In this document: piece by piece, positions 1 to 37,383 of the stretch
How the letters are laid out: each line of letters starts with the position of its first letter
Position numbering within the stretch: the first letter of the stretch is position 1
Origin: a virus
Lineage: Duplodnaviria > Heunggongvirae > Uroviricota > Caudoviricetes
Virus record (IMG/VR): IMGVR_UViG_2778261303_000009
Direction: 5' to 3' (one strand)
Length of the DNA stretch: 37,383 bases
Position numbers and translations under genes: made by a program
The notes under the pieces: model-generated
What the model was told of the DNA's origin: nothing
What the model saw: the letters and a program-made list of their open reading frames with translations, nothing else
The model's database searches: none

Positions 1-1053
1 TTACGGGGTAATGCCAACCGCTGCCGCCACTTTGTCGCCACTTGGCAGCGTTGCCAGAGGATTGAAACGGAGCGCCGTTTCCAGATGGTCCGGTGCCAGA
101 TGTGCGTAACGCATAGTCATTTTTATATCGTGGTGTCCGAGAATTTTTTGTAAGGCCAGAATGTTTCCACCCGACATCATGAAATGCGCCGCAAACGTAT
201 GGCGCAGAACGTGTGTCAGTTGACCGCGAGGGAGCACGATAGACGTTTTTTCCATCACGGATAAAAATTGAAAATAGCAGTCTGTGAAGAAATTGAACCC
301 ATCAAGCGCCATGATCTCTTCGTAAAGCTCTTTACTGATAGGGATGCTTCTGTTTTTCTTCCCCTTCGTTCTTACAAAGGTAATTCGGTATTTGGTCACC
401 TGTGAGCGGGTAAGATTTACGGCTTCTCGCCAGCGTGCGCCTGTGCTTAAGCATATTTTGACTACCAGAGCCAGAATTGGGTCCTGACGTTTGCAATCAG
501 CCAGCAGTTCAACAATCTGCTCATGGGTAAGCCATGCCATCTCTTTTTCTGCGATGGTGAATTTTCGCATGTTCTCCAGTGGGTTCGGATACGACCATTC
601 GCCCAGGCGGGATAGTTCGCTAAAAACACTACTTAGATAGCTTTGCTCCAGGTTAATGGTGACCGGGCTGGCTCCTTTCTTCCATTTCTCGCTGAAGTAG
701 ATCTCACCTGTCAGTCGTTTATCTCGATAATGGGCAAACATTTTAGATGTGAGATCGGTTGCAAGGGGATTGCCCAGAGCGTCAACCATCAGCAGCAATT
801 TGTCATAGACATGCTGCCCAGCAGTCAGAGATTTACCATGTAGTTTGAACCATAGCTCAACCACGTCTTTCAGGGTTCGACGATCCACTGATTCGCCCAG
901 CCAGGGCTTTGATTCGGTTTCTTCCATCGTGTGACGCTCAAAAGCAAGAGCTTCGCCTTTGGTGGCGAATTGTTTACGCACACGACGCCCACTACGTCCG
1001 GCGGGGTAACATTCGCAAAGCCATTTTCCTGTGGTGAGTTTTCGTACTGCCAT
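1..1053 (-). CDS. int: Tyrosine integrase, P2/186 family
   Basis: Minus-strand ORF with N-terminus MAVRKLTTGKWLCECYPAGRSGRRVRKQF and C-terminal catalytic region (HVLRHTFAAHF...MRYAHL). ATG at 1051..1053 is preceded by a GGAGGG RBS; the stop codon is bases 1..3 of the window. Confidence 0.9.
   Translation of the reverse strand: MAVRKLTTGKWLCECYPAGRSGRRVRKQFATKGEALAFERHTMEETESKPWLGESVDRRTLKDVVELWFKLHGKSLTAGQHVYDKLLLMVDALGNPLATDLTSKMFAHYRDKRLTGEIYFSEKWKKGASPVTINLEQSYLSSVFSELSRLGEWSYPNPLENMRKFTIAEKEMAWLTHEQIVELLADCKRQDPILALVVKICLSTGARWREAVNLTRSQVTKYRITFVRTKGKKNRSIPISKELYEEIMALDGFNFFTDCYFQFLSVMEKTSIVLPRGQLTHVLRHTFAAHFMMSGGNILALQKILGHHDIKMTMRYAHLAPDHLETALRFNPLATLPSGDKVAAAVGITP
19..40. repeat. Left copy of putative att core (cgctgccgccaCtttgtcgcca), inside the 3' end of int
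   Basis: 22-bp direct repeat with one mismatch to 34529..34550, which lies immediately after the ogr stop codon. Position matches the P2-family arrangement ogr-attP-int. Confidence 0.5.
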
Positions 1054-1239
1054 AAAAAATACCCTCCAGTGGAGAGTATTTTTGCTGTATATATAACCAG
1101 TGTCAATGTATGAAATCTTGCGACCATACATCTCACTGAAGCCATAATGAAGTTGGCTATTTTTTGCTATGTGAGTATGTGACTTTTGCGGTTAGCCTGC
1201 GGCTCATTGTTATATTAGGCGCAGATATAAAAGCAAAAA

Positions 1240-1431
1240 TTATCGCGAGTTTTTAGTACAGATTTTTTTTGATTTACTAATAGTTCCATCATTGCAAACG
1301 AACTTTCCATCGGAGGTACAGTGAGAGACACCTCCCTTTTTCCCAGAACAAGGATAATTTTTAGCATAGGTAGTTAGTGGGTTTAATAACAAAGAGCATG
1401 ATAAAACCACAAAAAATACCTTACCAAGCAT
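1240..1431 (-). CDS. Small secreted lysine/cysteine-rich peptide (hypothetical; possible moron)
   Basis: 63-aa ORF in an AT-rich spacer between int and cI. N-terminal hydrophobic signal-like segment [23 protein letters not shown] followed by a K/C-rich 40-residue tail. No homolog recognised. Confidence 0.35.
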
Positions 1432-1446
1432 AGTTTCCTCCCGGTA

Positions 1447-2022
1447 TTACCTAACGTACTTAATTGTTAAACTTATAATTTTTCCAATTATTTCAACATC
1501 TTCTATCTTGCACTCGAAGGCTCTGTTTCCACCTTCAACGAAGATTCTTCTACCGGGTAAACGAGTAATGTCGCGGATTGTTATTTCGCCATCAATACTT
1601 ATTACCCATTTACCATCACGTATATCATCAAATTCCTTATCACAAATAAATTCAGAATTATTATCTGTGATTACAAAAAGATTCTTGAATGCCGACGGTA
1701 GAAATTCTCTATCGAAAATATAAAAACCGTCTTCACACAAGGCCCCATCAGATAATACATATTTAGCAACTTCCATAGTATTTGTATTACCTGAAGTTTG
1801 CTTTGAACCATGCCCGGTTGTGAGCCAATTAAGCGAGGTGCCTGTTTCAAGGGCGCACTGGATTACCCATTCTGCTGGGAATGAGTCACGCATGTAGCGT
1901 GTGGCGAGTGTACTTTTAGAGATTCCTAAATGATCGCACAACGCCTGTCGAGTCTTGAATCCATAAGCTTCTACCATGCGCTCTATGGCGCCTCGTCCGC
2001 CTTTCTCCAAATTCATGGTCAC
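1447..2022 (-). CDS. cI: CI-type immunity repressor (phage 186 CI-like)
   Basis: 191-aa ORF divergent from the apl-cII operon and directly upstream of int. N-terminal HTH-like region (AYGFKTRQALCDHLGISKSTLATRYMRDSFPAEWVIQCALETGTSLNWL) resembles 186-type CI. RBS GGAG lies upstream of the ATG at 2022. Confidence 0.8.
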   Translation of the reverse strand: MTMNLEKGGRGAIERMVEAYGFKTRQALCDHLGISKSTLATRYMRDSFPAEWVIQCALETGTSLNWLTTGHGSKQTSGNTNTMEVAKYVLSDGALCEDGFYIFDREFLPSAFKNLFVITDNNSEFICDKEFDDIRDGKWVISIDGEITIRDITRLPGRRIFVEGGNRAFECKIEDVEIIGKIISLTIKYVR

Positions 2023-2040
2023 TCCAAGTGAACTTTTATC

Positions 2041-2069
2041 TTGACGATTTCACTGTGCGATCGTATGTT
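2041..2069 (+). promoter_or_regulatory. Candidate rightward early promoter (pR-like): -35 TTGACG (2041..2046), 17-bp spacer, -10 TATGTT (2064..2069)
   Basis: Sigma70-like hexamers with canonical spacing in the cI/apl divergent region, about 70 bp upstream of the apl ATG. Confidence 0.3.
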
Positions 2070-2141
2070 TATGGTGTTCACAAAATACAAACGATCCGTA
2101 TTCGTCCTGATTAATCATCATTAAACGAGGAATGTTGCATC

Positions 2142-2363
2142 ATGAGACCTAACATTTCAATCACTCTTACCACGCCTCATGTGACTATTGAACGCTATAG
2201 CGAGCTGACAGGGCTATCCATCGATACCATCAATGACATGTTGGCTGATGGACGCCTTATCCGTCACCGTCTGCGCAAAGATAAAAAACGCGAAAAAGTG
2301 ATGATCAACATAGCAGCAATGACCGTTGATGCGCTTTCAGAATGCAATCTAAAACTTAATTAG
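2142..2363 (+). CDS. Apl/Cox-type small HTH regulator/excisionase (first gene of early lytic operon)
   Basis: 73-aa basic ORF with HTH-like segment ([19 protein letters not shown]). RBS GAGGA lies 10 nt upstream. Position between cI and cII as in 186 (apl) and P2 (cox). Confidence 0.55.
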
Positions 2364-2395
2364 TTCGATTCTGAAATACATCAGAGGCATTGACC

Positions 2396-2905
2396 ATGTT
2401 TGATTACCAAGTTTCCAAACATCCACATTTTGATGAAGCCTGTCGTGCATTTGCACTGCGCCACAATCTGGTGCAACTGGCAGAACGTGCAGGCATGAAT
2501 GTGCAGATTCTGCGGAACAAGCTGAACCCAGCTCAGCCTCATTTATTAACCGCACCAGAAATCTGGCTGCTTACCGATCTGACTGAAGATTCAACGCTGG
2601 TAGATGGTTTTCTGGCACAGATTCATTGTCTGCCATGTGTACCGATTAATGAGGTGGCAAAAGAGAAACTGCCACATTACGTCATGAGTGCAACCGCAGA
2701 GATCGGGCGTGTTGCTGCAGGTGCGGTGTCTGGCGATGTAAAAACCTGTGCCGGTCGTCGTGATGCTATCAGCAGCATTAACTCTGTAACACGACTGATG
2801 GCGCTGGCGGCTGTTTCATTGCAGGCCCGTTTACAGGCTAATCCTGCGATGGCGAGTGCAGTTGATACCGTGACTGGCCTCGGTGCTTCATTTGGTTTGC
2901 TGTGA
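2396..2905 (+). CDS. cII: CII-type lysogeny establishment regulator (phage 186 CII-like)
   Basis: ORF beginning [49 protein letters not shown]... closely resembles 186 CII as recalled. ATG at 2396 with an upstream AGAGG RBS. Confidence 0.8.
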
Positions 2906-2912
2906 GGTGCTT

Positions 2913-3113
2913 ATGCTGACGAAAGAACCATCATTTGCATCGCTGCTGGTTAAACAAAGCCCGGCAATGCATTACGGTCACGGCTGGATCATGGGGGAGG
3001 ATGGTAAACGCTGGCATCCGTGCCGTTCACAAGATGAATTGCTGGCAGAACTATCTACGAAAAAACGGGGGAACAAATGGCTATTGAAGGCGCTGCGGCG
3101 ACTGTTCCATTAA
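2913..3113 (+). CDS. Hypothetical early protein (66 aa)
   Basis: ATG at 2913 preceded by a GAGGTG RBS and in operon context after cII. No recognisable domain. Confidence 0.45.
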   Translation: MLTKEPSFASLLVKQSPAMHYGHGWIMGEDGKRWHPCRSQDELLAELSTKKRGNKWLLKALRRLFH

Positions 3114-3418
3114 GCCCCGGTGAACGCCTGAATGGACTTAATCACATAGCGGAATTAAGGGCGAAAGTTTTTGGCCTGAATATTGAGTCAGAGCTTGAGC
3201 GGTTTATTAAAGATATGCGTGATCCACGGGATATCAATAATGAACAAAATAAACGGGCACTGGCTGCCATATTCTTTATGGCAAAAATTCCAGCTGAACG
3301 TCATAGCATCAGCATTAATGAGCTGACCACTGACGAAAAGCGGGAGCTGATTAAAGCAATGAATCATTTTCGTGCAGTGGTGAGCTTATTTCCCAGACGG
3401 CTAACCATGCCGAATTAA
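3077..3418 (+). CDS. Hypothetical early protein (113 aa)
   Basis: ORF with a GGGGGA RBS upstream, overlapping the end of the preceding ORF, in the early operon. No recognisable domain. Confidence 0.45.
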   Translation: MAIEGAAATVPLSPGERLNGLNHIAELRAKVFGLNIESELERFIKDMRDPRDINNEQNKRALAAIFFMAKIPAERHSISINELTTDEKRELIKAMNHFRAVVSLFPRRLTMPN

Positions 3419-3485
3419 CCAACTAATGAAATTAATGGCGTAAACCCGCCGGGCATCCCTTTATCTAAATTCAGGAGAATTGATT

Positions 3486-3719
3486 ATGCGTAATATTGAT
3501 ACCCTCACGACTAAAACCGGACCGGATGACGCAGGGCTTAATATTTTACTGACAGAGGCTCGTCTGGAAGAACGCCGGGCAAGGGCTGAAGCAATGGCAG
3601 CTCGCCTTGATCGCCTAGCGTGTCATATCACATCCCGCCAGTTAAACCACGTCGAAGCGGCAGAACTCCTGCGTGTGACTGCTGAAGCAATCCAGAACGA
3701 AGCGCAGGAGATCCACTAA
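3486..3719 (+). CDS. Hypothetical early protein (77 aa)
   Basis: ATG at 3486 preceded by an AGGAG RBS (3473..3477). Stop overlaps the next start (TAATG). Confidence 0.45.
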   Translation: MRNIDTLTTKTGPDDAGLNILLTEARLEERRARAEAMAARLDRLACHITSRQLNHVEAAELLRVTAEAIQNEAQEIH

Positions 3720-3946
3720 TGGCTGATGCAATGGATCTCGTACAGCAGCGAGTTGAAGAAGAACGCCAACGTCATATCCGTGCTGCCCGTGCCAAAACGC
3801 CGGGCGTGTCCCGCGTGCTTTGCGTTGAGTGTGAAGCGCCAATTCCGCCAGCACGCCGTCGTGCCATTCCGGGTGTGCAGCTTTGCATTACCTGTCAGGA
3901 AATCGCAGAGCTGAAAGGCAAACATTACAACGGAGGTGCTGTATGA
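3719..3946 (+). CDS. TraR/DksA-family C4 zinc-finger protein
   Basis: 75-aa ORF with CxxC-(17)-CxxC spacing (CVECEAPIPPARRRAIPGVQLCITCQ), typical of phage TraR/DksA-like zinc fingers. Translationally coupled to neighbours. Confidence 0.65.
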   Translation: MADAMDLVQQRVEEERQRHIRAARAKTPGVSRVLCVECEAPIPPARRRAIPGVQLCITCQEIAELKGKHYNGGAV

Positions 3947-4800
3947 GCACCATCCTGAAATGGGCGGGAAATAAAACCGCCATAATGTCCGAACTGAAAA
4001 AGCATCTTCCTGCTGGCCCGCGACTGGTTGAACCTTTCGCGGGTTCCTGTGCAGTGATGATGGAGACGGATTACCCCAGCTATCTTGTTGCGGATATTAA
4101 TCCTGATTTAATCAACCTCTATAAAAAGGTTGCTGCTGATTGTGAGGCGTTTATATCTCGTGCCAGAGCTTTATTTGAGGAAGCAAACAGGGAGGTGGCT
4201 TATTACAACATAAGGCAGGAGTTTAATTACTCCACTGAAATTACTGATTTCATGAAAGCGGTATATTTTCTGTATCTCAATCGTCATGGTTACCGTGGGT
4301 TATGTCGCTATAACAAGAGCGGGTATTTCAACATTCCCTACGGTAATTATAAAAATCCGTATTTCCCTGAAAAAGAAATTCGCGCATTTGCAGAGAAAGC
4401 CCAGCGGGCAACGTTTATCTGCGCCAGCTTTGATGAAACGCTGGCGATGTTGAAGGTGGGGGATGTGGTGTATTGCGATCCGCCTTATGACGGTACGTTT
4501 TCCGGCTATCACACTGATGGCTTCACTGAAGATGACCAGTATCACCTGGCATCCGTTCTTGAACATCGATCATCTGAAGGTCATCCGGTCATTGTTTCTA
4601 ACAGTGACACATCCCTGATTCGTTCGCTGTATCGCAATTTCACTCACCACTACATCAGGGCAAAACGCAGCATCGGCGTGTCGGCTGGCGAGAGTAAATC
4701 TGCAACAGAAATCATTGCTGTTTCCGGGGCGCGCTGCTGGGTGGGATTTGATTATTCGCGTGGCGTGGATAGTTCTGCCGTGTACGGAGTACGTGCATGA
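3943..4800 (+). CDS. dam: DNA adenine methyltransferase (Dam-like, D12-class N6-MTase)
   Basis: N-terminus [11 protein letters not shown] with FAGSCAV SAM-binding motif and catalytic DPPY motif (VYCDPPYDG). GGAGG RBS upstream; stop overlaps the A start (ATGA). Confidence 0.85.
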
Positions 4801-7208
4801 GCCATGCCGATATGAACAACTGCTGCGGCTTTAACGAGGCTGCCGCAGCGTTCTCATGGAACAGCCCGAAAAAGGCCATTAACCCTTATCTGGACCCGGC
4901 GGAAGTTGCGCCGGTTTCTGCGCTTTCAAACCTGATCACTCTGTACGCTGCCGATAACGAGCAGGAACAGTTGCGCCGCGAGGCACTGAGTGATCAGGTC
5001 TGGGAGCGTTATTTTTTTAATGAATCACGTGATCCTGTCCAGCACGAAATGGAGCAGGATAAGCTCATTAGCCGGGCAAAGCTGGCGCATGAGCAGCAGC
5101 GTTTTAATCCGGATATGGTCATTCTGGCGGACGTCAACGCCCAGCCTTCCCATATCAGCAAGCCGCTGATGCAACGTATTGAATACTTCAGCAGCCTGGG
5201 CAGGCCAAAGGCTTATTCCCGCTATTTACGTGAGACGATTAAGCCATGTCTGGAACGACTGGAGCATGTACGCGACAGCCAGCTATCTGCATCTTTTCGT
5301 TTTATGGCAAGCCATGTAGGGCTGGACGGCCTGCTGATTCTGCCTGAAATGAGTCAGGATCAGGTGAAACGCCTGTCTACCCTTGTCGCTGCGCATATGA
5401 GCATGTGCCTTGATGCAGCTTGTGGTGATTTGTATGCCACCGATGACGTTAAGCCAGAAGAAATCCGCAAGACATGGGAAAAGGTGGCAGCAGAAACCCT
5501 GCGACTGGATGTTATCCCGCCTGCGTTTGAGCAACTCCGCCGGAAAAGAAACCGCCGTAAACCCGTGCCCTATGAACTCATTCCGGGTTCGCTGGCGCGT
5601 ATGTTGTGCGCCGACTGGTGGTACCGGAAATTATGGAAGATGCGTTGCGAATGGCGGGAAGAGCAGTTGCGTGCTGTTTGCCTGGTCAGCAAAAAAGCAT
5701 CTCCCTATGTCAGCTATGAAGCCGTGATGCATAAACGTGAGCAGCGCCGTAAGTCGCTGGAGTTTTTTCGTTCTCATGAACTGGTGAACGAAGACGGCGA
5801 CACGCTGGACATGGAGGATGTGGTAAACGCCAGCAGCAGCAACCCTGCGCATCGCCGCAATGAGATGATGGCCTGTGTTAAAGGTCTGGAGCTTATCGCG
5901 GAAATGCGCGGTGACTGCGCCGTTTTCTACACCATCACCTGTCCGTCACGTTTCCATTCCACGCTAAATAACGGCAGGCCCAACCCGACCTGGACAAATG
6001 CGACAGTAAGACAAAGCAGTGATTATCTGGTCGGCATGTTTGCTGCATTTCGTAAGGCAATGCATAAAACCGGGCTGCGCTGGTATGGCGTGCGGGTGGC
6101 TGAGCCGCACCATGACGGTACTGTGCACTGGCATCTCATGTGTTTCATGCGCAAAAAAGACCGCCGCGCCATTACTGCATTGTTGCGTAAGTTTGCCATC
6201 CGTGAAGACCGCGAGGAGCTGGGCAATAACACGGGGCCACGCTTTAAGTCTGAGCTGATAAACCCGCGCAAAGGAACGCCGACAAGCTACATCGCGAAAT
6301 ACATCAGTAAGAACATTGACGGACGTGGTCTGGCTGGCGAGATCAGCAAGGAAACGGGTAAATCCCTGCGTGATAACGCCGAATACGTTAATGCCTGGGC
6401 GTCTCTGCATCGTGTTCAGCAGTTCCGCTTCTTTGGTATTCCGGGGCGTCAGGCTTACCGTGAACTTCGCTTGCTGGCTGGTCAGGCGGCAAGGCAACAG
6501 GGTGACAAAAAAGCAGGTGCGCCAGTACTGGATAACCCGCGCCTTGATGCCATTCTGGCTGCTGCTGATGCTGGCTGTTTTGCCACCTACATTATGAAGC
6601 AGGGCGGTGTACTGGTTCCCCGTAAATATCACCTCATCAGAACCGCTTATGAAATCAACGAAGAGCCGACCGCCTATGGCGATCACGGTATTCGTATTTA
6701 TGGCATCTGGTCACCCATTGCAGAGGGCAAGATCTGCACTCATGCGGTGAAGTGGAAAATGGTTCGTAAGGCCGTTGACGTTCAGGAGGCGGCAGCCGAC
6801 CAGGGCGCTTGCGCCCCTTGGACTCGTGGCAATAACTGTCCCCTTGCTGAAAATTTGAACCAACAGGAGAAAGATAAATCAGCTGATGGGGACACCAGAA
6901 CGGACATTACCCGCATGGATGACAAGGAGTTGCACGATTACCTGCACAGTATGAGCAAAAAAGAGCGCCGGGAACTGGCTGCAAGGTTACGTCAGGTGAA
7001 ACCGAAACGGCGTAAAGACTACAAACAGCGAATTACAGACCATCAGCGACAGCAGCTCGTCTATGAACTGAAGTCCAGGGGATTTGATGGCAGCGAGAAA
7101 GAAGTCGATTTGCTCCTTCGCGGTGGCAGTATTCCGTCAGGAGCAGGCCTGCGTATCTTCTATCGGAACCAGCGTTTGCAGGAAGATGATAAGTGGCGAA
7201 ACCTGTAG
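4797..7208 (+). CDS. A: Replication initiation endonuclease (P2 gpA / rolling-circle Rep family)
   Basis: 803-aa ORF with an HUH-like motif (TVHWHLMCF) and a double-tyrosine active-site motif ([10 protein letters not shown]) characteristic of P2 A-type replication proteins. Confidence 0.9.
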
Positions 7209-7303
7209 TGATTACGCTGGTTAACAATTTCTGCTCTTAATAATACCAGGCCTATCAGGCTGATGAACGTAAAAAAACGTTTTACATCAGTAAGATTATT
7301 ATA

Positions 7304-7323
7304 TACTGTAAATATAAACAGTG
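7304..7323 (+). promoter_or_regulatory. LexA (SOS) box TACTGTAAATATAAACAGTG
   Basis: Perfect CTGT-N8-ACAG palindrome with AT-rich centre, about 40 bp upstream of a strong RBS (AGGAGG 7355..7360) and the ATG at 7365. Confidence 0.6.
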
Positions 7324-7364
7324 GTTATGTATACAGTATTGCTTGTAGTGTCATAGGAGGAAAG

Positions 7365-7553
7365 ATGCAGGACTATTTTTTGGAGTCTTTGAAGCTCCAG
7401 CGCATTGATTTTTTTCTTAAGCTTGTAGCGGCCAGTGAGTGTAGTGATGAAGAGAAGAGACTGGCTATCCAGTGGGTTTCTGAGCTGACTGACGAGTTGA
7501 TGGCGAAAATTCGTAACTATGAATACAGCCGTACAATGGACGCTACCAGCTAG
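7365..7553 (+). CDS. SOS-regulated small protein (possible Tum-like antirepressor N-terminal part)
   Basis: 62-aa ORF, ATG at 7365 behind an AGGAGG RBS and the LexA box. Position after gene A corresponds to the LexA-controlled tum region of phage 186. Upstream in-frame extension to 7263 lacks an RBS. Confidence 0.5.
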   Translation: MQDYFLESLKLQRIDFFLKLVAASECSDEEKRLAIQWVSELTDELMAKIRNYEYSRTMDATS

Positions 7554-7563
7554 GGGAAAACCT

Positions 7564-7793
7564 ATGCGCATTGAAACAATGATCGATAAAGAGCAGTAAA
7601 TTAGCCAGGCGCTGTTAGAAGCCGTTGAATCCGAGCTTTACCGCAACCTGCAGCCTATCTATCCAAAGACAGCAATCCGCATTCGTAAAGGTTCGGCAAA
7701 CGGCGTTGAGCTGAGCGGCTTAAAACTTGATGAAGACAAAAGCGAGTGATGGAAATCATGCAGCATGTTTGGGAAGATGAGAGCTGGTTTTAA
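7564..7793 (+). pseudogene. DinI-family gene disrupted by an in-frame stop and a frameshift
   Basis: MRIETMIDKEQ then TAA at 7597..7599; the same frame continues ISQALLEAVESELYRNLQPIYPKTAIRIRKGSANGVELSGLKLDEDKSE to a stop at 7747. A shifted frame (7749..7793) encodes MEIMQHVWEDESWF, matching the DinI C-terminus (ETWESADDWF). Confidence 0.55.
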
Positions 7794-7816
7794 ATATCGA
7801 TTTAGGGGAAAATCTC

Positions 7817-7842
7817 AACCTCATGCAGTATCGCATGAGGTT
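7817..7842 (+). terminator. Hairpin (10-bp stem aacctcatgc / gcatgaggtt, 6-nt loop) downstream of the tum/dinI-like region
   Basis: Perfect inverted repeat followed by a weak T-rich stretch (cattt); marks the boundary before the AT-rich cargo region. Confidence 0.3.
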
Positions 7843-8010
7843 CATTTAGGCGAAATTTGTGGGAATTTTCTACAAGTTTATGAGCGAATAATTCATTTTT
7901 GATGTGTTAATTTCTTAACAATTTTGGCTTTAATTCTTGTAAAGCAAGACATAACGTTTATGATTGATAAATATAAAAAAATCTGAATAGGCAGGAAAGG
8001 AGTTTAACTC

Positions 8011-8526
8011 ATGCCTGGGTTAGAAAATGCACAGCAAAATCAAGTTGATGAAATCGTTCCAGCAATGCAAATCGCATTGGTCGAAGAAGATATAGAACAA
8101 CCCATCGCTGCCGAATACCTATACAGCCAGCATATAAGTGCGCTTGTGCCACAATGCCCTCCTGCCGAAGCGACAGAGTGCGATAGAGAATGCTGGCGTT
8201 TTACACTGAATCCTATAAGTCACAACTGCTTTTGGCCTCCAAAAAGAAGATCACCGCAGCGAATTGCTTCCGACGATGCGGAGGAGTGTTCTATGTGGGC
8301 GTTGTCTATGTATGAATCAGAGGCCCAGGCTACAAGAGCCTATACCATGTTAGCGAAGAAGATGAAAAATATCAGAAAAGCTATTGGTGATCACCTTGCT
8401 GTGGGTTCAGTAACCTGTAGTGATGGTAAATGTATGCCTGCTAGCAGAACCGGTCACTTTGATTTTCATCCTTATGTGGATGCGGATTTCGTTAACGGGT
8501 TCCAAGTAATACGAGCATTACCATGA
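8011..8526 (+). CDS. Cargo protein 1 (171 aa, no recognised domain)
   Basis: ATG at 8011 behind an AAGGAG RBS, after an AT-rich promoter-like spacer. First gene of a co-directional three-gene block; stop overlaps the next start (ATGA). Confidence 0.6.
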   Translation: MPGLENAQQNQVDEIVPAMQIALVEEDIEQPIAAEYLYSQHISALVPQCPPAEATECDRECWRFTLNPISHNCFWPPKRRSPQRIASDDAEECSMWALSMYESEAQATRAYTMLAKKMKNIRKAIGDHLAVGSVTCSDGKCMPASRTGHFDFHPYVDADFVNGFQVIRALP

Positions 8527-9614
8527 TAAAATTAGATGCTAGAAGAATAAATGCGTCAACTGTCGGAGATTATTCTTGGTACTCTGACCTCGTATATTTC
8601 GATGGTCCCCTAATTTGCTTGTTTAGAGGAAGCGGATATAAAGATGCTCTTTATGTCTGGCTCGATAATTCGGAGCGTGCCAATCGTTGGTGCTTGATTC
8701 CAGTATCAAGATCTACTTTGGACTCTTATCTTAACCAAAGAATGAGTTTAAGGGAGATTATACAATCGAGCGAATATACATATATCTGCGATCATTTTGC
8801 GGAAACAGGAAGGAAGCACTACAACATTTTGCACGTTGATAGTTTTCCTGAGGAGTATATGCCTGATGAAGATTCATATTTGTATGAAGAAATATGTACT
8901 GATGATGCATTGCTGTTGAAGCAGGAGCGCACCTCCAGTTATATGCTTGGATTAGATAATCAGTTGTTTATAAATGATTTATCTGTAATACCAAAAATTT
9001 TCGAACAGCTCTATTCTTTCCATTACGGATTGGCTCATTTAGGACGGTTGTCGATTAGAAATACCATGTTGCGTCTGATGGGGAATTGGACGGGTGGAAT
9101 ATCAGCAGTAAATATATTTTCAGGGTTGAAAAATGTTATTCCTGTTTTGCATCGACCAGAGATTAGCTCTCTCCAATACAATTCACCGGGGCATATTGAG
9201 TTAAATTTACTTCCTGATTTGGCTCAAAGTGTTCAAGATGCATCTATTCGTGTGAAAAGTGAGCTAGTTTATGACCGTCTGGAGAAAATGTATAAAAATA
9301 CATATGCATACTTCAAGGATAATGGGCTGTCAGGCTTTGATGAAGACGGCGGCATTGAAATTAGAAATATCGATAGTGATACCACCGAAAACCTACGTAA
9401 ACGCGTAAGAATATTTTTTAGATGTTTGGGGTGGTCAAGTTATCAAGCTCAGTTTGATCTGATCGGTGCCCATCCTCTACAACAATTACGTGCTGTGATG
9501 GCCTACTACAGGCGGCTCAAAATCTTGCGTGAATACATTGTCTCCGAGAAGCTTTTTGTTGGTCAGTCTCGGCTGTTACAGCAGCCACAAATTGCTCTGC
9601 CTCCTGAGGATTAG
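8523..9614 (+). CDS. Cargo protein 2 (363 aa, no recognised domain)
   Basis: Translationally coupled to protein 1. AT-rich codon usage unlike the flanking phage genes. Confidence 0.65.
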   Translation: MIKLDARRINASTVGDYSWYSDLVYFDGPLICLFRGSGYKDALYVWLDNSERANRWCLIPVSRSTLDSYLNQRMSLREIIQSSEYTYICDHFAETGRKHYNILHVDSFPEEYMPDEDSYLYEEICTDDALLLKQERTSSYMLGLDNQLFINDLSVIPKIFEQLYSFHYGLAHLGRLSIRNTMLRLMGNWTGGISAVNIFSGLKNVIPVLHRPEISSLQYNSPGHIELNLLPDLAQSVQDASIRVKSELVYDRLEKMYKNTYAYFKDNGLSGFDEDGGIEIRNIDSDTTENLRKRVRIFFRCLGWSSYQAQFDLIGAHPLQQLRAVMAYYRRLKILREYIVSEKLFVGQSRLLQQPQIALPPED

Positions 9615-9631
9615 ATTCTGCGTTATGCTGC

Positions 9632-10972
9632 ATGAATCCGCATGATCGTTTGAGGATCGTTCTAGATGAGGCCCGCCAGCAATGGCGGGCTTTTGCTAAT
9701 GTCATGCTGGCGCATGAAAACCGCTACATAAAGTGGGCAGGCGTGGCGGGGATACGATTGCGCGCTTATTCCAAAACGGCAATAATTAACTTTTCAAAAC
9801 ATCTACCAGGAAAGACAATGCTTATCTGCGAAGACCATATCGTCGAACCAAACGTAAAAAATCATGTTCGTCTGCAAACTGACAACAACATTTGTGTGTT
9901 TTGTAATGCTGTTACAAAATGCCTAGATACTGATTCGATAGAAGCTCGAAATTTGCTAAAAGCAATCTTACGTTATAACTTTGATGAAGTTCTCTATAAT
10001 ACACATATTGGTGGTGACTATTTCCCAGGTTTTTTATTAGCAGATGATTATATATTTTGCAGGGATATCCAAAGTTACGCTGAAGCATTTACTGATCTTG
10101 ATAGTGAAATATGGAGTATGGGGTTCACAACTGCAGGTGAGATTGATATACATTCAGGACATGATCAAGATGGCATGATGAATATGCCGCTTATGTCAAT
10201 TATTAACTCATATCATCCATTTATAGGAAAATTATCTAAGAAACTTGCTGAAGTAAATTACCATGAGTTTGAAGATGAATTGAGGGATATCATTAAAGAT
10301 TATGGGAATTCTTTTGCCAAAATAATTGAGGGTGGTTCTGTAGTTTATCGTGCTCGCGTAGGGACTGCTGGTTATAAAAAAGCTCATGAAGATTTTAACT
10401 ATGAAGGGAAGAAAATATTCGTTCCATACAAAAATAAAGAAATAGGTTCTGTTCCTCCTCTTAAAGCAACGGCAGGTAGAGCTAATAGAGTCGGGGTTTC
10501 ATACTTATATTGCGCGACTGATAGCTATACAGCGATCGCTGAGGTGAGACCTCATCCTACAGATGTAGTTTCTTTAGGTAAATTTAGCGTATCGCGAGCT
10601 TTAAAAGTATTCGATTTTTCATATCCAAACTTATTAGACTTTATCGAAAATGGCGATACTTTATTGAGAATGATTCCTTACGCTAAAATGGCGGGTATTT
10701 ATAATACCGCTACACCCCCCTCTTTGGAAGGAAGGTATAGTGTTTCGCAGCTCATATCTGACTGCATAAGAAAGGAAGGATACGATGGCATACAGTTTTC
10801 AAGCACTGTTGGTGAAGGGAAAAATTTAGTTGTGTTTAATCCTAGTTACATGGAATTTATTGAGGGGAGTTCAACGGTAATTGAAATTGACAAGGTACAA
10901 TATACATACAAAGAAAAACAAGTAGTAGGGATGAATGATCAGTGGGAGATTTATTATAATGAAGTTGAATAG
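9632..10972 (+). CDS. Cargo protein 3 (446 aa): N-terminal Cys/His-containing region plus C-terminal RES-like domain
   Basis: C-terminal half carries RES-domain-like motifs: VVYRARVG, then AGRANRVGVSYLYCATDSYTAIAEVRPH (GRxN...LYxA...AxxE), then GYDGIQFSSTVGEGKNLVVFNP (DGIxxxS...N.VVF). The start codon is uncertain because the RBS is weak. Confidence 0.65.
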   Translation: MNPHDRLRIVLDEARQQWRAFANVMLAHENRYIKWAGVAGIRLRAYSKTAIINFSKHLPGKTMLICEDHIVEPNVKNHVRLQTDNNICVFCNAVTKCLDTDSIEARNLLKAILRYNFDEVLYNTHIGGDYFPGFLLADDYIFCRDIQSYAEAFTDLDSEIWSMGFTTAGEIDIHSGHDQDGMMNMPLMSIINSYHPFIGKLSKKLAEVNYHEFEDELRDIIKDYGNSFAKIIEGGSVVYRARVGTAGYKKAHEDFNYEGKKIFVPYKNKEIGSVPPLKATAGRANRVGVSYLYCATDSYTAIAEVRPHPTDVVSLGKFSVSRALKVFDFSYPNLLDFIENGDTLLRMIPYAKMAGIYNTATPPSLEGRYSVSQLISDCIRKEGYDGIQFSSTVGEGKNLVVFNPSYMEFIEGSSTVIEIDKVQYTYKEKQVVGMNDQWEIYYNEVE

Positions 10973-10981
10973 GTAAATGTG

Positions 10982-11003
10982 GCTCCGCAATTTTTGGCGG
11001 AGC
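10982..11003. terminator. Bidirectional hairpin between convergent cargo operon and portal gene (gctccgc-aatttttg-gcggagc)
   Basis: 7-bp perfect stem with a T-rich loop and flank, in the 44-bp gap between the stop of cargo protein 3 (10972) and the stop of Q (11017). Confidence 0.35.
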
Positions 11004-11016
11004 TAATTTTATGATG

Positions 11017-12048
11017 TTAACCTAATGAGTATGAGTCAAATCTTATTGTTTTATCTCCTAGCCAATTGTTAATTTCGACCATTCTTTTCTGTAATGGAAT
11101 AAGCTCATTTCGCACAAATACATTAGCCGCCTTCTCCACATCCCCAAATCCCCCAACATTATTCGGCATAATCCCCATCATTTGCGGCGGTACACGGTGC
11201 GCAGCCATCATGTCATCACGGCTCACGTTCTTGATATTCAGAAACTCATCCTTCGCTGCGACTTCTGACAACGGGATAATCTGAAGTCCGTCCTTTTTGC
11301 CGTTAGGCGAGTACATAAACAGATTGCGGAAGTTGCCAGGGCCTTTGGCGCTTTTCATCGCATTGCGGAGGTTGTTCACATCCTCCTGGTTCTGCGCTGC
11401 ATCGGTCATGTACATGATGAAGCCTGCATGACTACCGTTAATGTAATATTTGCGGCGGAACAGCGTGGCGGACTCGTTGAGCAAAGCGGATGGGATGGCA
11501 GAAAGATAGCCGGGCAGGCCGTAGATCTCCTGATTAATATCCGGTTCCATCAGATGAAAAATGCTGCCTTTCGTGAACTGATACGGCTGGGTTGTCATAC
11601 CGTATTGCACAAACCAGTAGGTATCCAGGTCTAACCCGCGTCGGGTATATTTTGCCAGGGCAGGCTCAAGGGCGATAACTTCACCGAAGCGGTTCGTGCG
11701 TTTCTCCAGGTAGGCGTTACCAAATACCAGGTAGTCCTGCACAAAACGTGAAAAAGCCTGCTGGCTGAGCAGCGGGTGAGGGATATAGGTACTGGTCAGA
11801 ATGTTGCACTTTACTGCAATCGGGGAACTGTGATGCACGGCAGCGCGGAAGGTGCGCGCCAGTCCGTCAAAGCTGACGGGCGGCTCATACCAACGGTCCA
11901 TCTGTACGCATTCCACATAGTCCAGTAGTTCGCGGCGGTCCAGAACAGGAACGGGATCACCGAAGCTGAATGCTTCGGCTGTAGTTTGACTTTTATGCTG
12001 GATCTGGTTCGTCGACGCAGCGCGGTTCTTCTTACTCTTTCCCATCAA
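11017..12048 (-). CDS. Q: Portal protein (P2 gpQ-like)
   Basis: 343-aa ORF resembling P2-family portal proteins as recalled. Overlaps the terminase gene start, as in the P2 Q-P operon. Confidence 0.9.
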   Translation of the reverse strand: MMGKSKKNRAASTNQIQHKSQTTAEAFSFGDPVPVLDRRELLDYVECVQMDRWYEPPVSFDGLARTFRAAVHHSSPIAVKCNILTSTYIPHPLLSQQAFSRFVQDYLVFGNAYLEKRTNRFGEVIALEPALAKYTRRGLDLDTYWFVQYGMTTQPYQFTKGSIFHLMEPDINQEIYGLPGYLSAIPSALLNESATLFRRKYYINGSHAGFIMYMTDAAQNQEDVNNLRNAMKSAKGPGNFRNLFMYSPNGKKDGLQIIPLSEVAAKDEFLNIKNVSRDDMMAAHRVPPQMMGIMPNNVGGFGDVEKAANVFVRNELIPLQKRMVEINNWLGDKTIRFDSYSLG

Positions 12049-13811
12049 AAAATCTCCACAATATTACTGGTATTGGCGGACTCGCCCTGCAGTGGTTCGT
12101 TAAACAGTGCGTGCATTGTTGCCCAGGCCAGATCGGCGTGGCTGGCTTCTTCGCTGCGGCTGGCTTCATAGGTCGGGCGGTTGCCACTGGCGGTGGTGGA
12201 GCGACGGATTGCCATAAAGGACTGCGCTATGTCGGTGTGTCCGGCGTCAAACTCCAGACGGCGGTGGCTGATAATGTCGTAGGCCTTGAGTACCAGGGCG
12301 TTTTTAACGTTGGGGTTGTAGACAAACTCCCGGACGGCAGGAAAGAACGCTTTCACGTTCTCGTAAACCCCGTGACCAACGCCGGTTGAGTCGATACCGA
12401 TATAAGTCACGTTGTACTGTTCGGTAAGTTTTTTGATGGCGTCAGCCTGGGCGCGGAAGTCCATCCCGCGCCACTGGTGACGCTCAAGAATGCGGAACTT
12501 ACCGCCCGACACGGCTGGCGGTGCCACCACCACGCATCCGGCGCTGTCGCCGTTTTGCGTACCTTTTGCCGGGTCATAACCGATCCACACTTCGCGCCAT
12601 CCAAACGGGCGCAGGGCCAGTGCATGAAAGTCGGTCCAGACTTCCCAACTGTCCACCATGCACGCCTGCAGCTCGCTGAGCGGAAACACGGACGCGAGAT
12701 CGTCCACAAACTCGCACATCAGCAGGTTCTGGTATTCGTCCGGGCTGTACTCCATGCGCAACTGATCGAGGTCGAAAAGGTTACAGCCGCCGCGCACCGC
12801 ATCTTCCACGGTCACTATCTGGCGGTACTGCCCGTCTGCGCACAGCAGGCCGGGGGCCAGATTGCTGTGGGACAGGTCGATGTCCACCTTGTCAGCTTTG
12901 TTGCGCCCACGGTTGAACAGCGCACCTGACCAGAACGGATAAGCACTGTGTGTCAGGCTGGATGGCGTGGAAAAATAGGTCTGTCGCCATTTCTTGTGAA
13001 TAGCCATACCGGAAGCCACTTTGCGCAGCTCCTGGAATTTCGGTATCCAGAAATATTCATCCAGATACAGGTTGCCGTGGTAACTCTGGGCCGTGCGGGC
13101 ATTGGTGCCGAGGAAATACAGTGTGGCCCCGTTGGGAAGCACCATCGGATCGCCTTTCATCTCCACCTCCACTTCTTTGGCGAAGTCGATGATGTACTGC
13201 TTAAAGACGTGAGCCTGTGCCTTACTGGCAGAAAGGAAAATCTGGTTACGTCCGGTAAGCAGGGCGTCAATCAGGGCTTCACGGGCAAAGTAAAAGGTCG
13301 CGCCGATCTGGCGTGACTTCAGCAGGTTGCGGATGCGGTTGGTTTTTCCGGCTTCCCACCAGTGGCGCTGGTAGTTGAACATGGAGGAATGGAAGATTTC
13401 TTCCAGCTTCTCAATCTGTTCATCGGTGAAGACATTCTTTTCCGGCTGACGGCGCGGGCCTTTGTTGCGGTTGGCGACGTTAGGGTTTAAGTCGGCTTCG
13501 TTGCCGCCATTGTTAAACTTGCCGATCCGCGCATGGCGCTCCGACTGGCGCGCCAGCAGGTCAATCTCTTTGAAATCTTTCCCTTCTTTGTGCTCCTTCA
13601 TGATGAGCTGGCAGTAGCGTGCGGCGGTGGTGAGCTGCATCTGATCCAGCGGCCCATAGTCACCCCACTTGTCGCGTTTTTTCCAGCTGTGAACGGTTGC
13701 AACTTTCTCGCCCAGCATTTCAGCAATGCGGGCTACGCGGTATCCCTGAAAGTACAGCAGCATGGCCTGCCGACGGGGATCGAGATCTGCGGGTGTCAGT
13801 GTGGTGTTCAT
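12045..13811 (-). CDS. P: Terminase large (ATPase) subunit (P2 gpP-like)
   Basis: 588-aa ORF resembling P2 gpP as recalled. Divergent from the O-N-M-L operon, as in P2. Confidence 0.9.
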   Translation of the reverse strand: MNTTLTPADLDPRRQAMLLYFQGYRVARIAEMLGEKVATVHSWKKRDKWGDYGPLDQMQLTTAARYCQLIMKEHKEGKDFKEIDLLARQSERHARIGKFNNGGNEADLNPNVANRNKGPRRQPEKNVFTDEQIEKLEEIFHSSMFNYQRHWWEAGKTNRIRNLLKSRQIGATFYFAREALIDALLTGRNQIFLSASKAQAHVFKQYIIDFAKEVEVEMKGDPMVLPNGATLYFLGTNARTAQSYHGNLYLDEYFWIPKFQELRKVASGMAIHKKWRQTYFSTPSSLTHSAYPFWSGALFNRGRNKADKVDIDLSHSNLAPGLLCADGQYRQIVTVEDAVRGGCNLFDLDQLRMEYSPDEYQNLLMCEFVDDLASVFPLSELQACMVDSWEVWTDFHALALRPFGWREVWIGYDPAKGTQNGDSAGCVVVAPPAVSGGKFRILERHQWRGMDFRAQADAIKKLTEQYNVTYIGIDSTGVGHGVYENVKAFFPAVREFVYNPNVKNALVLKAYDIISHRRLEFDAGHTDIAQSFMAIRRSTTASGNRPTYEASRSEEASHADLAWATMHALFNEPLQGESANTSNIVEIF

Positions 13812-13857
13812 GGCACAAACCTACAGCCTTGAATGAAGGCTTTCCCCGCCTGCGGTT

Positions 13858-13875
13858 TGTGTGGTTGTCGGTACA
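13858..13875. promoter_or_regulatory. TGT-N12-ACA dyad (Ogr/B-type late-activator site) in the P/O divergent intergenic region
   Basis: TGTGTGGTTGTCGGTACA lies 55 bp from the P ATG and about 87 bp from the O ATG. The same dyad class recurs upstream of V and FI, the other P2 late-operon starts. Confidence 0.35.
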
Positions 13876-13953
13876 AATACCGCGCATTGTTTCACTGCCC
13901 CCATCACCGCAACCATAAGGCTCCAGTAAGTTTTTTCTAACGGAGCACGGCTC

Positions 13954-14787
13954 ATGACAGTGAAAGCAAAGCGTTTTCGCATCGGGGTGGAAGGTGCCAC
14001 CACCGACGGACGCGAAATCCAGCGTGAATGGCTGGAACAGATGGCAGCCAGCTACAACCCGGCGGTGTATACCGCGCTGATTAACCTTGAGCACATCAAG
14101 TCTTATCTGCCGGACAGCACCTTTAACCGCTACGGCAAGGTGACGGCGCTGTTTGCTGAAGAAATCACGGAAGGTCCGCTGGCGGGCAAGATGGCACTGT
14201 ATGCCGACGTTGAGCCAACGGAGTCCCTGGTGGAGCTGGTGAAAAAAGGCCAGAAATTATTCACCTCTATGGAAGTCAGCCCGAAGTTCGCTGATACGGG
14301 CAAAGCCTACCTGGTTGGCCTAGCTGCCACTGATGATCCAGCCAGTCTGGGTACGGAAATGCTGACATTCAGCGCCAGTGCAGCCCATAACCCGCTGGCA
14401 AACCGCAAGCAGAATCCCGCCAATCTTTTTACCGCTGCAGAGGAAACGGTGATCGAACTGGAAGAAGTCCAGGATGACAAACCGTCCCTGTTTGCCCGCG
14501 TCACGGCGCTGTTCACCAAAAAAGAGCAGTCAGACGATGCCCGGTTCTCTGATGTGCATAAGGCCATGGAGCTGGTTGCCACTGAGCAGCAAAACCTGAG
14601 TGCGCGCACCGAAAAATCCCTGGCTGAACAGGAAGAACGCCTGTCTGAGCTGGAGACTGCTCTGCAGGAGCAGCAAACCGCCTTTAACGAACTGGTGAAT
14701 AAGCTGAGTCATGAAGACAGCCGCCAGGACTACCGCCAGCGTGCAACAGGCGGTAACGCCCCCGCTGACACTCTGACCAATTGCTGA
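13954..14787 (+). CDS. O: Capsid scaffolding protein (P2 gpO-like)
   Basis: 277-aa ORF with a GGAG RBS; acidic coiled-coil-like C-terminal half. First gene of the rightward head operon. Confidence 0.85.
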   Translation: MTVKAKRFRIGVEGATTDGREIQREWLEQMAASYNPAVYTALINLEHIKSYLPDSTFNRYGKVTALFAEEITEGPLAGKMALYADVEPTESLVELVKKGQKLFTSMEVSPKFADTGKAYLVGLAATDDPASLGTEMLTFSASAAHNPLANRKQNPANLFTAAEETVIELEEVQDDKPSLFARVTALFTKKEQSDDARFSDVHKAMELVATEQQNLSARTEKSLAEQEERLSELETALQEQQTAFNELVNKLSHEDSRQDYRQRATGGNAPADTLTNC

Positions 14788-14803
14788 TGGAGCACAAAAC
14801 CTG

Positions 14804-15862
14804 ATGAAGAAGAATACCCGCTTTGCTTTTAACGCTTACCTGCAGCAGCTGGCACGTCTGAACGGTGTGGCTGTTGAAGAACTGTCCAGCAAGTTCACCG
14901 TAGAGCCGTCTGTGCAGCAGACGCTGGAAGACCAGATCCAGCAGTCCGCCGCTTTCCTGACGCTGATTAACGTCACGCCAGTGACTGAGCAGTCCGGTCA
15001 GCTGCTGGGGCTGGGGGTTGGCAGCACCATTGCCGGAACCACTGATACCACCGCGAAAGAGCGTGAACCTGTCGATCCGACGCTGATGGTCGATGTGGAA
15101 TACAAATGCGAACAGACCAACTTTGACACGGTGCTGACCTACGCGAAGCTGGACCTGTGGGCGAAGTTTCAGGATTTCCAGGTGCGTATCCGTGACGCCA
15201 TCGTGAAACGTCAGGCACTGGACCGCATCATGATCGGCTTTAACGGCGTGAAGCGTGCGAAAACCTCCAACCGTAGCGAAAACCCGCTGCTGCAGGATGT
15301 GAACAAAGGCTGGCTGCAGAAAATCCGTGAGGATGCACCGGATCACGTCATGGGCAGCACCACCACGGGCGGTGAAACCACACCGGGTGCGGTGAAAGTC
15401 GGTAAAGGTGGCGAATATGCCAACCTGGACACCGTGGTGATGGATGCCGTTAATGAGCTTATCGACGTGGTCTACCAGGACGATGACGATCTGGTGGTGA
15501 TTTGCGGTCGTGAACTGCTGTCTGACAAGTATTTCCCGCTGGTCAACAAAGAGCAGGAAAACAGTGAAAAACTGGCTGCCGATATGATCATCAGCCAGAA
15601 ACGCATGGGTGGCCTGCAGGCCGTGCGTGCGCCGTTCTTCCCGCCGAATGCGCTGCTGATCACCCGTCTGGATAACCTGTCCATCTACTGGCAGGAAGAT
15701 ACCCGCCGCCGTTCAGTTATCGACAACCCGAAACGTGACCGGATTGAAAACTTTGAATCCGTTAACGAAGCCTATGTGGTTGAGGACTACCGCTGCGCCG
15801 CACTGGTGGAAAATATCCAGATTGGCGATTTCAGCGCCGCCGCAGCAGAAACCGGAGCGTAA
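14804..15862 (+). CDS. N: Major capsid protein (P2 gpN-like)
   Basis: 352-aa ORF, N-terminus MKKNTRFAFNAYLQQLARLNG... closely matches P2 gpN as recalled. Confidence 0.9.
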   Translation: MKKNTRFAFNAYLQQLARLNGVAVEELSSKFTVEPSVQQTLEDQIQQSAAFLTLINVTPVTEQSGQLLGLGVGSTIAGTTDTTAKEREPVDPTLMVDVEYKCEQTNFDTVLTYAKLDLWAKFQDFQVRIRDAIVKRQALDRIMIGFNGVKRAKTSNRSENPLLQDVNKGWLQKIREDAPDHVMGSTTTGGETTPGAVKVGKGGEYANLDTVVMDAVNELIDVVYQDDDDLVVICGRELLSDKYFPLVNKEQENSEKLAADMIISQKRMGGLQAVRAPFFPPNALLITRLDNLSIYWQEDTRRRSVIDNPKRDRIENFESVNEAYVVEDYRCAALVENIQIGDFSAAAAETGA

Positions 15863-15865
15863 ATC

Positions 15866-16516
15866 ATGAGCCTGAGTCCCGCACGGCAGCATCGCCTGCG
15901 CGTTCAGGCTGAACAGTCCGCCCGTGAGGGCGGCAGTGTTCGCCATGCGTCGGGCTATGACCTGATGCTGCTGCAACTGGCGGAAGACCGCCGCCGTCTC
16001 AAGGGCGTTCAGTCCACGGTCAAAAAAGCGGAAATCAAGGTGGAGCTGCTGCCGAAATACGCCGCCTGGGCAGAGGGTGTTCTGACTGCCGGAGGCGCTC
16101 AACAGGATGACGTGCTGATGTACGTGATGCTGTGGCGCATTGATGCCGGAGATTATGCCGGGGCGCTGGAGATCGGGCGTCATGCCCTGCGTCATGGCTG
16201 GGTGATGCCGCTGGGTAACCGCAATGTGCAAACCGTGCTGGCAGAGGAAATGGCAGACGCGGCACAGAGCGCAATGCTTGCCACTACCGGCTTTGATGTC
16301 GATCTGTTGCTGCAGACGCTGGAGCTGACAGACGGTCTGGATATGCCGGACCAGTCACGGGCACGTCTGCATAAAGCGATTGGCGCTGTCCTGCGTGAAA
16401 GCAATCCGGCTTCCGCCCTTAATCATCTCAACCATGCGTTACAGCTCGATCCCCGCTGTGGCGTGAAAAAAGACAAACAGCAGCTGGAGCGCAGACTGCG
16501 CAATGACAGCCGCTGA
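15866..16516 (+). CDS. M: Terminase small/endonuclease subunit (P2 gpM-like)
   Basis: 216-aa ORF resembling P2 gpM (LLPKYAAWAEGVL...DDVLMYVMLWRIDAGDYAGALEIG). Confidence 0.85.
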   Translation: MSLSPARQHRLRVQAEQSAREGGSVRHASGYDLMLLQLAEDRRRLKGVQSTVKKAEIKVELLPKYAAWAEGVLTAGGAQQDDVLMYVMLWRIDAGDYAGALEIGRHALRHGWVMPLGNRNVQTVLAEEMADAAQSAMLATTGFDVDLLLQTLELTDGLDMPDQSRARLHKAIGAVLRESNPASALNHLNHALQLDPRCGVKKDKQQLERRLRNDSR

Positions 16517-16611
16517 CAGAACGTGCCCCCGCGCACGGGCGGCACGGGGTGGCGAAAGGCACTGTCACATCAAAACCCCGTCCACCGCCCTTTATTTCAG
16601 GAGAAAGCAGC

Positions 16612-17076
16612 ATGAAGTTTGTTGCGCCAGAACAGGCACCGGAACAGGCGGAAATCATCAGAAATACGCCGTTCTGGCCTGATGTGGACCTGTCGGAGTT
16701 TCGCAGCGTGATGCGCACTGACGGCACGGTGACGCAGCCGCGTTTAAAGCAGGTTGCGCTGTCGGCAATTTCGGAGGTCAACGCAGAGCTGTATGAGTTT
16801 CGCAGACGCCAGCAGATGCTGGGGTATGCCTCGCTGGCAGAGGTTCCGGCGGAACAGCTGGACGGCAAAAGTGAGCGCATTCAGCACTATTTCAACGCGG
16901 TTTACTGCTGGGCACGCGCCATGCTCAACGAACGTTACCAGGACTATGACGCCACGGCGTCCGGTGTGAAGCGGGGCGAGGAACTGGCGGAAGCAAGCGG
17001 TGATTTGTGGCGTGACGCCCGCTGGGCCATCAGCCGGGTGCAGGATGCGCCGCACTGCACAGTGGAGCTTATCTGA
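16612..17076 (+). CDS. L: Head completion/stabilisation protein (P2 gpL-like)
   Basis: ATG at 16612 preceded by an AGGAG RBS; the ORF-track upstream extension lacks an RBS. Confidence 0.8.
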   Translation: MKFVAPEQAPEQAEIIRNTPFWPDVDLSEFRSVMRTDGTVTQPRLKQVALSAISEVNAELYEFRRRQQMLGYASLAEVPAEQLDGKSERIQHYFNAVYCWARAMLNERYQDYDATASGVKRGEELAEASGDLWRDARWAISRVQDAPHCTVELI

Positions 17077-17279
17077 TGAAAGTGCGAGCGCATCAGTATG
17101 ACACGGTGGACGCGCTTTGCTGGCGTCATTACGGGCGCACGCAGGGTGTCACGGAGCAGGTACTGAAGGCAAATCCGGGGCTTGCCGAATTTGGCCCCTT
17201 TTTACCTCACGGGCTGCAGGTGGAGCTGCCGGACATTCCGACCACCACCACCGTGCAGACCGTCCAGCTATGGGACTGA
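17076..17279 (+). CDS. X: Tail protein X (P2 gpX-like)
   Basis: 67-aa ORF whose start overlaps the L stop (TGATG). Sequence HQYDTVDALCWRHYG... is typical of gpX. Confidence 0.8.
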   Translation: MKVRAHQYDTVDALCWRHYGRTQGVTEQVLKANPGLAEFGPFLPHGLQVELPDIPTTTTVQTVQLWD

Positions 17280-17282
17280 ATT

Positions 17283-17498
17283 ATGACGCTTGAGCGAATC
17301 AGCGCCTTTATCACGTATTGCATCGCCGTTGTGCTGGCCTGGCTGGGCGATTTGTCCATCAAGGATGCCTCAACGCTGGGCGGCCTGATGATCGGTGTGC
17401 TGATGCTGGCTATCAACTGGTACTACAAACACAAAGCCTACCAGCTTCTGCGCGACGGGCAGATCTCGCGGGAGGACTATGAATCCATCAATCGTTAA
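17283..17498 (+). CDS. Putative holin
   Basis: 71-aa ORF with two hydrophobic segments and a charged C-terminus, immediately upstream of the endolysin. Confidence 0.55.
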   Translation: MTLERISAFITYCIAVVLAWLGDLSIKDASTLGGLMIGVLMLAINWYYKHKAYQLLRDGQISREDYESINR

Positions 17499-17994
17499 AC
17501 GCTGCCTTGTCGGGGCCGTGCTGGCTATTGCTGCCACGCTGCCGGGGTTTCAGCAACTTCACACCTCCGTGGAGGGGCTGAAACTGATTGCCGATTACGA
17601 AGGCTGTCGTCTGCAGCCGTATCAGTGCAGCGCGGGTGTCTGGACCGACGGCATTGGTAATACGTCGGGCGTCATTCCCGGCAAAACTATTACGGAACGA
17701 CAGGCAGCAGAAGGGCTGATCTCCAACGTGCTACGTGTGGAGCGGGCGCTGGAAAGGTGTGTGAAGCAACAGCCGCCGCAGAAGGTGTATGACGCTACGG
17801 TGTCGTTTGCCTTCAACGTGGGGACGGGCAATGCCTGTAGTTCCACGCTGGTGAAATTGCTCAATCAGCGGCGCTGGGCGGATGCATGCCGACAGTTGCC
17901 GCGCTGGGTTTATGTGAAAGGTGTTTTTAATCAAGGGCTGGATAACCGCCGTGCGCGGGAGATGGCCTGGTGCCTTAAAGGAGCTGGACTATGA
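17479..17994 (+). CDS. SAR endolysin (T4-lysozyme-like muramidase with N-terminal signal-anchor-release domain)
   Basis: N-terminal hydrophobic Gly/Ala-rich segment (CLVGAVLAIAATLPG), then an E-x8-C-x5-T catalytic triad variant (YEGCRLQPYQCSAGVWT). GGGAGGA RBS upstream. Confidence 0.8.
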   Translation: MNPSIVKRCLVGAVLAIAATLPGFQQLHTSVEGLKLIADYEGCRLQPYQCSAGVWTDGIGNTSGVIPGKTITERQAAEGLISNVLRVERALERCVKQQPPQKVYDATVSFAFNVGTGNACSSTLVKLLNQRRWADACRQLPRWVYVKGVFNQGLDNRRAREMAWCLKGAGL

Positions 17995-18419
17995 CACGTG
18001 CGCTGGCGGTAGTGGCGGCGCTGGCACTCGTTGCGCTGGGCTGGCAGTCGTGGCGGCTTAACAGCGCCAGCCACACCATCGAAACGCAGCGCGCGGCGCT
18101 GAAAAGTAAAGCGCACGAACTAACGAAGAAAAATAGCCAGCTGATCAGTCTGTCCATTCTGGCTGAAACCAACAATCGGGAGCAGGCGCGGCTCTACGCC
18201 GAAGCAGAACAGACCAGTGCACTGCTGAGACAACGACAACGCCGGATTGAGGAACTGAAACGTGAGAACGAGGATTTACGCCGCTGGGCTGATACTCCTT
18301 TGCCTGCTGACATTATCCGGCTGCGGAAACGTCCGGCATTCACCGGAGGTGCAGCTTACCGTCAGTGGTTGTCCGCGAGTGACGCCGTGTCGGCTGGATC
18401 AGGCAACGCCGCGCACTAA
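17991..18419 (+). CDS. lysB: Inner-membrane spanin (Rz/LysB-like)
   Basis: 142-aa ORF with an N-terminal TM segment and coiled-coil-like periplasmic domain; start overlaps the endolysin stop. Confidence 0.7.
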   Translation: MTRALAVVAALALVALGWQSWRLNSASHTIETQRAALKSKAHELTKKNSQLISLSILAETNNREQARLYAEAEQTSALLRQRQRRIEELKRENEDLRRWADTPLPADIIRLRKRPAFTGGAAYRQWLSASDAVSAGSGNAAH

Positions 18420-18552
18420 CGGTGATCTGAACGCATTGCTGGATGAAACGGAGGCCGCCTGGGCGGTCTGTGCAGACAAAGTGGACATGATTATTGCGTG
18501 TCAGGAGCGAAACAGTGAACAAACCACAATCCCTGCGCCACGCCCTCAATAA
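18262..18552 (+). CDS. lysC: Outer-membrane lipoprotein spanin (Rz1/LysC-like), overlapping lysB out of frame
   Basis: GTG start at 18262 behind a GAGGA RBS. Signal peptide ending in lipobox LSGC, then a proline-rich mature region. Begins inside lysB as in P2. Confidence 0.65.
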   Translation: MRTRIYAAGLILLCLLTLSGCGNVRHSPEVQLTVSGCPRVTPCRLDQATPRTNGDLNALLDETEAAWAVCADKVDMIIACQERNSEQTTIPAPRPQ

Positions 18553-18946
18553 AGCGGTGCCTTATGTCCGCAATAACCCGGACAAACTGCATCTGTTTGT
18601 GGATAACGGTTCGCTGGTTGCTACGGGGGCCAGCTCCATGTCATGGGAGTACCGTTACACCCTGAACGTGGTGATTGAGGATTTCAGCGGCGACCAGAAT
18701 CTGTTGATGGCCCCGGTTTTATTGTGGCTGCGGGATAACCAGCCTGATGCCATCAATAACCCGGCGTTACGGGAAAAGTTATTCACCTTTGAGGTGGATA
18801 TTTTGCGCAACGATGTCTGTGATATCAGCCTTAACCTGCAACTGACGGAGCGTGTGCTGGTCAGCACTGACGGCAGTGTGTCGAGTGTTGAAGCTGTAGA
18901 GGAACCCGATGAACCTGAAGAAATGTGGACGGTGAAACGTGGCTGA
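18515..18946 (+). CDS. R: Tail completion protein (P2 gpR-like)
   Basis: Likely GTG start at 18515 behind an AGGAG RBS. Sequence (FVDNGSLVATGASSMSWEYRYTLNVVIEDFSGD...) matches gpR as recalled. Confidence 0.75.
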   Translation: MNKPQSLRHALNKAVPYVRNNPDKLHLFVDNGSLVATGASSMSWEYRYTLNVVIEDFSGDQNLLMAPVLLWLRDNQPDAINNPALREKLFTFEVDILRNDVCDISLNLQLTERVLVSTDGSVSSVEAVEEPDEPEEMWTVKRG

Positions 18947-19385
18947 ATTGCAGAAGGTGGACGACTGGCTGAGTGCCTTGCTGGCGAATCTGGAGCCAGC
19001 CGCAAGAAGCCGCATGATGCGCCAGCTGGCGCAGGAACTGCGCCGGACACAGCAGCAGAATATCAGGATGCAGCGCAACCCTGATGGCAGCAGTTATGAA
19101 CCGCGCAGGGTAACAGCACGCAGTAAAAAAGGCCGTATCAAACGGCAGATGTTTGCAAAGCTGCGCACCACAAAATACCTGAAAACCGCCGCCAGCGCGG
19201 ATTCTGCCAGCGTGCAGTTTGAAGGTAAGGTGCAGCGTATTGCCCGTGTTCATCACTACGGCCTGCGCGATCGCGTCAGTCGCAAAGGACCGGAGGTCCG
19301 TTATGCAGAGCGTCGCCTGCTGGGTGTAAATGATGATTTATACTTTTTAACACGACGCATTTTATTGCAATGGTTGGCGAGGTAG
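18939..19385 (+). CDS. S: Tail completion protein (P2 gpS-like)
   Basis: GTG start overlapping the R stop. Sequence RNPDGSSYEPRR... is typical of gpS. Confidence 0.75.
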   Translation: MAELQKVDDWLSALLANLEPAARSRMMRQLAQELRRTQQQNIRMQRNPDGSSYEPRRVTARSKKGRIKRQMFAKLRTTKYLKTAASADSASVQFEGKVQRIARVHHYGLRDRVSRKGPEVRYAERRLLGVNDDLYFLTRRILLQWLAR

Positions 19386-19442
19386 AGTTGGTTGACTTTT
19401 TGTAGTTCCTACTCTAACCTCACCGATTGATTTTAGGTTATA

Positions 19443-21197
19443 TCAATCCCAAAATAAATTATTATTAATATTGCTCATATCGAAAGTGAAGTTCTTTTCT
19501 GTAATAGTTTCGTACCTTTGTTCATAGATTATTTTTACATATCTAAACCCCTGTGTTACAGAGCGAATTTTTCGGGGTTTTGATGCAAGCATAACAAGTA
19601 TTTCAAATACTTTATCAAGATAGTTGTGGGTGTGTTCAACTAAAAGGGGGGTAAATTTACCACCTTTTCCAGAATGGACTATGTTATTTCTTGTTCTATA
19701 AATTCTTCTGAGTTGCCATTCTAATCTTAACTTATGGTTATCTAAAGTTGATTTAATTGACTCCGGGGATGAAACTATGTTTTTTATATACTCGAAACGA
19801 TCTGAAAGCAATGTGTAATCACGAAATTTAGCGGATAAAGATTCCCTTACTGATTCGTATTCAGGAAGAATCATTATATTGGCTAGTTTGTGTTTCGCTT
19901 TTGCTCCAGGTATTCCTTTTAAATGTGAGTTTAGCATGTGCCTATTCCATAACAGCAGGTCTCGAGTAAGGTTGTCAATTAAGGAGTCTATATATGTAAT
20001 ATTCAGGAATGGAATTATACTTGCAGTAATATGTTCTATTGTTGCTTGATCCTTGGATTTAGTGTCTGTCGGCACTAATGATTCAAGAGCTATCCATAGA
20101 TTTAAAAGCTGATTTTCAACATTTTCACTTTTTAATGCCATTGAATGTAATTGAATACTTCTCAAGAACTTGGCAAATGAACTATTTTCTAGAGAAAACT
20201 CAGACATCAATGATTCAAGACGTTTCTTGGCCTTTTCATGCTTTAAGTCCTTGCATTTTTTCATGGGGTTAAGTCTTTCAGCCACTTTCAAAGAGTCTGT
20301 ATCAGTTATAACGAAAGCTTCATTTGACCAAGTAGGTTTATCTTTATGATGATAAATATTTAAAAAGGATGATGCTAATTTAAGTAGGTTTTCAGCATTC
20401 TCTCTTGCTGAATAAGAATCAAAAGCTTCTATATTTGATACGCAAACTATCTTCTTTCTTTGCAGATTTCTAAAAAAAACATGTTGGGAAAATTCTTCTG
20501 GTGGTTCTTTCTCAACAGACAAAGAGAGTCTTTCGAAAGTTGGCTCGGCGCCTAAAAACACTGGTTCAACAATAAAATATATTTTGTATTTCTTTTTTTC
20601 GAGTTTTATTAAATCAAAAAAAGAAGAGACATCAGTGTTATTTGAGATTTTATTATTCCCATAATAAAAAAATTGCTGGGTTAAATTCTTAAGATTATGT
20701 TGGCTAAAGCCAATGTAGAGTAATAAGCTGATATAATTTCTTGTTAGCTTGCGTATGATGCTTCTTTCCCAGTTTGGGGATGATAACTCTTGGGTGATAA
20801 GTTCTTCACTTTTTTCTTTATATAATTTGGGTGGTAATTGAATGACCAGCATTTCAATTATTGAGCTTCTCTCTTTAGGGCTTATGTTAGTATTTTTTAG
20901 TTTGTTGAGAAAAGCTTGGTAAGCATCGCCTAATAAATGTTGTGCTACTTTATCACATGACAAGTTATGTATTAATTCTGCGGTTAAATGTTCAATATTT
21001 TTAGGCTGAATAATACCATCCTCAACATCTTTAATTGTATTTAAAGTTTCTATTCCAATTGTTGGGGTATTCATCACTGAGGGTTTGTATGTGTCCAGTG
21101 TATAGTCAAATAGCATTTCATCCAGTAATTGCGCAAAATATACTAGTGCTTTACAAGTGTCTGGGCAATCCCATTTATACAAAGAACGAAATTTCAT
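19443..21197 (-). CDS. Cargo protein (584 aa) with C-terminal HEPN-type RNxxxH motif; candidate abortive-infection RNase
   Basis: Very AT-rich ORF antisense to the late operon, between S and V. Near the C-terminus, LEWQLRRIYRTRNNIVHSGKGG contains RNNIVH (R-N-x3-H), encoded at 19674..19691. Confidence 0.65.
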   Translation of the reverse strand: MKFRSLYKWDCPDTCKALVYFAQLLDEMLFDYTLDTYKPSVMNTPTIGIETLNTIKDVEDGIIQPKNIEHLTAELIHNLSCDKVAQHLLGDAYQAFLNKLKNTNISPKERSSIIEMLVIQLPPKLYKEKSEELITQELSSPNWERSIIRKLTRNYISLLLYIGFSQHNLKNLTQQFFYYGNNKISNNTDVSSFFDLIKLEKKKYKIYFIVEPVFLGAEPTFERLSLSVEKEPPEEFSQHVFFRNLQRKKIVCVSNIEAFDSYSARENAENLLKLASSFLNIYHHKDKPTWSNEAFVITDTDSLKVAERLNPMKKCKDLKHEKAKKRLESLMSEFSLENSSFAKFLRSIQLHSMALKSENVENQLLNLWIALESLVPTDTKSKDQATIEHITASIIPFLNITYIDSLIDNLTRDLLLWNRHMLNSHLKGIPGAKAKHKLANIMILPEYESVRESLSAKFRDYTLLSDRFEYIKNIVSSPESIKSTLDNHKLRLEWQLRRIYRTRNNIVHSGKGGKFTPLLVEHTHNYLDKVFEILVMLASKPRKIRSVTQGFRYVKIIYEQRYETITEKNFTFDMSNINNNLFWD

Positions 21198-21213
21198 TTT
21201 TGTTATTCCATAT

Positions 21214-21231
21214 TGTAAGACCGCTCATACA
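21214..21231. promoter_or_regulatory. TGT-N12-ACA dyad (late-activator site) upstream of V
   Basis: TGTAAGACCGCTCATACA lies 47-64 bp upstream of the V ATG and 17 bp from the start of the divergent cargo gene. Confidence 0.35.
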
Positions 21232-21277
21232 AATACATATGTTTTAAGATAAATGCAAGATGTTGAATCATTGCCCT

Positions 21278-21856
21278 ATGAACGCACAACTTACCGAAAT
21301 CATGCGCCTTATCACCAACCTGATCCGCACTGGGGTAGTCACCGAAGTGGACCGGGAACACTGGCTTTGTCGGGTGAAAACGGGCGACCTTGAAACCAAC
21401 TGGATTAACTGGCTGACACTGCGCGCGGGCAAATCGCGCACCTGGTGGAAACCGTCTGTGGGCGAGCAGGTTGTGCTATTCAGCCTGGGTGGCAATCTGG
21501 AAACCGCGTTTGCCCTACCTGCTGTCTACTCAAATCAGTTTCCACCACCTTCTGACTCTGAGGACGGCAACGTGGTTGAGTACCCGGACGGTGGCAGGTT
21601 TGAATACGAACCCGCCACCGGGCGCTGGTATGTCAGGGGCATCAAATCTATGGTCATTGAGGCTGCCGACAATATCACCCTGAAAACCAGTGAGTTTGTA
21701 CTGGAGGCTGACCGCACACGCATTAACAGCGAAGTAGTGATCAATGGTGGTGTTACCCAGGGCGGCGGTGCAATGAGTTCTAACGGAATTGTGGTTGATG
21801 CACATCAGCATACTGGCGTCCTGAAAGGCGGTGACACAACCGGAGGCCCGGTATGA
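21278..21856 (+). CDS. V: Baseplate spike/assembly protein (P2 gpV-like)
   Basis: Aligns with the P2 gpV N-terminus (MN...IRTG...WLTLRAGKSRTWWKPSVGEQV). An alternative in-frame ATG lies at 21260. Confidence 0.8.
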   Translation: MNAQLTEIMRLITNLIRTGVVTEVDREHWLCRVKTGDLETNWINWLTLRAGKSRTWWKPSVGEQVVLFSLGGNLETAFALPAVYSNQFPPPSDSEDGNVVEYPDGGRFEYEPATGRWYVRGIKSMVIEAADNITLKTSEFVLEADRTRINSEVVINGGVTQGGGAMSSNGIVVDAHQHTGVLKGGDTTGGPV

Positions 21857-22212
21857 CGCTTTATAGCGGGATGAACAATACCAGCGGCAAAGTCATTACT
21901 GATATTGACCATCTGCGCCAGTCGGTGCGGGACATTTTACTGACACCGCAGGGTAGCCGCATTGCCCGCCGGGAATATGGTTCCCTGCTGTCGGCACTGA
22001 TAGACCAGCCACAAAATCCGGCGTTACGCCTGCAGGTCATGTCGGCAGTGTATGTGGCGCTGAGTCGCTGGGAGCCACGGCTGACGCTGGATTCCATCAC
22101 TATTAACAGCAATTTTGACGGTTCAATGGTGGTGGAGCTGACCGGGCGGCGTAATAACGGTGTGCCTGTTTCCCTTTCCGTATCAACAGGAGCAGAGAAT
22201 GGCAGTGATTGA
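21853..22212 (+). CDS. W: Baseplate protein (P2 gpW / gp25-like)
   Basis: 119-aa ORF whose start overlaps the V stop (ATGA). Confidence 0.85.
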   Translation: MTLYSGMNNTSGKVITDIDHLRQSVRDILLTPQGSRIARREYGSLLSALIDQPQNPALRLQVMSAVYVALSRWEPRLTLDSITINSNFDGSMVVELTGRRNNGVPVSLSVSTGAENGSD

Positions 22213-23107
22213 CCTTTCGCAGTTGCCTGCACCGCAGATTGTGGATGTGCCGGACTTTGAGACGCTGCTTGCCGAACGCAAGGCAGAATTTGTGGCGCTT
22301 CATCCGAAAGATGAGCAGGAAGCAGTGATGCGTACGCTGGAACTGGAATCTGAACCCGTCACTAAATTGTTGCAGGAGAACGCTTATCGTGAGTTGCTCC
22401 TGCGCCAGCGCATTAACGAAGCCGCGCAGGCTGTGATGGTGGCTTATGCCATAGGGAGCGATCTGGACCAGCTCGCTGCCAATTACAACGTGAAACGCCT
22501 GACGGTGACGCCTGCTGATAATGACGCTGTACCGCCCGTTGCGGCTGTGATGGAAAGTGATGAAGCGTTACGCCTGCGTGTGCCTGCAGCCTTTGAAGGG
22601 CTTTCAGTTGCGGGGCCAACTGCAGCTTATGAATTTCATGCCCGAAGCGCCGACGGTCGGGTGGCGGATGCCAGTGCAACCAGCCCGGCACCTGCAGAGG
22701 TGGTGCTGACTGTCCTTAGCCGCGAAGGCGATGGAACTGCAGAAAAAGACCTGCTGGACGTGGTGGAAAAAGCTCTGAACAGTGAGAACGTCCGCCCGGT
22801 GGCTGACCGTCTGACGGTTCGCAGCGCAGAAATCATCCCGTATCGCGTGGAAGCCACCATTTTTCTCTATCCGGGACCGGAAGCAGAGCCGGTAATGGCA
22901 GCGGCAAAAGCCAGCCTGCAGAAGTACATCGCCAGTCAGACGCGTCTTGGTCGGGATATTCGCCGTAGCGCCATCTTTGCCGCCCTGCATGTTGAGGGTG
23001 TGCAGCGTGTGGAGCTGGCTTCTCCTCTGGCGGATATGGTCCTGAACAAAACACAGGCGGCATCATGTACGCAGTGGAGCGTAACCAACGGAGGAACGGA
23101 TGAATAG
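22199..23107 (+). CDS. J: Baseplate assembly protein (P2 gpJ-like)
   Basis: ATG at 22199 behind an AGGAG RBS. N-terminus MAVIDLSQLPAPQIVDVPDFETLLAERKA... matches gpJ. Confidence 0.85.
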   Translation: MAVIDLSQLPAPQIVDVPDFETLLAERKAEFVALHPKDEQEAVMRTLELESEPVTKLLQENAYRELLLRQRINEAAQAVMVAYAIGSDLDQLAANYNVKRLTVTPADNDAVPPVAAVMESDEALRLRVPAAFEGLSVAGPTAAYEFHARSADGRVADASATSPAPAEVVLTVLSREGDGTAEKDLLDVVEKALNSENVRPVADRLTVRSAEIIPYRVEATIFLYPGPEAEPVMAAAKASLQKYIASQTRLGRDIRRSAIFAALHVEGVQRVELASPLADMVLNKTQAASCTQWSVTNGGTDE

Positions 23108-23705
23108 TTTGCTGCCACCGGGTTCAACACCACTGGAGCGCCGACTGGCGCAAACCTGCAGCGGGATTTCTGATCTGCAGGTGCCGCTTCGTGACTTGTG
23201 GAATCCGGCGACCTGTCCGGTCAGTTTCCTGCCTTATCTCGCCTGGGCGTTCTCTGTTGATCGCTGGGACGAGGACTGGACAGAAAGTGTCAAGCGCCAG
23301 GTGGTGAAGGATGCTTTTTATATTCATCAGCATAAAGGGACCACCAGTGCCGTGCGGCGGGTGGTGGAGCCGTTCGGCTTTCTGATCCGCATTATTGAGT
23401 GGTGGCAGACCGGAGAGACACCGGGCACGTTTCGTCTGGATATCGGCGTGCAGGACCAGGGCATCACTGAAGATACCTATCTGGAACTTGAGCGACTGAT
23501 AAGCGATGCCAAACCATGCAGCCGTCACATGATCGGCATGTCCATCAACCTGCAGACCAGCGGCCCGCATTGGGTAGGAGCCGCCAGCTATCTTGGCGAA
23601 GAAATCACGATCTATCCGTATATCAACGAAACAATTATTTCCGGCGGCACCGCGCATGAAGGCGGGGCGGTCCATGTTATTGACACAATGAGAGTGAATC
23701 CATGA
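23100..23705 (+). CDS. I: Baseplate assembly protein (P2 gpI-like)
   Basis: N-terminus MNSLLPPGSTPLERRLA... matches gpI. GGAGG RBS upstream. Confidence 0.8.
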   Translation: MNSLLPPGSTPLERRLAQTCSGISDLQVPLRDLWNPATCPVSFLPYLAWAFSVDRWDEDWTESVKRQVVKDAFYIHQHKGTTSAVRRVVEPFGFLIRIIEWWQTGETPGTFRLDIGVQDQGITEDTYLELERLISDAKPCSRHMIGMSINLQTSGPHWVGAASYLGEEITIYPYINETIISGGTAHEGGAVHVIDTMRVNP

Positions 23706-25243
23706 GCACAAAATTTTATACCCTGCTGACGGATATTGGCGCGGCGAAACTTGCCAGCGCCGCCGCGCTCGGTGTGCCTTTAAAAATTACCCATATGGCG
23801 GTCGGCGATGGCGGCGGAGTATTGCCAACGCCGGATGCAAAGCAGACTGCACTGGTGAATGAGAAACGCCGGGCTGCGCTGAATATGCTCTATATCGACC
23901 CGCAGAACAGTAGCCAGATTATTGCTGAACAGGTGATCCCTGAAAATGAGGGCGGTTGGTGGATACGTGAAGTGGGCCTGTTTGATGAGTCCGGGGCATT
24001 GATTGCCGTGGGAAACTGCCCGGAAAGCTATAAGCCGCAACTGGCTGAAGGCAGTGGGCGTACCCAGACCGTGCGCATGGTGCTGATTACCAGCAGCACG
24101 GACAATATCACCCTGAAAATCGACCCTGCCGTCGTGCTGGCAACCCGCAAGTATGTGGATGACAAGGTACTGGAGCTGAAGGTGTTCGTGGATGATAAGA
24201 TGGCAAAACATCTTGCCGCACCGGACCCGCATTCACAGTATGCACCCAAAGAAAGCCCGACATTGACCGGAACACCCAAAGCGCCAACGCCAGCGGAGGG
24301 GAATAACACCACGCAGATTGCGACCACCGCGTTTGTTCAGGCGGCACTGATGGCCCTTATTAATGGTGCGCCAGCCACACTGGATACGCTGAAAGAAATT
24401 GCCGCTGCCATTAATAATGACCCGAAATTCAGTACCACCATTAACAATGCGCTGGCACTGAAAGCGCCGCTGTCGAGTCCGGCACTCACCGGAACGCCAA
24501 CAGCACCTACTGCGGCACAGTCGGTCAACAATACACAGATTGCCACCACGGCATTTGTGAAATCGGCGATTGCGGCAATGGTGGGTTCTGCACCTGCGGC
24601 ACTGGATACACTGAACGAACTGGCGGCGGCACTGGGGAATGATCCGAACTTTGCCACGACAATGCTTAATGCGCTGTCAGGTAAACAACCGCTGGACAAT
24701 ACGCTTACCAATTTGAGTGGAAAGGATGTAGCTGGTCTTCTCACATACCTTGGTTTGGGAGAAGGCTCTGCATTACCTGTTGGTGTGCCTGTTCCGTGGC
24801 CTTCCGCCACTCCGCCGACAGGCTGGCTGAAATGCAATGGTGCGGCTTTTTCTGCTGAAGAATACCCGGAACTGGCAAAGGCTTACCCGACAAATAAATT
24901 GCCTGATTTACGCGGTGAGTTTATTCGTGGCTGGGATGACGGACGTGGAGTGGATAACGGAAGGGGATTATTAACGCTTCAGGACGGTGCGATTGTCAGT
25001 CATAACCACTATTGGGGAATCTGGACTTCACGAACTAACGACCAGACTCTGGAAAGTTTTACAGGCACCACGATTTTAAAACAAATCACGCCCCTGTCTC
25101 CGGCCATTGACTTCGATAATTACCCAATTCCCAACCCGGCTATTACAGAGGGTGGTGTTGTTGCGGCAACGACTAAACCTGCAGGTGCGAATGAAACACG
25201 CCCACGAAATGTCGCTTTTAACTATATTGTGAGGGCTGCATAA
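23702..25243 (+). CDS. H: Tail fibre protein (P2 gpH-like) with invertible C-terminal host-range domain
   Basis: 513-aa ORF with repeated tail-fibre motifs (TGTPKAPTPAEGNNTTQIATTAFV / TGTPTAPTAAQSVNNTQIATTAFV) and a C-terminal tail-collar-like segment (LPDLRGEFIRGWDDGRGVD). A recombinase crossover site lies at codons about 346-354. Confidence 0.85.
   Translation: MSTKFYTLLTDIGAAKLASAAALGVPLKITHMAVGDGGGVLPTPDAKQTALVNEKRRAALNMLYIDPQNSSQIIAEQVIPENEGGWWIREVGLFDESGALIAVGNCPESYKPQLAEGSGRTQTVRMVLITSSTDNITLKIDPAVVLATRKYVDDKVLELKVFVDDKMAKHLAAPDPHSQYAPKESPTLTGTPKAPTPAEGNNTTQIATTAFVQAALMALINGAPATLDTLKEIAAAINNDPKFSTTINNALALKAPLSSPALTGTPTAPTAAQSVNNTQIATTAFVKSAIAAMVGSAPAALDTLNELAAALGNDPNFATTMLNALSGKQPLDNTLTNLSGKDVAGLLTYLGLGEGSALPVGVPVPWPSATPPTGWLKCNGAAFSAEEYPELAKAYPTNKLPDLRGEFIRGWDDGRGVDNGRGLLTLQDGAIVSHNHYWGIWTSRTNDQTLESFTGTTILKQITPLSPAIDFDNYPIPNPAITEGGVVAATTKPAGANETRPRNVAFNYIVRAA
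24738..24763. repeat. Left invertase crossover site (ttctcacatacc-tt-ggtttgggagaa) inside H
   Basis: 26-bp imperfect palindrome with central TT. Its right half, ttggtttgggagaa (24750..24763), is a perfect 14-bp inverted repeat of 26592..26605. Confidence 0.55.
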
Positions 25244-25845
25244 TGAATAACGCAGAATTAAACAGTGAATTAATTGCCACTATGGCAGGAGAAATTACTG
25301 TTTATAACTTTGATGTCATGAGTCGGGAATATATTTCAGCTTCAACTGAATATCTTGCTATTGGTGTCGGCATTCCGGCATATTCCTGTTTAGATGCCCC
25401 AGGCGCATACAAAGCTGGTTATGCAATCTGCCGATCTGCAGATTTTAACTCATGGGAATATGTGCCAGACCATCGCGGTGAAATCATCTTTAGCACCGAA
25501 ACAGGAGAATCAAAAGAAATCACAGTTCCGGGTGATTACCCTGATAATACAACCACTATCGCCCCGTTAACGCCATACGATAAATGGGATGGTGAGAAAT
25601 GGGTGGCGGATACCGAAGCACAGCATAACGCCGCAGTAGATGCAGCAGAAGCACAGCGCCAGTCACTGATTGATGCTGCAATGGCTTCCATTAGTCTGAT
25701 TCAGCTGAAATTACAGGCCGGACGGAAGTTGACGCAGGCAGAAACCACCCGACTTAACGCCGTGTTGGATTACATTGACGCGGTGGCGGCAACAGATACC
25801 AGCACCGCGCCGGATGTCATCTGGCCTGAACTGCCGGAGACGTAG
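25243..25845 (+). CDS. G: Tail fibre assembly chaperone (P2 gpG-like)
   Basis: 200-aa ORF starting at the H stop (TAATG). C-terminal motif DTSTAPDVIWPELP is shared with the alternative chaperone. Confidence 0.8.
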   Translation: MNNAELNSELIATMAGEITVYNFDVMSREYISASTEYLAIGVGIPAYSCLDAPGAYKAGYAICRSADFNSWEYVPDHRGEIIFSTETGESKEITVPGDYPDNTTTIAPLTPYDKWDGEKWVADTEAQHNAAVDAAEAQRQSLIDAAMASISLIQLKLQAGRKLTQAETTRLNAVLDYIDAVAATDTSTAPDVIWPELPET

Positions 25846-26254
25846 GCCATTCAATATCTGGAGCACTGGAGGTATCAACCAGTTCCAGTGCGTCCAGATA
25901 ATCCAGCCACAAATTATATTGCGCCAGTTCCTCACCTTTCAGACGACCAATAGCGGCTTTACCGGGCCATTGTTTACTGTTCATGTATTCGTTGGCCTGA
26001 TTAAGCAATAATTGCCTTTCTGATTCTGCCTGTTGAATAAGTTCTTCATATGATGGTGGAGGTATTAGTGCCCATGTGGGTAATCCATTTTTTCCTGCAA
26101 CACGAATTTTGTCATCTGGGGGCGTATTGATTGCAAATTCATTATAAACATCATCACTGACAGCCAGAGCATCATCTGGCCATGAATTTGCATTAATGTA
26201 ATCATCCTTAAGCGCAGGATTCACAAAAATGTTTAAAGATGGACTATAAAACAT
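25817..26254 (-). CDS. Alternative tail fibre assembly chaperone (expressed after inversion)
   Basis: 145-aa minus-strand ORF with C-terminal DTSSAPDIEWP, paralogous to the G C-terminus. Start lies 1 bp after the stop of the alternative fibre cassette (TAATATG arrangement). Confidence 0.6.
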   Translation of the reverse strand: MFYSPSLNIFVNPALKDDYINANSWPDDALAVSDDVYNEFAINTPPDDKIRVAGKNGLPTWALIPPPSYEELIQQAESERQLLLNQANEYMNSKQWPGKAAIGRLKGEELAQYNLWLDYLDALELVDTSSAPDIEWPTSPAVQAR

Positions 26255-26255
26255 A

Positions 26256-26604
26256 TTAAACCCCTATAGCGATATAACGACCTAATACAGCATTTGCAGC
26301 AGTCGCTATGCTTGAAAAACCGCGGAACTGATTTGATGTAATTGCAGAAGCCGACAGGATTCCTGCGCCTGAAGGTGTATGCCCCACATGACTAACTATC
26401 ATCCCATAACATGCTGACGGAAAGGCAAAAGGAAAATCATTAAGATATCCGGCATCTTCACCACCAGACCCACCAAATCTCGCCTGCCCCCACTGAATAA
26501 TCAGTGTTCTCCGGGAACCTGAAATAATTAACGGAATCGTTACATACCCATTCAGGCCAATGACACCCGATGCAGTGCCAGCCAGAGATAATTCTCCCAA
26601 ACCA
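26256..26604 (-). other. Promoterless alternative tail-fibre C-terminal cassette (fuses to constant part of H after inversion)
   Basis: Minus-strand reading frame is open from the crossover site (encoding ...GLGE...) to a stop at 26256. The ATG at 26645 is probably fortuitous. Confidence 0.5.
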
Positions 26605-26617
26605 ACGTTTAAGAAAA
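26592..26617. repeat. Right invertase crossover site (ttctcccaaacc-aa-cgtttaagaaaa)
   Basis: 26-bp imperfect palindrome with central AA, resembling hix/gix-type sites. 21/26 identical to the reverse complement of the left site; located 55 bp upstream of the invertase start. Confidence 0.55.
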
Positions 26618-26672
26618 TGCAGAGATAATGGCTAACTGGCATCATCCCCGGTTTTTATTCAGGGGATTGATC

Positions 26673-27239
26673 ATGCTTATTGGCTATGTACGCGTGTCAA
26701 CAAATGACCAGAACACCGATTTGCAACGTAATGCACTGAACTGCGCGGGATGTGAGCGGATTTTTGAGGATAAAATCAGTGGCACTAAGTCCGACAGACC
26801 GGGGCTTAAAAAACTGCTCAGGATACTATCGGCAGGAGACACGCTGGTTGTCTGGAAGCTGGACAGACTGGGGCGCAGTATGCGGCATCTTGTTACGCTG
26901 ATAGAAGAGTTGCGCCAGCGTGGTGTGAATTTCCGAAGCCTGACTGACAGTATTGATACCAGTACCTCAATGGGCCGTTTCTTTTTTCACGTCATGGGGG
27001 CTCTGGCTGAAATGGAACGTGAACTGATAGTTGAACGTACCAGAGCAGGGCTGGCTGCAGCTCGTGCCAAAGGCAGAGTAGGTGGACGTCGTCCTAAATT
27101 GACCACCGAACAGTGGGCACAGATTGGACGTTTACTCGAGGCCGGAGAATCAAGACAGCGTATTGCACTGATTTTTGATGTGGGCGTTTCTACCATTTAT
27201 AGAAAATTTCCGGCGAATGAGAGCAATGAATTGCCCTGA
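26673..27239 (+). CDS. Serine DNA invertase (Hin/Gin/Cin/Pin family)
   Basis: N-terminus MLIGYVRVSTNDQNTDLQRNAL with catalytic serine, resolvase domain and C-terminal HTH (GRRPKLTTEQWAQIGRLLEAG). ATG at 26673 behind an AGGGGA RBS. Confidence 0.85.
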   Translation: MLIGYVRVSTNDQNTDLQRNALNCAGCERIFEDKISGTKSDRPGLKKLLRILSAGDTLVVWKLDRLGRSMRHLVTLIEELRQRGVNFRSLTDSIDTSTSMGRFFFHVMGALAEMERELIVERTRAGLAAARAKGRVGGRRPKLTTEQWAQIGRLLEAGESRQRIALIFDVGVSTIYRKFPANESNELP

Positions 27240-27287
27240 GTCAGTATTATTTTGATTTTTCCTGTAAGCGGACAAATACCGTCATTT

Positions 27288-27305
27288 TGTGTGAATAACG
27301 ACACA
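27288..27305. promoter_or_regulatory. TGT-N12-ACA dyad (late-activator site) upstream of the FI tail operon
   Basis: TGTGTGAATAACGACACA lies about 85 bp upstream of the FI ATG, in the intergenic region after the invertase. Confidence 0.35.
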
Positions 27306-27381
27306 ACTGCGCTTAGCTGTTTGTCAGGCACAATCACTTCAACATAGGGCGAAGCCTAATCCAATCAGGAGGTTCGCCACT

Positions 27382-28554
27382 ATGGCTCAGGATTACCACC
27401 ACGGGGTGCGCGTTGTTGAAGTCAACGAAGGCACCCGATCCATTACCACGGTGAGCACCGCCATCGTGGGTATGGTCTGCACGGGCGATGATGCCGATGC
27501 AAAAATGTTTCCTCTTAATAAACCCGTGCTGATCACTGATGTGCTGACTGCCAGCGGTAAAGCGGGTGAGTCCGGCACGCTGGCCCGTTCGCTGGATGCC
27601 ATCGCTGACCAGGCAAAACCAGTGACCGTTGTTGTGCGTGTGCCGCAGGGTGAAACGGAAGAAGAAACCACGACCAATATCATCGGCGCAGTGACTGCTG
27701 AAGGTAAAAAAACAGGCATGAAAGCCCTGTTATCTGCCCAGACACAGCTCGGCGTTAAACCGCGCATTCTCGGCGTGCCAGGTCACGATAACAAAGCCGT
27801 TGCTACTGAGTTGCTGAGCGTGGCGCAAAGCCTGCGTGGGTTTGCCTACCTGTCAGCGTATGGCTGCAAGACGGTACAGGAGGCGATCACTTACCGTGAA
27901 AACTTCAGCCAGCGCGAAGGAATGTTGATCTGGCCTGACTTTACTGGCTGGGATACGGTGCTGAATGCCGAAGCAACGGCATATGCCACTGCTCGTGCGC
28001 TTGGTCTGCGTGCCAAAATTGATGAGCAGACCGGGTGGCACAAAAGCCTGTCCAACGTGGGCGTGAACGGTGTCACCGGAATTTCTGCAGATGTGTTCTG
28101 GGATCTGCAGGACCCGGCAACCGATGCAGGTCTGCTGAACCAGAACGACGTCACCACGCTTGTGCGTAAAGACGGGTTCCGCTTCTGGGGTTCCCGCTGC
28201 CTGAGCGATGACCCGCTCTTTGCCTTCGAAAACTATACCCGCACGGCGCAGGTGCTGACGGACACAATGGCAGAAGCGCACATGTGGGCAGTGGACAAAC
28301 CGCTGAACCCGTCGCTGGCGCGCGACATCATCGAGGGCATCCGCGCCAAAATGCGCAGCCTGGTCAGTCAGGGGTATCTCATTGGTGGTGATTGCTGGCT
28401 GGACGAGTCGGTGAACGACAAAGACACTCTGAAAGCCGGAAAACTCACCATCGACTACGACTACACGCCAGTGCCGCCACTTGAAAACCTGATGTTGCGT
28501 CAGCGCATCACCGATCAGTACCTGGTGAATTTCGCCAGCCAGGTCAGCGCGTAA
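27382..28554 (+). CDS. FI: Contractile tail sheath protein (P2 gpFI-like)
   Basis: 390-aa ORF, N-terminus [22 protein letters not shown]... typical of gpFI. AGGAGG RBS upstream. Confidence 0.9.
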
Positions 28555-28563
28555 GGGGACAAC

Positions 28564-29079
28564 ATGGCTTTACCACGCAAATTAAAACATCTGAACCTGT
28601 TTAACGACGGGAACAACTGGCAGGGGATCGTTGAGTCGCTGACGCTGCCGAAGTTCACCCGCAAATATGAGAAGTATCGCGGCGGCGGAATGCCGGGTGC
28701 AGTGGATGTGGATCTGGGGCTTGATGACAGTGCGCTGGACACAGAATTTTCCATTGGTGGTACTGAACTGCTGCTGTTTAAGCAGATGGGCAAAGCCACG
28801 GTGGATGGCATCCAGTTGCGCTTTACCGGTTCTATCCAGCGTGACGATACCGGGGAAGTGCAGGCCGTGGAGCTTGTGGTGCGTGGACGTCACAAAGAAG
28901 TGGATTCCGGTGAGTGGAAGACGGGCGAAAGCAACACCACCAAAGTGACCAGTACCAACAGCTACGCGAAGCTGACCATCAATGGTGAGGTGCTCTATGA
29001 AGTGGACCTTATCAACATGGTGGAAATTGTGGACGGTGTGGACCTGATGGAAGCGCACCGCAACGCCCTCGGCCTCTGA
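28564..29079 (+). CDS. FII: Tail tube protein (P2 gpFII-like)
   Basis: 171-aa ORF immediately after the sheath gene, as in P2. Confidence 0.9.
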   Translation: MALPRKLKHLNLFNDGNNWQGIVESLTLPKFTRKYEKYRGGGMPGAVDVDLGLDDSALDTEFSIGGTELLLFKQMGKATVDGIQLRFTGSIQRDDTGEVQAVELVVRGRHKEVDSGEWKTGESNTTKVTSTNSYAKLTINGEVLYEVDLINMVEIVDGVDLMEAHRNALGL

Positions 29080-29133
29080 TGTATCTGAACGGCACGGGAT
29101 TCCGCGCCAGAACCCAATTTACAGGACAACAAA

Positions 29134-29436
29134 ATGAGCGATAAGCAGACTGAAAAGACCATTCAACTGGATACCCCCATCAAGCGCGGTAAAACAGAAA
29201 TTACCGAAATTGTGCTGCGTAAACCGCAGTCCGGTGCGCTGCGCGGTACACGCCTGCAGGCCATTATGGATATGGATGTGAACGCGATGATGACCGTGAT
29301 CCCCCGCATCTCCAGTCCGGCACTGACTGCACAGGAAATTGCAGAGATGGACCCGGCAGATCTCACTGCCATGTCGGTTGAGGTTGTCACTTTTTTGTTG
29401 AAGAAGTCGGTGCTTGCCGGTTTACCGACAGCCTGA
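29134..29436 (+). CDS. E: Tail assembly chaperone (P2 gpE-like)
   Basis: 100-aa ORF immediately upstream of the tape-measure gene, containing a slippery heptamer near its 3' end. Confidence 0.8.
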   Translation: MSDKQTEKTIQLDTPIKRGKTEITEIVLRKPQSGALRGTRLQAIMDMDVNAMMTVIPRISSPALTAQEIAEMDPADLTAMSVEVVTFLLKKSVLAGLPTA

Positions 29437-29570
29437 CGGTTGACGATCTGGTGGCTGATATCGCCACCATCTTTCACTGGCCGCCATCCGTTACTGACGT
29501 TATGCCGCTGACCGAAGTGCTGGAATGGCGGTATAAAGCGATTCAGAGAAGCGGGGCCAACGATGAGTGA
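29134..29570 (+). CDS. E+E' frameshift fusion product (programmed -1 frameshift)
   Basis: Slippery T TTT TTG at 29391..29397 in the E frame. The -1 frame is open from 29397 to a TGA at 29568..29570, just inside the T start. Analogous to P2 E/E' and lambda G/GT. Confidence 0.6.
29391..29397 (+). other. Programmed -1 ribosomal frameshift slippery site (T TTT TTG)
   Basis: Canonical X XXY YYZ heptamer in frame with E, followed by a 58-codon open -1 frame. Confidence 0.6.
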
Positions 29571-32500
29571 TAATAACCTGCGCCTGCAGGTCATTCTTAA
29601 TGCGGTTGACAAACTCACCCGCCCATTCCGTGCTGCACAGGCCAGTTCGAAAGAGCTGGCTGGCGCAATTCAGAATACCCGAAACAGCCTCAAAGAACTG
29701 AATAAGCAGGCTGGCAGAATTGATGAATTTCGCAAGACGCGCTCGCAACTAGCCATAACAGCCAACAACCTGAACGCAGCCCGCGAAGAGGCAGCAAAAC
29801 TCGCCACACAATTTGCTGCCACTAACAGGCCAACCGCCGCGCAGGCAAAGTTATTCAGTCAGGCCAAAACACGAGTACAGGAACTTCAGCAGACCTATAA
29901 CGGCTTGTTGGGGGCGGTCCAGAGACAACGTCAGGCACTTAAAGAATCAGGGATTGATACCAGGCAACTCAGTAGTGCCCAGCGAGAACTTAAGAAAAAT
30001 GCTGAAGAAACAAGGCAGGCACTGGAGCGCCAGCAAAAAGCACTTAAACGTCTGGGTGAACAACAGGCACGGATGAACGCTGCCAGAGAACAATACTCAA
30101 GACGGCTTGAAGTGCGCGATCGCATCGCAGGAGCCGGAGCCACTACCACGGCTGCAGGGCTGGCAATGGGTGCGCCAGTGATGGCGGCAGTAAAAAGCTA
30201 TACCAGCATGGAAGATGCCATGAAAGGTGTGGCAAAGCAGGTCAATGGTCTGCGTGACGATAATGGCAACCGCACTGCACGTTTTTATGAAATGCAGGAT
30301 GCCATCAAGGCTGCCAGCGAACAGTTGCCGATGGAAAACGGTGCGGTGGACTTCGCTGCACTGGTTGAAGGTGGTGCGCGCATGAACGTCGCAAACCCTG
30401 ACGACAGCTGGGAAGACCAGAAACGTGACCTGCTGGCCTTCGCCAGTACGGCAGCAAAGGCGGCAACAGCCTTTGAGCTGCCAGCGGATGAACTGTCAGA
30501 AAGTCTGGGGAAAATCGCCCAGCTCTACAAAATACCTACCCGCAATATTGAACAGCTCGGTGATGCGCTGAACTATCTGGATGATAACGCCATGTCGAAA
30601 GGGGCAGACATCATTGATGTCATGCAACGCCTGGGCGGTGTGGCTGATCGTCTGGATTATCGTAAAGCGGCGGCGCTGGGTTCCACCTTCCTGACACTGG
30701 GTGCTGCGCCGGAGGTTGCAGCCAGTGCAGCAAACGCGATGGTGCGTGAATTGTCCATTGCCACCATGCAAAGCAAGAGTTTCTTTGAAGGAATGAATCT
30801 GCTGAAACTCAATCCTGAAGTGATTGAAAAGCAGATGACGAAGGATGCGATGGGAACTATCCAGCGCGTACTGGAGAAGGTGAACGCACTGCCGCAGGAT
30901 AAACGTCTGTCTGCCATGACCATGTTGTTTGGTAAAGAGTTTGGCGATGACGCGGCGAAACTGGCAAACAACCTGCCAGAACTGCAGCGCCAGCTAAAAC
31001 TGACAGCGGGCAATGATGCGCTCGGCTCCATGCAGAAAGAATCCGACATTAACAAGGACTCACTTTCTGCGCAGTGGTTGCTGGTCAAAACCGGAGCGCA
31101 GAACACCTTCAGCAGCCTGGGCGAAACGCTGCGCCAGCCGCTGATGGATATTCTGTATATGGTGAAAAGCGTCACGGGAGCGTCGCGTCGTTGGGTGGAA
31201 GCTAACCCGGAACTGACGGGCACACTGATGAAAGTAGCGGCTGTAGTGGCTGCGGTTACCGTGGGCCTCGGCACCCTGGCGGTGATGTTGGCTGCAGTGC
31301 TGGGGTCGCTGGCAGTCATCCGTCTGGGATTCTCTGTGCTGGGTATCAAAACGTTACCTTCCGTTACGGCAGCAGTAACTCGAACCAGCAGCGCGTTGTC
31401 CTGGCTGGCTGGCGCACCACTGGCACTGCTGCGACGCGGGCTTGCTTCATCGGGCAACGCTGCGGGTTTACTTACTGCGCCGTTGTCGTCTTTGCGCCGC
31501 ACGGCATCACTGACGGGAAATGTCCTGAAAACTGTAGCAGGTGCGCTGGTTGCACTGTTGCGGTCTGGATTATCCGGTTTACGTGCATTTGCTGTGATGT
31601 TTATGAATCCACTGGCAGCACTACGCGGCGGGTTGGCTGCCGCAGGCGCGGTGCTGCGTGTGTTCGCATCCGGCCCGCTGGCGATGCTGCGCATTGCCCT
31701 GTATGCCGTATCTGGTCTGTTAGGTGCTCTGCTCAGTCCGATAGGTCTTGTGGTTACTGCTCTGGCGGGCGTGGCGCTGGTTGTCTGGAAATACTGGCAA
31801 CCCATCACCGCATTTCTCGGTGGCGTGGTGGAAGGATTCAAAGCGGCGGCAGGTCCCGTCAGTGCAGCGTTCGAACCTCTTAAGCCCGTGTTCCAGTGGA
31901 TTGGCGACAAAGTGCAGGCGCTCTGGGGCTGGTTTACTGATCTGCTGACGCCCGTTAAGTCGACCTCTGCCGAACTGCAGAGCGCAGCGGCAATGGGGCG
32001 ACGATTCGGGGAGGCACTGGCGGAAGGGCTGAATATGGTTATGCATCCGCTGGACTCCCTGAAATCCGGCGTTTCCTGGTTGCTGGAAAAACTCGGCATT
32101 GTCAGTAAAGAGGCTGCAAAGGCGAAACTGCCGGAAAGCGTGACGCGTGAGCAACCTGCGACGGTGAATGTAGACGGTAAAGTGATGATGCCATCGGGTG
32201 GTTTTCCGTCATGGAGATATGGCTTTGCGGGGATGTATGACAGCGGCGGCTATATCCCGCGCGGGCAGTTTGGCATCGTCGGTGAAAACGGGCCGGAAAT
32301 TGTTAACGGCCCGGCAAATGTGACCAGCCGGAGAAATACAGCTGCACTGGCTGCCGTTGTTGCCGGAATGATGGGCGTTGCTGCCGTGCCTGCAGAGCTT
32401 CCACCGTTGCATCCTTTGGCACTTCCCGCGAAAAGCGGCGAAGCGATGGTGAGTCGTGCAGCCACTGTGCCGCCCGTTCAACGGATTGAGGCACCGACGC

Positions 32501-32640
32501 AGATCATCATTCAGACGCAGCCAGGACAAAGTGCGCAGGATATTGCGCGGGAAGTGGCACGCCAGCTTGATGAACGTGAACGCAGGCTGAAGGCAAAAGC
32601 CAGGAGTAACTACAGCGATCAGGGGGGATACGACGCATGA
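29563..32640 (+). CDS. T: Tail tape measure protein (P2 gpT-like)
   Basis: 1025-aa ORF with coiled-coil N-terminal third and Ala/Gly/Leu-rich hydrophobic repeats in the middle, after the chaperone frameshift pair. Confidence 0.9.
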   Translation: MSDNNLRLQVILNAVDKLTRPFRAAQASSKELAGAIQNTRNSLKELNKQAGRIDEFRKTRSQLAITANNLNAAREEAAKLATQFAATNRPTAAQAKLFSQAKTRVQELQQTYNGLLGAVQRQRQALKESGIDTRQLSSAQRELKKNAEETRQALERQQKALKRLGEQQARMNAAREQYSRRLEVRDRIAGAGATTTAAGLAMGAPVMAAVKSYTSMEDAMKGVAKQVNGLRDDNGNRTARFYEMQDAIKAASEQLPMENGAVDFAALVEGGARMNVANPDDSWEDQKRDLLAFASTAAKAATAFELPADELSESLGKIAQLYKIPTRNIEQLGDALNYLDDNAMSKGADIIDVMQRLGGVADRLDYRKAAALGSTFLTLGAAPEVAASAANAMVRELSIATMQSKSFFEGMNLLKLNPEVIEKQMTKDAMGTIQRVLEKVNALPQDKRLSAMTMLFGKEFGDDAAKLANNLPELQRQLKLTAGNDALGSMQKESDINKDSLSAQWLLVKTGAQNTFSSLGETLRQPLMDILYMVKSVTGASRRWVEANPELTGTLMKVAAVVAAVTVGLGTLAVMLAAVLGSLAVIRLGFSVLGIKTLPSVTAAVTRTSSALSWLAGAPLALLRRGLASSGNAAGLLTAPLSSLRRTASLTGNVLKTVAGALVALLRSGLSGLRAFAVMFMNPLAALRGGLAAAGAVLRVFASGPLAMLRIALYAVSGLLGALLSPIGLVVTALAGVALVVWKYWQPITAFLGGVVEGFKAAAGPVSAAFEPLKPVFQWIGDKVQALWGWFTDLLTPVKSTSAELQSAAAMGRRFGEALAEGLNMVMHPLDSLKSGVSWLLEKLGIVSKEAAKAKLPESVTREQPATVNVDGKVMMPSGGFPSWRYGFAGMYDSGGYIPRGQFGIVGENGPEIVNGPANVTSRRNTAALAAVVAGMMGVAAVPAELPPLHPLALPAKSGEAMVSRAATVPPVQRIEAPTQIIIQTQPGQSAQDIAREVARQLDERERRLKAKARSNYSDQGGYDA

Positions 32641-33122
32641 TGATGGTGCTGGGATTGTACGTGTTTATGCTGCGCACCGTGCCGTATCAGGAACTGCAGT
32701 ATCAACGCAGCTGGCGACATGCGGCAAACCGCCGGATAAACCGACGTCCGTCCACGCAGTTTCTGGGACCGGAAAACGACATGCTGACGCTTTCCGGTGT
32801 TCTTATGCCGGATATAACAGGCGGCAGGCTGTCGTTGCTGGCTCTGGAGCAGATGGCAGAACAGGGGAAAGCATGGCCCCTGATTGAAGGTAGCGGCACG
32901 ATTTACGGCATGTATGTGATTGAGGGACTGAATCAGACTAAAACGGAGTTTTTCCGAGACGGTATGCCGCGCCGGATTGAGTTCACCCTGTCGCTCAAAC
33001 GGGTGGATGAATCCCTGTCCGATATGTTCGGTGATCTCAGTTCGCAGATGAATAAGCTGCAGGACACGGCAACATCTGCATTAAGCGATATCAGTAAAAC
33101 TGTGGGAGGACTGCTGTCGTGA
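32637..33122 (+). CDS. U: Tail protein (P2 gpU-like)
   Basis: 161-aa ORF with start overlapping the T stop (ATGA). Confidence 0.85.
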   Translation: MMMVLGLYVFMLRTVPYQELQYQRSWRHAANRRINRRPSTQFLGPENDMLTLSGVLMPDITGGRLSLLALEQMAEQGKAWPLIEGSGTIYGMYVIEGLNQTKTEFFRDGMPRRIEFTLSLKRVDESLSDMFGDLSSQMNKLQDTATSALSDISKTVGGLLS

Positions 33123-34219
33123 ATTTCAGCTCTGAACTGCTTAGCAAAGGCAACAAAACTCCCGCATTCAGCATAAGTATTGAGGGGAAGGATATCACCA
33201 CTGTGCTGGATAACCGCCTGATGAGTCTGACGCTGATGGACAATCGGGGCTTTGAAGCAGACCAGCTTGATCTGGAGCTGGACGACGCCGACGGAAAAAT
33301 CGTGCTGCCGCGCCGTGGTGCGGTCATCACGCTGGCGCTGGGCTGGAAGGGGCAGCCGCTTTTTCCGAAAGGGGCATTCACGGTGGACGAAATTGAACAC
33401 ACTGGCGCACCGGATCGCCTGACTATTCGGGCGCGAAGTGCTGATTTTAGGGAAACGCTGAATACCCGCCGTGAAAAATCGTGGCACAAGACCACTGTCG
33501 GGGAAGTGGTGAAGGAAATAGCCGCGCGTCACAAGCTGAAGATGGCACTGGGTAAAGATCTGTCGGATAAGCCCGTGGAGCATATAGACCAGACTAATGA
33601 GAGTGACGGCAGTTTTCTGATGCGGCTGGCGCGCCAGTACGGTGCCATAGCGTCGGTGAAAAATGGCAATCTGTTATTCATCCGGCAGGGACAGGGCAAA
33701 AGCGCCAGCGGTAAACCACTACCGGTGATCTCTATCACACGTAAGGACGGCGACAGTCACCGCTTTACCCTGGCAGATCGCGGAGCCTATACGGGTGTAA
33801 TTGCCAGCTGGTTGCATACCCGCGAACCCGCGAAGAAAGAAAGCACTACGGTGAAGCGTAAGCGCAGGACTAAGAAGCAGAAGAAAGAGCCGGAAGCGAA
33901 GCAGGGAGATTACCTGGTGGGTACGGATGAAAACGTGCTGGTACTTAATCGCACTTATGCCAACCGGAGCAACGCTGAACGGGCAGCGAAAATGCAGTGG
34001 GAACGCCTGCAACGCGGCGTTGCGTCATTCTCGCTACAACTGGCAGAAGGTCGGGCAGATCTCTACACGGAAATGCCAGTGAAAGTCAGTGGCTTTAAAC
34101 AGCCGATAGATGATGCGGAATGGACCATTACGACTCTGACACATACCGTCAGCCCGGATAACGGTTTTACGACCAGTCTGGAGCTTGAAGTGAGGATTGA
34201 TGATTTCGAAATGGAGTGA
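33119..34219 (+). CDS. D: Tail protein (P2 gpD-like)
   Basis: 366-aa ORF with a GTG start behind a GGGAGG RBS, overlapping the U stop. Last gene of the tail operon. Confidence 0.85.
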   Translation: MNFSSELLSKGNKTPAFSISIEGKDITTVLDNRLMSLTLMDNRGFEADQLDLELDDADGKIVLPRRGAVITLALGWKGQPLFPKGAFTVDEIEHTGAPDRLTIRARSADFRETLNTRREKSWHKTTVGEVVKEIAARHKLKMALGKDLSDKPVEHIDQTNESDGSFLMRLARQYGAIASVKNGNLLFIRQGQGKSASGKPLPVISITRKDGDSHRFTLADRGAYTGVIASWLHTREPAKKESTTVKRKRRTKKQKKEPEAKQGDYLVGTDENVLVLNRTYANRSNAERAAKMQWERLQRGVASFSLQLAEGRADLYTEMPVKVSGFKQPIDDAEWTITTLTHTVSPDNGFTTSLELEVRIDDFEME

Positions 34220-34309
34220 TTCTTCGCAATGGAGAACTTTTAAGTTTGCAAAATGGAATAATACGGTATCATTATTGTGAATTTAGCAAAAATGGGGAGA
34301 ACTCGAAAA

Positions 34310-34528
34310 ATGATGATTTGCCCACTGTGTGGAAGTGCCGCCCATACTCGCAGCAGTTTTCAGGTATCTTCATTGACCAAAGAGCGTTACAACCAGTGCC
34401 AGAATATTAACTGCAGCCATACTTTTGTAACCCATGAAACTTTTGTTCGTTCGATTGCAACGCCAAAAGAGTCAAATCCGGTTCAGCCGCATCCAATGAA
34501 ATCAGGACAGGTGGCGCTCTCTCTTTGA
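34310..34528 (+). CDS. ogr: Late-gene transcriptional activator, zinc-finger (P2 Ogr / 186 B family)
   Basis: 72-aa ORF MMICPLCGSAAHTRSSFQVSSLTKERYNQCQNINCSHTF with CxxC...CxxxxC zinc-binding pattern, closely resembling P2 Ogr / 186 B. GGGGAG RBS upstream. Confidence 0.8.
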   Translation: MMICPLCGSAAHTRSSFQVSSLTKERYNQCQNINCSHTFVTHETFVRSIATPKESNPVQPHPMKSGQVALSL

Positions 34529-34550
34529 CGCTGCCGCCATTTTGTCGCCA
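34529..34550. repeat. Right copy of putative att core (cgctgccgccaTtttgtcgcca)
   Basis: Direct repeat of 19..40 (21/22 identical), immediately after the ogr stop; marks the prophage-host junction. Confidence 0.5.
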
Positions 34551-34614
34551 TCGTTAAAAAACAGTGCTTCTAACGTCATGATTTTAAACATCATAAATTT
34601 CAGGCAACAAAAAA

Positions 34615-34651
34615 CCCATCAACCTTGAACCGAAATGGCGGGGTTGATGGG
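34615..34651 (-). terminator. Hairpin (10-bp stem cccatcaacc / ggttgatggg) followed on the minus strand by a T-run; probable ybjL terminator
   Basis: Perfect 10-bp inverted repeat with a 17-nt loop. On the minus strand it is followed by TTTTTTGTTG. Lies in host DNA between the att core and ybjL. Confidence 0.3.
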
Positions 34652-34763
34652 CTCCACAAAATGGGGACATCAAAGAAAAGCAGTGGCACTAATTAAGACT
34701 GATGCCCTGCGGAAAAGTTCTGCGGTTGTGCAAAAAAATTTCATTTTCAGGGCAACTTCAGTT

Positions 34764-36449
34764 TTATCCTAATCCTGGCCATACCATGACGATGATTGTC
34801 CCTGCCAGCGTCAGCAGGACGTTGGCGATTGCATAGGTGCCCGCATAGCCCAGCGCCGGGATGTTACTGCGAGCTGTATCACTGATGATCTCCATTGCCG
34901 GCGCGCAGGTACGTGCGCCCATCATTGCGCCGAACAACAGCGCGCGGTTCATTCGCAATACATAAGCACCGAACAAGAAACAGATAACCACGGGCACCAG
35001 ACTGACAATCAATCCGGCAATCAACATCTGACCGCCAATCGCGCCCAGGCCGTTATTAATACCGCTACCGGCGCTCAGACCAACGCCTGCCATAAACACC
35101 ATCAAGCCGAACTCTTTCACCATGCTTAATGCACCCTGCGGAATGTAACCGAAGGTCGGGTGGTTAGCACGCATAAAGCCCAGCATAATTCCGGCGAATA
35201 ACAACCCGGCAGCGTTCCCCATGCCGAAACTGAATGTGCTGAACTGGAAGGTGATCATCCCGATCATCAGCCCAATAACAAAGAAGGCGCAAAATGCCAG
35301 CAGGTCAGTGACCTGGCTGTGAATCGAGATAAAGCCGATGCGATCGGCGATGGTTTTTACGCGACGGGCATCACCGCTGACTTGTAAAACGTCACCTTTG
35401 TTAAGCACGACGTTGTCATCTATCGGCATCTCAATCTGGCTACGAATGACGCGGTTAAGGAAGCAACCGTGATCGGTCAACTTCAGTTGTGCGAGACGTT
35501 TACCTACAGCGTTATGGTTTTTAACGACCACTTCTTCAGTGACGATACGCATGTCGAGAAGGTCACGATCGAAAACTTCTTTACCGTTACGGAAGCTGGG
35601 ATCGAGTCGGGCATGGGCGTCGGGATAGCCTACCAACGCTATTTCATCGCCCATTTGTAGCACGGCATCACCGTCTGGATTTGCCAGAATCCCGTTACGT
35701 CGAATACGTTCAATGTAGCAGCCGGTTTGTCGATAAATACCCAGTTCACGCAGATTTTTGCCGTCGGTCCAGGCCACCAGCTCCGGGCCGACGCGATAGG
35801 CGCGGATCACCGGTAAATAAACCTTACGGTTGGCATCAGTGTCCAGGCCACGTTCGCGGGCGATTTGCTGGGCGCTGGTCTGTAAGTCCTGATGCTGCAA
35901 TTTCGGCAAGTAACGCGCACCAACAATCAAACTCACCAGACCGATTAAATAGGTTAAGGCATACCCGAGGCTCAGATTATCCAGTGCCAGTGAGAGCTGC
36001 CTGCTTTCCATGCCGGAATGACGCAGTGTATCGCCAGCACCGACCAGAACCGGTGTCGACGTCATAGAGCCTGCTAACATACCGGCCGTCAGGCCAATAT
36101 CCCAGCCAAACAGCTTACCTAACCCTAAGGCGATCACCAGCGCACTGCCAACCATCACCAGTGCTAACATTAGGTAATTTTTCCCATCGCGAAAAAAAAT
36201 GGAAAAAAAGTTCGGTCCGGCTTCAACCCCAACACAGAAAATAAACAGCATAAAGCCAAGATTAAGCGCATCGGTGTTAATGCTGAAATGTTGTTGGCCT
36301 AATAACAGCGATACGACTAAAACGCCAATGGAATTACCCAGTTGGATCGAACCAAGTCGTAACTTTCCGAGACATAGCCCAAGCGCGAGGACCACAAATA
36401 ATAACAGAATGTAATTCCCATTTAACAATTCGGCGACGTTTATATTCAC
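34764..36449 (-). CDS. ybjL: Putative transport protein YbjL (AAE-type transporter with two RCK_C/TrkA-C domains)
   Basis: 561-aa membrane protein, N-terminus [42 protein letters not shown] matches E. coli YbjL as recalled. Synteny with ybjM and grxA. Confidence 0.85.
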
Positions 36450-36718
36450 GGAGGCTAACTTCTTGTTTACTAGTAAGCTGTTGAAAGAAATGGTAATTTA
36501 CGATAATGTTTTTTACCAGAATTCAGGGCGCAGATTCATTCAGCGCACCTAAACGATAGTAAAGTAACAATATATTTTACTAGTGTAATCACATTAGGTA
36601 TCAACGGCTATATGAATTGCGTTGGCCTATATTAGCATGGAATGCGAAGCGGCTTTATCTTACTGAACGCCACACTGGCGAAAAATGTGTTCGATAGACG
36701 CAGTGTCAGGAGGAACGA

Positions 36719-37096
36719 GTGAAACATAAACAACGTTGGGCGGGGGCAATCTGCTGTTTTGTCCTCTTCATTGTGGTGTGCCTTTTTCTGGCGACGCACA
36801 TGAAAGGCGCTTTTCGGGCTGCCGGGCATCCTGAAATCGGCTTGCTATTTTTCATTCTTCCTGGAGCAGTCGCCAGCTTCTTTTCACAGCGTAGAGAAGT
36901 CCTGAAACCTCTGTTTGGCGCAATGCTGGCGGCACCCTGTTCGATGCTCATTATGCGGCTGTTTTTTTCACCGACGCGCTCATTCTGGCAAGAGCTGGCA
37001 TGGTTATTAAGTGCGGTGTTCTGGTGTGCGCTGGGGGCACTGTGTTTCTTATTTATCAGTAGTTTGTTTAAACCACAGCACAGAAAAAATCAGTAA
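36719..37096 (+). CDS. ybjM: Inner membrane protein YbjM
   Basis: 125-aa hydrophobic ORF with a GTG start behind an AGGAGG RBS, between ybjL and grxA as in E. coli. Confidence 0.75.
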   Translation: MKHKQRWAGAICCFVLFIVVCLFLATHMKGAFRAAGHPEIGLLFFILPGAVASFFSQRREVLKPLFGAMLAAPCSMLIMRLFFSPTRSFWQELAWLLSAVFWCALGALCFLFISSLFKPQHRKNQ

Positions 37097-37116
37097 AGCC
37101 CTCAACGCGAGGGCTT
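37096..37116. terminator. Hairpin between convergent ybjM and grxA (aagccctc-aacgc-gagggctt)
   Basis: 8-bp perfect stem with a 5-nt loop, directly after the ybjM stop. An A/T-run lies on the grxA side. Confidence 0.35.
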
Positions 37117-37125
37117 GTCAGACGA

Positions 37126-37383
37126 TCAGGCGTCCAGATTTTCTTTCACCCATGCAGCAAAATCGGTATAGCCGCCGATATGTTGCTGATCGACAAAAAT
37201 CTGCGGCACGGTTTCTACGGGTTTACCTGCCTTTTGTTGTAGATCTTCTTTAGTGATCCCTTCCGCACGAATATCTACATAGTGATACTGAAAATCATCG
37301 TGTTCATTGCTCAATTTCTCAGCCAGATCTTTTGCACGCACACAGTAAGGGCAACCCGGACGACCAAAAATAACGGTTTGCAT
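37126..37383 (-). CDS. grxA: Glutaredoxin 1
   Basis: 85-aa ORF MQTVIFGRPGCPYCVRAKDLAEKL... with CPYC active site, matching E. coli GrxA. Complete ORF ending at the window edge. Confidence 0.9.
   Translation of the reverse strand: MQTVIFGRPGCPYCVRAKDLAEKLSNEHDDFQYHYVDIRAEGITKEDLQQKAGKPVETVPQIFVDQQHIGGYTDFAAWVKENLDA

Follow-up and report, generated by a model that had tools for sequence, protein, structure and literature searches.

A probable SOS-induction module of the Fels-2/DuoHS type, with a LexA-silenced 62-aa antirepressor gene, in a P2-like prophage

The window, i.e., the whole stretch of 37,383 nucleotides analysed here, is a P2/186-like prophage. Directly after its replication gene A lies what is very probably the SOS-induction module of a P2-like prophage of the Fels-2/DuoHS type, in which a LexA-silenced gene encodes a 62-aa antirepressor that would inactivate the CI repressor. 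The mechanism itself is already known: it is that of the split-Tum, LexA-controlled antirepressors, a close member of which has been tested experimentally. A sequence-only reading had proposed that a LexA-repressed, Tum-like module follows gene A as in phage 186, and this is upheld by position, by the layout of the p95-tum promoter, by homology, and by the type of CI, which all agree. Beyond this earlier account, the DinI-like half of the module was found to be dead, the operator to be double and of the colicin type, and a candidate LexA-gated promoter to lie upstream of int. The features of the module are as follows.

7281..7286, (+): putative -35 hexamer TTTACA, 17 nt 5' of TACTGT, in the layout of 186 p95
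7304..7309, (+): putative -10 hexamer TACTGT, assigned from its counterpart in 186 p95; bases 1-6 of LexA box 1
7304..7323, (+): LexA box 1, TACTGTAAATATAAACAGTG, with the core CTGT-N8-ACAG at 7306-7321
7319..7338, (+): LexA box 2, CAGTGGTTATGTATACAGTA, overlapping box 1, with its core at 7321-7336
7355..7360, (+): ribosome-binding site (RBS) AGGAGG, read from the sequence
7365..7553, (+): tumA-like antirepressor gene of 62 aa, ATG at 7365 and TAG at 7551-7553, assigned by profile homology
7564..7793, (+): DinI-like gene (tumB equivalent), a pseudogene, from alignment with intact 77-aa genes and tblastn
7817..7842, (+): 10-bp hairpin after the operon, a weak terminator candidate, from RNA folding

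The succession of a LexA box, the AGGAGG motif, and the 62-aa ORF that had been read from the letters was confirmed at these coordinates.

The proposed switch and its known relatives

The prophage surrounding the module is arranged as follows.

1-1131, (-): int, with its ATG at 1053
1447-2022, (-): cI, 186-type repressor from its Pfam domains, the presumed target of the antirepressor
2142-2363: apl-like gene, by position in comparison with the 186 and Fels-2 records
2390-2905: cII
3883-4800: dam-like methylase gene, from annotated relatives
4797-7208: replication gene A, from annotated relatives
11017-34219: long ORFs of the expected late region, known here as ORFs alone
34764-37096: host ybjL-like gene and ybjM, flanking the prophage

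DuoHS, the related prophage of E. coli HS, adjoins rcdA in the same host region as ybjL and ybjM. The antirepressor region is matched by 1104 of 5426 complete E. coli genomes, and the downstream cargo genes of the window differ from those of DuoHS, Fels-2, and PSP3.

In the lysogen, LexA bound to the two overlapping SOS boxes (7304-7338) would shut the promoter that follows gene A, the boxes covering its predicted -10 and start region. DNA damage activates RecA, and LexA then cleaves itself. With LexA lost, the tumA-like promoter would fire, and its first product would be a two-helix protein of 62 aa, the counterpart of PSP3 TumA and of the Tum N-terminal half in 186. By analogy with the biochemistry of 186 Tum and with the deletion of DuoHS tum, this protein would bind CI and stop it from binding its operators, upon which the lytic promoter would open. 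The DinI-like half appears to be an optional part of the operon: it is dead here, and so it would not be needed for the switch.

Phage 186 is one of the closest known systems. Its p95-tum module also stands right after gene A, its -10 hexamer TACTGT is likewise made of the first bases of the LexA box, so that the LexA site begins at the same -10 base, and its CI is of the same type. The 186 promoter p95 is annotated as TTCACA, 18 nt, and TACTGT, compared with TTTACA, 17 nt, and TACTGT in the window. The Tum protein of 186 has been reported to bind CI and to block its DNA binding (Shearwin 1998, as cited in PMC3121763). The two systems differ in that 186 Tum is a fusion of 146 aa, made of an antirepressor half and a DinI-like half, whereas the window has separate genes with the DinI half a pseudogene. 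They also differ in the operator, since 186 and PSP3 each have one LexA box and the window has two overlapping ones.

The split form is common to DuoHS, Fels-2 (STM2728 and STM2726.1), and PSP3, in each of which a DinI-like gene of 77 aa comes after one of about 60 aa. In DuoHS, tum is a 62-aa gene placed between gene A and the DinI-like gene, as in the window; the supplement of PMC12055606 gives its locus tag as ECHS_RS04495. For Fels-2 and PSP3, Lemire et al. state that a stop codon splits the gene in two (PMC3121763); as summarised in the same source, the split tum of Fels-2 was originally described by Bunny, Liu and Roth in 2002. The antirepressor activity of PSP3 has been assigned to the upstream gene (PMC3121763), and in the PSP3 record the two genes are entered as tumA ("UV induction of prophage") and tumB. 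DuoHS, Fels-2, and PSP3 retain an intact DinI-like gene, which is dead in the window, and PSP3 TumA is only remotely similar to the window protein.

The closest experimental support comes from DuoHS in E. coli HS, in which deletion of tum or a lexA(Ind-) allele abolishes induction and lysis by mitomycin C (PMC12055606). The idea, put forward from the sequence alone, that this prophage uses the same strategy as 186 thus gains support from a relative whose Tum is 87% identical and which requires both tum and a cleavable LexA. Small LexA-controlled antirepressors acting against a non-cleavable repressor are also found in GfoA and GftA of the Gifsy prophages and in AntC of N15 (PMC3121763). The Gifsy operons carry a dinI homologue as well, but placed first (PMC3121763). 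Neither these proteins nor their repressors are of the 186 type.

The CI of the window matched the Pfam domains Phage_CI_repr (2.8e-33) and Phage_CI_C (3.1e-26), and no Pfam match to the peptidase S24 self-cleavage domain was obtained for it. This is the architecture of 186 CI, in agreement with the similarity suggested earlier; the repressor is of the 186 type and presumably escapes cleavage in the SOS response. Its identity is 98% to DuoHS CI, 42% to Fels-2 CI, and 32-33% to 186 CI. In the comparison with Fels-2 CI, about 70% of residues 6-72 are identical and about a quarter of those in the C-terminal domain. TumA is nearly identical between Fels-2 and DuoHS. As a conserved TumA is paired with repressors that are alike mainly in the N-terminal DNA-binding domain, TumA may target this domain, a suggestion made with low confidence.

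The 62-aa protein and its decayed DinI-like neighbour

Gene A ends at 7208 and the small ORF starts at 7365, the same gene order being found in 186, PSP3, Fels-2, Cartapus, and DuoHS. The protein is 85% identical to Fels-2 STM2728 and 87% identical to both ECHS_RS04495 and Cartapus gp44, and eight of its 62 residues, most of them in the C-terminal tail, are different in DuoHS Tum. An exhaustive HMMER search returned 67 representatives, almost all of 55-75 aa, and 27 of them were aligned for a family profile. When this profile was compared with 186 Tum by hhalign, residues 3-52 aligned in register with a probability of 94.9% and an E value of 4.5e-8, at an identity of only about 18% over the region. 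A weak match in register was obtained with PSP3 TumA (E 0.004, probability 8.6%). The ORF and residues 1-61 of 186 Tum match the same PHROG families in the same register: the ORF matches PHROG 698 (2e-35), 8554 (9e-8), and 1993 (4e-3), and 186 Tum matches 1993 (1e-22), 8554 (1e-11), and 698 (2e-5). The description of the small ORF as Tum-like is therefore justified, in the sense of homology to the N-terminal half of Tum. Direct alignment to 186 Tum, which had been put forward along with that description, failed by BLAST and succeeded only at profile level; BLASTP gave no alignment of the ORF with either 186 Tum or PSP3 TumA.

The similarity to 186 Tum is confined to its N-terminal half, which points to the split tumA form. 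The DinI-like domain does not lie in the 62-aa frame, which stops at 7553, and it has a separate ATG at 7564; the gene therefore has the split form of PSP3 and Fels-2, not the fused form of 186. Some gene callers report a 96-aa ORF starting at 7263. It was rejected as an over-extension, its start being 5' of the promoter and the distant homologues beginning at the start of the 62-aa ORF.

The ORF is a real gene under strong purifying selection. Against 37 homologues, the median dN/dS was 0.05, or 0.04 when only codons 1-50 were counted. Of the 36 species loci, 35 have kept an unbroken tumA-like ORF. In the AlphaFold2 model, the protein folds as a hairpin of two helices, at 2-23 and 28-61 (pLDDT 88.5), and Cys26, at the predicted turn, is near-invariant in the alignment of 27 members. 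Database searches for known domains and structures were negative. Pfam gave only a sub-threshold chance match to PPP1R21_C (16.8 bits against a cut-off of 27.3), NCBIfam gave no match for the ORF, and a profile search of PDB sequences gave nothing for the family. A Foldseek search of the predicted hairpin against the PDB gave only generic two-helix matches, with nothing at E<1, and is uninformative because a two-helix fold is too simple.

The DinI-like gene carries a TAA at codon 12 (7597-7599), where Cartapus and DuoHS have AAG, and a 1-nt deletion after 7738, and no unbroken frame of some 77-81 aa is left in the window copy. In Cartapus, where the homologue is intact, it matches the Pfam family DinI, PF06183, at 2e-24. 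Thirteen complete E. coli genomes match positions 7150-7900 at an identity of at least 98%, and both of those inspected, E. coli 13C1079T and 200088, have the same lesions; PGAP labels the gene "frameshifted" in 13C1079T and "frameshifted; internal stop" in 200088. As they recur in these genomes, the lesions are not sequencing errors. Of the 36 species loci, 16 carry an intact DinI half, 4 a disrupted one, and 16 none. Such frequent loss, next to a tumA ORF that is intact in nearly every locus, implies that the DinI half is dispensable for the role for which tumA has been selected, and the antirepressor function does not need it. In the 186 record, shorter Tum products consisting of the DinI part only are annotated as modulators of SOS induction.

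In the lineage with the dead DinI gene, the decay of the operon has begun, and the inducibility of the window prophage is therefore not to be assumed. The module could be a relic, its features real and inherited in a prophage that is no longer SOS-inducible, whether because the TumA tail has changed, because of a lesion elsewhere, or because DinI was lost. This would be consistent with the two inactivating lesions, which are common to a small clade of E. coli prophages, with the eight substitutions relative to the tested DuoHS protein, and with the behaviour of some 186-like prophages, e.g., BTP5, that transcribe tum without phage release (PMC7067206). It is nevertheless considered unlikely: the ORF is intact, and identical copies of it are recorded on many contigs, both boxes, the RBS, and the -35 hexamer are as in inducible relatives, the expected late region (11017-34219) is tiled with long ORFs, and many relatives dispense with the DinI half.

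A further explanation is that the operon is a LexA-controlled "moron" unit with the DinI-like modulator as its payload, the 62-aa ORF being unrelated to Tum or a leader, and induction proceeding by another route. The DinI family comprises classic SOS genes, and in the relatives the neighbouring gene is a clear DinI homologue; the ORF, moreover, belongs to no Pfam or NCBIfam family and has no BLAST similarity to Tum. Yet the supposed payload is dead here and has been broken or lost in 20 of 36 species; the ORF and its LexA box persist, under strong purifying selection, and profile comparison ties the ORF to the N-terminal half of Tum. The DuoHS deletion took out exactly the 62-aa gene and abolished induction, and the upstream half has been reported as the antirepressor in PSP3 (PMC3121763). 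A DinI payload unit is for these reasons very unlikely, and the 62-aa antirepressor remains the preferred reading of the operon.

The 62-aa family is named "hypothetical protein" wherever it is named in the genomes and phage records examined. Naming it is justified by the profile link to Tum together with the DuoHS experiment. By analogy with DuoHS, this small gene would decide the response of very common prophages to DNA-damaging antibiotics.

The antirepressor promoter and its double operator

The evidence from the sequence for LexA repression of the tumA-like promoter is strong, resting on the score of the site, its p95 layout, and its conservation. The first LexA box had been described as perfect. 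This applies to its CTGT-N8-ACAG core and does not extend to the full 20-mer, which agrees with the full LexA consensus at 17 of 20 positions. The bare motif occurs once in the window against 0.41 expected, and at least once in 35 of 100 shuffled sequences; its count alone is not significant, whereas the full 20-mer is. The bare count was replaced by a full-site matrix and comparative evidence. A set of 25 E. coli SOS boxes, compiled without recourse to a database, was used for the matrix. Box 1 scores 24.1 bits, the top of the window, and would rank 4th among the 25 training sites. It stands above the best sites of all 200 shuffled windows, which reach a maximum of 19.1 bits with a mean of 11.3, so that matrix scoring of the site, suggested in the earlier reading, came out in its favour. 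Box 2, whose 16-nt core shares G7321 with that of box 1, scores 15.9 bits, which exceeds both the 12.9 of the weakest training site and the mean shuffle best. Only 7304-7323, 1083-1102 (23.7 bits), and 7319-7338 stand out in the window, the next best site having 8.1 bits.

Support that does not depend on the matrix comes from the 186 p95 layout, from the alignment with colicin and pesticin promoters, and from conservation in 35 of 36 species. Box 1 is identical in DuoHS, Fels-2, Cartapus, and E. coli 13C1079T, and the differences in box 2 among these four are confined to the central N8. The contact bases of both boxes in the double operators of DuoHS and Fels-2 are identical to those of the window. 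The -35 hexamer TTTACA is invariant across DuoHS, Fels-2, and Cartapus, as is the AGGAGG RBS among the relatives. In 35 of 36 species loci, the homologous ORF is preceded by a LexA site scoring 14 bits or more, at a distance from the gene that is kept throughout, with fixed contact bases and variable spacer bases. A second box at an offset of +15 was found in 22 of the 36 loci, and another 11, mostly from Pantoea, Erwinia, and Tatumella, have a single box. That the LexA-like sequence arose by chance as an AT-rich palindrome and regulates nothing, as the expectation of 0.41 minimal motifs per window and the AT-rich region might suggest, is effectively refuted by this conservation; the full-site score above all shuffles also speaks against it, as does the finding that 45 kb of E. 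coli HS DNA holds only the double site and the int site at 12 bits or more.

The -10 hexamer could alternatively be TATACT at 7302-7307, with a 15-nt spacer; with either hexamer, LexA would cover the -10 region of the antirepressor promoter. This promoter was not called in a generic promoter scan of 7100-8100, because TACTGT is a weak -10 sequence. All that the same scan reported was a promoter-like site (7937-7964) and, within the ORF, a hairpin on the minus strand, both regarded as chance. After the operon, the fold of 7800-7860 has an energy of -17.3 kcal/mol (z -3.3) and a poor U-run (CAUUUA); the hairpin is placed like the partial terminator t95a annotated in the 186 record.

Double operators of the same kind are present in colicin plasmids. 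When a query of 85 nt from this region was compared with plasmids, matches to many small plasmids fell precisely on the double box. Three of these records were inspected, and in them the matching stretch immediately precedes the genes for colicin R, colicin N, and pesticin. The operators of these genes are like that of the window in having two boxes at an offset of 15 bp with one core base in common, and about 40 bp can be aligned column for column between the window and the three promoters. They drive toxin genes, whereas the double operator of the window drives a phage regulatory gene. From the alignment, the boxes of the colicin promoters appear to be 3' of the -10 hexamer, while box 1 of the window starts at it. 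Common descent with the colicin operators is not claimed, as the shared bases are largely constrained by LexA. For colicin operators, simultaneous binding of two LexA dimers and a lack of detectable basal expression have been reported (PMC2994835). As in the colicin genes, the double operator of the window probably confers tight repression with little basal expression, and a strong SOS signal would then be needed for induction. This suggests a tighter induction threshold than in 186.

A LexA-boxed element upstream of int

The second high-scoring LexA site of the window belongs to a promoter-like element directly 5' of int, which is possibly part of the same SOS wiring. Its parts are the following.

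1055..1106, (-): the whole LexA-boxed promoter-like element
1106-1101, (-): TTGACA
1100-1085, (-): CTGG-N8-ACAG, held in a 17-nt spacer, with the scored 20-mer at 1083-1102
1083-1078, (-): AAAAAT
1083-1055, (-): hairpin, -15.2 kcal/mol, z -4.6

The RBS of int lies in the 3' arm of the hairpin, and the U-run directly adjoins the start codon of int at 1053. Transcription entering from cI would plausibly terminate at this hairpin, with the int RBS buried in the stem. An SOS transcript starting near 1071, inside the hairpin, would lack the 5' arm and could hence be translated. It can be proposed, tentatively and with rather less than even confidence, that induction of the Fels-2/DuoHS type is wired to LexA twice, once through the double operator and a minimal 62-aa antirepressor that would hold the whole function, with a disposable DinI half, and, in the DuoHS/Elveevirus subgroup that includes the window, a second time through a LexA-repressed int promoter set in a terminator hairpin. 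If so, excision would be gated by DNA damage directly and not only through CI, the int promoter providing a second, CI-independent SOS input.

The element is absent in 186, PSP3, and Fels-2, and a literature search found no description of a LexA-controlled int promoter in P2-like phages. It is conserved in DuoHS and in three P2-like phages of Klebsiella and E. coli. In these relatives the LexA contact bases are fixed while the spacer bases vary, and the hairpin persists despite changes in the sequence of its stem, also next to a different upstream gene.

The tumA-like gene and its presumed target

The 62-aa tumA-like ORF (7365-7553, plus strand), which would encode the antirepressor TumA, belongs to a family for which Pfam and NCBIfam hold no model. 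The family is named "hypothetical protein" in every examined record whose source gives a name, and the function entry of PHROG 698 is "unknown". In public annotation, the gene is frequently called as 80-106 aa, with 96 aa for the window sequence (7263-7553). In these longer calls, the start has been extended 5' across the operator and promoter.

The Fels-2 and DuoHS-type versions of TumA are nearly identical. The 186-type repressor CI of the window (1447-2022) and that of Fels-2 (L004, 31891-32520) share sequence mainly in the N-terminal DNA-binding domain, where identity reaches about 70%, versus about 25% in the C-terminal domain (counted by hand from the alignment). The near-identity of TumA, together with a CI similarity confined mainly to this domain, therefore hints that TumA might target the N-terminal domain of CI. 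The sequences also hint that antirepressors could cross-act between prophages resident in the same host.

Possible control elements near gene A and int

Two elements with possible regulatory roles lie close to gene A and int:

7259-7291, conserved hairpin in the interval from gene A to the tum promoter, overlapping the promoter's -35 hexamer
1055-1106, minus strand, promoter-like element with a LexA box, immediately 5' of int

The hairpin has a free energy of -12.6 kcal/mol and a z of -3.35 (fold of 7240-7300), and it is without a clear U-run. It may serve in termination or attenuation of early transcripts leaving gene A.

The LexA box near int is a strong 20-mer (1083-1102, 23.7 bits) flanked by a perfect TTGACA and a -10-like AAAAAT. 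A terminator-like hairpin comes after it, and the int RBS is buried within this hairpin. The element is kept in the E. coli HS prophage DuoHS and in three P2-like phages of Klebsiella and E. coli; none was found in 186, PSP3, or Fels-2. It may act as an int promoter under SOS control.

Cargo genes

Directly after the SOS operon, the window carries cargo genes at a position occupied in 186 by orf97:

7817-7842, hairpin, weak terminator
7937-7964, promoter-like site
8011-10972, cargo genes
9632-10972, cargo gene for a RES-domain protein of 446 aa

The cargo includes the two-gene anti-phage system PD-T4-10 (A, 9.8e-76; B, 1.3e-172). Because the hairpin is a weak terminator, transcripts from the predicted LexA-controlled promoter may read through it. 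Instead of the RES-domain gene, the closest E. coli relative carries a gene of the AIPR family. In the Erwinia and Pantoea loci L038 and L039, the next ORF lies about 46 nt past the tumA-like stop and begins MNSHDPKRISDAQA..WRAF, resembling the N-terminus of the RES-domain protein (MNPHDRLRIVLDEARQQWRAF); this cargo gene may therefore recur directly after tumA in distant hosts.

A further ORF, on the opposite strand, stands amid the late-gene ORFs:

19443-21197, minus strand, 584-aa ORF

It matches the defence protein ApeA weakly (1.2e-12) and probably belongs to the cargo of a second variable site.

The cI-int interval and the host flank

1240-1431, minus strand, 63-aa ORF between cI and int
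34764-37096, host genes for a ybjL-like permease and ybjM, right end of the window

The 63-aa ORF has no match in Pfam. DuoHS carries an equal-sized gene in the same position; the small gene at this place in PSP3 is a different one, and 186 and Fels-2 have none. By eye, its N-terminus is hydrophobic and signal-peptide-like.

The permease has Asp-Al_Ex and TrkA_C domains, and these right-end genes are consistent with the DuoHS host region in E. coli HS, adjoining rcdA.

Follow-up and report, generated by a model that had tools for sequence, protein, structure and literature searches.

A tumB (dinI-like) pseudogene adjoins an intact tumA-like gene in the predicted SOS operon of a P2-family Escherichia coli prophage

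Results

The window analyzed here is the whole 37,383-nucleotide stretch of viral DNA in IMG/VR record IMGVR_UViG_2778261303_000009. Its right flank is the E. coli ybjL-ybjM-grxA region, and the element is assigned to the P2-family E. coli prophages of the 186/Fels-2/PSP3 type. Just past replication gene A lies what would be a small SOS operon, made up of a LexA-overlapped promoter, a 62-aa tumA-like gene and a 76-aa tumB; the last of these is broken at two points (Table 1).

Table 1. Coordinates of the immunity repressor, gene A and the features of the predicted SOS operon in the window
Feature	Position	Strand	Details	Basis
186-type CI immunity repressor	1447..2022	-	191 aa; presumed antirepressor target	Pfam, identity to 186 CI
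Replication gene A	4797-7208		Dam methylase also in prophage	
Putative SOS promoter	7281..7309	+	-35 TTTACA 7281-7286, 17-nt spacer, -10 TACTGT 7304-7309	Read by eye
Predicted LexA box	7304..7323	+	TACTGTAAATATAAACAGTG; core CTGT-N8-ACAG 7306-7321	Motif search, alignment
tumA-like gene, intact	7365..7553	+	62 aa; RBS AGGAGG 7355-7360	Homology to Fels-2/SopEPhi/SEN8 genes, PHROG profiles
tumB/dinI-like pseudogene	7564..7793	+		Repaired-protein DinI score, identity to intact alleles, RefSeq annotation of near-identical prophages
Nonsense codon	7597..7599	+	TAA for Lys12	Alignments to intact alleles; codon check, 11 loci
1-nt deletion site	7738..7741	+	A4 then G	Alignments to intact alleles; A-run count
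10-bp perfect hairpin	7817..7842	+	3' of pseudogene	Folding; centroid structure is the hairpin alone

The first-pass annotation of this DNA had claimed a DinI-like gene with one nonsense codon and one frameshift, and translation recovered all three of the frame pieces that such a gene would leave. The frame opens at ATG 7564-7566 and encodes MRIETMIDKEQ before it meets the TAA. Past this codon the same frame continues as ISQALLEAVESELYRNLQPIYPKTAIRIRKGSANGVELSGLKLDEDKSE (beginning ISQALLEAV and ending LDEDKSE) up to a TGA at 7747-7749. The third piece lies in the -1 (= +2) frame, where an ATG at 7749-7751 leads into MEIMQHVWEDESWF and a stop, TAA, at 7791-7793.

Membership in the DinI family was assessed on a repaired protein of 76 aa, in which codon 12 was taken as Lys and the missing base was put back. 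The repaired protein scored 76.9 bits (E 1.5e-21) against Pfam DinI (PF06183), for which the cut-off is 24.2 bits, matched phrog_189 at 7.7e-28, and aligned end to end with the solved structure of E. coli DinI, 1GHH (E 1.2e-7). It is 84% identical to PSP3 TumB and 91-93% identical to the intact alleles P0121, P0132 and P0155. Its 41% identity to residues 71-145 of 186 Tum agrees with the literature (PMC3121763) and with the first-pass annotation, in which 186 Tum carries a DinI-like C-terminal part. Since the unrepaired 49-aa middle piece alone already reaches 46.5 bits (E 4.6e-12) against PF06183, a chance resemblance is ruled out, and the likeness of 7564-7793 to DinI is far beyond chance. 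An intact 76-aa allele, 91% identical to the repaired protein and also ending in ESWF, is carried by a metagenomic contig (L018) in a module of a 62-aa gene, the dinI-like gene, a 171-aa gene and a 363-aa gene, which is the same tumA-tumB-PD-T4-10 module as that of the window.

Alignment to DinI and to intact homologs, which had been proposed as a check, placed the lesions at codon 12 and at the A-run of 7738-7741. Codon 12 of the dinI-like gene is AAG in Cartapus, E. coli F374, E. coli W and Fels-2, and AAA in E. coli CH4794 and L018; a single A-to-T change from AAA would explain the TAA of the window. At the second lesion, the window reads GACAAAAGCG against GACAAAAAGCG or GACAAAACGCG in intact genes and is one base short: after GAC, the intact alleles have AAAAAG-CG or AAAACG-CG and the window has AAAAG-CG, which puts the lost base at 7738-7742. 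This deletion falls after codon 59 and shifts the frame into the TGA described above, which is premature.

No ATG, GTG or TTG restart was found in frame past the TAA at 7597-7599 when the reading frame was checked. Because of the TAA at codon 12, the 1-nt deletion and the lack of such a restart, 7564-7793 reads as a pseudogene of the DinI family and not as a functional member. The stretch holds no uninterrupted ORF of about 76-81 codons, the length of the DinI family, and the acidic C-terminal helix with the conserved Trp, VMEIMQHVWEDESWF, is readable solely in the shifted frame and cannot be joined to the remainder. Since the original ATG would yield an 11-residue peptide only, no DinI-like protein would be made.

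The upstream 62-aa gene, on the other hand, is complete. Its product is 85.5% identical to Fels-2 STM2728, 88.7% to the SopEPhi homologue and 90.3% to the SEN8 homologue, and is identical to the protein of the closest relatives of the window, WP_001568678.1. Among PHROG profiles, it matched phrog_698 (2.4e-35), phrog_8554 (8.7e-8) and phrog_1993 (0.0042); residues 1-69 of 186 Tum matched the same three families (6.4e-6, 3.2e-12 and 1.9e-23, respectively), and the matches of the two proteins cover common residues 7-44. PSP3 TumA is itself a member of phrog_1993. A bridging sequence was also found, the stand-alone 60-aa 'tum protein' of a Yersinia phage, which is 46% identical to residues 4-42 of 186 Tum and 32% identical to residues 11-44 of the window ORF. 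The relationship to Tum rests on these profiles and on the bridging sequence, because BLASTP gave no match when the 62-aa protein was compared directly with 186 Tum and with PSP3 TumA, and hhalign of a shallow seven-sequence alignment against 186 Tum was weak (19% probability, E 0.0012). A remote homology between the 62-aa protein and the antirepressor half of 186 Tum is supported by this evidence, and the window would in this way hold, as its antirepressor part, a homologue of TumA or of the N-terminal half of Tum. We presume that the protein is a LexA-controlled antirepressor, on the strength of this homology and of a personal communication that published work cites for PSP3.

Public gene calls of 96 aa at this locus (P0001-P0004) begin at ATG 7263, upstream of the LexA box and the promoter, and span 7263-7553. 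We regard this start as an over-extended call; RefSeq and the phage records annotate the 62-aa form with the AGGAGG RBS.

The LexA box that precedes the 62-aa gene bears out the earlier placement of the DinI-like gene directly downstream of an SOS-regulated ORF. The motif CTGT-N8-ACAG occurs once in the 37-kb window, the box is identical in every relative aligned, Fels-2 included, and its position agrees with that of the 186 LexA site; LexA binding itself is a prediction. Box and promoter both sit downstream of gene A, which is the location of a 186-type Tum operon. The promoter sequence is likewise conserved in the aligned relatives, and its layout mirrors that of the 186 p95 promoter (TTCACA-18 nt-TACTGT), in which the -10 element is the first half of the LexA site. 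A consensus promoter scanner made no call at 7281-7309 since the -10 element matches merely 3 of 6 consensus positions. By analogy with p95, we infer that this site functions as a promoter.

At the 3' side of the pseudogene, the 81-nt segment 7790-7870, which contains the hairpin, has an MFE z-score of -2.66 as a whole, a value that does not describe the hairpin alone. The hairpin has no proper U-run, and a terminator scanner made no call at 7817-7842. It may be a weak or partial terminator of the SOS transcript, like t95a of 186. If so, it would let some SOS-driven read-through reach the defence cargo that follows. This cargo, which sits between the SOS operon and the portal gene, consists of a PD-T4-10 A/B anti-phage defence pair directly after the pseudogene (8011-8526 and 8523-9614; PADLOC 9.8e-76 and 1.3e-172) and, after the pair, a 446-aa RES-domain protein (9632-10972; Pfam 2.9e-18). 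The scanner placed a separate promoter-like site at 7937-7964. The cargo at this position differs in relatives and includes AIPR, GmrSD and RelA_SpoT-domain genes. Elsewhere in the prophage, a 584-aa ORF on the opposite strand within the late-gene region (19443-21197, -) gave a weak ApeA-like PADLOC match (1.2e-12) and matched nothing in Pfam or PHROG; possibly, this is a further defence moron.

The immunity repressor is the presumed target of the 62-aa protein. Its neighbours are the integrase, an Apl/Cox-like gene and a CII-like gene, and it is 33% identical to 186 CI over 175 aa (E 6e-39). Its Pfam matches were Phage_CI_repr (PF07022, 114.5 bits) and Phage_CI_C (PF16452, 92 bits), with no others; in particular, no S24 peptidase (autocleavage) domain was detected by Pfam in the 191 aa. 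The window thus contains the cognate-type CI, without a detected autocleavage domain, that belongs with a Tum operon. Across Fels-2, SopEPhi, SEN8, Cartapus and many Klebsiella phages, the TumA-like protein keeps 85-90% identity, and, among the matches listed, which do not include SopEPhi, the CI proteins of Fels-2, SEN8, Cartapus and the Klebsiella phages are about 40-52% identical to that of the window. The presumed target is far less conserved than the presumed antirepressor, and one may ask whether antirepressor action crosses immunity groups. In what follows, a cognate TumA-CI pairing in the window is assumed.

In 186, Tum proper is one polypeptide with an antirepressor part and a DinI-like part. 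No such single polypeptide is encoded in the window: the tumA-like gene ends at TAG 7551-7553 and is followed, after 10 nt, by a separate ATG with its own RBS for the dinI-like gene. The same layout (a 62-aa gene, a stop, about 10 nt and a 76-77-aa gene) is found intact in PSP3, Fels-2, Cartapus, F374, W and L018. In the PSP3 record, tumA is annotated as 'similar to 5' end 186 tum; UV induction of prophage' and tumB as 'similar to dinI and 3' end of 186 tum'. The gene that follows STM2728 in Fels-2 encodes a DinI-family protein of 77 aa, for which a similarity to PSP3 TumB is noted. Since the layout is intact in these six and extends to more than a thousand E. coli prophages, a separation of the two ORFs is normal for the phage group and does not reflect the decay of a fused gene. 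The DinI-like part of the Tum/TumA-TumB operon is present in the window as a pseudogene, and it is the DinI-like gene alone that has decayed. Other arrangements also occur. In E. coli CH4794 (L011), an ISVsa5 insertion splits the tumA-like gene and dinI is intact; in E. coli 1283 (L010), the tumA-like gene is followed by unrelated cargo without dinI; and in Yersinia phage vB_YenM_06.16-2 and ESSI2-like phages (L007 and L008), the tumA-like gene is present without an adjacent dinI.

How far the broken allele extends was examined by a scripted, base-by-base check of the lesions at 11 loci carrying the dinI-like gene. Both the TAA at codon 12 and the four-A run were found in six independently sequenced E. 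coli chromosomes, namely 13C1079T (Hong Kong, chicken), EC20-4B-2 (Viet Nam, fish gut), HN257 and ECN24 (both China, chicken), DG341-1 (Germany, chicken) and 200088 (Mali, human). The tumB of the window is a true, inherited pseudogene and not an artefact. It is also of an already known kind, as RefSeq flags the locus in these near-identical prophages: in all six carriers it is a pseudogene, 'DinI-like family protein', 'frameshifted', and in two of the six additionally 'internal stop'. A 601-nt segment of the operon matches 1,104 of 5,426 complete E. coli genomes; product names cannot tally the pseudogenes among these roughly 1,100 matches, as RefSeq gives intact genes the name 'DinI-like family protein' too.

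Differences among the carriers fall on the two genes unequally. In the prophages of 200088 (L003) and DG341-1 (L016), codon 15 of the pseudogene has turned from CAG into TAG, a second stop in frame, and a Trp of its conserved C-terminal motif has become Cys, which indicates continuing neutral decay in this sub-lineage. The upstream 62-aa protein is the single accession WP_001568678.1 in all six. This is the pattern that would be expected of a neutral decaying pseudogene beside a constrained gene. The carrier prophages are mosaic, with A proteins and downstream cargo that vary between them, and the best whole-prophage match to that of the window in a search of the genome collection was 96-97% identical over 83-85% of the query. 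It follows that the broken allele has persisted through recombination and spread.

Discussion

The state of this operon is best described, in our view, as that of a normal split operon with an inherited tumB pseudogene, in which an intact tumA would still drive induction, and we consider this explanation as a whole very probable. The lineage of the window would have lost tumB through the A-to-T change at Lys12 and the single base loss at the A-run. The first-pass annotation had instead read the locus as a split or decaying tum, in which a 186-like fused ancestor broke up, the split and the DinI lesions being both marks of decay, with SOS induction lost or weakened. This possibility draws support from 186, where Tum is one protein of 146 aa, DinI-like in its C-terminal half, and the operon does decay in other strains, as the insertion in the CH4794 tumA-like gene illustrates. 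Such a history is nevertheless very unlikely. Separate genes of 62 and 76-77 aa are intact in PSP3, Fels-2, Cartapus, W, F374 and L018, and the upstream gene of the window is complete, with the same protein as in its closest relatives. According to PMC3121763, through which Bunny et al. 2002 is cited here, the halves of Tum are separate genes in Fels-2 and PSP3, and the antirepressor activity of PSP3 is attributed to the upstream gene. The same paper notes that the second half of 186 Tum resembles DinI, suggesting an antirepressor-DinI fusion (PMC3121763). Tum is not mentioned in PMC3448106, which treats the regulatory genes of P2-like phages. The two-gene layout that the earlier reading took for decay is thus the intact state of the operon, and the alternative that the same annotation offered, an N-terminal ORF acting alone, is the one favoured by the evidence.

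How induction of this prophage would proceed can be proposed by analogy with 186, where induction is the SOS derepression of p95-tum (PMC7708051) and Tum binds CI and blocks its binding to the operator (PMC3121763). Binding to CI and a requirement in induction by UV or mitomycin C are known for 186 Tum and reported for PSP3 TumA (PMC3121763). DNA damage would lead to cleavage of LexA and derepression of tumA, and TumA would then inactivate CI. Since the promoter, the LexA box, the RBS and tumA are intact and CI lacks a detected autocleavage domain, a tumA-dependent induction is expected. SOS induction most likely runs through the intact 62-aa gene, and TumA may well suffice for it. Without tumB, induction is probably modulated and not abolished; the loss would only take away a modulatory input on RecA and the SOS response. 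The DinI-like Tum products are annotated in the 186 record as 'modulates SOS induction', and given this annotation, loss of tumB may have a quantitative effect. The poor SOS inducibility that had been predicted for this prophage does not follow from the lesions. Antirepressor activity is attributed to the upstream gene in PSP3, as noted above, and non-polar deletions of dinI in Gifsy-1 and Gifsy-3 left induction unchanged (PMC3121763). The natural relatives with a tumA and no dinI (E. coli 1283, the ESSI2-like phages and the Yersinia phage) also point to a dispensable dinI.

Residual activity of the broken gene deserves consideration. The 14-codon ORF MEIMQHVWEDESWF (7749-7793) might be a micropeptide of the SOS transcript that modulates RecA or, more modestly, the tumB-null lineage might have altered induction kinetics; we rate either as a long shot. 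If altered kinetics were true, the tumB-null lineage would separate the antirepressor role of Tum from its DinI role. Recoding is a related proposal, in which readthrough of the TAA together with slippage at the A-run would produce some full-length DinI-like protein, or MEIMQHVWEDESWF would be made alone. A -1 slip on C-AAA-AG would, we infer, restore the ancestral D-K-K-R-V-M reading exactly, and the 14 codons of the ORF include part of the acidic helix at the C-terminus, through which DinI reportedly contacts RecA (Voloshin et al. 2001). Recoding would however need two independent events. There is no X-XXY-YYZ slippery heptamer at C-AAA-AG, four A's are too few for efficient transcriptional slippage, and no good Shine-Dalgarno sequence lies ahead of ATG 7749. 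Intact relatives do without recoding, and two relatives have added a second in-frame stop and lost the conserved Trp, which suggests relaxed constraint, so that we hold recoding to be highly improbable. Finally, a sequencing or assembly error, raised in the first-pass annotation, by which the homopolymer deletion and the stop would be mistakes in a gene that is really intact, is scarcely credible: one lesion does fall within a short A-run, where some sequencing chemistries typically make indel errors, but the nonsense change is a substitution, six genomes assembled independently in different laboratories and countries share both lesions exactly, and a sub-lineage carries further disabling changes.

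The significance of the inherited tumB pseudogene beyond correct annotation is small. Instead of a broken tum, the label for the locus should name two genes, a tumA-like antirepressor gene that is intact and a tumB (dinI-like) pseudogene. Poultry, fish and humans on three continents have yielded E. coli whose mosaic prophages carry the tumB-null operon. Together with the dinI-less relatives, this operon supports the view, already in print, that prophage maintenance, and probably transmission too, can do without the DinI half of Tum. The tumB-null lineage is therefore a natural mutant for asking what the DinI homologues of phages do.

Comparison with known systems places the operon among relatives that share different parts of it. 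E. coli DinI (PDB 1GHH), a host SOS protein that binds the RecA filament, belongs to the same Pfam family and length class as the window protein, and both have the MRIE start and the C-terminal W-E-x-x-x-W-F motif; identity between the two is about 34%, and the window copy, unlike the host gene, is phage-borne, lies in an antirepressor operon and appears non-functional. The gfoA/gftA operons of the Gifsy phages, like that of the window, pair a small LexA-controlled antirepressor with a dinI homologue, which in Gifsy is dispensable for induction (PMC3121763). They differ in that dinI comes first, their antirepressors and repressors belong to unrelated families, and the phages themselves are lambdoid. 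The genomic position of 186 tum, its promoter and LexA-box layout and the 186-type CI/Apl/CII switch are common to the window, whereas 186 Tum is one 146-aa polypeptide with internal starts and the window has separate genes, the DinI part apparently dead. The PSP3 tumA-tumB and Fels-2 STM2728/STM2726.1 pairs match the window in their position after gene A, in gene order and in gene sizes; unlike either pair, the window carries a tumB with a nonsense codon and a 1-nt deletion. Its 62-aa protein is of the Fels-2 type (phrog_698), to which the PSP3/186 type (phrog_1993) is related at the profile level only.

Follow-up and report, generated by a model that had tools for sequence, protein, structure and literature searches.

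Do the three low-GC genes that lie between replication gene A and portal gene Q of a P2-like phage form one undescribed anti-phage system, or do they belong to systems that already have names? We addressed this question in a 37,383-nt stretch of DNA from a Caudoviricetes virus (IMG/VR record IMGVR_UViG_2778261303_000009), referred to below as the window. The ORF list placed three positive-strand ORFs at 8011-8526 (171 aa), 8523-9614 (363 aa), and 9632-10972 (446 aa), the first two of which share an ATGA overlap, as a preliminary description had reported. The GC content of this cargo region was 0.36-0.45 versus 0.52-0.60 for the flanking phage genes, again in line with that description. Because each ORF has dozens of homologues of conserved length, all three are, by this measure, real genes rather than chance ORFs. 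Our preferred reading, to which we assign a probability of about 85%, is that the region is a P2/186-like cos-proximal hotspot with two independent known abortive-infection defenses, PD-T4-10 and a gene of the aRES family, flanking cos.

The cargo region is bracketed by genes A and Q, with two further backbone features downstream of A:

4797-7208, plus strand: replication endonuclease gpA, backbone gene and left border of the hotspot (803-aa ORF)
7365-7553, plus strand: small conserved backbone ORF of 62 aa, phrog_698 (E 9.6e-35 on aa 35-96)
7564-7793, plus strand: broken remnant of a DinI-like gene, backbone, with no intact ORF here
11017-12048, minus strand: portal protein gpQ, backbone gene and right border of the hotspot (343-aa ORF; PF04860 in the identical locus L136)

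The gpA gene was 97-99% identical to genes annotated as 'replication endonuclease' by RefSeq in E. coli P2-like prophages, and PF05840 was present in gpA of locus L136. The phrog_698 ORF was annotated in all related loci as a hypothetical protein of the same length; the 96-aa ORF starting at 7263 is probably an over-extended form of this gene. At the DinI-like remnant, a 99.6% identical locus (L001) carried the annotation 'DinI-like family protein, frameshifted'. The portal gene was 89-96% identical across related loci. These positions agree with the earlier placement of the cargo in the variable P2 hotspot between A and Q, and its proposed anti-phage role was also upheld, the cargo being horizontally acquired defense genes in a recognized hotspot. 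Like the P2 old/tin hotspot (Rousset et al. 2022; hotspot #1 of Vassallo et al. 2022), the locus extends from gpA to gpQ, lies beside cos, and holds diverse defense cargo. In P2 and 186, however, all of the cargo precedes cos and the interval of ~190 bp between cos and Q contains no gene, whereas here that interval is filled as well.

By their profile matches, genes 1 and 2 are the A and B genes of PD-T4-10, a two-gene system that had already been described:

7937-7964, plus strand: promoter-like site for PD-T4-10, TTGTAA-16-TATGAT (consensus scan)
8011-8526, plus strand: PD-T4-10A (antitoxin), 171 aa (PADLOC PDLC04023)
8523-9614, plus strand: PD-T4-10B (toxin), 363 aa, with a DUF6575-like N terminus (PADLOC PD-T4-10_B)

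The match of the first protein covered profile positions 3-148 of 148 (E 9.8e-76) and that of the second, positions 1-351 of 353 (E 1.3e-172). A fold search with PD-T4-10B yielded no informative match. The architecture was also that of PD-T4-10, with co-directional, overlapping genes in which A (about 150-171 aa) is followed by B (about 353-363 aa), and the exact PD-T4-10A protein was present on 524 contigs. PD-T4-10 comes from E. coli ECOR65, where it was validated by Vassallo et al. (2022, Nat Microbiol): in the ECOR65 copy, B is toxic, A neutralizes B, and together they protect against T-even phages by Abi. In both copies, A precedes B, the two ORFs overlap, and the system occupies the interval between the gpA and portal genes of a P2-like prophage. 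The copies are also equal in length, as positions 8011-9614 comprise 1,604 bp, the size of the ECOR65 system (supplement coordinates 196254-197857). The clone tested by these authors held only A and B and ended 3 nt into the equivalent of the third gene; therefore, A and B alone confer defense against T4.

In that clone, 101 bp of native upstream DNA was sufficient, and the promoter-like site at 7937-7964 lies within this stretch. We infer from its sequence and location that the site functions as the PD-T4-10 promoter. An AAGGAG ribosome-binding site (RBS) lies 8 nt ahead of the ATG at 8011, and these two elements correspond to the promoter-like spacer and strong RBS that had been noticed earlier. 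PD-T4-10 is a two-gene toxin-antitoxin (TA) module, here probably transcribed from its own promoter, in which infection by a T-even phage would release toxin B and the infection would be aborted, as shown for the ECOR65 copy (Vassallo et al. 2022).

The DNA that follows PD-T4-10B was examined by a megablast search of positions 7200-11020 against 5,426 complete E. coli genomes. The PD-T4-10 segment was found at 99% identity in 13 records, and every match ended at about position 9765. The ~140-bp block at 9625-9765 was found in ~1,100 records, ahead of unrelated genes. Comparison with the P2 and 186 reference records identifies this block, on the strength of their likeness, as the phage cos region:

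9625-9765, no strand: conserved cos region, with the 19-nt cohesive-end sequence GGCGTGGCGGGGATACGAT at 9740-9758, then TGCGCGC (P2/186 comparison)
9668-9697, plus strand: GC-rich hairpin with a U-run, terminator-like, between PD-T4-10B and cos (-24 kcal/mol, z -4.3)

The cohesive-end sequence was identical to 186 cos at 16 of 19 positions and to P2 cos at 14 of 19, the flanks CATnAAAACCGC and TGCGCGC were common to all three, and this was the sole such cos site in the window. The hairpin belongs to the conserved cos flank, is partly conserved in four related loci (L001-L004), and may well act as a terminator. Packaged DNA carries PD-T4-10 at one end and the third gene at the other. In an integrated prophage, the DNA is uninterrupted at cos, so that transcription may read through from PD-T4-10 into the third gene.

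As annotated, the third ORF starts upstream of the cohesive-end sequence and runs across it. The 30 full-length homologues (27-74% identity) all have their start at the position corresponding to Met63 of this ORF, with the motif M-x-I-C, and an AGGA-type RBS precedes the equivalent of ATG 9818 in every locus, whereas no Shine-Dalgarno (SD) sequence was found ahead of ATG 9632. The distance from the end of cos to the conserved Met was 57-60 nt in 8 loci. The frame across cos was open, for 70 codons, only in the window and its closest relatives (L136, L009, and L011); it closed within 1-14 codons in L010, L002-L004, and L139 (89%, 73%, and 55% homologues). Annotated lengths of 384, 422, 446, 481, and 494 aa occurred inside one 90% cluster of the third protein. 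By these comparisons, the 446-aa ORF is over-extended across cos, and the true start is ATG 9818, which yields a 384-aa protein:

9632-9817, plus strand: spurious 5' extension of the third ORF, 62 codons through cos DNA
9818-10972, plus strand: putative aRES-family stand-alone RES protein, 384 aa (RES domain, profile match to aRES)
10980-11005, no strand: terminator hairpin of the RES cassette, facing the portal gene, in place of P2 tQ (-19.7 kcal/mol on the plus strand, -13.3 on the minus strand)

With the third gene starting at 9818, genes 2 and 3 are 203 nt apart, and both the hairpin and cos lie in this interval. The gap of 18 bp reported earlier counts as 17 nt and is an artifact of the frame through cos. 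A match of phrog_28685 to aa 1-47 of the long ORF was considered as a real small protein and was rejected because that stretch is the cos DNA itself. ORF callers and the NCBI annotation (446 aa) can run through P2-like cos sites, producing false N termini and false operon spacing.

In its 384-aa form, the third protein consists of a Zn ribbon (C4, H7, C26, and C29), a helical N-terminal domain (about residues 30-170), and a RES domain (about residues 175-346). The RES-like domain noted in the preliminary description is genuine and matched Pfam PF08808 with an E value of 2.9e-18. The catalytic R, E, and S residues were invariant, a fold search matched the protein to RES toxins, and the N-terminal region of ~170 aa was confidently folded in an AF2 model. 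A PDB sequence search with the RES-family profile gave no matches at E values up to 1. No defense-family match to gene 3 was obtained in PADLOC, NCBIfam, or PHROGs; these empty results first suggested that the gene was novel, an idea removed by the preprint on aRES (Osterman et al., bioRxiv 2026, doi 10.64898/2026.01.28.702374).

The preprint describes aRES as stand-alone antiphage RES-domain proteins. For three homologues, infection was reported to trigger conversion of NAD+ to nicotinamide and ADPR-1''-phosphate, leading to growth arrest and protection of E. coli, and phages were reported to counter aRES with a Macro-domain phosphatase and aRad1 inhibitors. Proteins were included in aRES when HHsearch against Pfam gave a probability above 80% to PF18870. 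The fusion of RES to a helical HEPN/RES-NTD1 domain, in some cases with a Zn ribbon, had been predicted by Anantharaman et al. (2013).

We took the sequence of E. coli UC5 aRES from the supplement of Osterman et al. and aligned it with the RES-family profile in hhalign. The match was 99.65% (E 4e-25, 321 columns) and collinear from residue 1 and the Zn ribbon onward; pairwise identity over the RES domain was 31%. Plain hmmscan for PF18870 was negative in all 31 RES-family members, and the prototype aRES itself scored just 21 bits, likewise below the cutoff. In a profile-profile comparison, the N-terminal region alone matched PF18870-bearing relatives at 96.4% (E 1e-9), and these relatives matched PF18870 at 30-31 bits. 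Because the profile match is collinear and hmmscan falls below the PF18870 cutoff for the prototype too, we classify gene 3 as a putative divergent, phage-borne member of the aRES family.

Other properties of the gene are consistent with this assignment. Like aRES, it is a single gene with an N-terminal Zn ribbon, a helical HEPN/RES-NTD1-like domain, and a C-terminal RES domain, and its product (384 aa, or 446 aa with the annotated start) falls inside the aRES range of 300-600 aa. As with aRES, it has no operon partner and is located among defense genes: it stands alone between cos and the portal terminator, as sole cargo in L009 and L011 and with variable neighbors elsewhere. The protein differs from aRES in having CxxH instead of CxxC for the first zinc knuckle, and its gene occupies the cos-portal slot of P2-like phages, whereas the text of the preprint makes no mention of prophages. 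The RES toxins of Xre-RES, MbcTA, ParST, and NatRT have an adjacent antitoxin, unlike the third protein, which is twice the size and does not belong to these two-gene systems. At 384 aa, it also exceeds the size of small single-domain RES toxins (about 150-250 aa), and it has an N-terminal sensor-like region, unlike the RES toxins of type II TA systems. In none of 11 contexts was the gene next to a cognate antitoxin of the Xre-HTH, MbcA, or ParS type, and the P2 slot leaves no room for an antitoxin gene between cos and the portal terminator.

Gene 3 would form a single-gene cassette (9818-10972) located after the hairpin and cos, with its own RBS and its own terminator. The terminator hairpin at 10980-11005 (z -5.5) lies between gene 3 and the stop codon of the portal gene and is the structure on which the operon had been described as ending, abutting the portal gene; it is conserved among RES loci and differs in AbiU and PDC-S49 loci. 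A sigma-70 consensus scan of the plus strand detected no promoter site for the RES gene. A weak TTGCGC-17-AATAAT is visible by eye at the right edge of cos; it is below the scan threshold, and we do not claim it as the RES promoter. The Zn ribbon and the HEPN/RES-NTD1-like domain presumably hold the RES domain off until infection. Homology and the conserved catalytic residues suggest that the RES domain would then convert NAD+ to nicotinamide and ADPR-1''-phosphate, arresting growth and starving the phage.

Judged by their neighborhoods, PD-T4-10 and the RES gene assort independently and are two separable modules. In the 13 complete E. coli genomes whose PD-T4-10 is 99% identical, cos is followed by an AIPR/AbiU gene (PADLOC E 1e-112) and not by RES. 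Homologues of the RES gene were present in 6 of the 5,426 complete E. coli genomes, located after cos and behind a PifA-like KAP NTPase, PDC-S49, or nothing. A 94%-identical RES gene was the only cargo in two IMG/VR contigs (L009 and L011), and a 55% homologue sits behind yet other genes. The terminal hairpin travels with the RES cassette. A few contigs from E. coli and Enterobacter hormaechei carry the exact PD-T4-10-cos-RES trio, as expected from the spread of one phage lineage; this recurrence is compatible with cooperation of the modules and is not evidence for it.

Thus, the three genes do not make up a single operon: genes 2 and 3 have a terminator-like hairpin and cos between them, and the modules assort independently. 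The tight operon seen at first splits at this point into two modules, and the supposedly undescribed system becomes PD-T4-10 (genes 1 and 2) and the aRES family (gene 3). The earlier statement that the architecture matches no named system gives way to full-length PADLOC matches to PD-T4-10 A and B and to the 99.65% hhalign match to aRES. Homology to a known named system, which the preliminary description had itself listed as evidence that would speak against its claim, was found for the three genes.

We weighed several other readings of the locus. That the three genes form one co-transcribed, functionally integrated, previously undescribed defense system is extremely improbable. A system of genes 1 and 2 only has been validated, each of the two parts matches a named system, the modules are found apart in many loci, and gene 2 is separated from gene 3 by cos and a -24 kcal/mol hairpin, even though the genes are adjacent, co-directional, and of common low GC, cos is continuous in the lysogen, and the same trio occurs in a few E. 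coli and Enterobacter contigs. Another reading makes the RES protein the toxin of a conventional TA pair with an overlooked antitoxin, which could be PD-T4-10A, an RNA or a small ORF within the cos region, or the product of a gene in another part of the prophage. Toxicity would be expected of an NAD+ phosphorylase left unrestrained, and all structurally solved RES toxins (MbcT, ParT, Res, NatT-type, and VPA0770) have cognate antitoxins. However, in P2-type loci the gene lies between the portal terminator and a cos site that ends 57-60 nt upstream, it is the sole cargo in L009 and L011, an Xre/HTH neighbor appears in no context, the 170-aa N-terminal extension is absent from TA toxins, and the tested aRES proteins work alone, all of which makes a missed antitoxin very improbable.

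It is also highly unlikely that a genuine 446-aa isoform is produced by translation across cos, restricted to DNA with a sealed cos (the prophage or the circularized form). In its favor are the 70 open codons across cos in the window, L136, L009, and L011 and the NCBI annotation of 446 aa; against it, the 89%, 73%, and 55% homologues have a closed frame, and 30 of 30 homologues start at Met63. An SD sequence is present at ATG 9818 and absent at ATG 9632, the extension is cos DNA that is conserved whatever gene comes downstream, and in the AF2 model, the short form is well folded from its first residue. For the activity of the RES protein, we regard as unlikely that it is an ADP-ribosyltransferase acting on protein or nucleic acid, like ParT, or that it serves an offensive purpose (host takeover or counter-defense), rather than depleting NAD+. 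Similarly unlikely is a closer association, in which PD-T4-10 and the aRES-type gene are co-expressed by read-through in a lysogen with sealed cos, as a paired, layered abortive-infection unit that might even include a cos-spanning isoform, or, more modestly, a P2-borne, CxxH-type aRES subfamily that differs from the tested aRES proteins in trigger or product.

The main value of the reading as two independent defenses flanking cos is one of correction, since an apparent new three-gene system was reduced to two named systems by means of HMM libraries, the cos site, and recent literature. PADLOC 2.0.0 (2023) has no aRES model, and therefore automated annotation flags only PD-T4-10 at this locus. 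A temperate phage would here stack two mechanistically different abortive-infection defenses, the PD-T4-10 toxin and NAD+ phosphorolysis.

We also evaluated how common cargo is on the two sides of cos. Scanning IMG/VR with the cos core yielded 82 contigs in which a complete portal gene lies downstream of the site. The distance from cos to the portal gene ranged from 177 to 3,296 bp and was shorter than 260 bp in just 5 of these contigs; the remaining 77 (about 94%) had cargo in the cos-Q interval. The distance from gpA to cos ranged from 492 to 3,600 bp and varied independently of the cos-portal distance. By these distances, the P2 'A-to-Q hotspot' consists of two cargo slots with cos between them, a picture that refines the hotspot of Rousset et al. 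(2022) and Vassallo et al. (2022) and contradicts neither. The cos-portal slot contained 109 ORFs in 73 clusters, and 107 of the 109 were oriented toward the portal gene. Many of these ORFs matched PADLOC families, including retron RTs, AbiL, and AriA.

Between cos and the portal gene (positions 9759-11016 of the window; IMG/VR loci L016-L135) lies a separate cargo slot. It was occupied in 77 of the 82 IMG/VR contigs that carried a cos core with a complete portal gene downstream, by 0.5 to 3.3 kb of DNA. The 109 ORFs found there fell into 73 protein clusters, and all except two (107 of 109) were oriented toward the portal gene. Each cassette has its own terminal hairpin, which is carried along with it.

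Homologues of the aRES-family (RES) protein encoded in this slot were also found in other positions:

L137, 7001-8143: 51% homologue, Yersinia proxima
L138, 7001-12669: 36% homologue with downstream genes, chromosomal

The Yersinia homologue is a solitary gene located immediately beyond the integrase of a 186-like prophage, a cargo position different from the cos-portal slot. Downstream of the chromosomal homologue, after 78 nt, are genes of 964, 326, and 127 aa in the same orientation, none of which had a match in a Pfam search.

A further insertion was found among the tail genes of the window:

18939-19385: tail gene S
19443-21197, minus strand: AT-rich 584-aa ORF with a C-terminal PADLOC ApeA match
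21260-21856: baseplate gene V

The 584-aa ORF, flanked by S and V, lies where the AT content of the window is highest (GC content, 0.31 to 0.34). The PADLOC ApeA model matched its C-terminal 200 aa with an E value of 1.2e-12, and a Pfam search of the ORF returned no match. The ORF is probably a divergent ApeA-like single-gene defense, and the site between S and V is probably a second cargo site.

Annotation of cos DNA as coding is recurrent. It is seen at positions 9632-9817 of the window, in the 72-aa PHROG family phrog_28685, in NCBI entry WP_157922086.1, and in the related locus L004, where cos DNA is annotated as a 54-aa "hypothetical protein"; N-terminal extensions from cos DNA also lengthen annotated RES proteins to 422 to 494 aa. 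These coding sequences look like annotation artifacts. In the protein cluster of the toxin PD-T4-10B (positions 8523-9611), two lengths are annotated: many records from Salmonella, E. coli, and Klebsiella give 251 aa, and others give 363 aa. PADLOC, similarly, includes a model of 244 positions, which matched only aa 113 to 354. The difference reflects either inconsistent start calls or a genuine shorter form.

The left part of the window contains the following features:

1-1131, minus strand: integrase
1447-2022, minus strand: CI-type repressor (PF07022 and PF16452)
7564-7793: broken DinI-like backbone gene
7812-7842: hairpin 3' of the broken gene

The integrase and repressor (positions 1-2022) are the mark of a 186-like immunity region, and prophage regulation is thus 186-like rather than P2-like. 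The DinI-like gene is likewise broken, and annotated as frameshifted, in a 99.6%-identical E. coli locus (L001); it is unbroken in other P2-like prophages.

Follow-up and report, generated by a model that had tools for sequence, protein, structure and literature searches.

A gene at positions 9818-10972 (plus strand, stop codon included) of the window, the 37,383-nucleotide stretch of viral DNA analyzed here (IMG/VR record IMGVR_UViG_2778261303_000009), probably encodes a single-protein antiphage system of the aRES type, 384 amino acids (aa) in length and borne, as an AT-rich moron, in the short gap that separates cos from the portal gene. The aRES proteins are standalone proteins of 300-600 aa that contain a RES domain and PF18870 (Osterman et al., bioRxiv 28 January 2026, doi 10.64898/2026.01.28.702374). 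Three enterobacterial members, from E. coli UC5, K. pneumoniae S_34AVR and E. chengduensis GN04826, protected E. coli from diverse phages, arresting growth and depleting NAD+ upon infection; they generate ADPR-1''-phosphate, and hence the phage NARP1 pathway fails to rescue infection (Osterman et al., 2026). Active-site mutations abolish this defense, the UC5 constructs being R182A, R184A, R215A, Y225A, E236A and S334A (Osterman et al., 2026). The preprint identified neither the trigger nor the role of the N-terminal domain, and prophages go unmentioned in it. The assignment of the window protein to this family follows from its architecture, its standalone context, the conservation of all six UC5 residues and a full-length profile match.

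The RES (ART-fold) catalytic domain spans residues ~170-350 (10325-10867, plus strand). The window protein matched Pfam RES (PF08808) with 66.8-67.2 bits against a gathering score of 23.2 (E 2e-18 to 2.9e-18), as did 31 of 31 homologues. A confident AlphaFold2 model built from the family alignment (pLDDT 88.4, pTM 0.85) has the RES/ART three-dimensional fold, and its best structural matches were the NAD+ phosphorylases MbcT and NatT; all of its solved structural neighbors are toxins of toxin-antitoxin systems. The link to the solved RES toxins came from fold comparison only and not from sequence, as the family profile found no sequence match at E ≤10 among all PDB chains, and a related NTD1+RES profile returned chance-level matches and a weak NatT match only. 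Key residues of the domain are R178 (codon at 10349), R180 (10355), R221 (10478), Y231 (10508), E242 (10541), S329 (10802) and N336 (10823), all read from the plus strand. The first six are invariant in the 31 homologues (alignment A2), and the Arg-Glu-Ser motif is present together with the Arg and Tyr of the NAD+ site. The RES call had first been made in a sequence-only reading, whose quoted motifs are all contained in the mechanically defined ORF at 9632-10972 (446 codons), and which proposed a PF08808 search and a structural comparison with RES toxins as checks. Both were carried out, and the score far above the gathering threshold, the ART fold of the model and the invariant key residues uphold it.

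The N-terminal domain (residues 1-165; 9818-10312, plus strand) is a divergent HEPN/RES-NTD1 domain. It opens with a CxxH...CxxC knuckle formed by C4, H7, C26 and C29, which presumably binds zinc, and continues into a helical region with the invariant residues R52, E57, Y60, G65 and N147. C4, C26 and C29 are invariant in alignment A2, and position 7, which is His in the window protein, is Cys in 130 of 146 representative relatives. The knuckle bears out the earlier proposal that RES is fused to a Cys/His-bearing N-terminal domain, although the ~230 aa then given to this region shrink to ~165 aa once 62 spurious codons are removed (discussed below). Fusions of HEPN/RES-NTD1 to RES, sometimes with an additional N-terminal zinc ribbon, have been described (Anantharaman et al., 2013, PMC3710099). 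PF18870 (HEPN/RES-NTD1) occupies the same place in more distant relatives, and hhalign related the N-terminus alone to the N-termini of PF18870-bearing proteins with a probability of 96.9% (E 1.4e-10). By hmmscan, PF18870 gave no direct match to the window protein and matched one of 31 family members, at E 0.11; the validated UC5 aRES also lies below the PF18870 threshold (21.3 vs 27.4 bits). The N-terminal domain of the window clade constitutes its own subfamily of ~250 clusters, its profile having found 247 representative clusters (50% identity) among 1.84 billion proteins. Among the 146 of these that were retrieved, 87 are at least 340 aa long and cluster at ~375-420 aa, lengths that imply that this domain is essentially always paired with RES. 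One relative, P0175 (612 aa), carries the same N-terminal domain and RES followed by a ~220-aa C-terminal extension with an HD-like His/Asp-rich motif, and may be a two-effector variant.

Profile comparison by hhalign aligned the window protein with the validated aRES over its full length (99.9%, E 2.9e-32), collinear and in register between the first CxxC and the C-terminal end of RES. BLASTP against UC5 aRES gave 31% identity over 203 residues, in the RES domain only (E 7e-13), and UC5 R182, R184, R215, Y225, E236 and S334 align to R178, R180, R221, Y231, E242 and S329 of the window protein, such that every UC5 residue whose mutation abolishes defense is conserved. At 384 aa with a PF08808 domain, the protein falls within the size range and composition of the family, and it has no conserved partner gene, in agreement with the standalone nature of aRES. 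The authors of the family further require an N-terminal PF18870 by profile-profile search at a probability >80%, for which the hhalign value for the N-terminus serves as a proxy, being a comparison with PF18870-bearing proteins rather than the authors' exact test.

The resemblance to the tested proteins thus extends to a standalone single gene of 300-600 aa with an N-terminal knuckle and HEPN/RES-NTD1 and a C-terminal RES domain. The differences are that sequence identity is only ~31% and restricted to RES; that the second metal ligand is His in the window protein and Cys in aRES (CxxC...CxxC); that the tested aRES (first 399 aa) run ~40 residues past the aligned RES, whereas the window protein ends soon after it; and that the gene lies between cos and portal of a P2-like phage, a context absent from the preprint. 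Judged by sequence, the protein is a divergent member of an already described family and not a new system or mechanism. Its novelty is lowered by the description and testing of the family in January 2026 and by the NCBI name already given to the same protein, 'RES family NAD+ phosphorylase'. What it contributes is a divergent, prophage-borne branch of the newly described family, and a compact variant (384 aa, CxxH knuckle) that should be of use for tracing what triggers the system and what its N-terminal domain does. PADLOC v2 lacks a model of this protein, and a search of the annotated phage collection found no close protein relative, two weak tblastn matches and DNA sharing confined to the cos element.

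By homology with the tested aRES proteins and the RES toxins MbcT and NatT, the RES protein would be made at a low level in the uninfected lysogen, its N-terminal domain holding it inactive in cis, and would be activated upon infection by another phage. The activated RES domain would then cleave NAD+ with inorganic phosphate as the nucleophile, yielding nicotinamide and ADP-ribose-1''-phosphate. The ensuing collapse of NAD+ would stop growth, so that the infecting phage fails to propagate, and with ADPR-1''P rather than ADPR as the product, the NAD+-rebuilding NARP1 pathway of a phage could not undo the damage. An NAD+-depleting abortive-infection effector regulated in cis, as the sequence-only reading had suggested, remains the best reading by analogy with the preprint on standalone RES+PF18870 proteins.

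The same architecture and defensive role could in principle be combined with a different chemistry, in which a protein or nucleic-acid target is ADP-ribosylated in the manner of ParT and no NAD+ phosphorolysis takes place. ParT of Sphingobium, which ADP-ribosylates Prs and is paired with ParS, provides the precedent for such an activity; the window protein misses the cutoff of the Res_ParT_toxin model. This alternative is unlikely, given that structure comparison matched the protein best to the NAD+ phosphorylases MbcT and NatT, that it is related to aRES by a full-length profile match and that aRES proteins produce ADPR-1P.

RES proteins are also known as toxins. Both MbcT (M. tuberculosis Rv1989c, 183 aa) and NatT (P. 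aeruginosa, ~250-264 aa) are neutralized by an antitoxin encoded in the adjacent gene, MbcA and NatR, respectively, whereas the window protein has no antitoxin gene and instead bears the ~165-aa N-terminal domain fused in cis. That an Xre antitoxin is lacking had been remarked upon earlier and was confirmed: the proteins encoded just upstream, PD-T4-10 A and B, both lack an HTH or DUF2384 match, and an adjacent Xre/DUF2384 antitoxin gene, which defines RES-Xre pairs, was not found. It is very unlikely, then, that the RES protein serves as toxin in a classical RES toxin-antitoxin or addiction module stabilizing the prophage, with an antitoxin that is small or unrecognized, even though its solved structural neighbors are all toxins of this kind and a small ORF (54-72 aa, phrog_28685) is annotated just upstream in some genomes. 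The small ORF overlies cos, its frame is not conserved and its substitutions are not coding-like; no ORF of at least 60 aa overlaps or abuts the RES gene on any other frame; and no neighbor is conserved across contexts. Furthermore, the score for NCBIfam NF049844 (Res_ParT_toxin) was 11.6 bits against a cutoff of 110, and tested relatives of the same architecture were tolerated alone.

The aRES-type gene resides in what is a complete P2/186-like prophage, with an integrase (1-1131, minus strand), the replication endonuclease gpA (4797-7208), a CI-type repressor, a Dam-like methylase and a terminase gene. The portal gene (P2 Q/186 W homologue; 11017-12048, minus strand), placed from the ORF list and by tblastn to the portal genes of 10 loci, is the right boundary of the slot that holds the RES gene. 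The region from gpA to the portal gene is AT-rich cargo, with a GC content of 0.36-0.45 (0.36 for the RES gene) compared to 0.50-0.57 for the phage backbone. The cos-proximal region of P2-like phages is a known hotspot for defense genes (Rousset et al., 2022, PMC9122126; Vassallo et al., 2022, PMC9519451), and 'KAP_NTPase + hypothetical + RES' arrangements with WP_077758113 were already listed in P2 hotspots, untested there (Rousset et al., 2022, Table S1, PMC9122126). The window gene shares this cos-proximal variable region of P2-like prophages with the P2 old/tin genes and the gpA-gpQ hotspot. It differs from old/tin in being located to the right of cos; old/tin are on its left, at the right end of virion DNA. 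The prophage ends at ~34.3 kb and is followed by host genes; those at 34764-37096, a YbjL-like Asp-Al_Ex/TrkA_C permease and YbjM, mark the integration locus.

A conserved cos-region element of P2/186-like phages (~145 nt, 9624-9768), with GCATGA repeats and a GC hairpin, precedes the RES gene. It aligns to the joined right-end/left-end junction of P2, occurs in 74 phage records and is found with 78-99% identity ~50-55 bp 5' of the RES start in 10 loci. Within it, the 19-nt cohesive end, i.e., the cos cleavage site GGCGTGGCGGGGATACGAT, was located at 9740-9758 by alignment to the annotated P2 and 186 ends: the P2 cosL/cosR cohesive end GGCGAGGCGGGGAAAGCAC aligns to this interval, and the cos of phage 186, GGCGTGGCGGGGAAAGCAT, is identical to the window end at 16 of 19 positions and in the next heptamer, TGCGCGC. 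Copies of GCATGA are found, for example, at 9630-9645 and 9713-9718. The hairpin (GCCCGCC-agcaat-GGCGGGC, then TTTT) lies at 9671-9690, and its stem sequence varies in L004, L015 and L017; as a terminator for PD-T4-10, it failed the T-tail rule of the terminator scan. These repeats and the hairpin are possibly recognition sites for terminase or a terminator of the left-hand cargo. An Rfam search of 7200-11100 found nothing meaningful, its one sub-threshold match (CRISPR-DR9) lying on the cos hairpin.

To the left of cos are PD-T4-10 A (8011-8526, plus strand; PADLOC E 9.8e-76) and PD-T4-10 B (8523-9614, plus strand; PADLOC E 1.3e-172). In this system B is toxic and A neutralizes it, and the pair provides abortive-infection defense (Vassallo et al., 2022, PMC9519451). 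The adjacency and common direction of the three genes, and the recurrence of this arrangement on four contigs that carry the exact RES protein, would fit a three-gene system in which the RES protein is a third component or effector gated by the two upstream proteins. Such a system is highly improbable, because A/B is a validated, self-sufficient two-gene defense resembling a toxin-antitoxin pair, because the cos site and GC hairpin separate B from the RES gene, and because in 13 complete E. coli genomes (L001, in which A/B are 100% identical to the window pair, and 12 further genomes) an AbiU/AIPR gene comes after an identical A/B pair and cos. Conversely, the RES gene occurs without PD-T4-10 A/B in nine of 10 P2-like loci. 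It is the only cargo in L013/L015, whose RES proteins are 94% identical, and elsewhere it follows unrelated systems, as the cargo found left of cos in RES-bearing phages is PDC-S49 (KAP NTPase), PDC-M18 A/B, PDC-S42 or a 901-aa HSDR_N/S1 protein, or is absent. The co-occurrence and co-transcription with PD-T4-10 that a third component should display were not observed. Because cos lies between RES and A/B, the neighbors of RES vary and A/B are found with other right-hand genes, the locus comparisons indicate that the RES gene is a self-contained module separate from PD-T4-10, and the suggestion of gating by the upstream proteins was abandoned.

The order gpA, variable cargo, cos element, RES and portal holds in all 10 P2-like loci, with RES proteins 40-100% identical to that of the window. 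The window and the 13 E. coli prophages share 99% identity across PD-T4-10 and cos and then lose all similarity within ~8 bp of the cohesive end (window ~9759-9766 vs L001 6566), the window continuing into RES and the E. coli prophages into AbiU/AIPR. Between cosL and the portal gene, P2 and 186 have only ~170 bp of noncoding DNA, which ends in tQ/tW; in the window, this space is filled by the 1155-bp RES gene, which starts 60 bp past the cohesive end. As the A/B pair is found with different right-hand genes and RES with different left-hand cargo, the P2 'gpA-gpQ hotspot' is best described, from these comparisons, as two slots that are split by cos and reassort independently. Shared homology for this reassortment of the two slots seems to be supplied by the cos region itself. 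Lysogens of this phage would have at least two independent abortive-infection systems, PD-T4-10 on one side of cos and aRES on the other, along with a candidate ApeA-like third (described below).

The position of cos also bears on the boundaries of the gene, which the sequence-only reading had taken to be 446 aa long. The 384-aa protein starts with MLICEDH, corresponding to M63 of the mechanical ORF, and the 62-codon 5' extension (9632-9817, plus strand) is noncoding DNA that spans the cos region. A start equivalent to 9818 was found in 30 of 30 homologues of diverse sources (alignment A2), and E. coli homologues with 74% protein identity are annotated as 384-aa proteins from the M63 equivalent, with stop codons upstream. 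The ATG at 9818 is preceded by AGGAAA, a purine-rich SD is present 5' of the RES ATG in all loci compared, and the sequence before the ATG at 9632 contains no SD. The long, 446-codon frame is open only in the window and L013/L015; L014, whose RES protein is 89% identical, has an in-frame stop in the extension, and in five other loci the frame is shifted or interrupted by stops. When the window is compared with L015, substitutions in the RES gene number 13/9/41 at codon positions 1/2/3, a third-position bias that implies purifying selection, and those in the 62 upstream codons number 11/16/9, with no such bias. The DNA of the extension also precedes the AIPR gene in L001. Based on the homologue starts, the cos element, the broken frames, the codon-position substitutions and the SD at 9818, it was concluded that the gene is 9818-10972 and that the first 62 codons are noncoding.

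That the 446-aa ORF is nevertheless a real product, at least in lysogens with an intact cos, and adds a 62-aa N-terminal extension is barely credible: the frame is open in the window and L013/L015 although this stretch is only 78% identical as DNA, and the NCBI annotation gives a 446-aa protein, but the stop and frame differences in relatives, the substitution pattern, the missing SD and the presence of the stretch as a conserved cos element in phages with other genes there all argue against it. The only PHROGs match, phrog_28685 (72 positions), is to spurious residues 1-47, and both it and the NCBI annotation appear to stem from ORF calls that run through the conserved cos of P2-like phages rather than from genuine coding sequence. 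The 384-aa model thereby corrects a gene model propagated in NCBI, in which the 446-aa annotation crosses the cos site.

A candidate weak promoter for the RES gene, picked by eye, is located at 9758-9786 (plus strand; TTGCGC, a 17-nt spacer and AATAAT; 8/12 to consensus). A promoter scan upstream of the gene found no site at its threshold; in the candidate region, TTGCGCGC and GGCAATAAT are conserved in RES-bearing loci. Downstream, a terminator-like hairpin (10980-11005, plus strand), recognized from the terminator scan and the sequence, lies between the RES stop and the portal stop, in the position of the annotated tQ/tW of P2 and 186. The candidate -35 box (9758-9763) begins on the final base of the 19-nt cohesive end. 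If this overlap matters, the promoter would be intact only with cos ligated, i.e., in the prophage or the circularized genome, and cleavage of cos by terminase during the carrier's own packaging would sever or occupy it. If cleavage silences the promoter in this way, the carrier phage could be spared its own abortive-infection gene. That the ~385-aa clade is a distinct aRES subtype adapted as the left-most virion gene of P2-like phages, with a promoter intact only at ligated cos, has perhaps an outside chance of being correct; the clade could also diverge from the tested aRES proteins in trigger or chemistry.

Homologues were also observed away from the cos-portal slot. In L007 (Yersinia proxima, 6001-7143) and L008, a 51% identical homologue lies outside the integrase end of a 186-like prophage, in L007 between host PAP2 genes and int rather than at cos, and may represent the same module moved to the opposite prophage boundary. 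At a nonphage locus, L009 (7245-11669), three proteins that have no Pfam domains (964, 326 and 127 aa) come after a RES homologue, and the first of them has a weak PADLOC match to type IIG REase-MTase (E 5e-6); this locus may be a defense island with uncharacterized genes. Within the window itself, a 584-aa ORF (19443-21197, minus strand) in an island of GC 0.32-0.41 within the late-gene region occupies the position of the second P2 hotspot (Z/fun). It has no Pfam match, and a PADLOC match to ApeA (E 1.2e-12) that covers residues 337-535 only makes it a candidate third defense gene of the prophage.

Follow-up and report, generated by a model that had tools for sequence, protein, structure and literature searches.

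The window analysed here, a stretch of 37,383 nucleotides taken at its whole length, is a P2-like (Peduoviridae) prophage with the gene order N, M, L, X, holin, endolysin, LysB, LysC, R, S. It raises the question of which type of lysozyme stands between X and LysB, and by what means that enzyme could be held inactive until lysis. The initial annotation had read the gene as a signal-anchor-release (SAR) endolysin and not as a P2 K-type enzyme, citing a weakly hydrophobic N-terminal segment and a cysteine in place of the catalytic aspartate of T4 lysozyme. Our comparisons suggest that the gene is the endolysin of this P2-like prophage and quite probably a SAR endolysin of the P1 Lyz type. This reading draws its support from homology and comparison, namely the match to P1 Lyz, a set of three cysteines, the fold and the composition of the lysis module. 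Table 1 lists the features concerned.

Table 1. Features of the lysis module and of the endolysin gene, in window coordinates
Feature	Position	Strand	Description
Gene X	17076..17279		P2-like late operon, 5′ of the holin gene
Holin (candidate pinholin)	17283..17498	+	71 aa; two predicted TMDs (~I6-G22, L32-Y48), charged C-terminus
Endolysin gene	17479..17994	+	Predicted SAR type, 171 aa, GH24 / T4-lysozyme-like muramidase; intact ORF, ATG start, TGA stop
Predicted signal-anchor-release segment	17497..17550	+	K7-R8, then C9-F24 (CLVGAVLAIAATLPGF); from hydropathy and composition against P1 Lyz and RrrD/R21
C9 codon	17503-17505		First residue of the segment
Catalytic motif E41-G-C43-x6-C50-x5-T56	17599..17646	+	Aligned with P1 Lyz E42/C44/C51/T57, HP1 Lys, T4 E11/D20/T26
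E41 codon	17599-17601		Triad Glu
C43 codon	17605-17607		Two residues past E41
C50 codon	17626-17628		Triad Cys
T56 codon	17644-17646		Triad Thr
LysB, i-spanin (Rz-like)	17991..18419	+	142 aa, N-terminal TMD; TIGR03495 phage_LysB E=5e-52; phrog_89
LysC, o-spanin (Rz1-like lipoprotein)	18262..18552	+	Lipobox L-S-G-C; NF038368 P2_Rz1 E=2.9e-36; PF23793 E=6e-16

The lysozyme gene lies where the initial annotation had placed it. A GGGAGG Shine-Dalgarno sequence is found directly 5′ of the open reading frame, which overlaps the preceding holin gene by 20 nt and the start of lysB by 4 nt (ATGA), and the encoded protein opens MNPSIVKRCLVGAVLAIAATLPGFQQLHTSVEGLKLIADYEGCRLQPYQCSAGVWTDGIGNT... The protein matches PF00959 (Phage_lysozyme) across profile positions 2-125 of 125 (E=4.5e-40, 137.3 bits against a cutoff of 22.3), and this match contains YEGCRLQPYQCSAGVWT, which has the reported form E-x8-C-x5-T with E41, C50 and T56 as its fixed residues. 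The triad definition used here, E-x8-(D/C)-x5-T, is that of PMC3556154. Since the motif sits within the PF00959 match and aligns with the catalytic columns of P1 Lyz and T4 lysozyme, it is not a chance occurrence. C50 falls in the column of T4 D20 and P1 C51, which bears out the claimed replacement of Asp by Cys. Profile, triad and fold all place the protein among the GH24, T4-lysozyme-like enzymes. From the alignment, C50 is predicted to be the catalytic cysteine at the Asp position and C43 to be a caging cysteine. The initial annotation, which cited the catalytic cysteine alone, had overlooked C43 as well as C9 in the N-terminal segment.

The neighbouring genes were examined for the type of lysis module to which this enzyme belongs. 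The holin scores above the cutoff for the HP1-family holin profile (PF16080, 36.7 bits against 28.8) and below that for the P21 holin S profile (PF04971, 23.2 bits against 26); it also matches the phrog_20 holin group (E=1.9e-26), and its orthologues carry the PGAP label 'HP1 family phage holin'. Judged by the PF16080 score and its two hydrophobic segments, the protein is assigned to the HP1 family of holins. A dual-start motif was sought in the holin and is absent. Pairwise BLAST gave no similarity to LydD of P1 or to HP1 Hol (E=0.19), nor to S21. The first TMD of the holin exceeds the SAR-like TMD1 of S21 in hydrophobicity. HP1 Hol, the founder of PF16080, behaved as a pinholin (PMC7312051), and the holin of the window is a candidate pinholin or else a canonical class II holin.

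Downstream, LysB is 36% identical to P2 LysB over 76 residues, and lysC begins within lysB and extends beyond it, an overlapped spanin architecture. The lysis module of the window has no lysA, and a scan for promoters and terminators from 16400 to 21400 returned nothing above shuffled expectation. A P2 K-type enzyme was rejected, the best local BLASTP alignment to P2 gpK having E=0.016 over 24 residues. The initial annotation was thus right to set the K type aside; the enzyme has no meaningful similarity to gpK, and its partner is an HP1-family holin instead of P2 Y. Replacement of the Y/K pair of P2 in the window amounts to an exchange of modules within Peduoviridae, a mosaic family given that 186 has the K type, and the P2-like lysis module is best viewed as a swappable cassette, with Y/K in P2 and 186 and an HP1-type holin with a putative SAR lysozyme in the window.

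The N-terminus of the endolysin reads M-N-P-S-I-V-K7-R8 followed by C9-LVGAVLAIAATLPG-F24. The stretch C9-F24 consists of 16 uncharged residues, among them two Gly, four Ala and one Thr (7 G/A/T) and one Pro (Pro22), and is followed by a polar linker that reaches E32. We summed a per-residue membrane-insertion scale, that of Hessa et al. 2005 in approximate values, over windows of 15-21 residues, and the resulting hydrophobicities are approximate. On this measure C9-F24 scored lower in hydrophobicity than every other segment in the comparison, which took in the P1 Lyz and RrrD/R21 SAR domains together with segments from the window's own holin, LysB and LysC. Such low hydrophobicity fits a weak, releasable anchor. 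The weakly hydrophobic SAR segment claimed for this protein is borne out by hydropathy and composition set against P1 Lyz and RrrD/R21; a positive charge precedes a segment rich in Gly/Ala/Ser/Thr that is weakly hydrophobic and of TMD length, albeit at the low end of that length. The SAR endolysin of HP1 has an uncharged stretch of 16 residues, the same length as C9-F24 (PMC7312051). Counterpoints to an anchor are the shortness of the stretch (16 residues, with Pro22) and the presence in it of A16-I17-A18, a possible signal-peptidase site.

In an AlphaFold2 model built from a 28-sequence alignment (pLDDT 92.9, pTM 0.88), residues 11-30 are placed with high confidence (pLDDT 93-96) as a pair of short helices (11-18 and 22-26), with no single long TM helix, packed on the globular body. 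The top Foldseek matches of the model were 1XJT, 4ZPU, 3HDE and other GH24 endolysins. The entry titled 'active form of P1 phage endolysin Lyz' (1XJT) gave a TMq of 0.85 over 173 aligned columns, full-length R21 / RrrD a TMq of 0.78, and the 'secreted inactive form' of P1 Lyz without its SAR domain (1XJU) a TMq of 0.57. The model thus predicts a soluble state in which, as in P1 Lyz after release, the N-terminal segment folds back against the enzyme.

We aligned the endolysin with P1 Lyz, the enzyme of phage EtG, a Lyz103-like enzyme, RrrD/R21 and T4 lysozyme. The P1 Lyz query matches 1XJT exactly over residues 1-185, from which the positions C13/E42/C44/C51/T57 follow, and the R21-like query is the same sequence as DLP12 RrrD and nearly the same as R21. 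In this alignment C43 corresponds to P1 C44 and C50 to P1 C51, and both the window endolysin and EtG have an N-terminal cysteine, with C9 corresponding to P1 C13. All three of these cysteines of the window endolysin recur in HP1 Lys. Against the two SAR enzymes that the initial annotation had named as references, P1 Lyz shares the catalytic Cys and R21/RrrD keeps the Asp. A cysteine in the N-terminal segment, one at E+2 and the catalytic one together define the disulfide-isomerisation switch of P1, and by alignment the window endolysin possesses all three. In P1 Lyz the disulfide is reportedly C44-C51 while the enzyme is tethered and C13-C44 once it is released, in the work of Xu et al. 2005.

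These cysteines are stable among close relatives. All seven cysteines of the endolysin are kept in 120 close homologues, with E41, C43, C50 and T56 essentially invariant; C9 is found in 116 of the 120 and C43 in 119, and loss of C165 is confined to database entries that are frameshifted at the C-terminus. One homologue (P0091) carries C43G and retains C9 and C50, so that caging is not universal among close homologues. An odd number of cysteines is what three disulfides and a single free catalytic thiol would give. The missing C43 in that one homologue would suit a SAR endolysin whose inactivity is purely conformational, as in R21, with its cysteines having structural or catalytic roles and no disulfide isomerisation, an arrangement that we consider unlikely for this enzyme. 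R21 and DLP12 RrrD resemble the window endolysin in combining a SAR domain with a GH24 domain, the model matches them at full length, as given above, and C9, unlike P1 C13, stands at the very N-terminal limit of the anchor. The regulation of R21/RrrD is described as conformational and not as disulfide-based. Both proteins, however, retain the catalytic Asp and lack Cys both at E+2 and within the SAR domain, whereas the window endolysin, P1 Lyz and HP1 Lys have Cys at all three positions, and the three co-occur across lineages.

That co-occurrence comes from a survey of homologues, in which 150 representatives at 50% identity were collected and those with a recognisable motif classified; the representatives are mutually related, so the counts that follow are supportive and not a formal statistic. 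An N-terminal hydrophobic segment, a catalytic Cys and a Cys at E+2 were found together in 22 representatives, every one of which also has a Cys in the segment (22/22). These correspond to about ten distinct lineages, the remainder being fragments of the window's own family, and the Cys invariably occupies the N-terminal portion of the segment (KRC, KLC, AAIC, SAVC, AGIC, GSAC, GGSC, KTC). Neither of the two Asp-type representatives with a segment has such a Cys (0/2), and the single representative with a segment and a catalytic Cys and without the E+2 Cys has one in a lipoprotein-like L-Y-A-C motif (1/1). A further 81 representatives are without an N-terminal hydrophobic segment (29 C/C, 29 C/x, 8 D/C and 15 D/x).

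The proposition that a catalytic Cys implies a SAR enzyme was rejected, as most soluble homologue representatives (58/81) carry the catalytic Cys too. The catalytic Cys by itself is therefore no SAR marker, being common in proteins that have no N-terminal hydrophobic segment. The initial annotation was correct that this variant is known among SAR endolysins, P1 Lyz being an example, and the further step, to SAR-type lysis, does not follow from the catalytic Cys alone. It is the three-Cys combination, unlike the catalytic Cys alone, that appears to mark SAR enzymes, and the survey counts are supportive of this.

The same counts bear on whether the protein could be a soluble endolysin of the cytoplasm dependent on a canonical large-hole holin, its N-terminal segment being a structural part of the globular fold. 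A catalytic Cys, and even EGC...C, is common without a segment, and the segment here is short, the least hydrophobic of those compared and packed on the body in the AlphaFold2 model. The arrangement of K-R, 16 uncharged hydrophobic residues and a polar linker is, however, the standard layout of a type II anchor, common to P1 Lyz and HP1 Lys, both of which are experimentally exported. Covariation of the N-terminal Cys with the caging pair is restricted to TMD-bearing proteins, seven conserved cysteines suit a periplasmic and not a cytoplasmic protein, and the founder of the partner holin's family behaves as a pinholin. We hold a soluble cytoplasmic enzyme to be most improbable.

Retention of C9 in nearly all close homologues, and an N-terminal Cys alongside the C43/C50 pair in every TMD-bearing representative of that class, also argue against a cleavable Sec signal peptide, removal of which would take C9 with it and leave a soluble, processed lysozyme secreted to the periplasm. 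The N-terminus does have the look of a signal peptide, with an n-region (K7-R8), a short hydrophobic core and A16-I17-A18/A19 fitting the -3/-1 rule; A-x-A is frequent at the same position in relatives, and SignalP called the N-terminus of HP1 Lys a signal peptide (PMC7312051). Yet hydrophobic residues run on beyond the A-x-A (TLPGF), only about seven residues would be left for the h-region, and the model builds residues 11-30 into the fold and matches full-length active P1 Lyz, while the P1 Lyz construct from which the SAR domain is missing was deposited as the secreted inactive form. Taken together, these observations make a cleaved signal peptide very unlikely.

Each computational test that we applied agrees with a SAR endolysin, as the initial annotation had proposed, and the P1 Lyz type is our preferred reading. 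From analogy with P1 Lyz and HP1 Lys we infer how export, tethering without cleavage, the disulfide states and a pinholin trigger might be combined in this enzyme. SAR endolysins are exported by Sec, tethered, and freed upon pinholin triggering (PMC9239132, PMC9025707), and the definitive test of such an enzyme is release by a pinholin and lysis without a canonical holin (PMC9239132). In P1 Lyz, the SAR domain of which undergoes modification by the Dsb system of the periplasm (PMC9239132), the catalytic Cys is locked in a disulfide until activation (PMC3556154). Experiments on the hol/lys pair of HP1 identified a pinholin and a Sec-dependent SAR endolysin (PMC7312051).

On this model the endolysin would be made from the late operon, and K7-R8 with C9-F24 would engage Sec and serve as an uncleaved type II signal anchor, so that the muramidase domain would be periplasmic and tethered to the inner membrane. 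In the tethered enzyme the periplasmic Dsb system would link C43 to C50, occupying the catalytic Cys and holding the enzyme inactive, and C9, at the cytoplasmic end of the anchor, would be unreachable. Triggering of the two-TMD HP1-family holin, probably a pinholin, would collapse the membrane potential, and the weak anchor would exit the bilayer. The freed segment could then fold back on the enzyme body, where C9 would attack the C43-C50 disulfide to give C9-C43 and free C50. The active muramidase would degrade murein, and the LysB/LysC spanin would next disrupt the outer membrane.

A more specific proposal, which we put forward tentatively and think possible but doubtful, is that the cassette is a minimal version of the P1-type switch with a geometry of its own, partnered by an HP1-family holin acting as a pinholin. 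The anchor is short and contains Pro, and the switch Cys stands at the cytoplasmic boundary, right after K-R. At that boundary C9 might stay reduced and inaccessible as long as any of the segment was still in the membrane. The holin, for its part, is not detectably similar in sequence to any of S21, LydD and HP1 Hol, and the cassette has neither an antiholin nor LysA. Were the proposal true, it would point to a distinct, uncharacterised pinholin lineage and to a variant placement of the activating thiol.

The endolysin is very common and is already known, annotated and described. The cassette is 97.4% identical in nucleotide sequence to that of Escherichia phage Cartapus (Peduoviridae, Elveevirus), whose endolysin (YP_010663982) is 99.4% identical to that of the window and stands in the same X-holin-endolysin-lysB/lysC-R-S context. 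The same context surrounds the 98% identical Klebsiella phage protein KP12.peg.319, although KP12 has an extra gene for a 125-aa LysA-like membrane protein between endolysin and lysB that is absent here and in Cartapus. KP12.peg.319 has been described as similar in structure to P1 Lyz (TM-align 0.83), modelled on 1XJT and having a conserved SAR domain; it was assigned to a P2-type cassette with overlapped spanins, purified and reported lytic in a spot test (PMC9902359). The primers printed for it in that paper match neither the KP12.peg.319 locus nor the window, and the lytic assay is therefore weak support.

Matches to the cassette also extend to dozens of P2-like phages of Klebsiella, Escherichia and Salmonella and to 1038 of 5426 complete E. 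coli genomes (~19%, about a fifth), where the PGAP labels are 'lysozyme', 'HP1 family phage holin', LysB and LysC. Clusters of the endolysin protein have thousands of members across Enterobacteriaceae. Proteins of 296 aa that appear to fuse the endolysin to PF28015 were read as assembly errors, since their frameshifts fall at differing positions and their clusters have a single member, and endolysin chimeras of 288-549 aa were read as prophage decay. The finding matters little beyond correct annotation, the usual label being 'lysozyme' or 'endolysin' despite the full three-cysteine signature of P1 Lyz. In recombinant antibacterial lysin work of the kind undertaken for KP12, uncaging of the catalytic Cys probably requires C9 and the N-terminal segment, and truncated or signal-peptide-bearing constructs may therefore be inactive.

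Among known lysis systems, the pairs of P2 (gpK with holin Y) and 186 (P) share with the window the slot between X and lysB in a P2-like late operon. P2 gpK, however, is without an N-terminal hydrophobic segment, and the 93-aa holin Y has weak similarity to the 71-aa holin of the window. The Lyz103 type of phage ERA103, represented in our comparison by phiEa100 lyz, is a SAR lysozyme regulated by Cys near the catalytic Glu, as the title of Kuty et al. 2010 indicates. In that type C-E-G-C flanks the Glu and the catalytic residue is Asp, whereas the window endolysin has Y40 before E41 and a catalytic Cys; caging of the Lyz103 type was rejected for the window enzyme on these two grounds.

HP1, likewise of the Peduoviridae, also has a small two-TMD holin gene without a dual start that overlaps the start of a SAR lysozyme gene, and its Lys shows the EGC...C motif, an N-terminal Cys and the 16-residue uncharged stretch. 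HP1 Lys is nevertheless 35% identical to the window endolysin, the two holins have no significant pairwise similarity, and the HP1 cassette follows the tail tube gene whereas that of the window lies between X and R.

P1 Lyz, the founding or prototype SAR endolysin, is the best match in both sequence and fold and the closest relative of solved structure (1XJT, E=2e-26). The two enzymes share the GH24 fold, a near-identical catalytic motif (EGCR..PY.C.AGVWTDGIGNT), the catalytic Cys, the Cys at E+2, a Cys in a weakly hydrophobic N-terminal segment and a total of seven cysteines. They differ in that identity is just 35-39%, that the SAR segment of the window is shorter, Pro-containing and less hydrophobic, and that its switch Cys opens the segment (C9) whereas that of P1 lies several residues inside (C13). 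P1 Lyz also has an insertion of ~11 residues past the NVG motif that is missing from the window endolysin, and its gene belongs to a lyz-lydD-lydE operon, whereas the enzyme described here is encoded in a P2-like late operon beside an HP1-family holin.

In the relatives KP12, 500465-1 and 4LV2017, a gene for a 125-aa LysA-like membrane protein (phrog_162, PF28015) sits between the endolysin gene and lysB. It is cleanly missing from this junction in the window and in Escherichia phage Cartapus, and in both the endolysin stop codon overlaps the lysB start codon in an ATGA, located at 17991-17994 in the window.

Many single-member clusters among the database homologues (P0006-P0049 and similar, 296 aa) look like fusions of the endolysin with the LysA-like protein. 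Upon inspection of these database proteins, the junctions proved to be frameshifts close to the endolysin C-terminus. Because these frameshifts differ in position from one entry to another, the apparent fusions are most likely assembly errors. Other odd entries, alongside which P0051, P0121 and P0122 are listed, are chimeras of the endolysin with tail genes, arising from prophage deletions.

For the KP12 endolysin, KP12.peg.319, the cloning primers printed in PMC9902359 match neither the KP12 locus nor the window. The methods of that paper give a KP12.peg.319 forward primer identical to the KP1 forward primer, and the primers as printed may be a typographical error.

Coordinates of features in the window and in related loci (L006, KP12; L002, another relative)
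Feature	Position	Strand	Basis or remark
Integrase	window 1..1131	-	left edge
PD-T4-10 A match	window 8011..8526	+	PADLOC, E=1e-75
PD-T4-10 B match	window 8523..9614	+	PADLOC, E=1e-172
446-aa protein, C-terminal RES domain	window 9632..10972	+	PF08808, E=2.9e-18
584-aa ORF	window 19443..21197	-	PADLOC ApeA, E=1.2e-12
Asp-Al_Ex/TrkA_C permease, host-type	window 34764..36449	-	right end
ybjM, host-type	window 36719..37096	+	right end
KP12.peg.319 gene	L006 1204..1716
LysA-like gene in relatives	L006 1718..2095; L002 1918..2295		compared with window 17991-17994 junction

Both prophage ends are discernible within the window. Two mutually overlapping ORFs, which make up a PD-T4-10 A/B defence system, lie with replication gene A (4797..7208) on one side and the portal/terminase genes on the other; the RES-domain gene follows directly 3′, and its product matched nothing in the PADLOC search. 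The 584-aa ORF, lying between gpS and the baseplate genes, has a GC content of ~32% (versus ~58% in its flanks). While its product had zero matches in Pfam, PHROG and NCBIfam, residues 336-534 matched the PADLOC ApeA model (E=1.2e-12); the ORF probably represents a cargo gene for defence against phages. Its slot is that occupied by orf30 in P2.

Follow-up and report, generated by a model that had tools for sequence, protein, structure and literature searches.

What does a large AT-rich gene do among the tail genes of a prophage, on the strand opposite to theirs? The window, the whole 37,383-nucleotide stretch of DNA that was analysed, has at this place an intact ATG-started open reading frame of 584 amino acids plus stop (19443..21197, minus strand, in the ORF listing of the window). 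The GC content is 0.324 (GC3 0.275), compared with 0.553 in gene S and 0.549 in gene V on either side. Length, strand and composition are as described in an earlier note made from the sequence alone, and the C-terminal sequence LEWQLRRIYRTRNNIVHSGKGG is found in the translation exactly as quoted there. That note placed the gene antisense to the late operon, which holds for the strand but not for a position inside one operon: the gene fills the gap between two late operons, converging on the O operon, which ends in S, and diverging from the V operon. Our explanation is that its product is an antiphage protein of the ApeA family, that the gene is an Ec3ApeA allele and the only gene of a cargo in the S/V (orf30) slot of a P2/186-like prophage, and that the protein acts by the mechanism proposed below; we put the probability of this explanation as a whole at about 0.9.

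An allele of Ec3ApeA

The protein matches Ec3ApeA (PDB 9HXJ chain A) over amino acids 1-584 with 1289 bits and 579 of 584 residues identical, and for practical purposes the two are the same protein. The substitutions are I49V, H87D, T135I, V190A and M421I, none of them at a residue that the Ec3ApeA paper identifies as functional, and Ec3ApeA is matched at every catalytic, pocket and interface residue. Similarity to Ec2ApeA also extends over the full length (E = 5.5e-135 over amino acids 1-581, 40% identity), and Ec1ApeA (E = 2.2e-10, amino acids 19-535) and Ec4ApeA (E = 6e-8) are matched as well. The HEPN fold of the protein is predicted from its 99% sequence identity to the solved Ec3ApeA chain.

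Profile searches detect this relationship poorly. The PADLOC ApeA profile gives a match (E = 1.2e-12) that covers only amino acids 337-535, and scans of the protein with Pfam, NCBIfam and PHROGs gave sub-threshold hits only (MauJ 0.11, VanR 0.066, phrog_25096 0.04). This is a sensitivity gap of the profiles and not evidence against membership in ApeA. The earlier note had proposed a search of HEPN families with ApeA-like proteins on its list; the Pfam part of that search gave nothing significant, and ApeA is the match, by PADLOC and by the sequence of the structure chain. The note had also held that no named family could be assigned, but the family has a name and is already characterised. Its central idea, a single-protein HEPN RNase carried as a prophage moron for abortive infection or exclusion, is supported by the PADLOC match and by a published relative five substitutions away. 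The family, its structure and its mechanism have been published and the allele in the window is nearly identical to one that has been tested; because only 5 of 584 residues separate it from Ec3ApeA, the gene represents interesting biology rather than a discovery.

ApeA proteins are described as HEPN tRNA-anticodon nucleases that act by abortive infection (Juozapaitis et al., bioRxiv 10.64898/2026.01.26.701840). According to the same preprint, monomers dimerise through their HEPN domains into composite RNase sites, and the dimers build a ring in which the active sites face a tRNA-sized channel. The solved proteins have a split HEPN domain with helices H1-H4, HepT is their closest structural relative and the Rx4-6H motif lies on helix H3 in the Ec2ApeA structure. 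Ec3ApeA is a dodecamer by cryo-EM with a Zn2+ site, in contrast to the decamer of Ec2ApeA. Phage specificities vary among the homologues (10.64898/2026.01.26.701840): protection by Ec3ApeA in plaque assays was 'moderate', and that by Ec2ApeA is stronger with a distinct spectrum. The ring reported for Ec3ApeA should apply to the window protein, given the five substitutions between them.

The three-domain layout of Ec2ApeA (PDB 9HXI and related entries) can be transferred by alignment. The N-terminal domain would comprise approximately amino acids 1-199 (20601..21197, minus strand; Ec2ApeA 1-198) and the mid domain, with approximate limits, amino acids 200-311 (20265..20600, minus strand; Ec2ApeA 199-309). 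The HEPN_ApeA domain, a split HEPN with insertions, would extend over approximately amino acids 336-584 (19446..20192, minus strand; Ec2ApeA 335-583), where the PADLOC match is also found. Residue mapping places Q549, R552 and K555 of the ring interface in this last domain. Part of the interface differs from that of Ec2ApeA, which has E554, Q99 and I112 at the positions of K555, K99 and S112.

The HEPN Rx4-6H RNase chemistry is shared with the PrrC and RloC anticodon nucleases, with HepT and with Csm6/Csx1. PrrC also resembles ApeA in its tRNA anticodon-loop target and abortive response, but its ATPase domain and restriction-enzyme partner are absent in ApeA. Csm6/Csx1 are likewise activated allosterically by a nucleotide ligand, but through a CARF domain and a CRISPR-made signal, whereas the ligand of ApeA is a by-product of infection and not a dedicated second messenger. 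HepT has an MNT antitoxin partner and the window ApeA has none; a HEPN-MNT type II toxin-antitoxin system was considered and rejected because the cargo has no second open reading frame for an antitoxin and is flanked by S and V.

The S/V slot and its flanking elements

Gene S (virion morphogenesis/tail completion; 18939..19385, plus strand; Pfam Phage_tail_S, E = 1.6e-39) lies to the left of the gene and V (baseplate assembly/spike; 21278..21856, plus strand; annotation of the near-identical E. coli EC416 prophage) to the right. P2 carries Orf30, annotated as 'nonessential', on the opposite strand between its S and V (NC_001895), as the earlier note had correctly stated. In other prophages the junction is either empty (68 bp) or occupied by genes for DUF6216, FRG, TIR, DUF5677, a 288-aa protein or ApeA, and it is empty in about 60% of the sampled E. 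coli P2-like prophages. Variable content between core genes together with atypical GC (0.32 versus 0.55) marks it as a slot for accessory genes. Alignment of the left junctions shows that the last 40 or so nucleotides of S vary with the cargo, and on the right the sequence becomes homologous to all other loci again at about the V ATG. The cargo module is about 1.8 kb with apeA as its sole open reading frame and margins of 57 bp to the S stop (19385) and 16 bp to the activator dyad (21214) described below. Orf30, whose function is unknown, and the other S/V cargo (DUF6216, FRG, TIR, DUF5677) share with apeA the slot, the single-gene organisation and mostly the antisense orientation to the late genes.

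The position among the tail genes is the one point that speaks for a role of the protein in phage structure or morphogenesis, or for homology to P2 Orf30. This is extremely improbable, considering that the slot is empty in most of the sampled prophages and holds unrelated genes in others, that similarity to Orf30 is absent (E = 0.38), that there is no PHROGs match and that distant homologues of apeA sit outside prophages. A structural role, which the earlier note had itself named as contrary to its proposal, is ruled out by the empty-site prophages. A tblastn search against 50,697 phage records gave zero matches to apeA, so the gene is absent from these deposited phage genomes despite its location in a prophage.

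Two regulatory elements border the cargo. A long imperfect hairpin that spans the stop codon of S and precedes GATTGATTTT (19372..19428, plus strand) folds with -24.8 kcal/mol (z = -3.7) on the plus strand and -29.1 kcal/mol (z = -6.6) on the minus strand. The hairpin probably terminates the O late operon; it is located between the convergent S and apeA, and P2 has its annotated O-operon terminator at the matching relative position (NC_001895). A strict scan for intrinsic terminators over 19200-21500 called none, and the hairpin emerged only by folding. At the right edge of the cargo a TGT-N12-ACA dyad (21214..21231, plus strand), the Ogr-type activator site of the V late promoter P_V, starts at a distance of 17 bp from the start codon of apeA. 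The dyad is kept in the window, in the empty site, in the Ec2ApeA locus and in a Klebsiella locus. From its centre to the V ATG (21278) downstream there are 55.5 bp, the distance that separates the activator site (10239-10266) from the V transcription start (10308) in P2.

Ec2ApeA is itself encoded antisense between the S and V genes of a P2-like prophage. It thus shares slot and orientation with the window apeA, as does an 80%-identical Klebsiella orthologue. The slot shared by Ec2ApeA and Ec3-type ApeA suggests a natural context for these proteins, in which a prophage shields its host against lytic phages that break down the host's DNA. Natural prophage context is not discussed in the biochemical ApeA papers: the paper on Ec3ApeA (10.64898/2026.01.26.701840) does not mention a prophage origin, and the prophage slot is absent from that preprint, from 10.64898/2026.03.20.713152 and from a 2026 P2/P4 hotspot preprint.

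Active site, ligand pocket and trigger

The earlier note had pointed to RNNIVH as an R-N-x3-H signature of HEPN RNases, and the conservation of the motif shows that it is no chance match. R503, N504 and H508 of the motif R503-N504-N505-I506-V507-H508 (Rx4H; 19674..19691, minus strand) are invariant in 57 of 57 homologues with identities down to 38%, and they align with R502, N503 and H507 of Ec2ApeA. The residue numbers in the note were right, and the R503A mutant it proposed has its equivalent in Ec2ApeA R502A, which abolishes defence. Defence is also lost in the Ec2ApeA mutants Q494Y, R490A, H487A, Y401F and Y37F, and in Ec1ApeA it is abolished by R521A (10.64898/2026.01.26.701840).

Ec2ApeA is activated by 5'-phospho-deoxydinucleotides ending in G (pdNG), bound in a pocket distant from the active site (10.64898/2026.01.26.701840). 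By transfer from Ec2ApeA the N-terminal domain of the window protein would form one wall of this pocket with T36, Y37, S40, V41, M42, E74, R149 and R153, and residue mapping puts the remaining pocket residues, Y402, Y470, H488, R491, Q495, H522 and Y526, in the HEPN_ApeA domain. Fourteen of the fifteen side chains are identical to those in Ec2ApeA; at the fifteenth position I41 has become V41, and the contact there is made by the main chain. The mapped roles include guanine readout by E74, a wall of the guanine site made by R491 and S40, and a sandwich of the 5' base between R149 and Y470. Nine of these residues (T36, Y37, E74, R149, R153, Y402, H488, R491 and Q495) are invariant in the 57 homologues, and the residues that alter the pocket in Ec1ApeA (D75, K41, D509 and T506) are not present. 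Since the residues that contact pdNG in Ec2ApeA are conserved, the window ApeA most likely responds to the same class of ligand.

The trigger might also be another small molecule or a nucleic-acid feature bound in the pocket, as proposed for Ec1ApeA. Activation by pdNG has been demonstrated for Ec2ApeA only, whose pocket is also the only one with ligand density, none being seen in the other homologues, Ec3ApeA included (10.64898/2026.01.26.701840). Deoxydinucleotides do not activate Ec1ApeA, Ec3ApeA protects more weakly than Ec2ApeA and with a different profile, and both the regulatory loop and some ring-interface residues are unlike those of Ec2ApeA. We regard such a trigger as possible but less probable than pdNG, because the identical side chains comprise those that contact the ligand or are essential to the pocket in Ec2ApeA, with main-chain contact at V41, and the conserved positions are exactly those substituted in Ec1ApeA. 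The missing density may stem from purification as MBP fusions and not from low affinity.

With a pdNG-type trigger, the activating molecule would be made as an invading lytic DNA phage degrades the host DNA. The ApeA RNase would then be switched on and would cut host tRNAs in the anticodon loop, by analogy with Ec1ApeA and Ec2ApeA, the two homologues in which cleavage has been mapped (10.64898/2026.01.26.701840). Translation would halt and the infected cell would be sacrificed.

Between pocket and active site the signal is probably relayed somewhat differently than in Ec2ApeA, because S335 and E337 take the place of the arginines of the Ec2 loop. The counterpart of the loop core is S335-L336-E337-N338 (20184..20195, minus strand), aligned to R334-M335-R336-K337 in Ec2ApeA. 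Among the 57 homologues the consensus has S in 47 and E in 39, and the arginines of Ec2 are rare. S335/E337/N338 resembles the 'Trip' mutant of Ec2ApeA (A/E/A), which is hyperactive but poor at defence (10.64898/2026.01.26.701840), so the relay model for Ec2 is not transferable unchanged.

Ec1ApeA (PDB 9HXN), the original ApeA, has the same architecture as the window protein and is a HEPN-dependent tRNA-anticodon nuclease. It is active against ssRNA phages as well, whose genomic RNA it cleaves with the HEPN domain and the pocket involved, and the cell survives (10.64898/2026.03.20.713152). Direct, non-abortive cleavage of RNA-phage genomes, as in Ec1ApeA and Ps2ApeA, is nevertheless unlikely to be the main role of the window protein. 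Among the homologues tested, a set without Ec3ApeA, protection against RNA phages was confined to the Ec1/Ps2 clade (10.64898/2026.03.20.713152), and the window protein is distant from Ec1ApeA (E = 2.2e-10) with a pocket of the Ec2 type. An abortive response to DNA phages is preferred here.

Expression, maintenance and defence context

The lysogen presumably expresses ApeA without the late operons, since the gene is flanked by the O-operon terminator on one side and the P_V activator site on the other and runs in the opposite direction. The scan of 19200-21500 found no sigma-70 consensus promoter in the 80 bp upstream of apeA; the sole promoter-like element visible is a TACAAT hexamer (21212-21217, minus strand) that overlaps the P_V dyad. 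To our knowledge, phages of the P2 type do not break down the chromosome of their host, and therefore the induction of the prophage itself would not trigger ApeA.

A wider proposal, tentative and on balance doubtful, combines three elements. The Ec2 and Ec3 lineages, the best-studied enterobacterial ApeA, would be native cargo of the orf30 slot, binding of the Ogr-type activator, so close to the apeA start codon, could shut apeA off at induction, and the Ec2 relay (R334/R336) would be an exception to an S/E loop as the rule. If true, the shut-off at the lytic switch would spare the phage's own development. Neither the slot-linked shut-off nor the S/E loop as a rule is addressed in 10.64898/2026.01.26.701840 or 10.64898/2026.03.20.713152.

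The gene might also be a decaying or silent passenger that has no function in this prophage at present. H-NS often silences acquired genes that are AT-rich, and a consensus promoter was not found. EC416, the only complete E. coli genome with the gene, has a copy split by a frameshift (a 1-nt deletion at codon 176), and a truncated 372-aa product forms a cluster of 36 member sequences. In the window, however, the frame is full-length and none of the catalytic or pocket residues is lost, and the full-length protein cluster (P0001) has 75 member sequences. The comparison with the Klebsiella orthologue gives pN/pS = 0.15, as proportions only because synonymous sites are saturated (pS = 0.82) and a Jukes-Cantor dS is not computable; apeA is therefore kept by selection. 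We consider a passenger very unlikely and an active defence gene the better explanation.

The clade of the window protein is missed by Pfam, NCBIfam and PHROGs and only partly matched by PADLOC. Proteins of the window type are routinely annotated as 'hypothetical protein'. ApeA is not mentioned in Rousset 2022, in the iLund4u preprint, or in the text and accessible supplements of the 2026 P2/P4 preprint, a large survey of P2 hotspots. Defence inventories may undercount the clade because of the profiles, the annotation label and the absence of ApeA from the accessible part of the P2 hotspot survey.

Defence loci in the window prophage number at least two, ApeA in one hotspot and PD-T4-10 in another, and a RES-domain gene follows PD-T4-10. 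The combination of ApeA and PD-T4-10 makes this prophage a convenient natural system for studying how defence loci combine.

The ApeA protein and its activity

The 584-aa minus-strand ORF with an RNNIVH motif claimed in the earlier note is present exactly as described. This ORF, apeA (19443..21197, minus strand), starts with ATG and is intact in the window, and RNNIVH constitutes residues 503-508 within LEWQLRRIYRTRNNIVHSGKGG. The AT-richness compared with the tail genes was borne out, with a GC content of 0.324 (GC3 0.275) against 0.553 and 0.549 in the flanking genes and 0.502 in the whole window.

Searches with the protein in Pfam, NCBIfam and PHROGs recognised no family, and the ApeA model in PADLOC matched residues 337-535 only (E = 1.2e-12). 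The decisive result came from the search among solved structures, where the ApeA part of PDB 9HXJ ('Bacterial antiviral defense protein Ec3ApeA') aligns with all 584 residues with five substitutions (I49V, H87D, T135I, V190A and M421I), and the protein is therefore identified as ApeA. The window thus carries an allele nearly identical to a defence protein for which both a structure and functional tests have already been published. The same search gave Ec2ApeA (E = 5.5e-135; 40% identity), Ec1ApeA (2.2e-10) and Ec4ApeA (6e-8). A large protein database contained an E. coli cluster at 99% identity, approximately 80%-identical proteins in Citrobacter, Klebsiella and Serratia, and numerous homologues with 38-47% identity, nearly all labelled 'hypothetical protein'.

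ApeA defends the cell as a single protein, whose RNase domain is of the HEPN type and lies at the C-terminus in a layout of N-terminal, Mid and split-HEPN domains; it dimerises via HEPN and builds doughnut-shaped decamers, whereas Ec3ApeA forms a dodecamer (Juozapaitis et al., 10.64898/2026.01.26.701840). The RNase cleaves the anticodon loop of host tRNAs. [quoted passage not shown] Ec1ApeA also restricts ssRNA phages by cutting the genome without killing the cell, an activity confined to the Ec1/Ps2 clade (10.64898/2026.03.20.713152). The near-identity to Ec3ApeA supports the earlier reading of the gene as a HEPN defence factor, and we consider it about 90% probable that the window protein is an ApeA that cuts tRNA anticodons with its HEPN domain and works through abortive infection.

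Ligand pocket, regulatory loop and ring interface

The protein was aligned with Ec2ApeA (as cluster representative) and six others, and then with 56 homologues. R503, N504 and H508 correspond to R502, N503 and H507 in Ec2ApeA, and none of the three varies in any of the 57 sequences.

In Ec2ApeA, 5'-phospho-deoxydinucleotides ending in G (pdNG) switch on tRNA cleavage in vitro. Mutations in the pocket abolish binding as well as defence, and toxicity is relieved by an enzyme that degrades deoxydinucleotides; ligand density in the pocket was seen in Ec2ApeA but in none of the other homologues (10.64898/2026.01.26.701840). The window protein keeps the Ec2ApeA pocket residues T36, Y37, S40, M42, E74, R149 and R153 as well as Y402, Y470, H488, R491, Q495, H522 and Y526, and the sole exception is V41 in place of I41, where the contact is made through the main chain. 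Positions where the Ec1ApeA pocket diverges carry the Ec2-type residue. Because this pocket is retained, the trigger may well be of the pdNG type.

The signal relay in Ec2ApeA is a loop of residues 331-341 (10.64898/2026.01.26.701840). Its R334, R336 and K337 differ from S335, E337 and N338 in the window protein, where the loop (aa 335-338) is encoded at 20184-20195 on the minus strand. The family consensus is S-L-E-N/K, with S in 47 and E in 39 of 57 homologues, so the loop of Ec2ApeA is the unusual one. The hyperactive 'Trip' mutant of Ec2ApeA (A-M-E-A) resembles the consensus more than wild-type Ec2 (R-M-R-K) does, and for this reason the published relay mechanism may be specific to Ec2ApeA. 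At the ring interface, E554, Q99 and I112 in Ec2ApeA are replaced by K555, K99 and S112, differences that fit a dodecamer better than a decamer.

The slot between S and V

The left neighbour of apeA is gene S (18939-19385, plus strand; Phage_tail_S, Pfam E = 1.6e-39), and the right neighbour, with its ATG at 21278, is the baseplate assembly protein V according to the annotation of a near-identical prophage. P2 has a gene at this junction, as the earlier note stated: Orf30 ('nonessential') is antisense between S and V in NC_001895. The antisense orientation of apeA was likewise confirmed. This single-gene cargo of approximately 1.8 kb lies between two late operons and inside neither.

Homology to other P2-like prophages stops in the last ~40 nt of S and restarts just upstream of V at a TGT-N12-ACA dyad (21214-21231), which is common to the window, an empty site, the Ec2ApeA locus and the Klebsiella locus. 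The centre of the dyad precedes the V ATG by 55.5 bp, the same distance as between the annotated activator-binding site of the P2 late promoter P_V and the annotated V transcription start. The convergent stop codons of S and apeA are separated by 57 bp, part of a strong hairpin spanning the S stop codon (fold z = -3.7 on the plus and -6.6 on the minus strand) and followed by GATTGATTTT; its position is that of the annotated O-operon terminator of P2. No sigma-70 consensus promoter was found in the 80 bp between the ATGs of apeA and V. A TACAAT hexamer (21212-21217, minus strand) overlaps the dyad, and a regulatory coupling between the two is speculation. The gene is probably expressed from the lysogen.

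Among 5,426 complete E. coli genomes, apeA was found in one, EC416 (NZ_AP027404.1), with 99.2% DNA identity over window positions 19300-21350. In this genome the gene is split by the loss of one nucleotide at nt 526 (codon 176), and the annotation lists two hypothetical proteins. A cluster of 36 member sequences represents the shortened 372-aa product, thus the broken allele circulates.

Of the 1,059 records matching S-apeA-V, 60 were sampled evenly; the junction was empty in 32 (68-bp gap), held a single cargo gene in 20 and was unresolved in 8. The cargo included DUF6216 (5), FRG (2), TIR, DUF5677, PcfJ, several hypotheticals and, once, ApeA; most of the cargo genes other than ApeA are uncharacterised and are candidate defence genes. 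The TIR gene runs in the direction of the late genes. The orf30 slot in E. coli P2-like prophages is a diversity hotspot of single-gene cargo, with ~38% of the sampled junctions filled.

The genes for Ec2ApeA and for the Klebsiella orthologue with 80% identity also lie in this slot and are oriented alike. Homologues with 38-45% identity in Burkholderia, Paralcaligenes and Lysobacter are found outside it: beside an RM system, in an integrase/IS66/conjugation region and in plain chromosome. Comparison with the Klebsiella orthologue (pN = 0.124, pS = 0.82, pN/pS = 0.15) indicates strong purifying selection on apeA. Since pS is saturated despite 80%-identical proteins in a shared slot, the association looks old rather than the result of recent transfer. 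S and V have 69% and 74% nucleotide identity between the window and the Klebsiella prophage.

The gpA-portal hotspot was described by Rousset et al. in 2022, the iLund4u preprint added Z/fun and a third beside CI, and a 2026 preprint reported further P2 defence hotspots, one of them 'downstream of GpL' in the late genes with 16% of P2 systems; that interval may include the S/V slot. ApeA is not mentioned in these three sources (text and supplements as far as searched), prophages are not mentioned in the two ApeA preprints (10.64898/2026.01.26.701840 and 10.64898/2026.03.20.713152), and 'ApeA' did not co-occur with 'P2-like' in the literature searched. Documentation of ApeA in the orf30 slot may therefore be lacking so far, although this link concerns context and does not make a new system.

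The remainder of the prophage

Elsewhere the window looks like a complete P2/186-like prophage with integrase, CI-type repressor, portal/terminase block, and head, lysis and tail genes. Over the late region its DNA is ~95% similar to that of Escherichia and Klebsiella P2-like phages. No tRNA genes were found across the whole window. A second defence locus (8011-10972, plus strand) within an AT-rich stretch (~7200-11000) lies in the classic P2 hotspot. On one side of this hotspot is an 803-aa ORF (4797-7208) in the place of gpA, an assignment from position and length only, and on the other is the ORF at the portal position (11017-12048, minus strand). The defence locus consists of PD-T4-10 A (8011-8526, plus strand; PADLOC E = 9.8e-76), PD-T4-10 B (8523-9614, plus strand; E = 1.3e-172) and a 446-aa RES-domain protein (9632-10972, plus strand; Pfam RES E = 2.9e-18) that had no PADLOC match. 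With ApeA and PD-T4-10, the prophage thus has defence cargo in at least two hotspots.

The ORFs at 25243-27239 look like an invertible tail-fibre segment, with a tail-fibre assembly ORF (25817-26254, minus strand; Caudo_TAP), a fibre C-terminus (26256-26645, minus strand; Gp53-like_C) and, adjacent to these, a gene for a resolvase/invertase (26628-27239; Pfam Resolvase E = 3.1e-52). Beyond the 366-aa ORF at the gpD position, a gene for a 561-aa Asp-Al_Ex/TrkA_C transporter (34764-36449, minus strand) is probably host chromosome flanking the prophage.

Follow-up and report, generated by a model that had tools for sequence, protein, structure and literature searches.

The described systems closest to the locus reported here are the P segment of e14 (a cryptic prophage of E. 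coli K-12) with its invertase PinE, the G segment of phage Mu with Gin, and the C segment of phage P1 with Cin. The window, by which we mean the whole stretch of 37,383 nt that was analysed, contains a locus with the same topology as that of e14: a fibre constant part, a tip with its chaperone, an inverted chaperone and tip, a crossover site, and an invertase gene. The e14 pix sites have the same 14-bp core as the sites found here, with the right site one base off. The convergent chaperone genes share the same 29-bp overlap, and an StfE-like tip is common to both loci. However, e14 is a defective lambdoid remnant, while the module here is carried by a P2-like myovirus prophage that is apparently complete. 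The fibre shaft here is of the P2 H type, unlike that of e14, and the second cassette is distant from e14 StfP and TfaP (36% and 51%, respectively, the latter being the identity of the alternative chaperone to TfaP in the C-terminal part).

The Mu G segment has the same order, S(c+v) U / U' S'v / gixR / gin, with the invertase gene downstream of the segment and outside it. Its sites are also 26 bp long, with the half-site form TTnYCnnAAACC. It differs in the length of the segment (about 3 kb), in the central dinucleotide (TC/GA rather than the TT/AA found here), in its tips, and in the virion family. In P1, the core of cixL, CCTTGGTTTAAGAGAA, has a TT centre as here, but cin lies on the opposite side, with cixL overlapping its 3' end, and the segment is about 4.2 kb. 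The enzyme family is also that of the Hin/hix flagellar switch of Salmonella, whose site type is like that of the present locus, as its Fis/enhancer logic probably is. However, Hin is encoded inside its own segment and flips a promoter, while here the enzyme is encoded outside and a flip would exchange coding 3' ends.

Among P2-like phages, invertible fibre loci are found in EPEC E2348/69, Fels-2, pro483, Cartapus, and 500465-1. These belong to the same phage family and have the same G-FI location, and the present locus differs from them only in its particular cassette pairing. In one EPEC prophage there are three sites, with four variants, against the two sites of the window. Phase variation inside P2-like prophages of EPEC E2348/69 was demonstrated by sequencing and PCR (PMC4272514), and in Salmonella Fels-2, which has the pin homologue STM2702, inversion between LT2 and LT7 has been reported (PMC7953296). 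The finding is therefore already known, as a feature of many P2-like prophages (PMC4272514, PMC7953296, bioRxiv 10.1101/2024.10.15.618418).

Our analysis indicates that the locus is very probably a Gin/Cin/Pin-type (Din family) site-specific inversion switch, by which a P2-like E. coli prophage would alternate between two fibre tips (Table 1). The carrier is a P2-like (Peduovirus) prophage of E. coli integrated beside ybjL. The ORF map and the domains gave the gene order of P2 (int/C, Q-P-O-N-M-L, V-W-J-I-H-G, FI-FII-E-T-U-D, and ogr), the prophage is syntenic with the annotated UPEC-245U prophage and with P2, and the best phage matches of the window are Peduovirus. The full structural gene set is present, and the prophage is apparently complete. 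A tRNA scan of the window was negative, which leaves no tRNA as an attachment site within it. In P2 itself the G-FI junction is occupied by fun(Z), without an invertase; here the switch module takes this place. The TGT-N12-ACA sequence upstream of FI is of the type of element bound by the P2 late activator Ogr; its presence there places the invertase gene after the V operon and ahead of the F operon.

Table 1. Features of the inversion locus and its surroundings (positions in the window).
Feature	Position	Strand	Remarks
Hc, N-terminal portion of tail-fibre gene H, constant	23702-24749	+	N-terminal domain Phage_tail_fib (Pfam; E 7e-65) at residues 1-150
Left crossover site, pix/cix-like, 26 bp	24738-24763		Central TT at 24750-24751; inside H, codons L-G-L-G-E
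Invertible segment, about 1854 bp	24751-26604		Limits are the centres of the two crossover sites
Hv, variable C-terminus of H, currently expressed, Collar tip	24764-25243	+	Pfam Collar, E 3.7e-15
G, assembly chaperone for the current tip, TfaE-like	25243-25845	+	Pfam Caudo_TAP, E 2.4e-31
G', alternative chaperone, silent in the present orientation	25817-26254	-	Pfam Caudo_TAP, E 3.1e-33
Hv', alternative C-terminus of H, Gp53-like tip without its own start	26256-26591	-	Pfam Gp53-like_C, E 1.3e-12
Right crossover site, 26 bp	26592-26617		Central AA at 26604-26605
Serine DNA invertase, 188 aa, outside the invertible segment	26673-27239	+	Pfam Resolvase, E 2.3e-52; HTH_7, E 1.3e-15
Putative Fis-dependent recombinational enhancer	26691-26762	+	nt 19-90 of the invertase gene
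TGT-N12-ACA element upstream of FI	27288-27305	+	Read from the sequence; P2 pF activator site annotated at the corresponding position

The invertase is 85% identical to e14 PinE, 78.6% identical to P1 Cin at the protein level, and about 78% identical to Mu Gin (structures 3uj3 and 4m6f; E 3.5e-91 to 3uj3). Its identity to a phage homologue (Cartapus) is up to 98%. It scored 307 bits to Gin but only 123 bits to gamma-delta resolvase. Its N-terminus, MLIGYVRVSTNDQNTDLQRNAL, is identical to that of Gin, its HTH domain matches the Hin structure 1hcr, and the catalytic Ser9 is intact, with a codon that is invariant in six aligned genes. By these sequence comparisons the recombinase is classified as a Gin/Cin/Pin-type (Din family) serine invertase and not as a resolvase. 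In NCBIfam, neither the invertase nor any tip or chaperone reached the cut-off of a model.

The candidate enhancer contains two Fis-like 15-mers, at nt 22-36 (26694-26708) and nt 71-85 (26743-26757) of the invertase gene, and it agrees at 56 of its 72 positions with the enhancer annotated within P1 cin. Synonymous conservation, compared post hoc over five sequences, was 0.58 in the candidate enhancer and 0.46 in the rest of the gene (p=0.013). It was 0.78 in the two Fis-like patches (p=0.001; patches also picked post hoc, five sequences). Judged from its sequence, the region is probably a Fis-dependent enhancer. Mutation of H106 or M114 renders Gin Fis-independent, and both residues are wild type in the invertase, an indirect hint that the switch may depend on Fis.

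The two crossover sites are the arms of the top-ranked inverted repeat of positions 23000-28500 (26 nt, 81% complementary). They share a perfect 14-nt core, TTGGTTTGGGAGAA, located at 24750-24763, with its reverse complement at 26592-26605. Each arm alone is an imperfect palindrome, TTCTCACATACC-TT-GGTTTGGGAGAA on the left and TTCTCCCAAACC-AA-CGTTTAAGAAAA on the right. The sites are mutually inverted, and their asymmetric central dinucleotides are complementary (TT vs AA). The end of the right site is 55 bp from the invertase ATG (26673).

In 36% of dinucleotide shuffles, the window yielded a perfect inverted repeat of 14 nt with its arms within 3 kb. The unshuffled sequence has four loci of this kind; besides the one at the crossover sites, they lie at 22893/24400, 28500/30558, and 30718/32341. 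The bare 14-bp repeat is weak evidence, within chance expectation. Since the repeat alone is non-significant, our argument is based on an independent consensus, TTNYYNNAAACCNNGGTTTNNRRNAA, and the context also counts. This consensus was derived only from Mu gixL/gixR and P1 cixL, and <=3 mismatches were allowed. Its matches in the window were these two sites alone, with 1 mismatch each, where 0.15 matches were expected; two matches were found in 0/100 shuffles. It also matched precisely the expected site pair in all the invertase-bearing loci retrieved. An idealised palindrome pattern, likewise with <=3 mismatches, recovered the left site alone and was superseded by the Mu/P1-derived one. No third crossover site was found in the whole window with the consensus at <=3 mismatches. 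A multiple-inversion or shufflon reading was rejected, as there are only two consensus sites and the recombinase is of the serine type, not the tyrosine type.

Between the sites lie two cassettes in opposite directions, and Hc is joined to whichever of them points toward it. In the present orientation the ORF of gene H extends from 23702 to 25243 (513 aa). Its variable end has 58% identity to e14 StfE and is near-identical to it across the first ~77 residues, and the chaperone G is 86% identical to e14 TfaE. G' and G overlap tail to tail by 29 bp. Both minus strand ORFs are intact, and the reading frame of Hv' is that of Hc; the ATG at 26645 that is listed for the Hv' ORF is probably spurious, being beyond the crossover site. 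A flip simulated in silico gave an in-frame fusion of Hc and Hv', with an H of 465 aa, and strain N32 has this 465-aa fusion as an annotated, intact CDS. Among isolated phages, the minus strand tip had only matches of <47% identity; the tip does occur in E. coli prophages. A simple promoter scan (24600-27450) found no sigma-70-like promoter of the invertase. In the promoter and terminator scan of this region as a whole, counts did not exceed those of shuffles, and there was no convincing element for either the invertase or the minus strand cassette. This result is compatible with a promoterless minus strand cassette and is otherwise uninformative.

The first-pass annotation of this DNA had already read the locus as an invertible fibre switch, and our results agree with its architecture. 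The coordinates of the perfect repeat were verified, as were the positions of the two sites, one inside H at the GLGE codons and the other just upstream of the invertase gene. Their description as hix/gix-like palindromes with central TT and AA is borne out by the gix/cix/pix consensus. The Pfam domains agree with its account of the segment, namely the variable end of H and a chaperone on the plus strand and an alternative tip and chaperone on the minus strand. The proposed replacement of the H end by the alternative tip is in frame with Hc. The assignment of the enzyme to the Hin/Gin/Pin family is matched by its Resolvase and HTH_7 domains and its intact Ser9, and the placing of the switch at the Z/fun position of P2, which lacks it, by the comparison with P2.

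In complete E. coli genomes, the module was found arranged as in the window in 33 and flipped in 19. Some part of the module was matched in 3098 of 5426 such genomes, a count that takes in e14-type and other Pin-type loci. With these loci included, the matching genomes had a median of two module-matching places each and a maximum of eleven. The closest relative has 99.0% identity across the module. Strain ATCC 8739 has been deposited in both states (NZ_CP033020.1 vs NC_010468.1). Breakpoint mapping by DNA alignment showed that the two assemblies differ by an exact inversion of a 1855-bp homologous segment, 100% identical as the reverse complement, with the junctions exchanged inside TTGGTTTGGGAGA, that is, within the shared homologous core. 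CE10 and N32 have the window's own cassette pair in opposite orientations, and their chaperone, invertase, and sheath proteins are identical. In phage pro483, the Collar and TfaE cassette occupies the silent position. Both orientations are thus documented for the module and for the same cassette pair, the breakpoints lying in the core. Two observations had been named beforehand as counting against a switch, a missing inverted form and a mutated catalytic Ser in relatives. Neither was seen: deposited genomes show both orientations, even between two assemblies of a single strain, and Ser9 is invariant in all aligned relatives. We infer the flipping of this very prophage from these close relatives; any rate at which it would flip is presumed.

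In the mechanism that we propose, invertase dimers would bind both 26-bp sites, and host Fis on the enhancer within the 5' end of the invertase gene would lead to an invertasome. Ser9 would cleave both sites at the central TT/AA, and subunit rotation and religation would leave about 1854 bp (24751-26604) inverted. The late V-operon transcript would always cross Hc. As oriented at present, it would run on into the Collar tip and the TfaE-like chaperone, and in the flipped orientation it would run on in frame into the Gp53-like tip and its chaperone. A lysogen population could then give virions of two receptor specificities. Since Collar and Gp53-like_C are unrelated Pfam families, a different specificity is likely, and inversion may change the host range.

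It is very unlikely that the locus is a frozen relic, which descended from an inversion switch but flips no longer and keeps its minus strand cassette as a silent fossil. The causes considered were weak or no expression of the invertase, a defective right site, and a defective enhancer. The outer half of the right site (CGTTTAAGAAAA) does deviate from the ideal palindrome, no promoter-like site was seen upstream of the invertase in the scan, and stfE of K-12 e14 is annotated as a pseudogene. However, e14, whose flipping is documented (PMC4272514, PMC12529663), has a right site one base different from the present one. The ORF of the invertase is intact and keeps all conserved motifs, both minus strand ORFs are also intact, and the same cassette pair is present in both orientations among near-identical prophages.

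Even less probable is a switch that serves the host and is selected mainly in the lysogen, for example through a post-inversion tip protein that blocks the adsorption of other phages. There is a published precedent, as e14 StfE2, produced via PinQ-driven inversion, has been reported to block phage adsorption (PMC12529663). The present sites are almost those of e14, and the plus strand tip resembles StfE to the extent given above. But H is a gene of the late V operon, the prophage appears to be complete, and H should be silent in the lysogen. A function in the virion also suits a tip that is paired with a chaperone and joined in frame to a full-length shaft. A chance inverted repeat beside an unrelated resolvase gene, such as Z/fun hotspot cargo without a fibre role, has practically no probability left: perfect 14-nt repeats are common in shuffled windows and invertase genes are common mobile hotspot cargo (bioRxiv 10.1101/2024.10.15.618418), but the consensus matches at these two places only, the frames agree, and the exact inversions of relatives terminate in the core, by which this reading is already refuted.

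The fibre-tip inversion switch may also have partners. Its sites are nearly those of e14 pix and the matching genomes have a median of two module-matching loci, so the prophage invertase could flip e14-type segments in trans, and vice versa. We consider it unlikely that the switch belongs to such a cross-talking network with a role in the lysogen. If it did, the StfE-like tip could help block T-even phage adsorption, as reported for PinQ/StfE2, and the shared sites could be junctions for tip exchange between unrelated prophages.

For annotation, the H' fragment and the listed 203-aa invertase ORF are misleading, the true units being a start-less fusion partner and a 188-aa invertase. Whichever orientation of such a prophage has been deposited is a single snapshot from a mixed population, and lysates of this lysogen would be expected to hold two receptor specificities. 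Beyond this, the locus brings no principle that is new, being one more instance of a module widespread in E. coli and an ordinary example of the Gin/Cin/Pin type.

Our analysis indicated that the window holds an apparently complete P2-like prophage, which adjoins the E. coli genes ybjL, ybjM and grxA, while the DNA 3′ of the prophage genes is host DNA with 99.9% identity to E. coli. After the CI repressor gene, the structural genes follow in P2 order up to D.

Features of the prophage and of its invertible tail-fibre module
Feature	Position	Strand	Remark
Integrase gene	1-1131	-	runs off window start
CI repressor	1447-2022
P2 old/tin hotspot	8011-10972	+
PD-T4-10 A	8011-8526
PD-T4-10 B	8523-9614
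RES-domain protein	9632-10972
584-aa ORF	19443-21197	-
Tail-fibre gene H	23702-25243		Phage_tail_fib N-terminal and Collar C-terminal domains
Left crossover site (putative)	24738-24763
Caudo_TAP chaperone	25243-25845
Overlap of chaperone 3′ ends	25817-25845		29 bp
Second Caudo_TAP gene	25817-26254	-
Fibre-tip fragment	26256 to about 26605	-	Gp53-like_C
Right crossover site (putative)	26592-26617
Terminator-like hairpin and T-run	26634-26653	+
Invertase gene	26673-27239		Resolvase and HTH_7
TGT-N12-ACA element	27288-27305
Tail sheath gene FI	from 27382
Gene D	33119-34219

In the old/tin hotspot, which separates the gpA-like replication gene from the portal gene, we found the defence pair PD-T4-10 (PADLOC E 1e-75 for A and 1e-172 for B), followed by a 446-aa RES-domain protein (Pfam RES E 2.9e-18) that had no PADLOC match. 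An AAA ATPase and an HNH endonuclease occupy this spot instead in a 99%-similar prophage of UPEC-245U. The 584-aa ORF lies on the opposite strand, with the tail-completion/S genes on one side and baseplate gene V on the other; it had no Pfam hit and only a weak PADLOC match to ApeA (E 1.2e-12), limited to the last 200 residues. In the UPEC-245U relative this place is taken by a different gene (DUF5677), which suggests a further cargo hotspot.

The top inverted repeat in the region 23000-28500 consists of the two 26-nt sites, whose sequences are 81% complementary and share a 14-nt core forming a perfect inverted repeat. Both are imperfect palindromes, with the central dinucleotide TT in the left site and AA in the right, as the first-pass annotation had described. 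The bare 14-nt repeat is statistically unimpressive, for when the window was shuffled with its dinucleotides preserved, 36% of the shuffles had a perfect one within 3 kb. Three more perfect inverted repeats of 14-15 nt whose arms lie within 3 kb of each other were found (22893/24400, 28500/30558 and 30718/32341); their number was within the shuffle range, and none of the three matched the crossover-site consensus. This degenerate consensus was derived only from Mu gixL, Mu gixR and P1 cixL, taken from GenBank records. It matched the 37 kb exactly twice, at the left and right sites, with one mismatch each; 0.15 matches were expected by chance, and no shuffle had two. When applied to e14 and every invertase-bearing relative fetched, it returned exactly the expected pair. 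At the sequence level, this match to an independent Mu/P1 pattern is the decisive test for the putative sites, and it agrees with their earlier assignment to the hix/gix type.

The left site encodes the codons L-G-L-G-E of H, and these codons, again in frame, also open the tip fragment on the - strand. In silico inversion of 24751-26604 produced an uninterrupted 465-aa H ending in the Gp53-like tip, with the second chaperone directly after it. Two start codons in a mechanical ORF list are probably artefacts. For the tip fragment the list gives ATG 26645, a position beyond the invertible segment; for the invertase it gives ATG 26628, which would yield 203 aa and precedes the Gin-like start at 26673.

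The 188-aa invertase matched Gin crystal-structure sequences with E 3.5e-91 and gamma-delta resolvase with E 1.4e-34, and was 78.6% identical to P1 Cin and 85% to e14 PinE. Its residues 1-22, including Ser9, are identical to those of Gin. The Ser9 codon is invariant, and the mutated catalytic Ser that the first-pass annotation had considered was seen in none of the six aligned genes. Mutations at H106 and M114 of Gin relieve Fis dependence; both residues are wild type here. Nucleotides 19-90 of the gene were identical at 56 of 72 positions to the enhancer annotated inside P1 cin. At amino-acid-invariant codons, third-position conservation was 0.58 in this stretch vs 0.46 in the rest of the gene (Mann-Whitney p=0.013), and it was highest, at 0.78 (p=0.001; post hoc choice), in two Fis-like 15-mers spaced by about 49 bp. 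These data support, short of proof, a putative Fis-bound enhancer inside the gene. The hairpin, placed after the right site and before the start codon of the invertase, might reduce read-through transcription of the gene. In Mu it is not conserved.

Searches of 5426 complete E. coli genomes with the as-found arrangement and a synthetic flipped version found the former in 33 and the latter in 19 genomes at a coverage of at least 80%. Strain ATCC 8739 has been deposited in both states (NZ_CP033020.1 vs NC_010468.1) with identical flanks; the inner 1855 bp of one match the reverse complement of the other at 100% identity, and both junctions are swapped inside the common TTGGTTTGGGAGA core. Strain CE10 has the window's very cassette pair in window-like order, and strain N32 has it flipped; their chaperone, invertase and sheath proteins have identical accessions, and H of N32 is intact at 465 aa. 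In phage pro483, the silent position beside the invertase is occupied by the Collar+TfaE cassette. Both orientations occur naturally, with breakpoints in the core, and therefore the proposed inversion is not refuted by any absence of the inverted form. Some part of the module matched in 3098 of the 5426 genomes, e14-type and other Pin-type loci included, at a median of two and a maximum of eleven places per genome; several potentially cross-compatible invertase systems therefore often coexist in one cell.

The topology is that of Mu (S-U/U'-S'-gixR-gin) and of e14 (stfP-tfaP/tfaE-stfE-pinE). The closest relative is e14, which has the same 14-bp core and a right site differing at one base; its TfaE is 86% identical to the window's chaperone and its tip is near-identical over about the first 77 residues. 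The identical 29-bp tail-to-tail chaperone overlap is annotated in e14 (tfaP/tfaE), pro483, ATCC 8739, CE10 and N32. Between G and FI, P2 carries fun(Z) on the - strand; it lacks an invertase, in line with the first-pass annotation. One gix-like 26-mer, TTATCGAATATCTCGGTTTACAGGAA (AF063097 13857-13882), is present at the constant/variable junction of P2 H and matches Mu gixL at 23 of 26 positions. P2 has neither a partner site nor an invertase for it, and it appears to be a remnant of an earlier switch or of exchanged tips. Goldberg et al. detected phase variation, and confirmed it by PCR, in a two-site and a three-site P2-like prophage of EPEC E2348/69 (PMC4272514). A Fels-2 fibre inversion between LT2 and LT7 has been attributed to the pin homologue of this prophage (PMC7953296), and a hotspot survey found that the P2 Z/fun locus often carries a DNA invertase with inversion of adjacent genes (bioRxiv 10.1101/2024.10.15.618418).

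The anatomy, the reading frames and the family membership of enzyme and sites were observed directly. By analogy with Gin, Hin and Cin, an invertasome would assemble from invertase dimers bound at both sites and Fis bound at the enhancer; in it, Ser9 would make 2-nt staggered cuts at the site centre, followed by subunit rotation and religation. Judging from context, H would be transcribed with the late V operon, and the TGT-N12-ACA element downstream of the invertase may, by comparison with P2, mark the F-operon late promoter, so that only the cassette facing the constant part of H would be expressed. A lysate would then contain two receptor specificities. The two tips likely differ in specificity because they belong to unrelated Pfam families (Collar and Gp53-like_C).

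The first-pass annotation was correct in both observation and interpretation. What it described is a textbook fibre switch of the Din family; its location and phage group are known, and the feature therefore counts as already known. A defence role has been reported for PinQ/StfE2 (PMC12529663). The only mildly novel reading left concerns the lysogen: e14-type segments would be targets of the invertase in trans, and the tip would have a PinQ/StfE2-like defence role. We consider this reading improbable.
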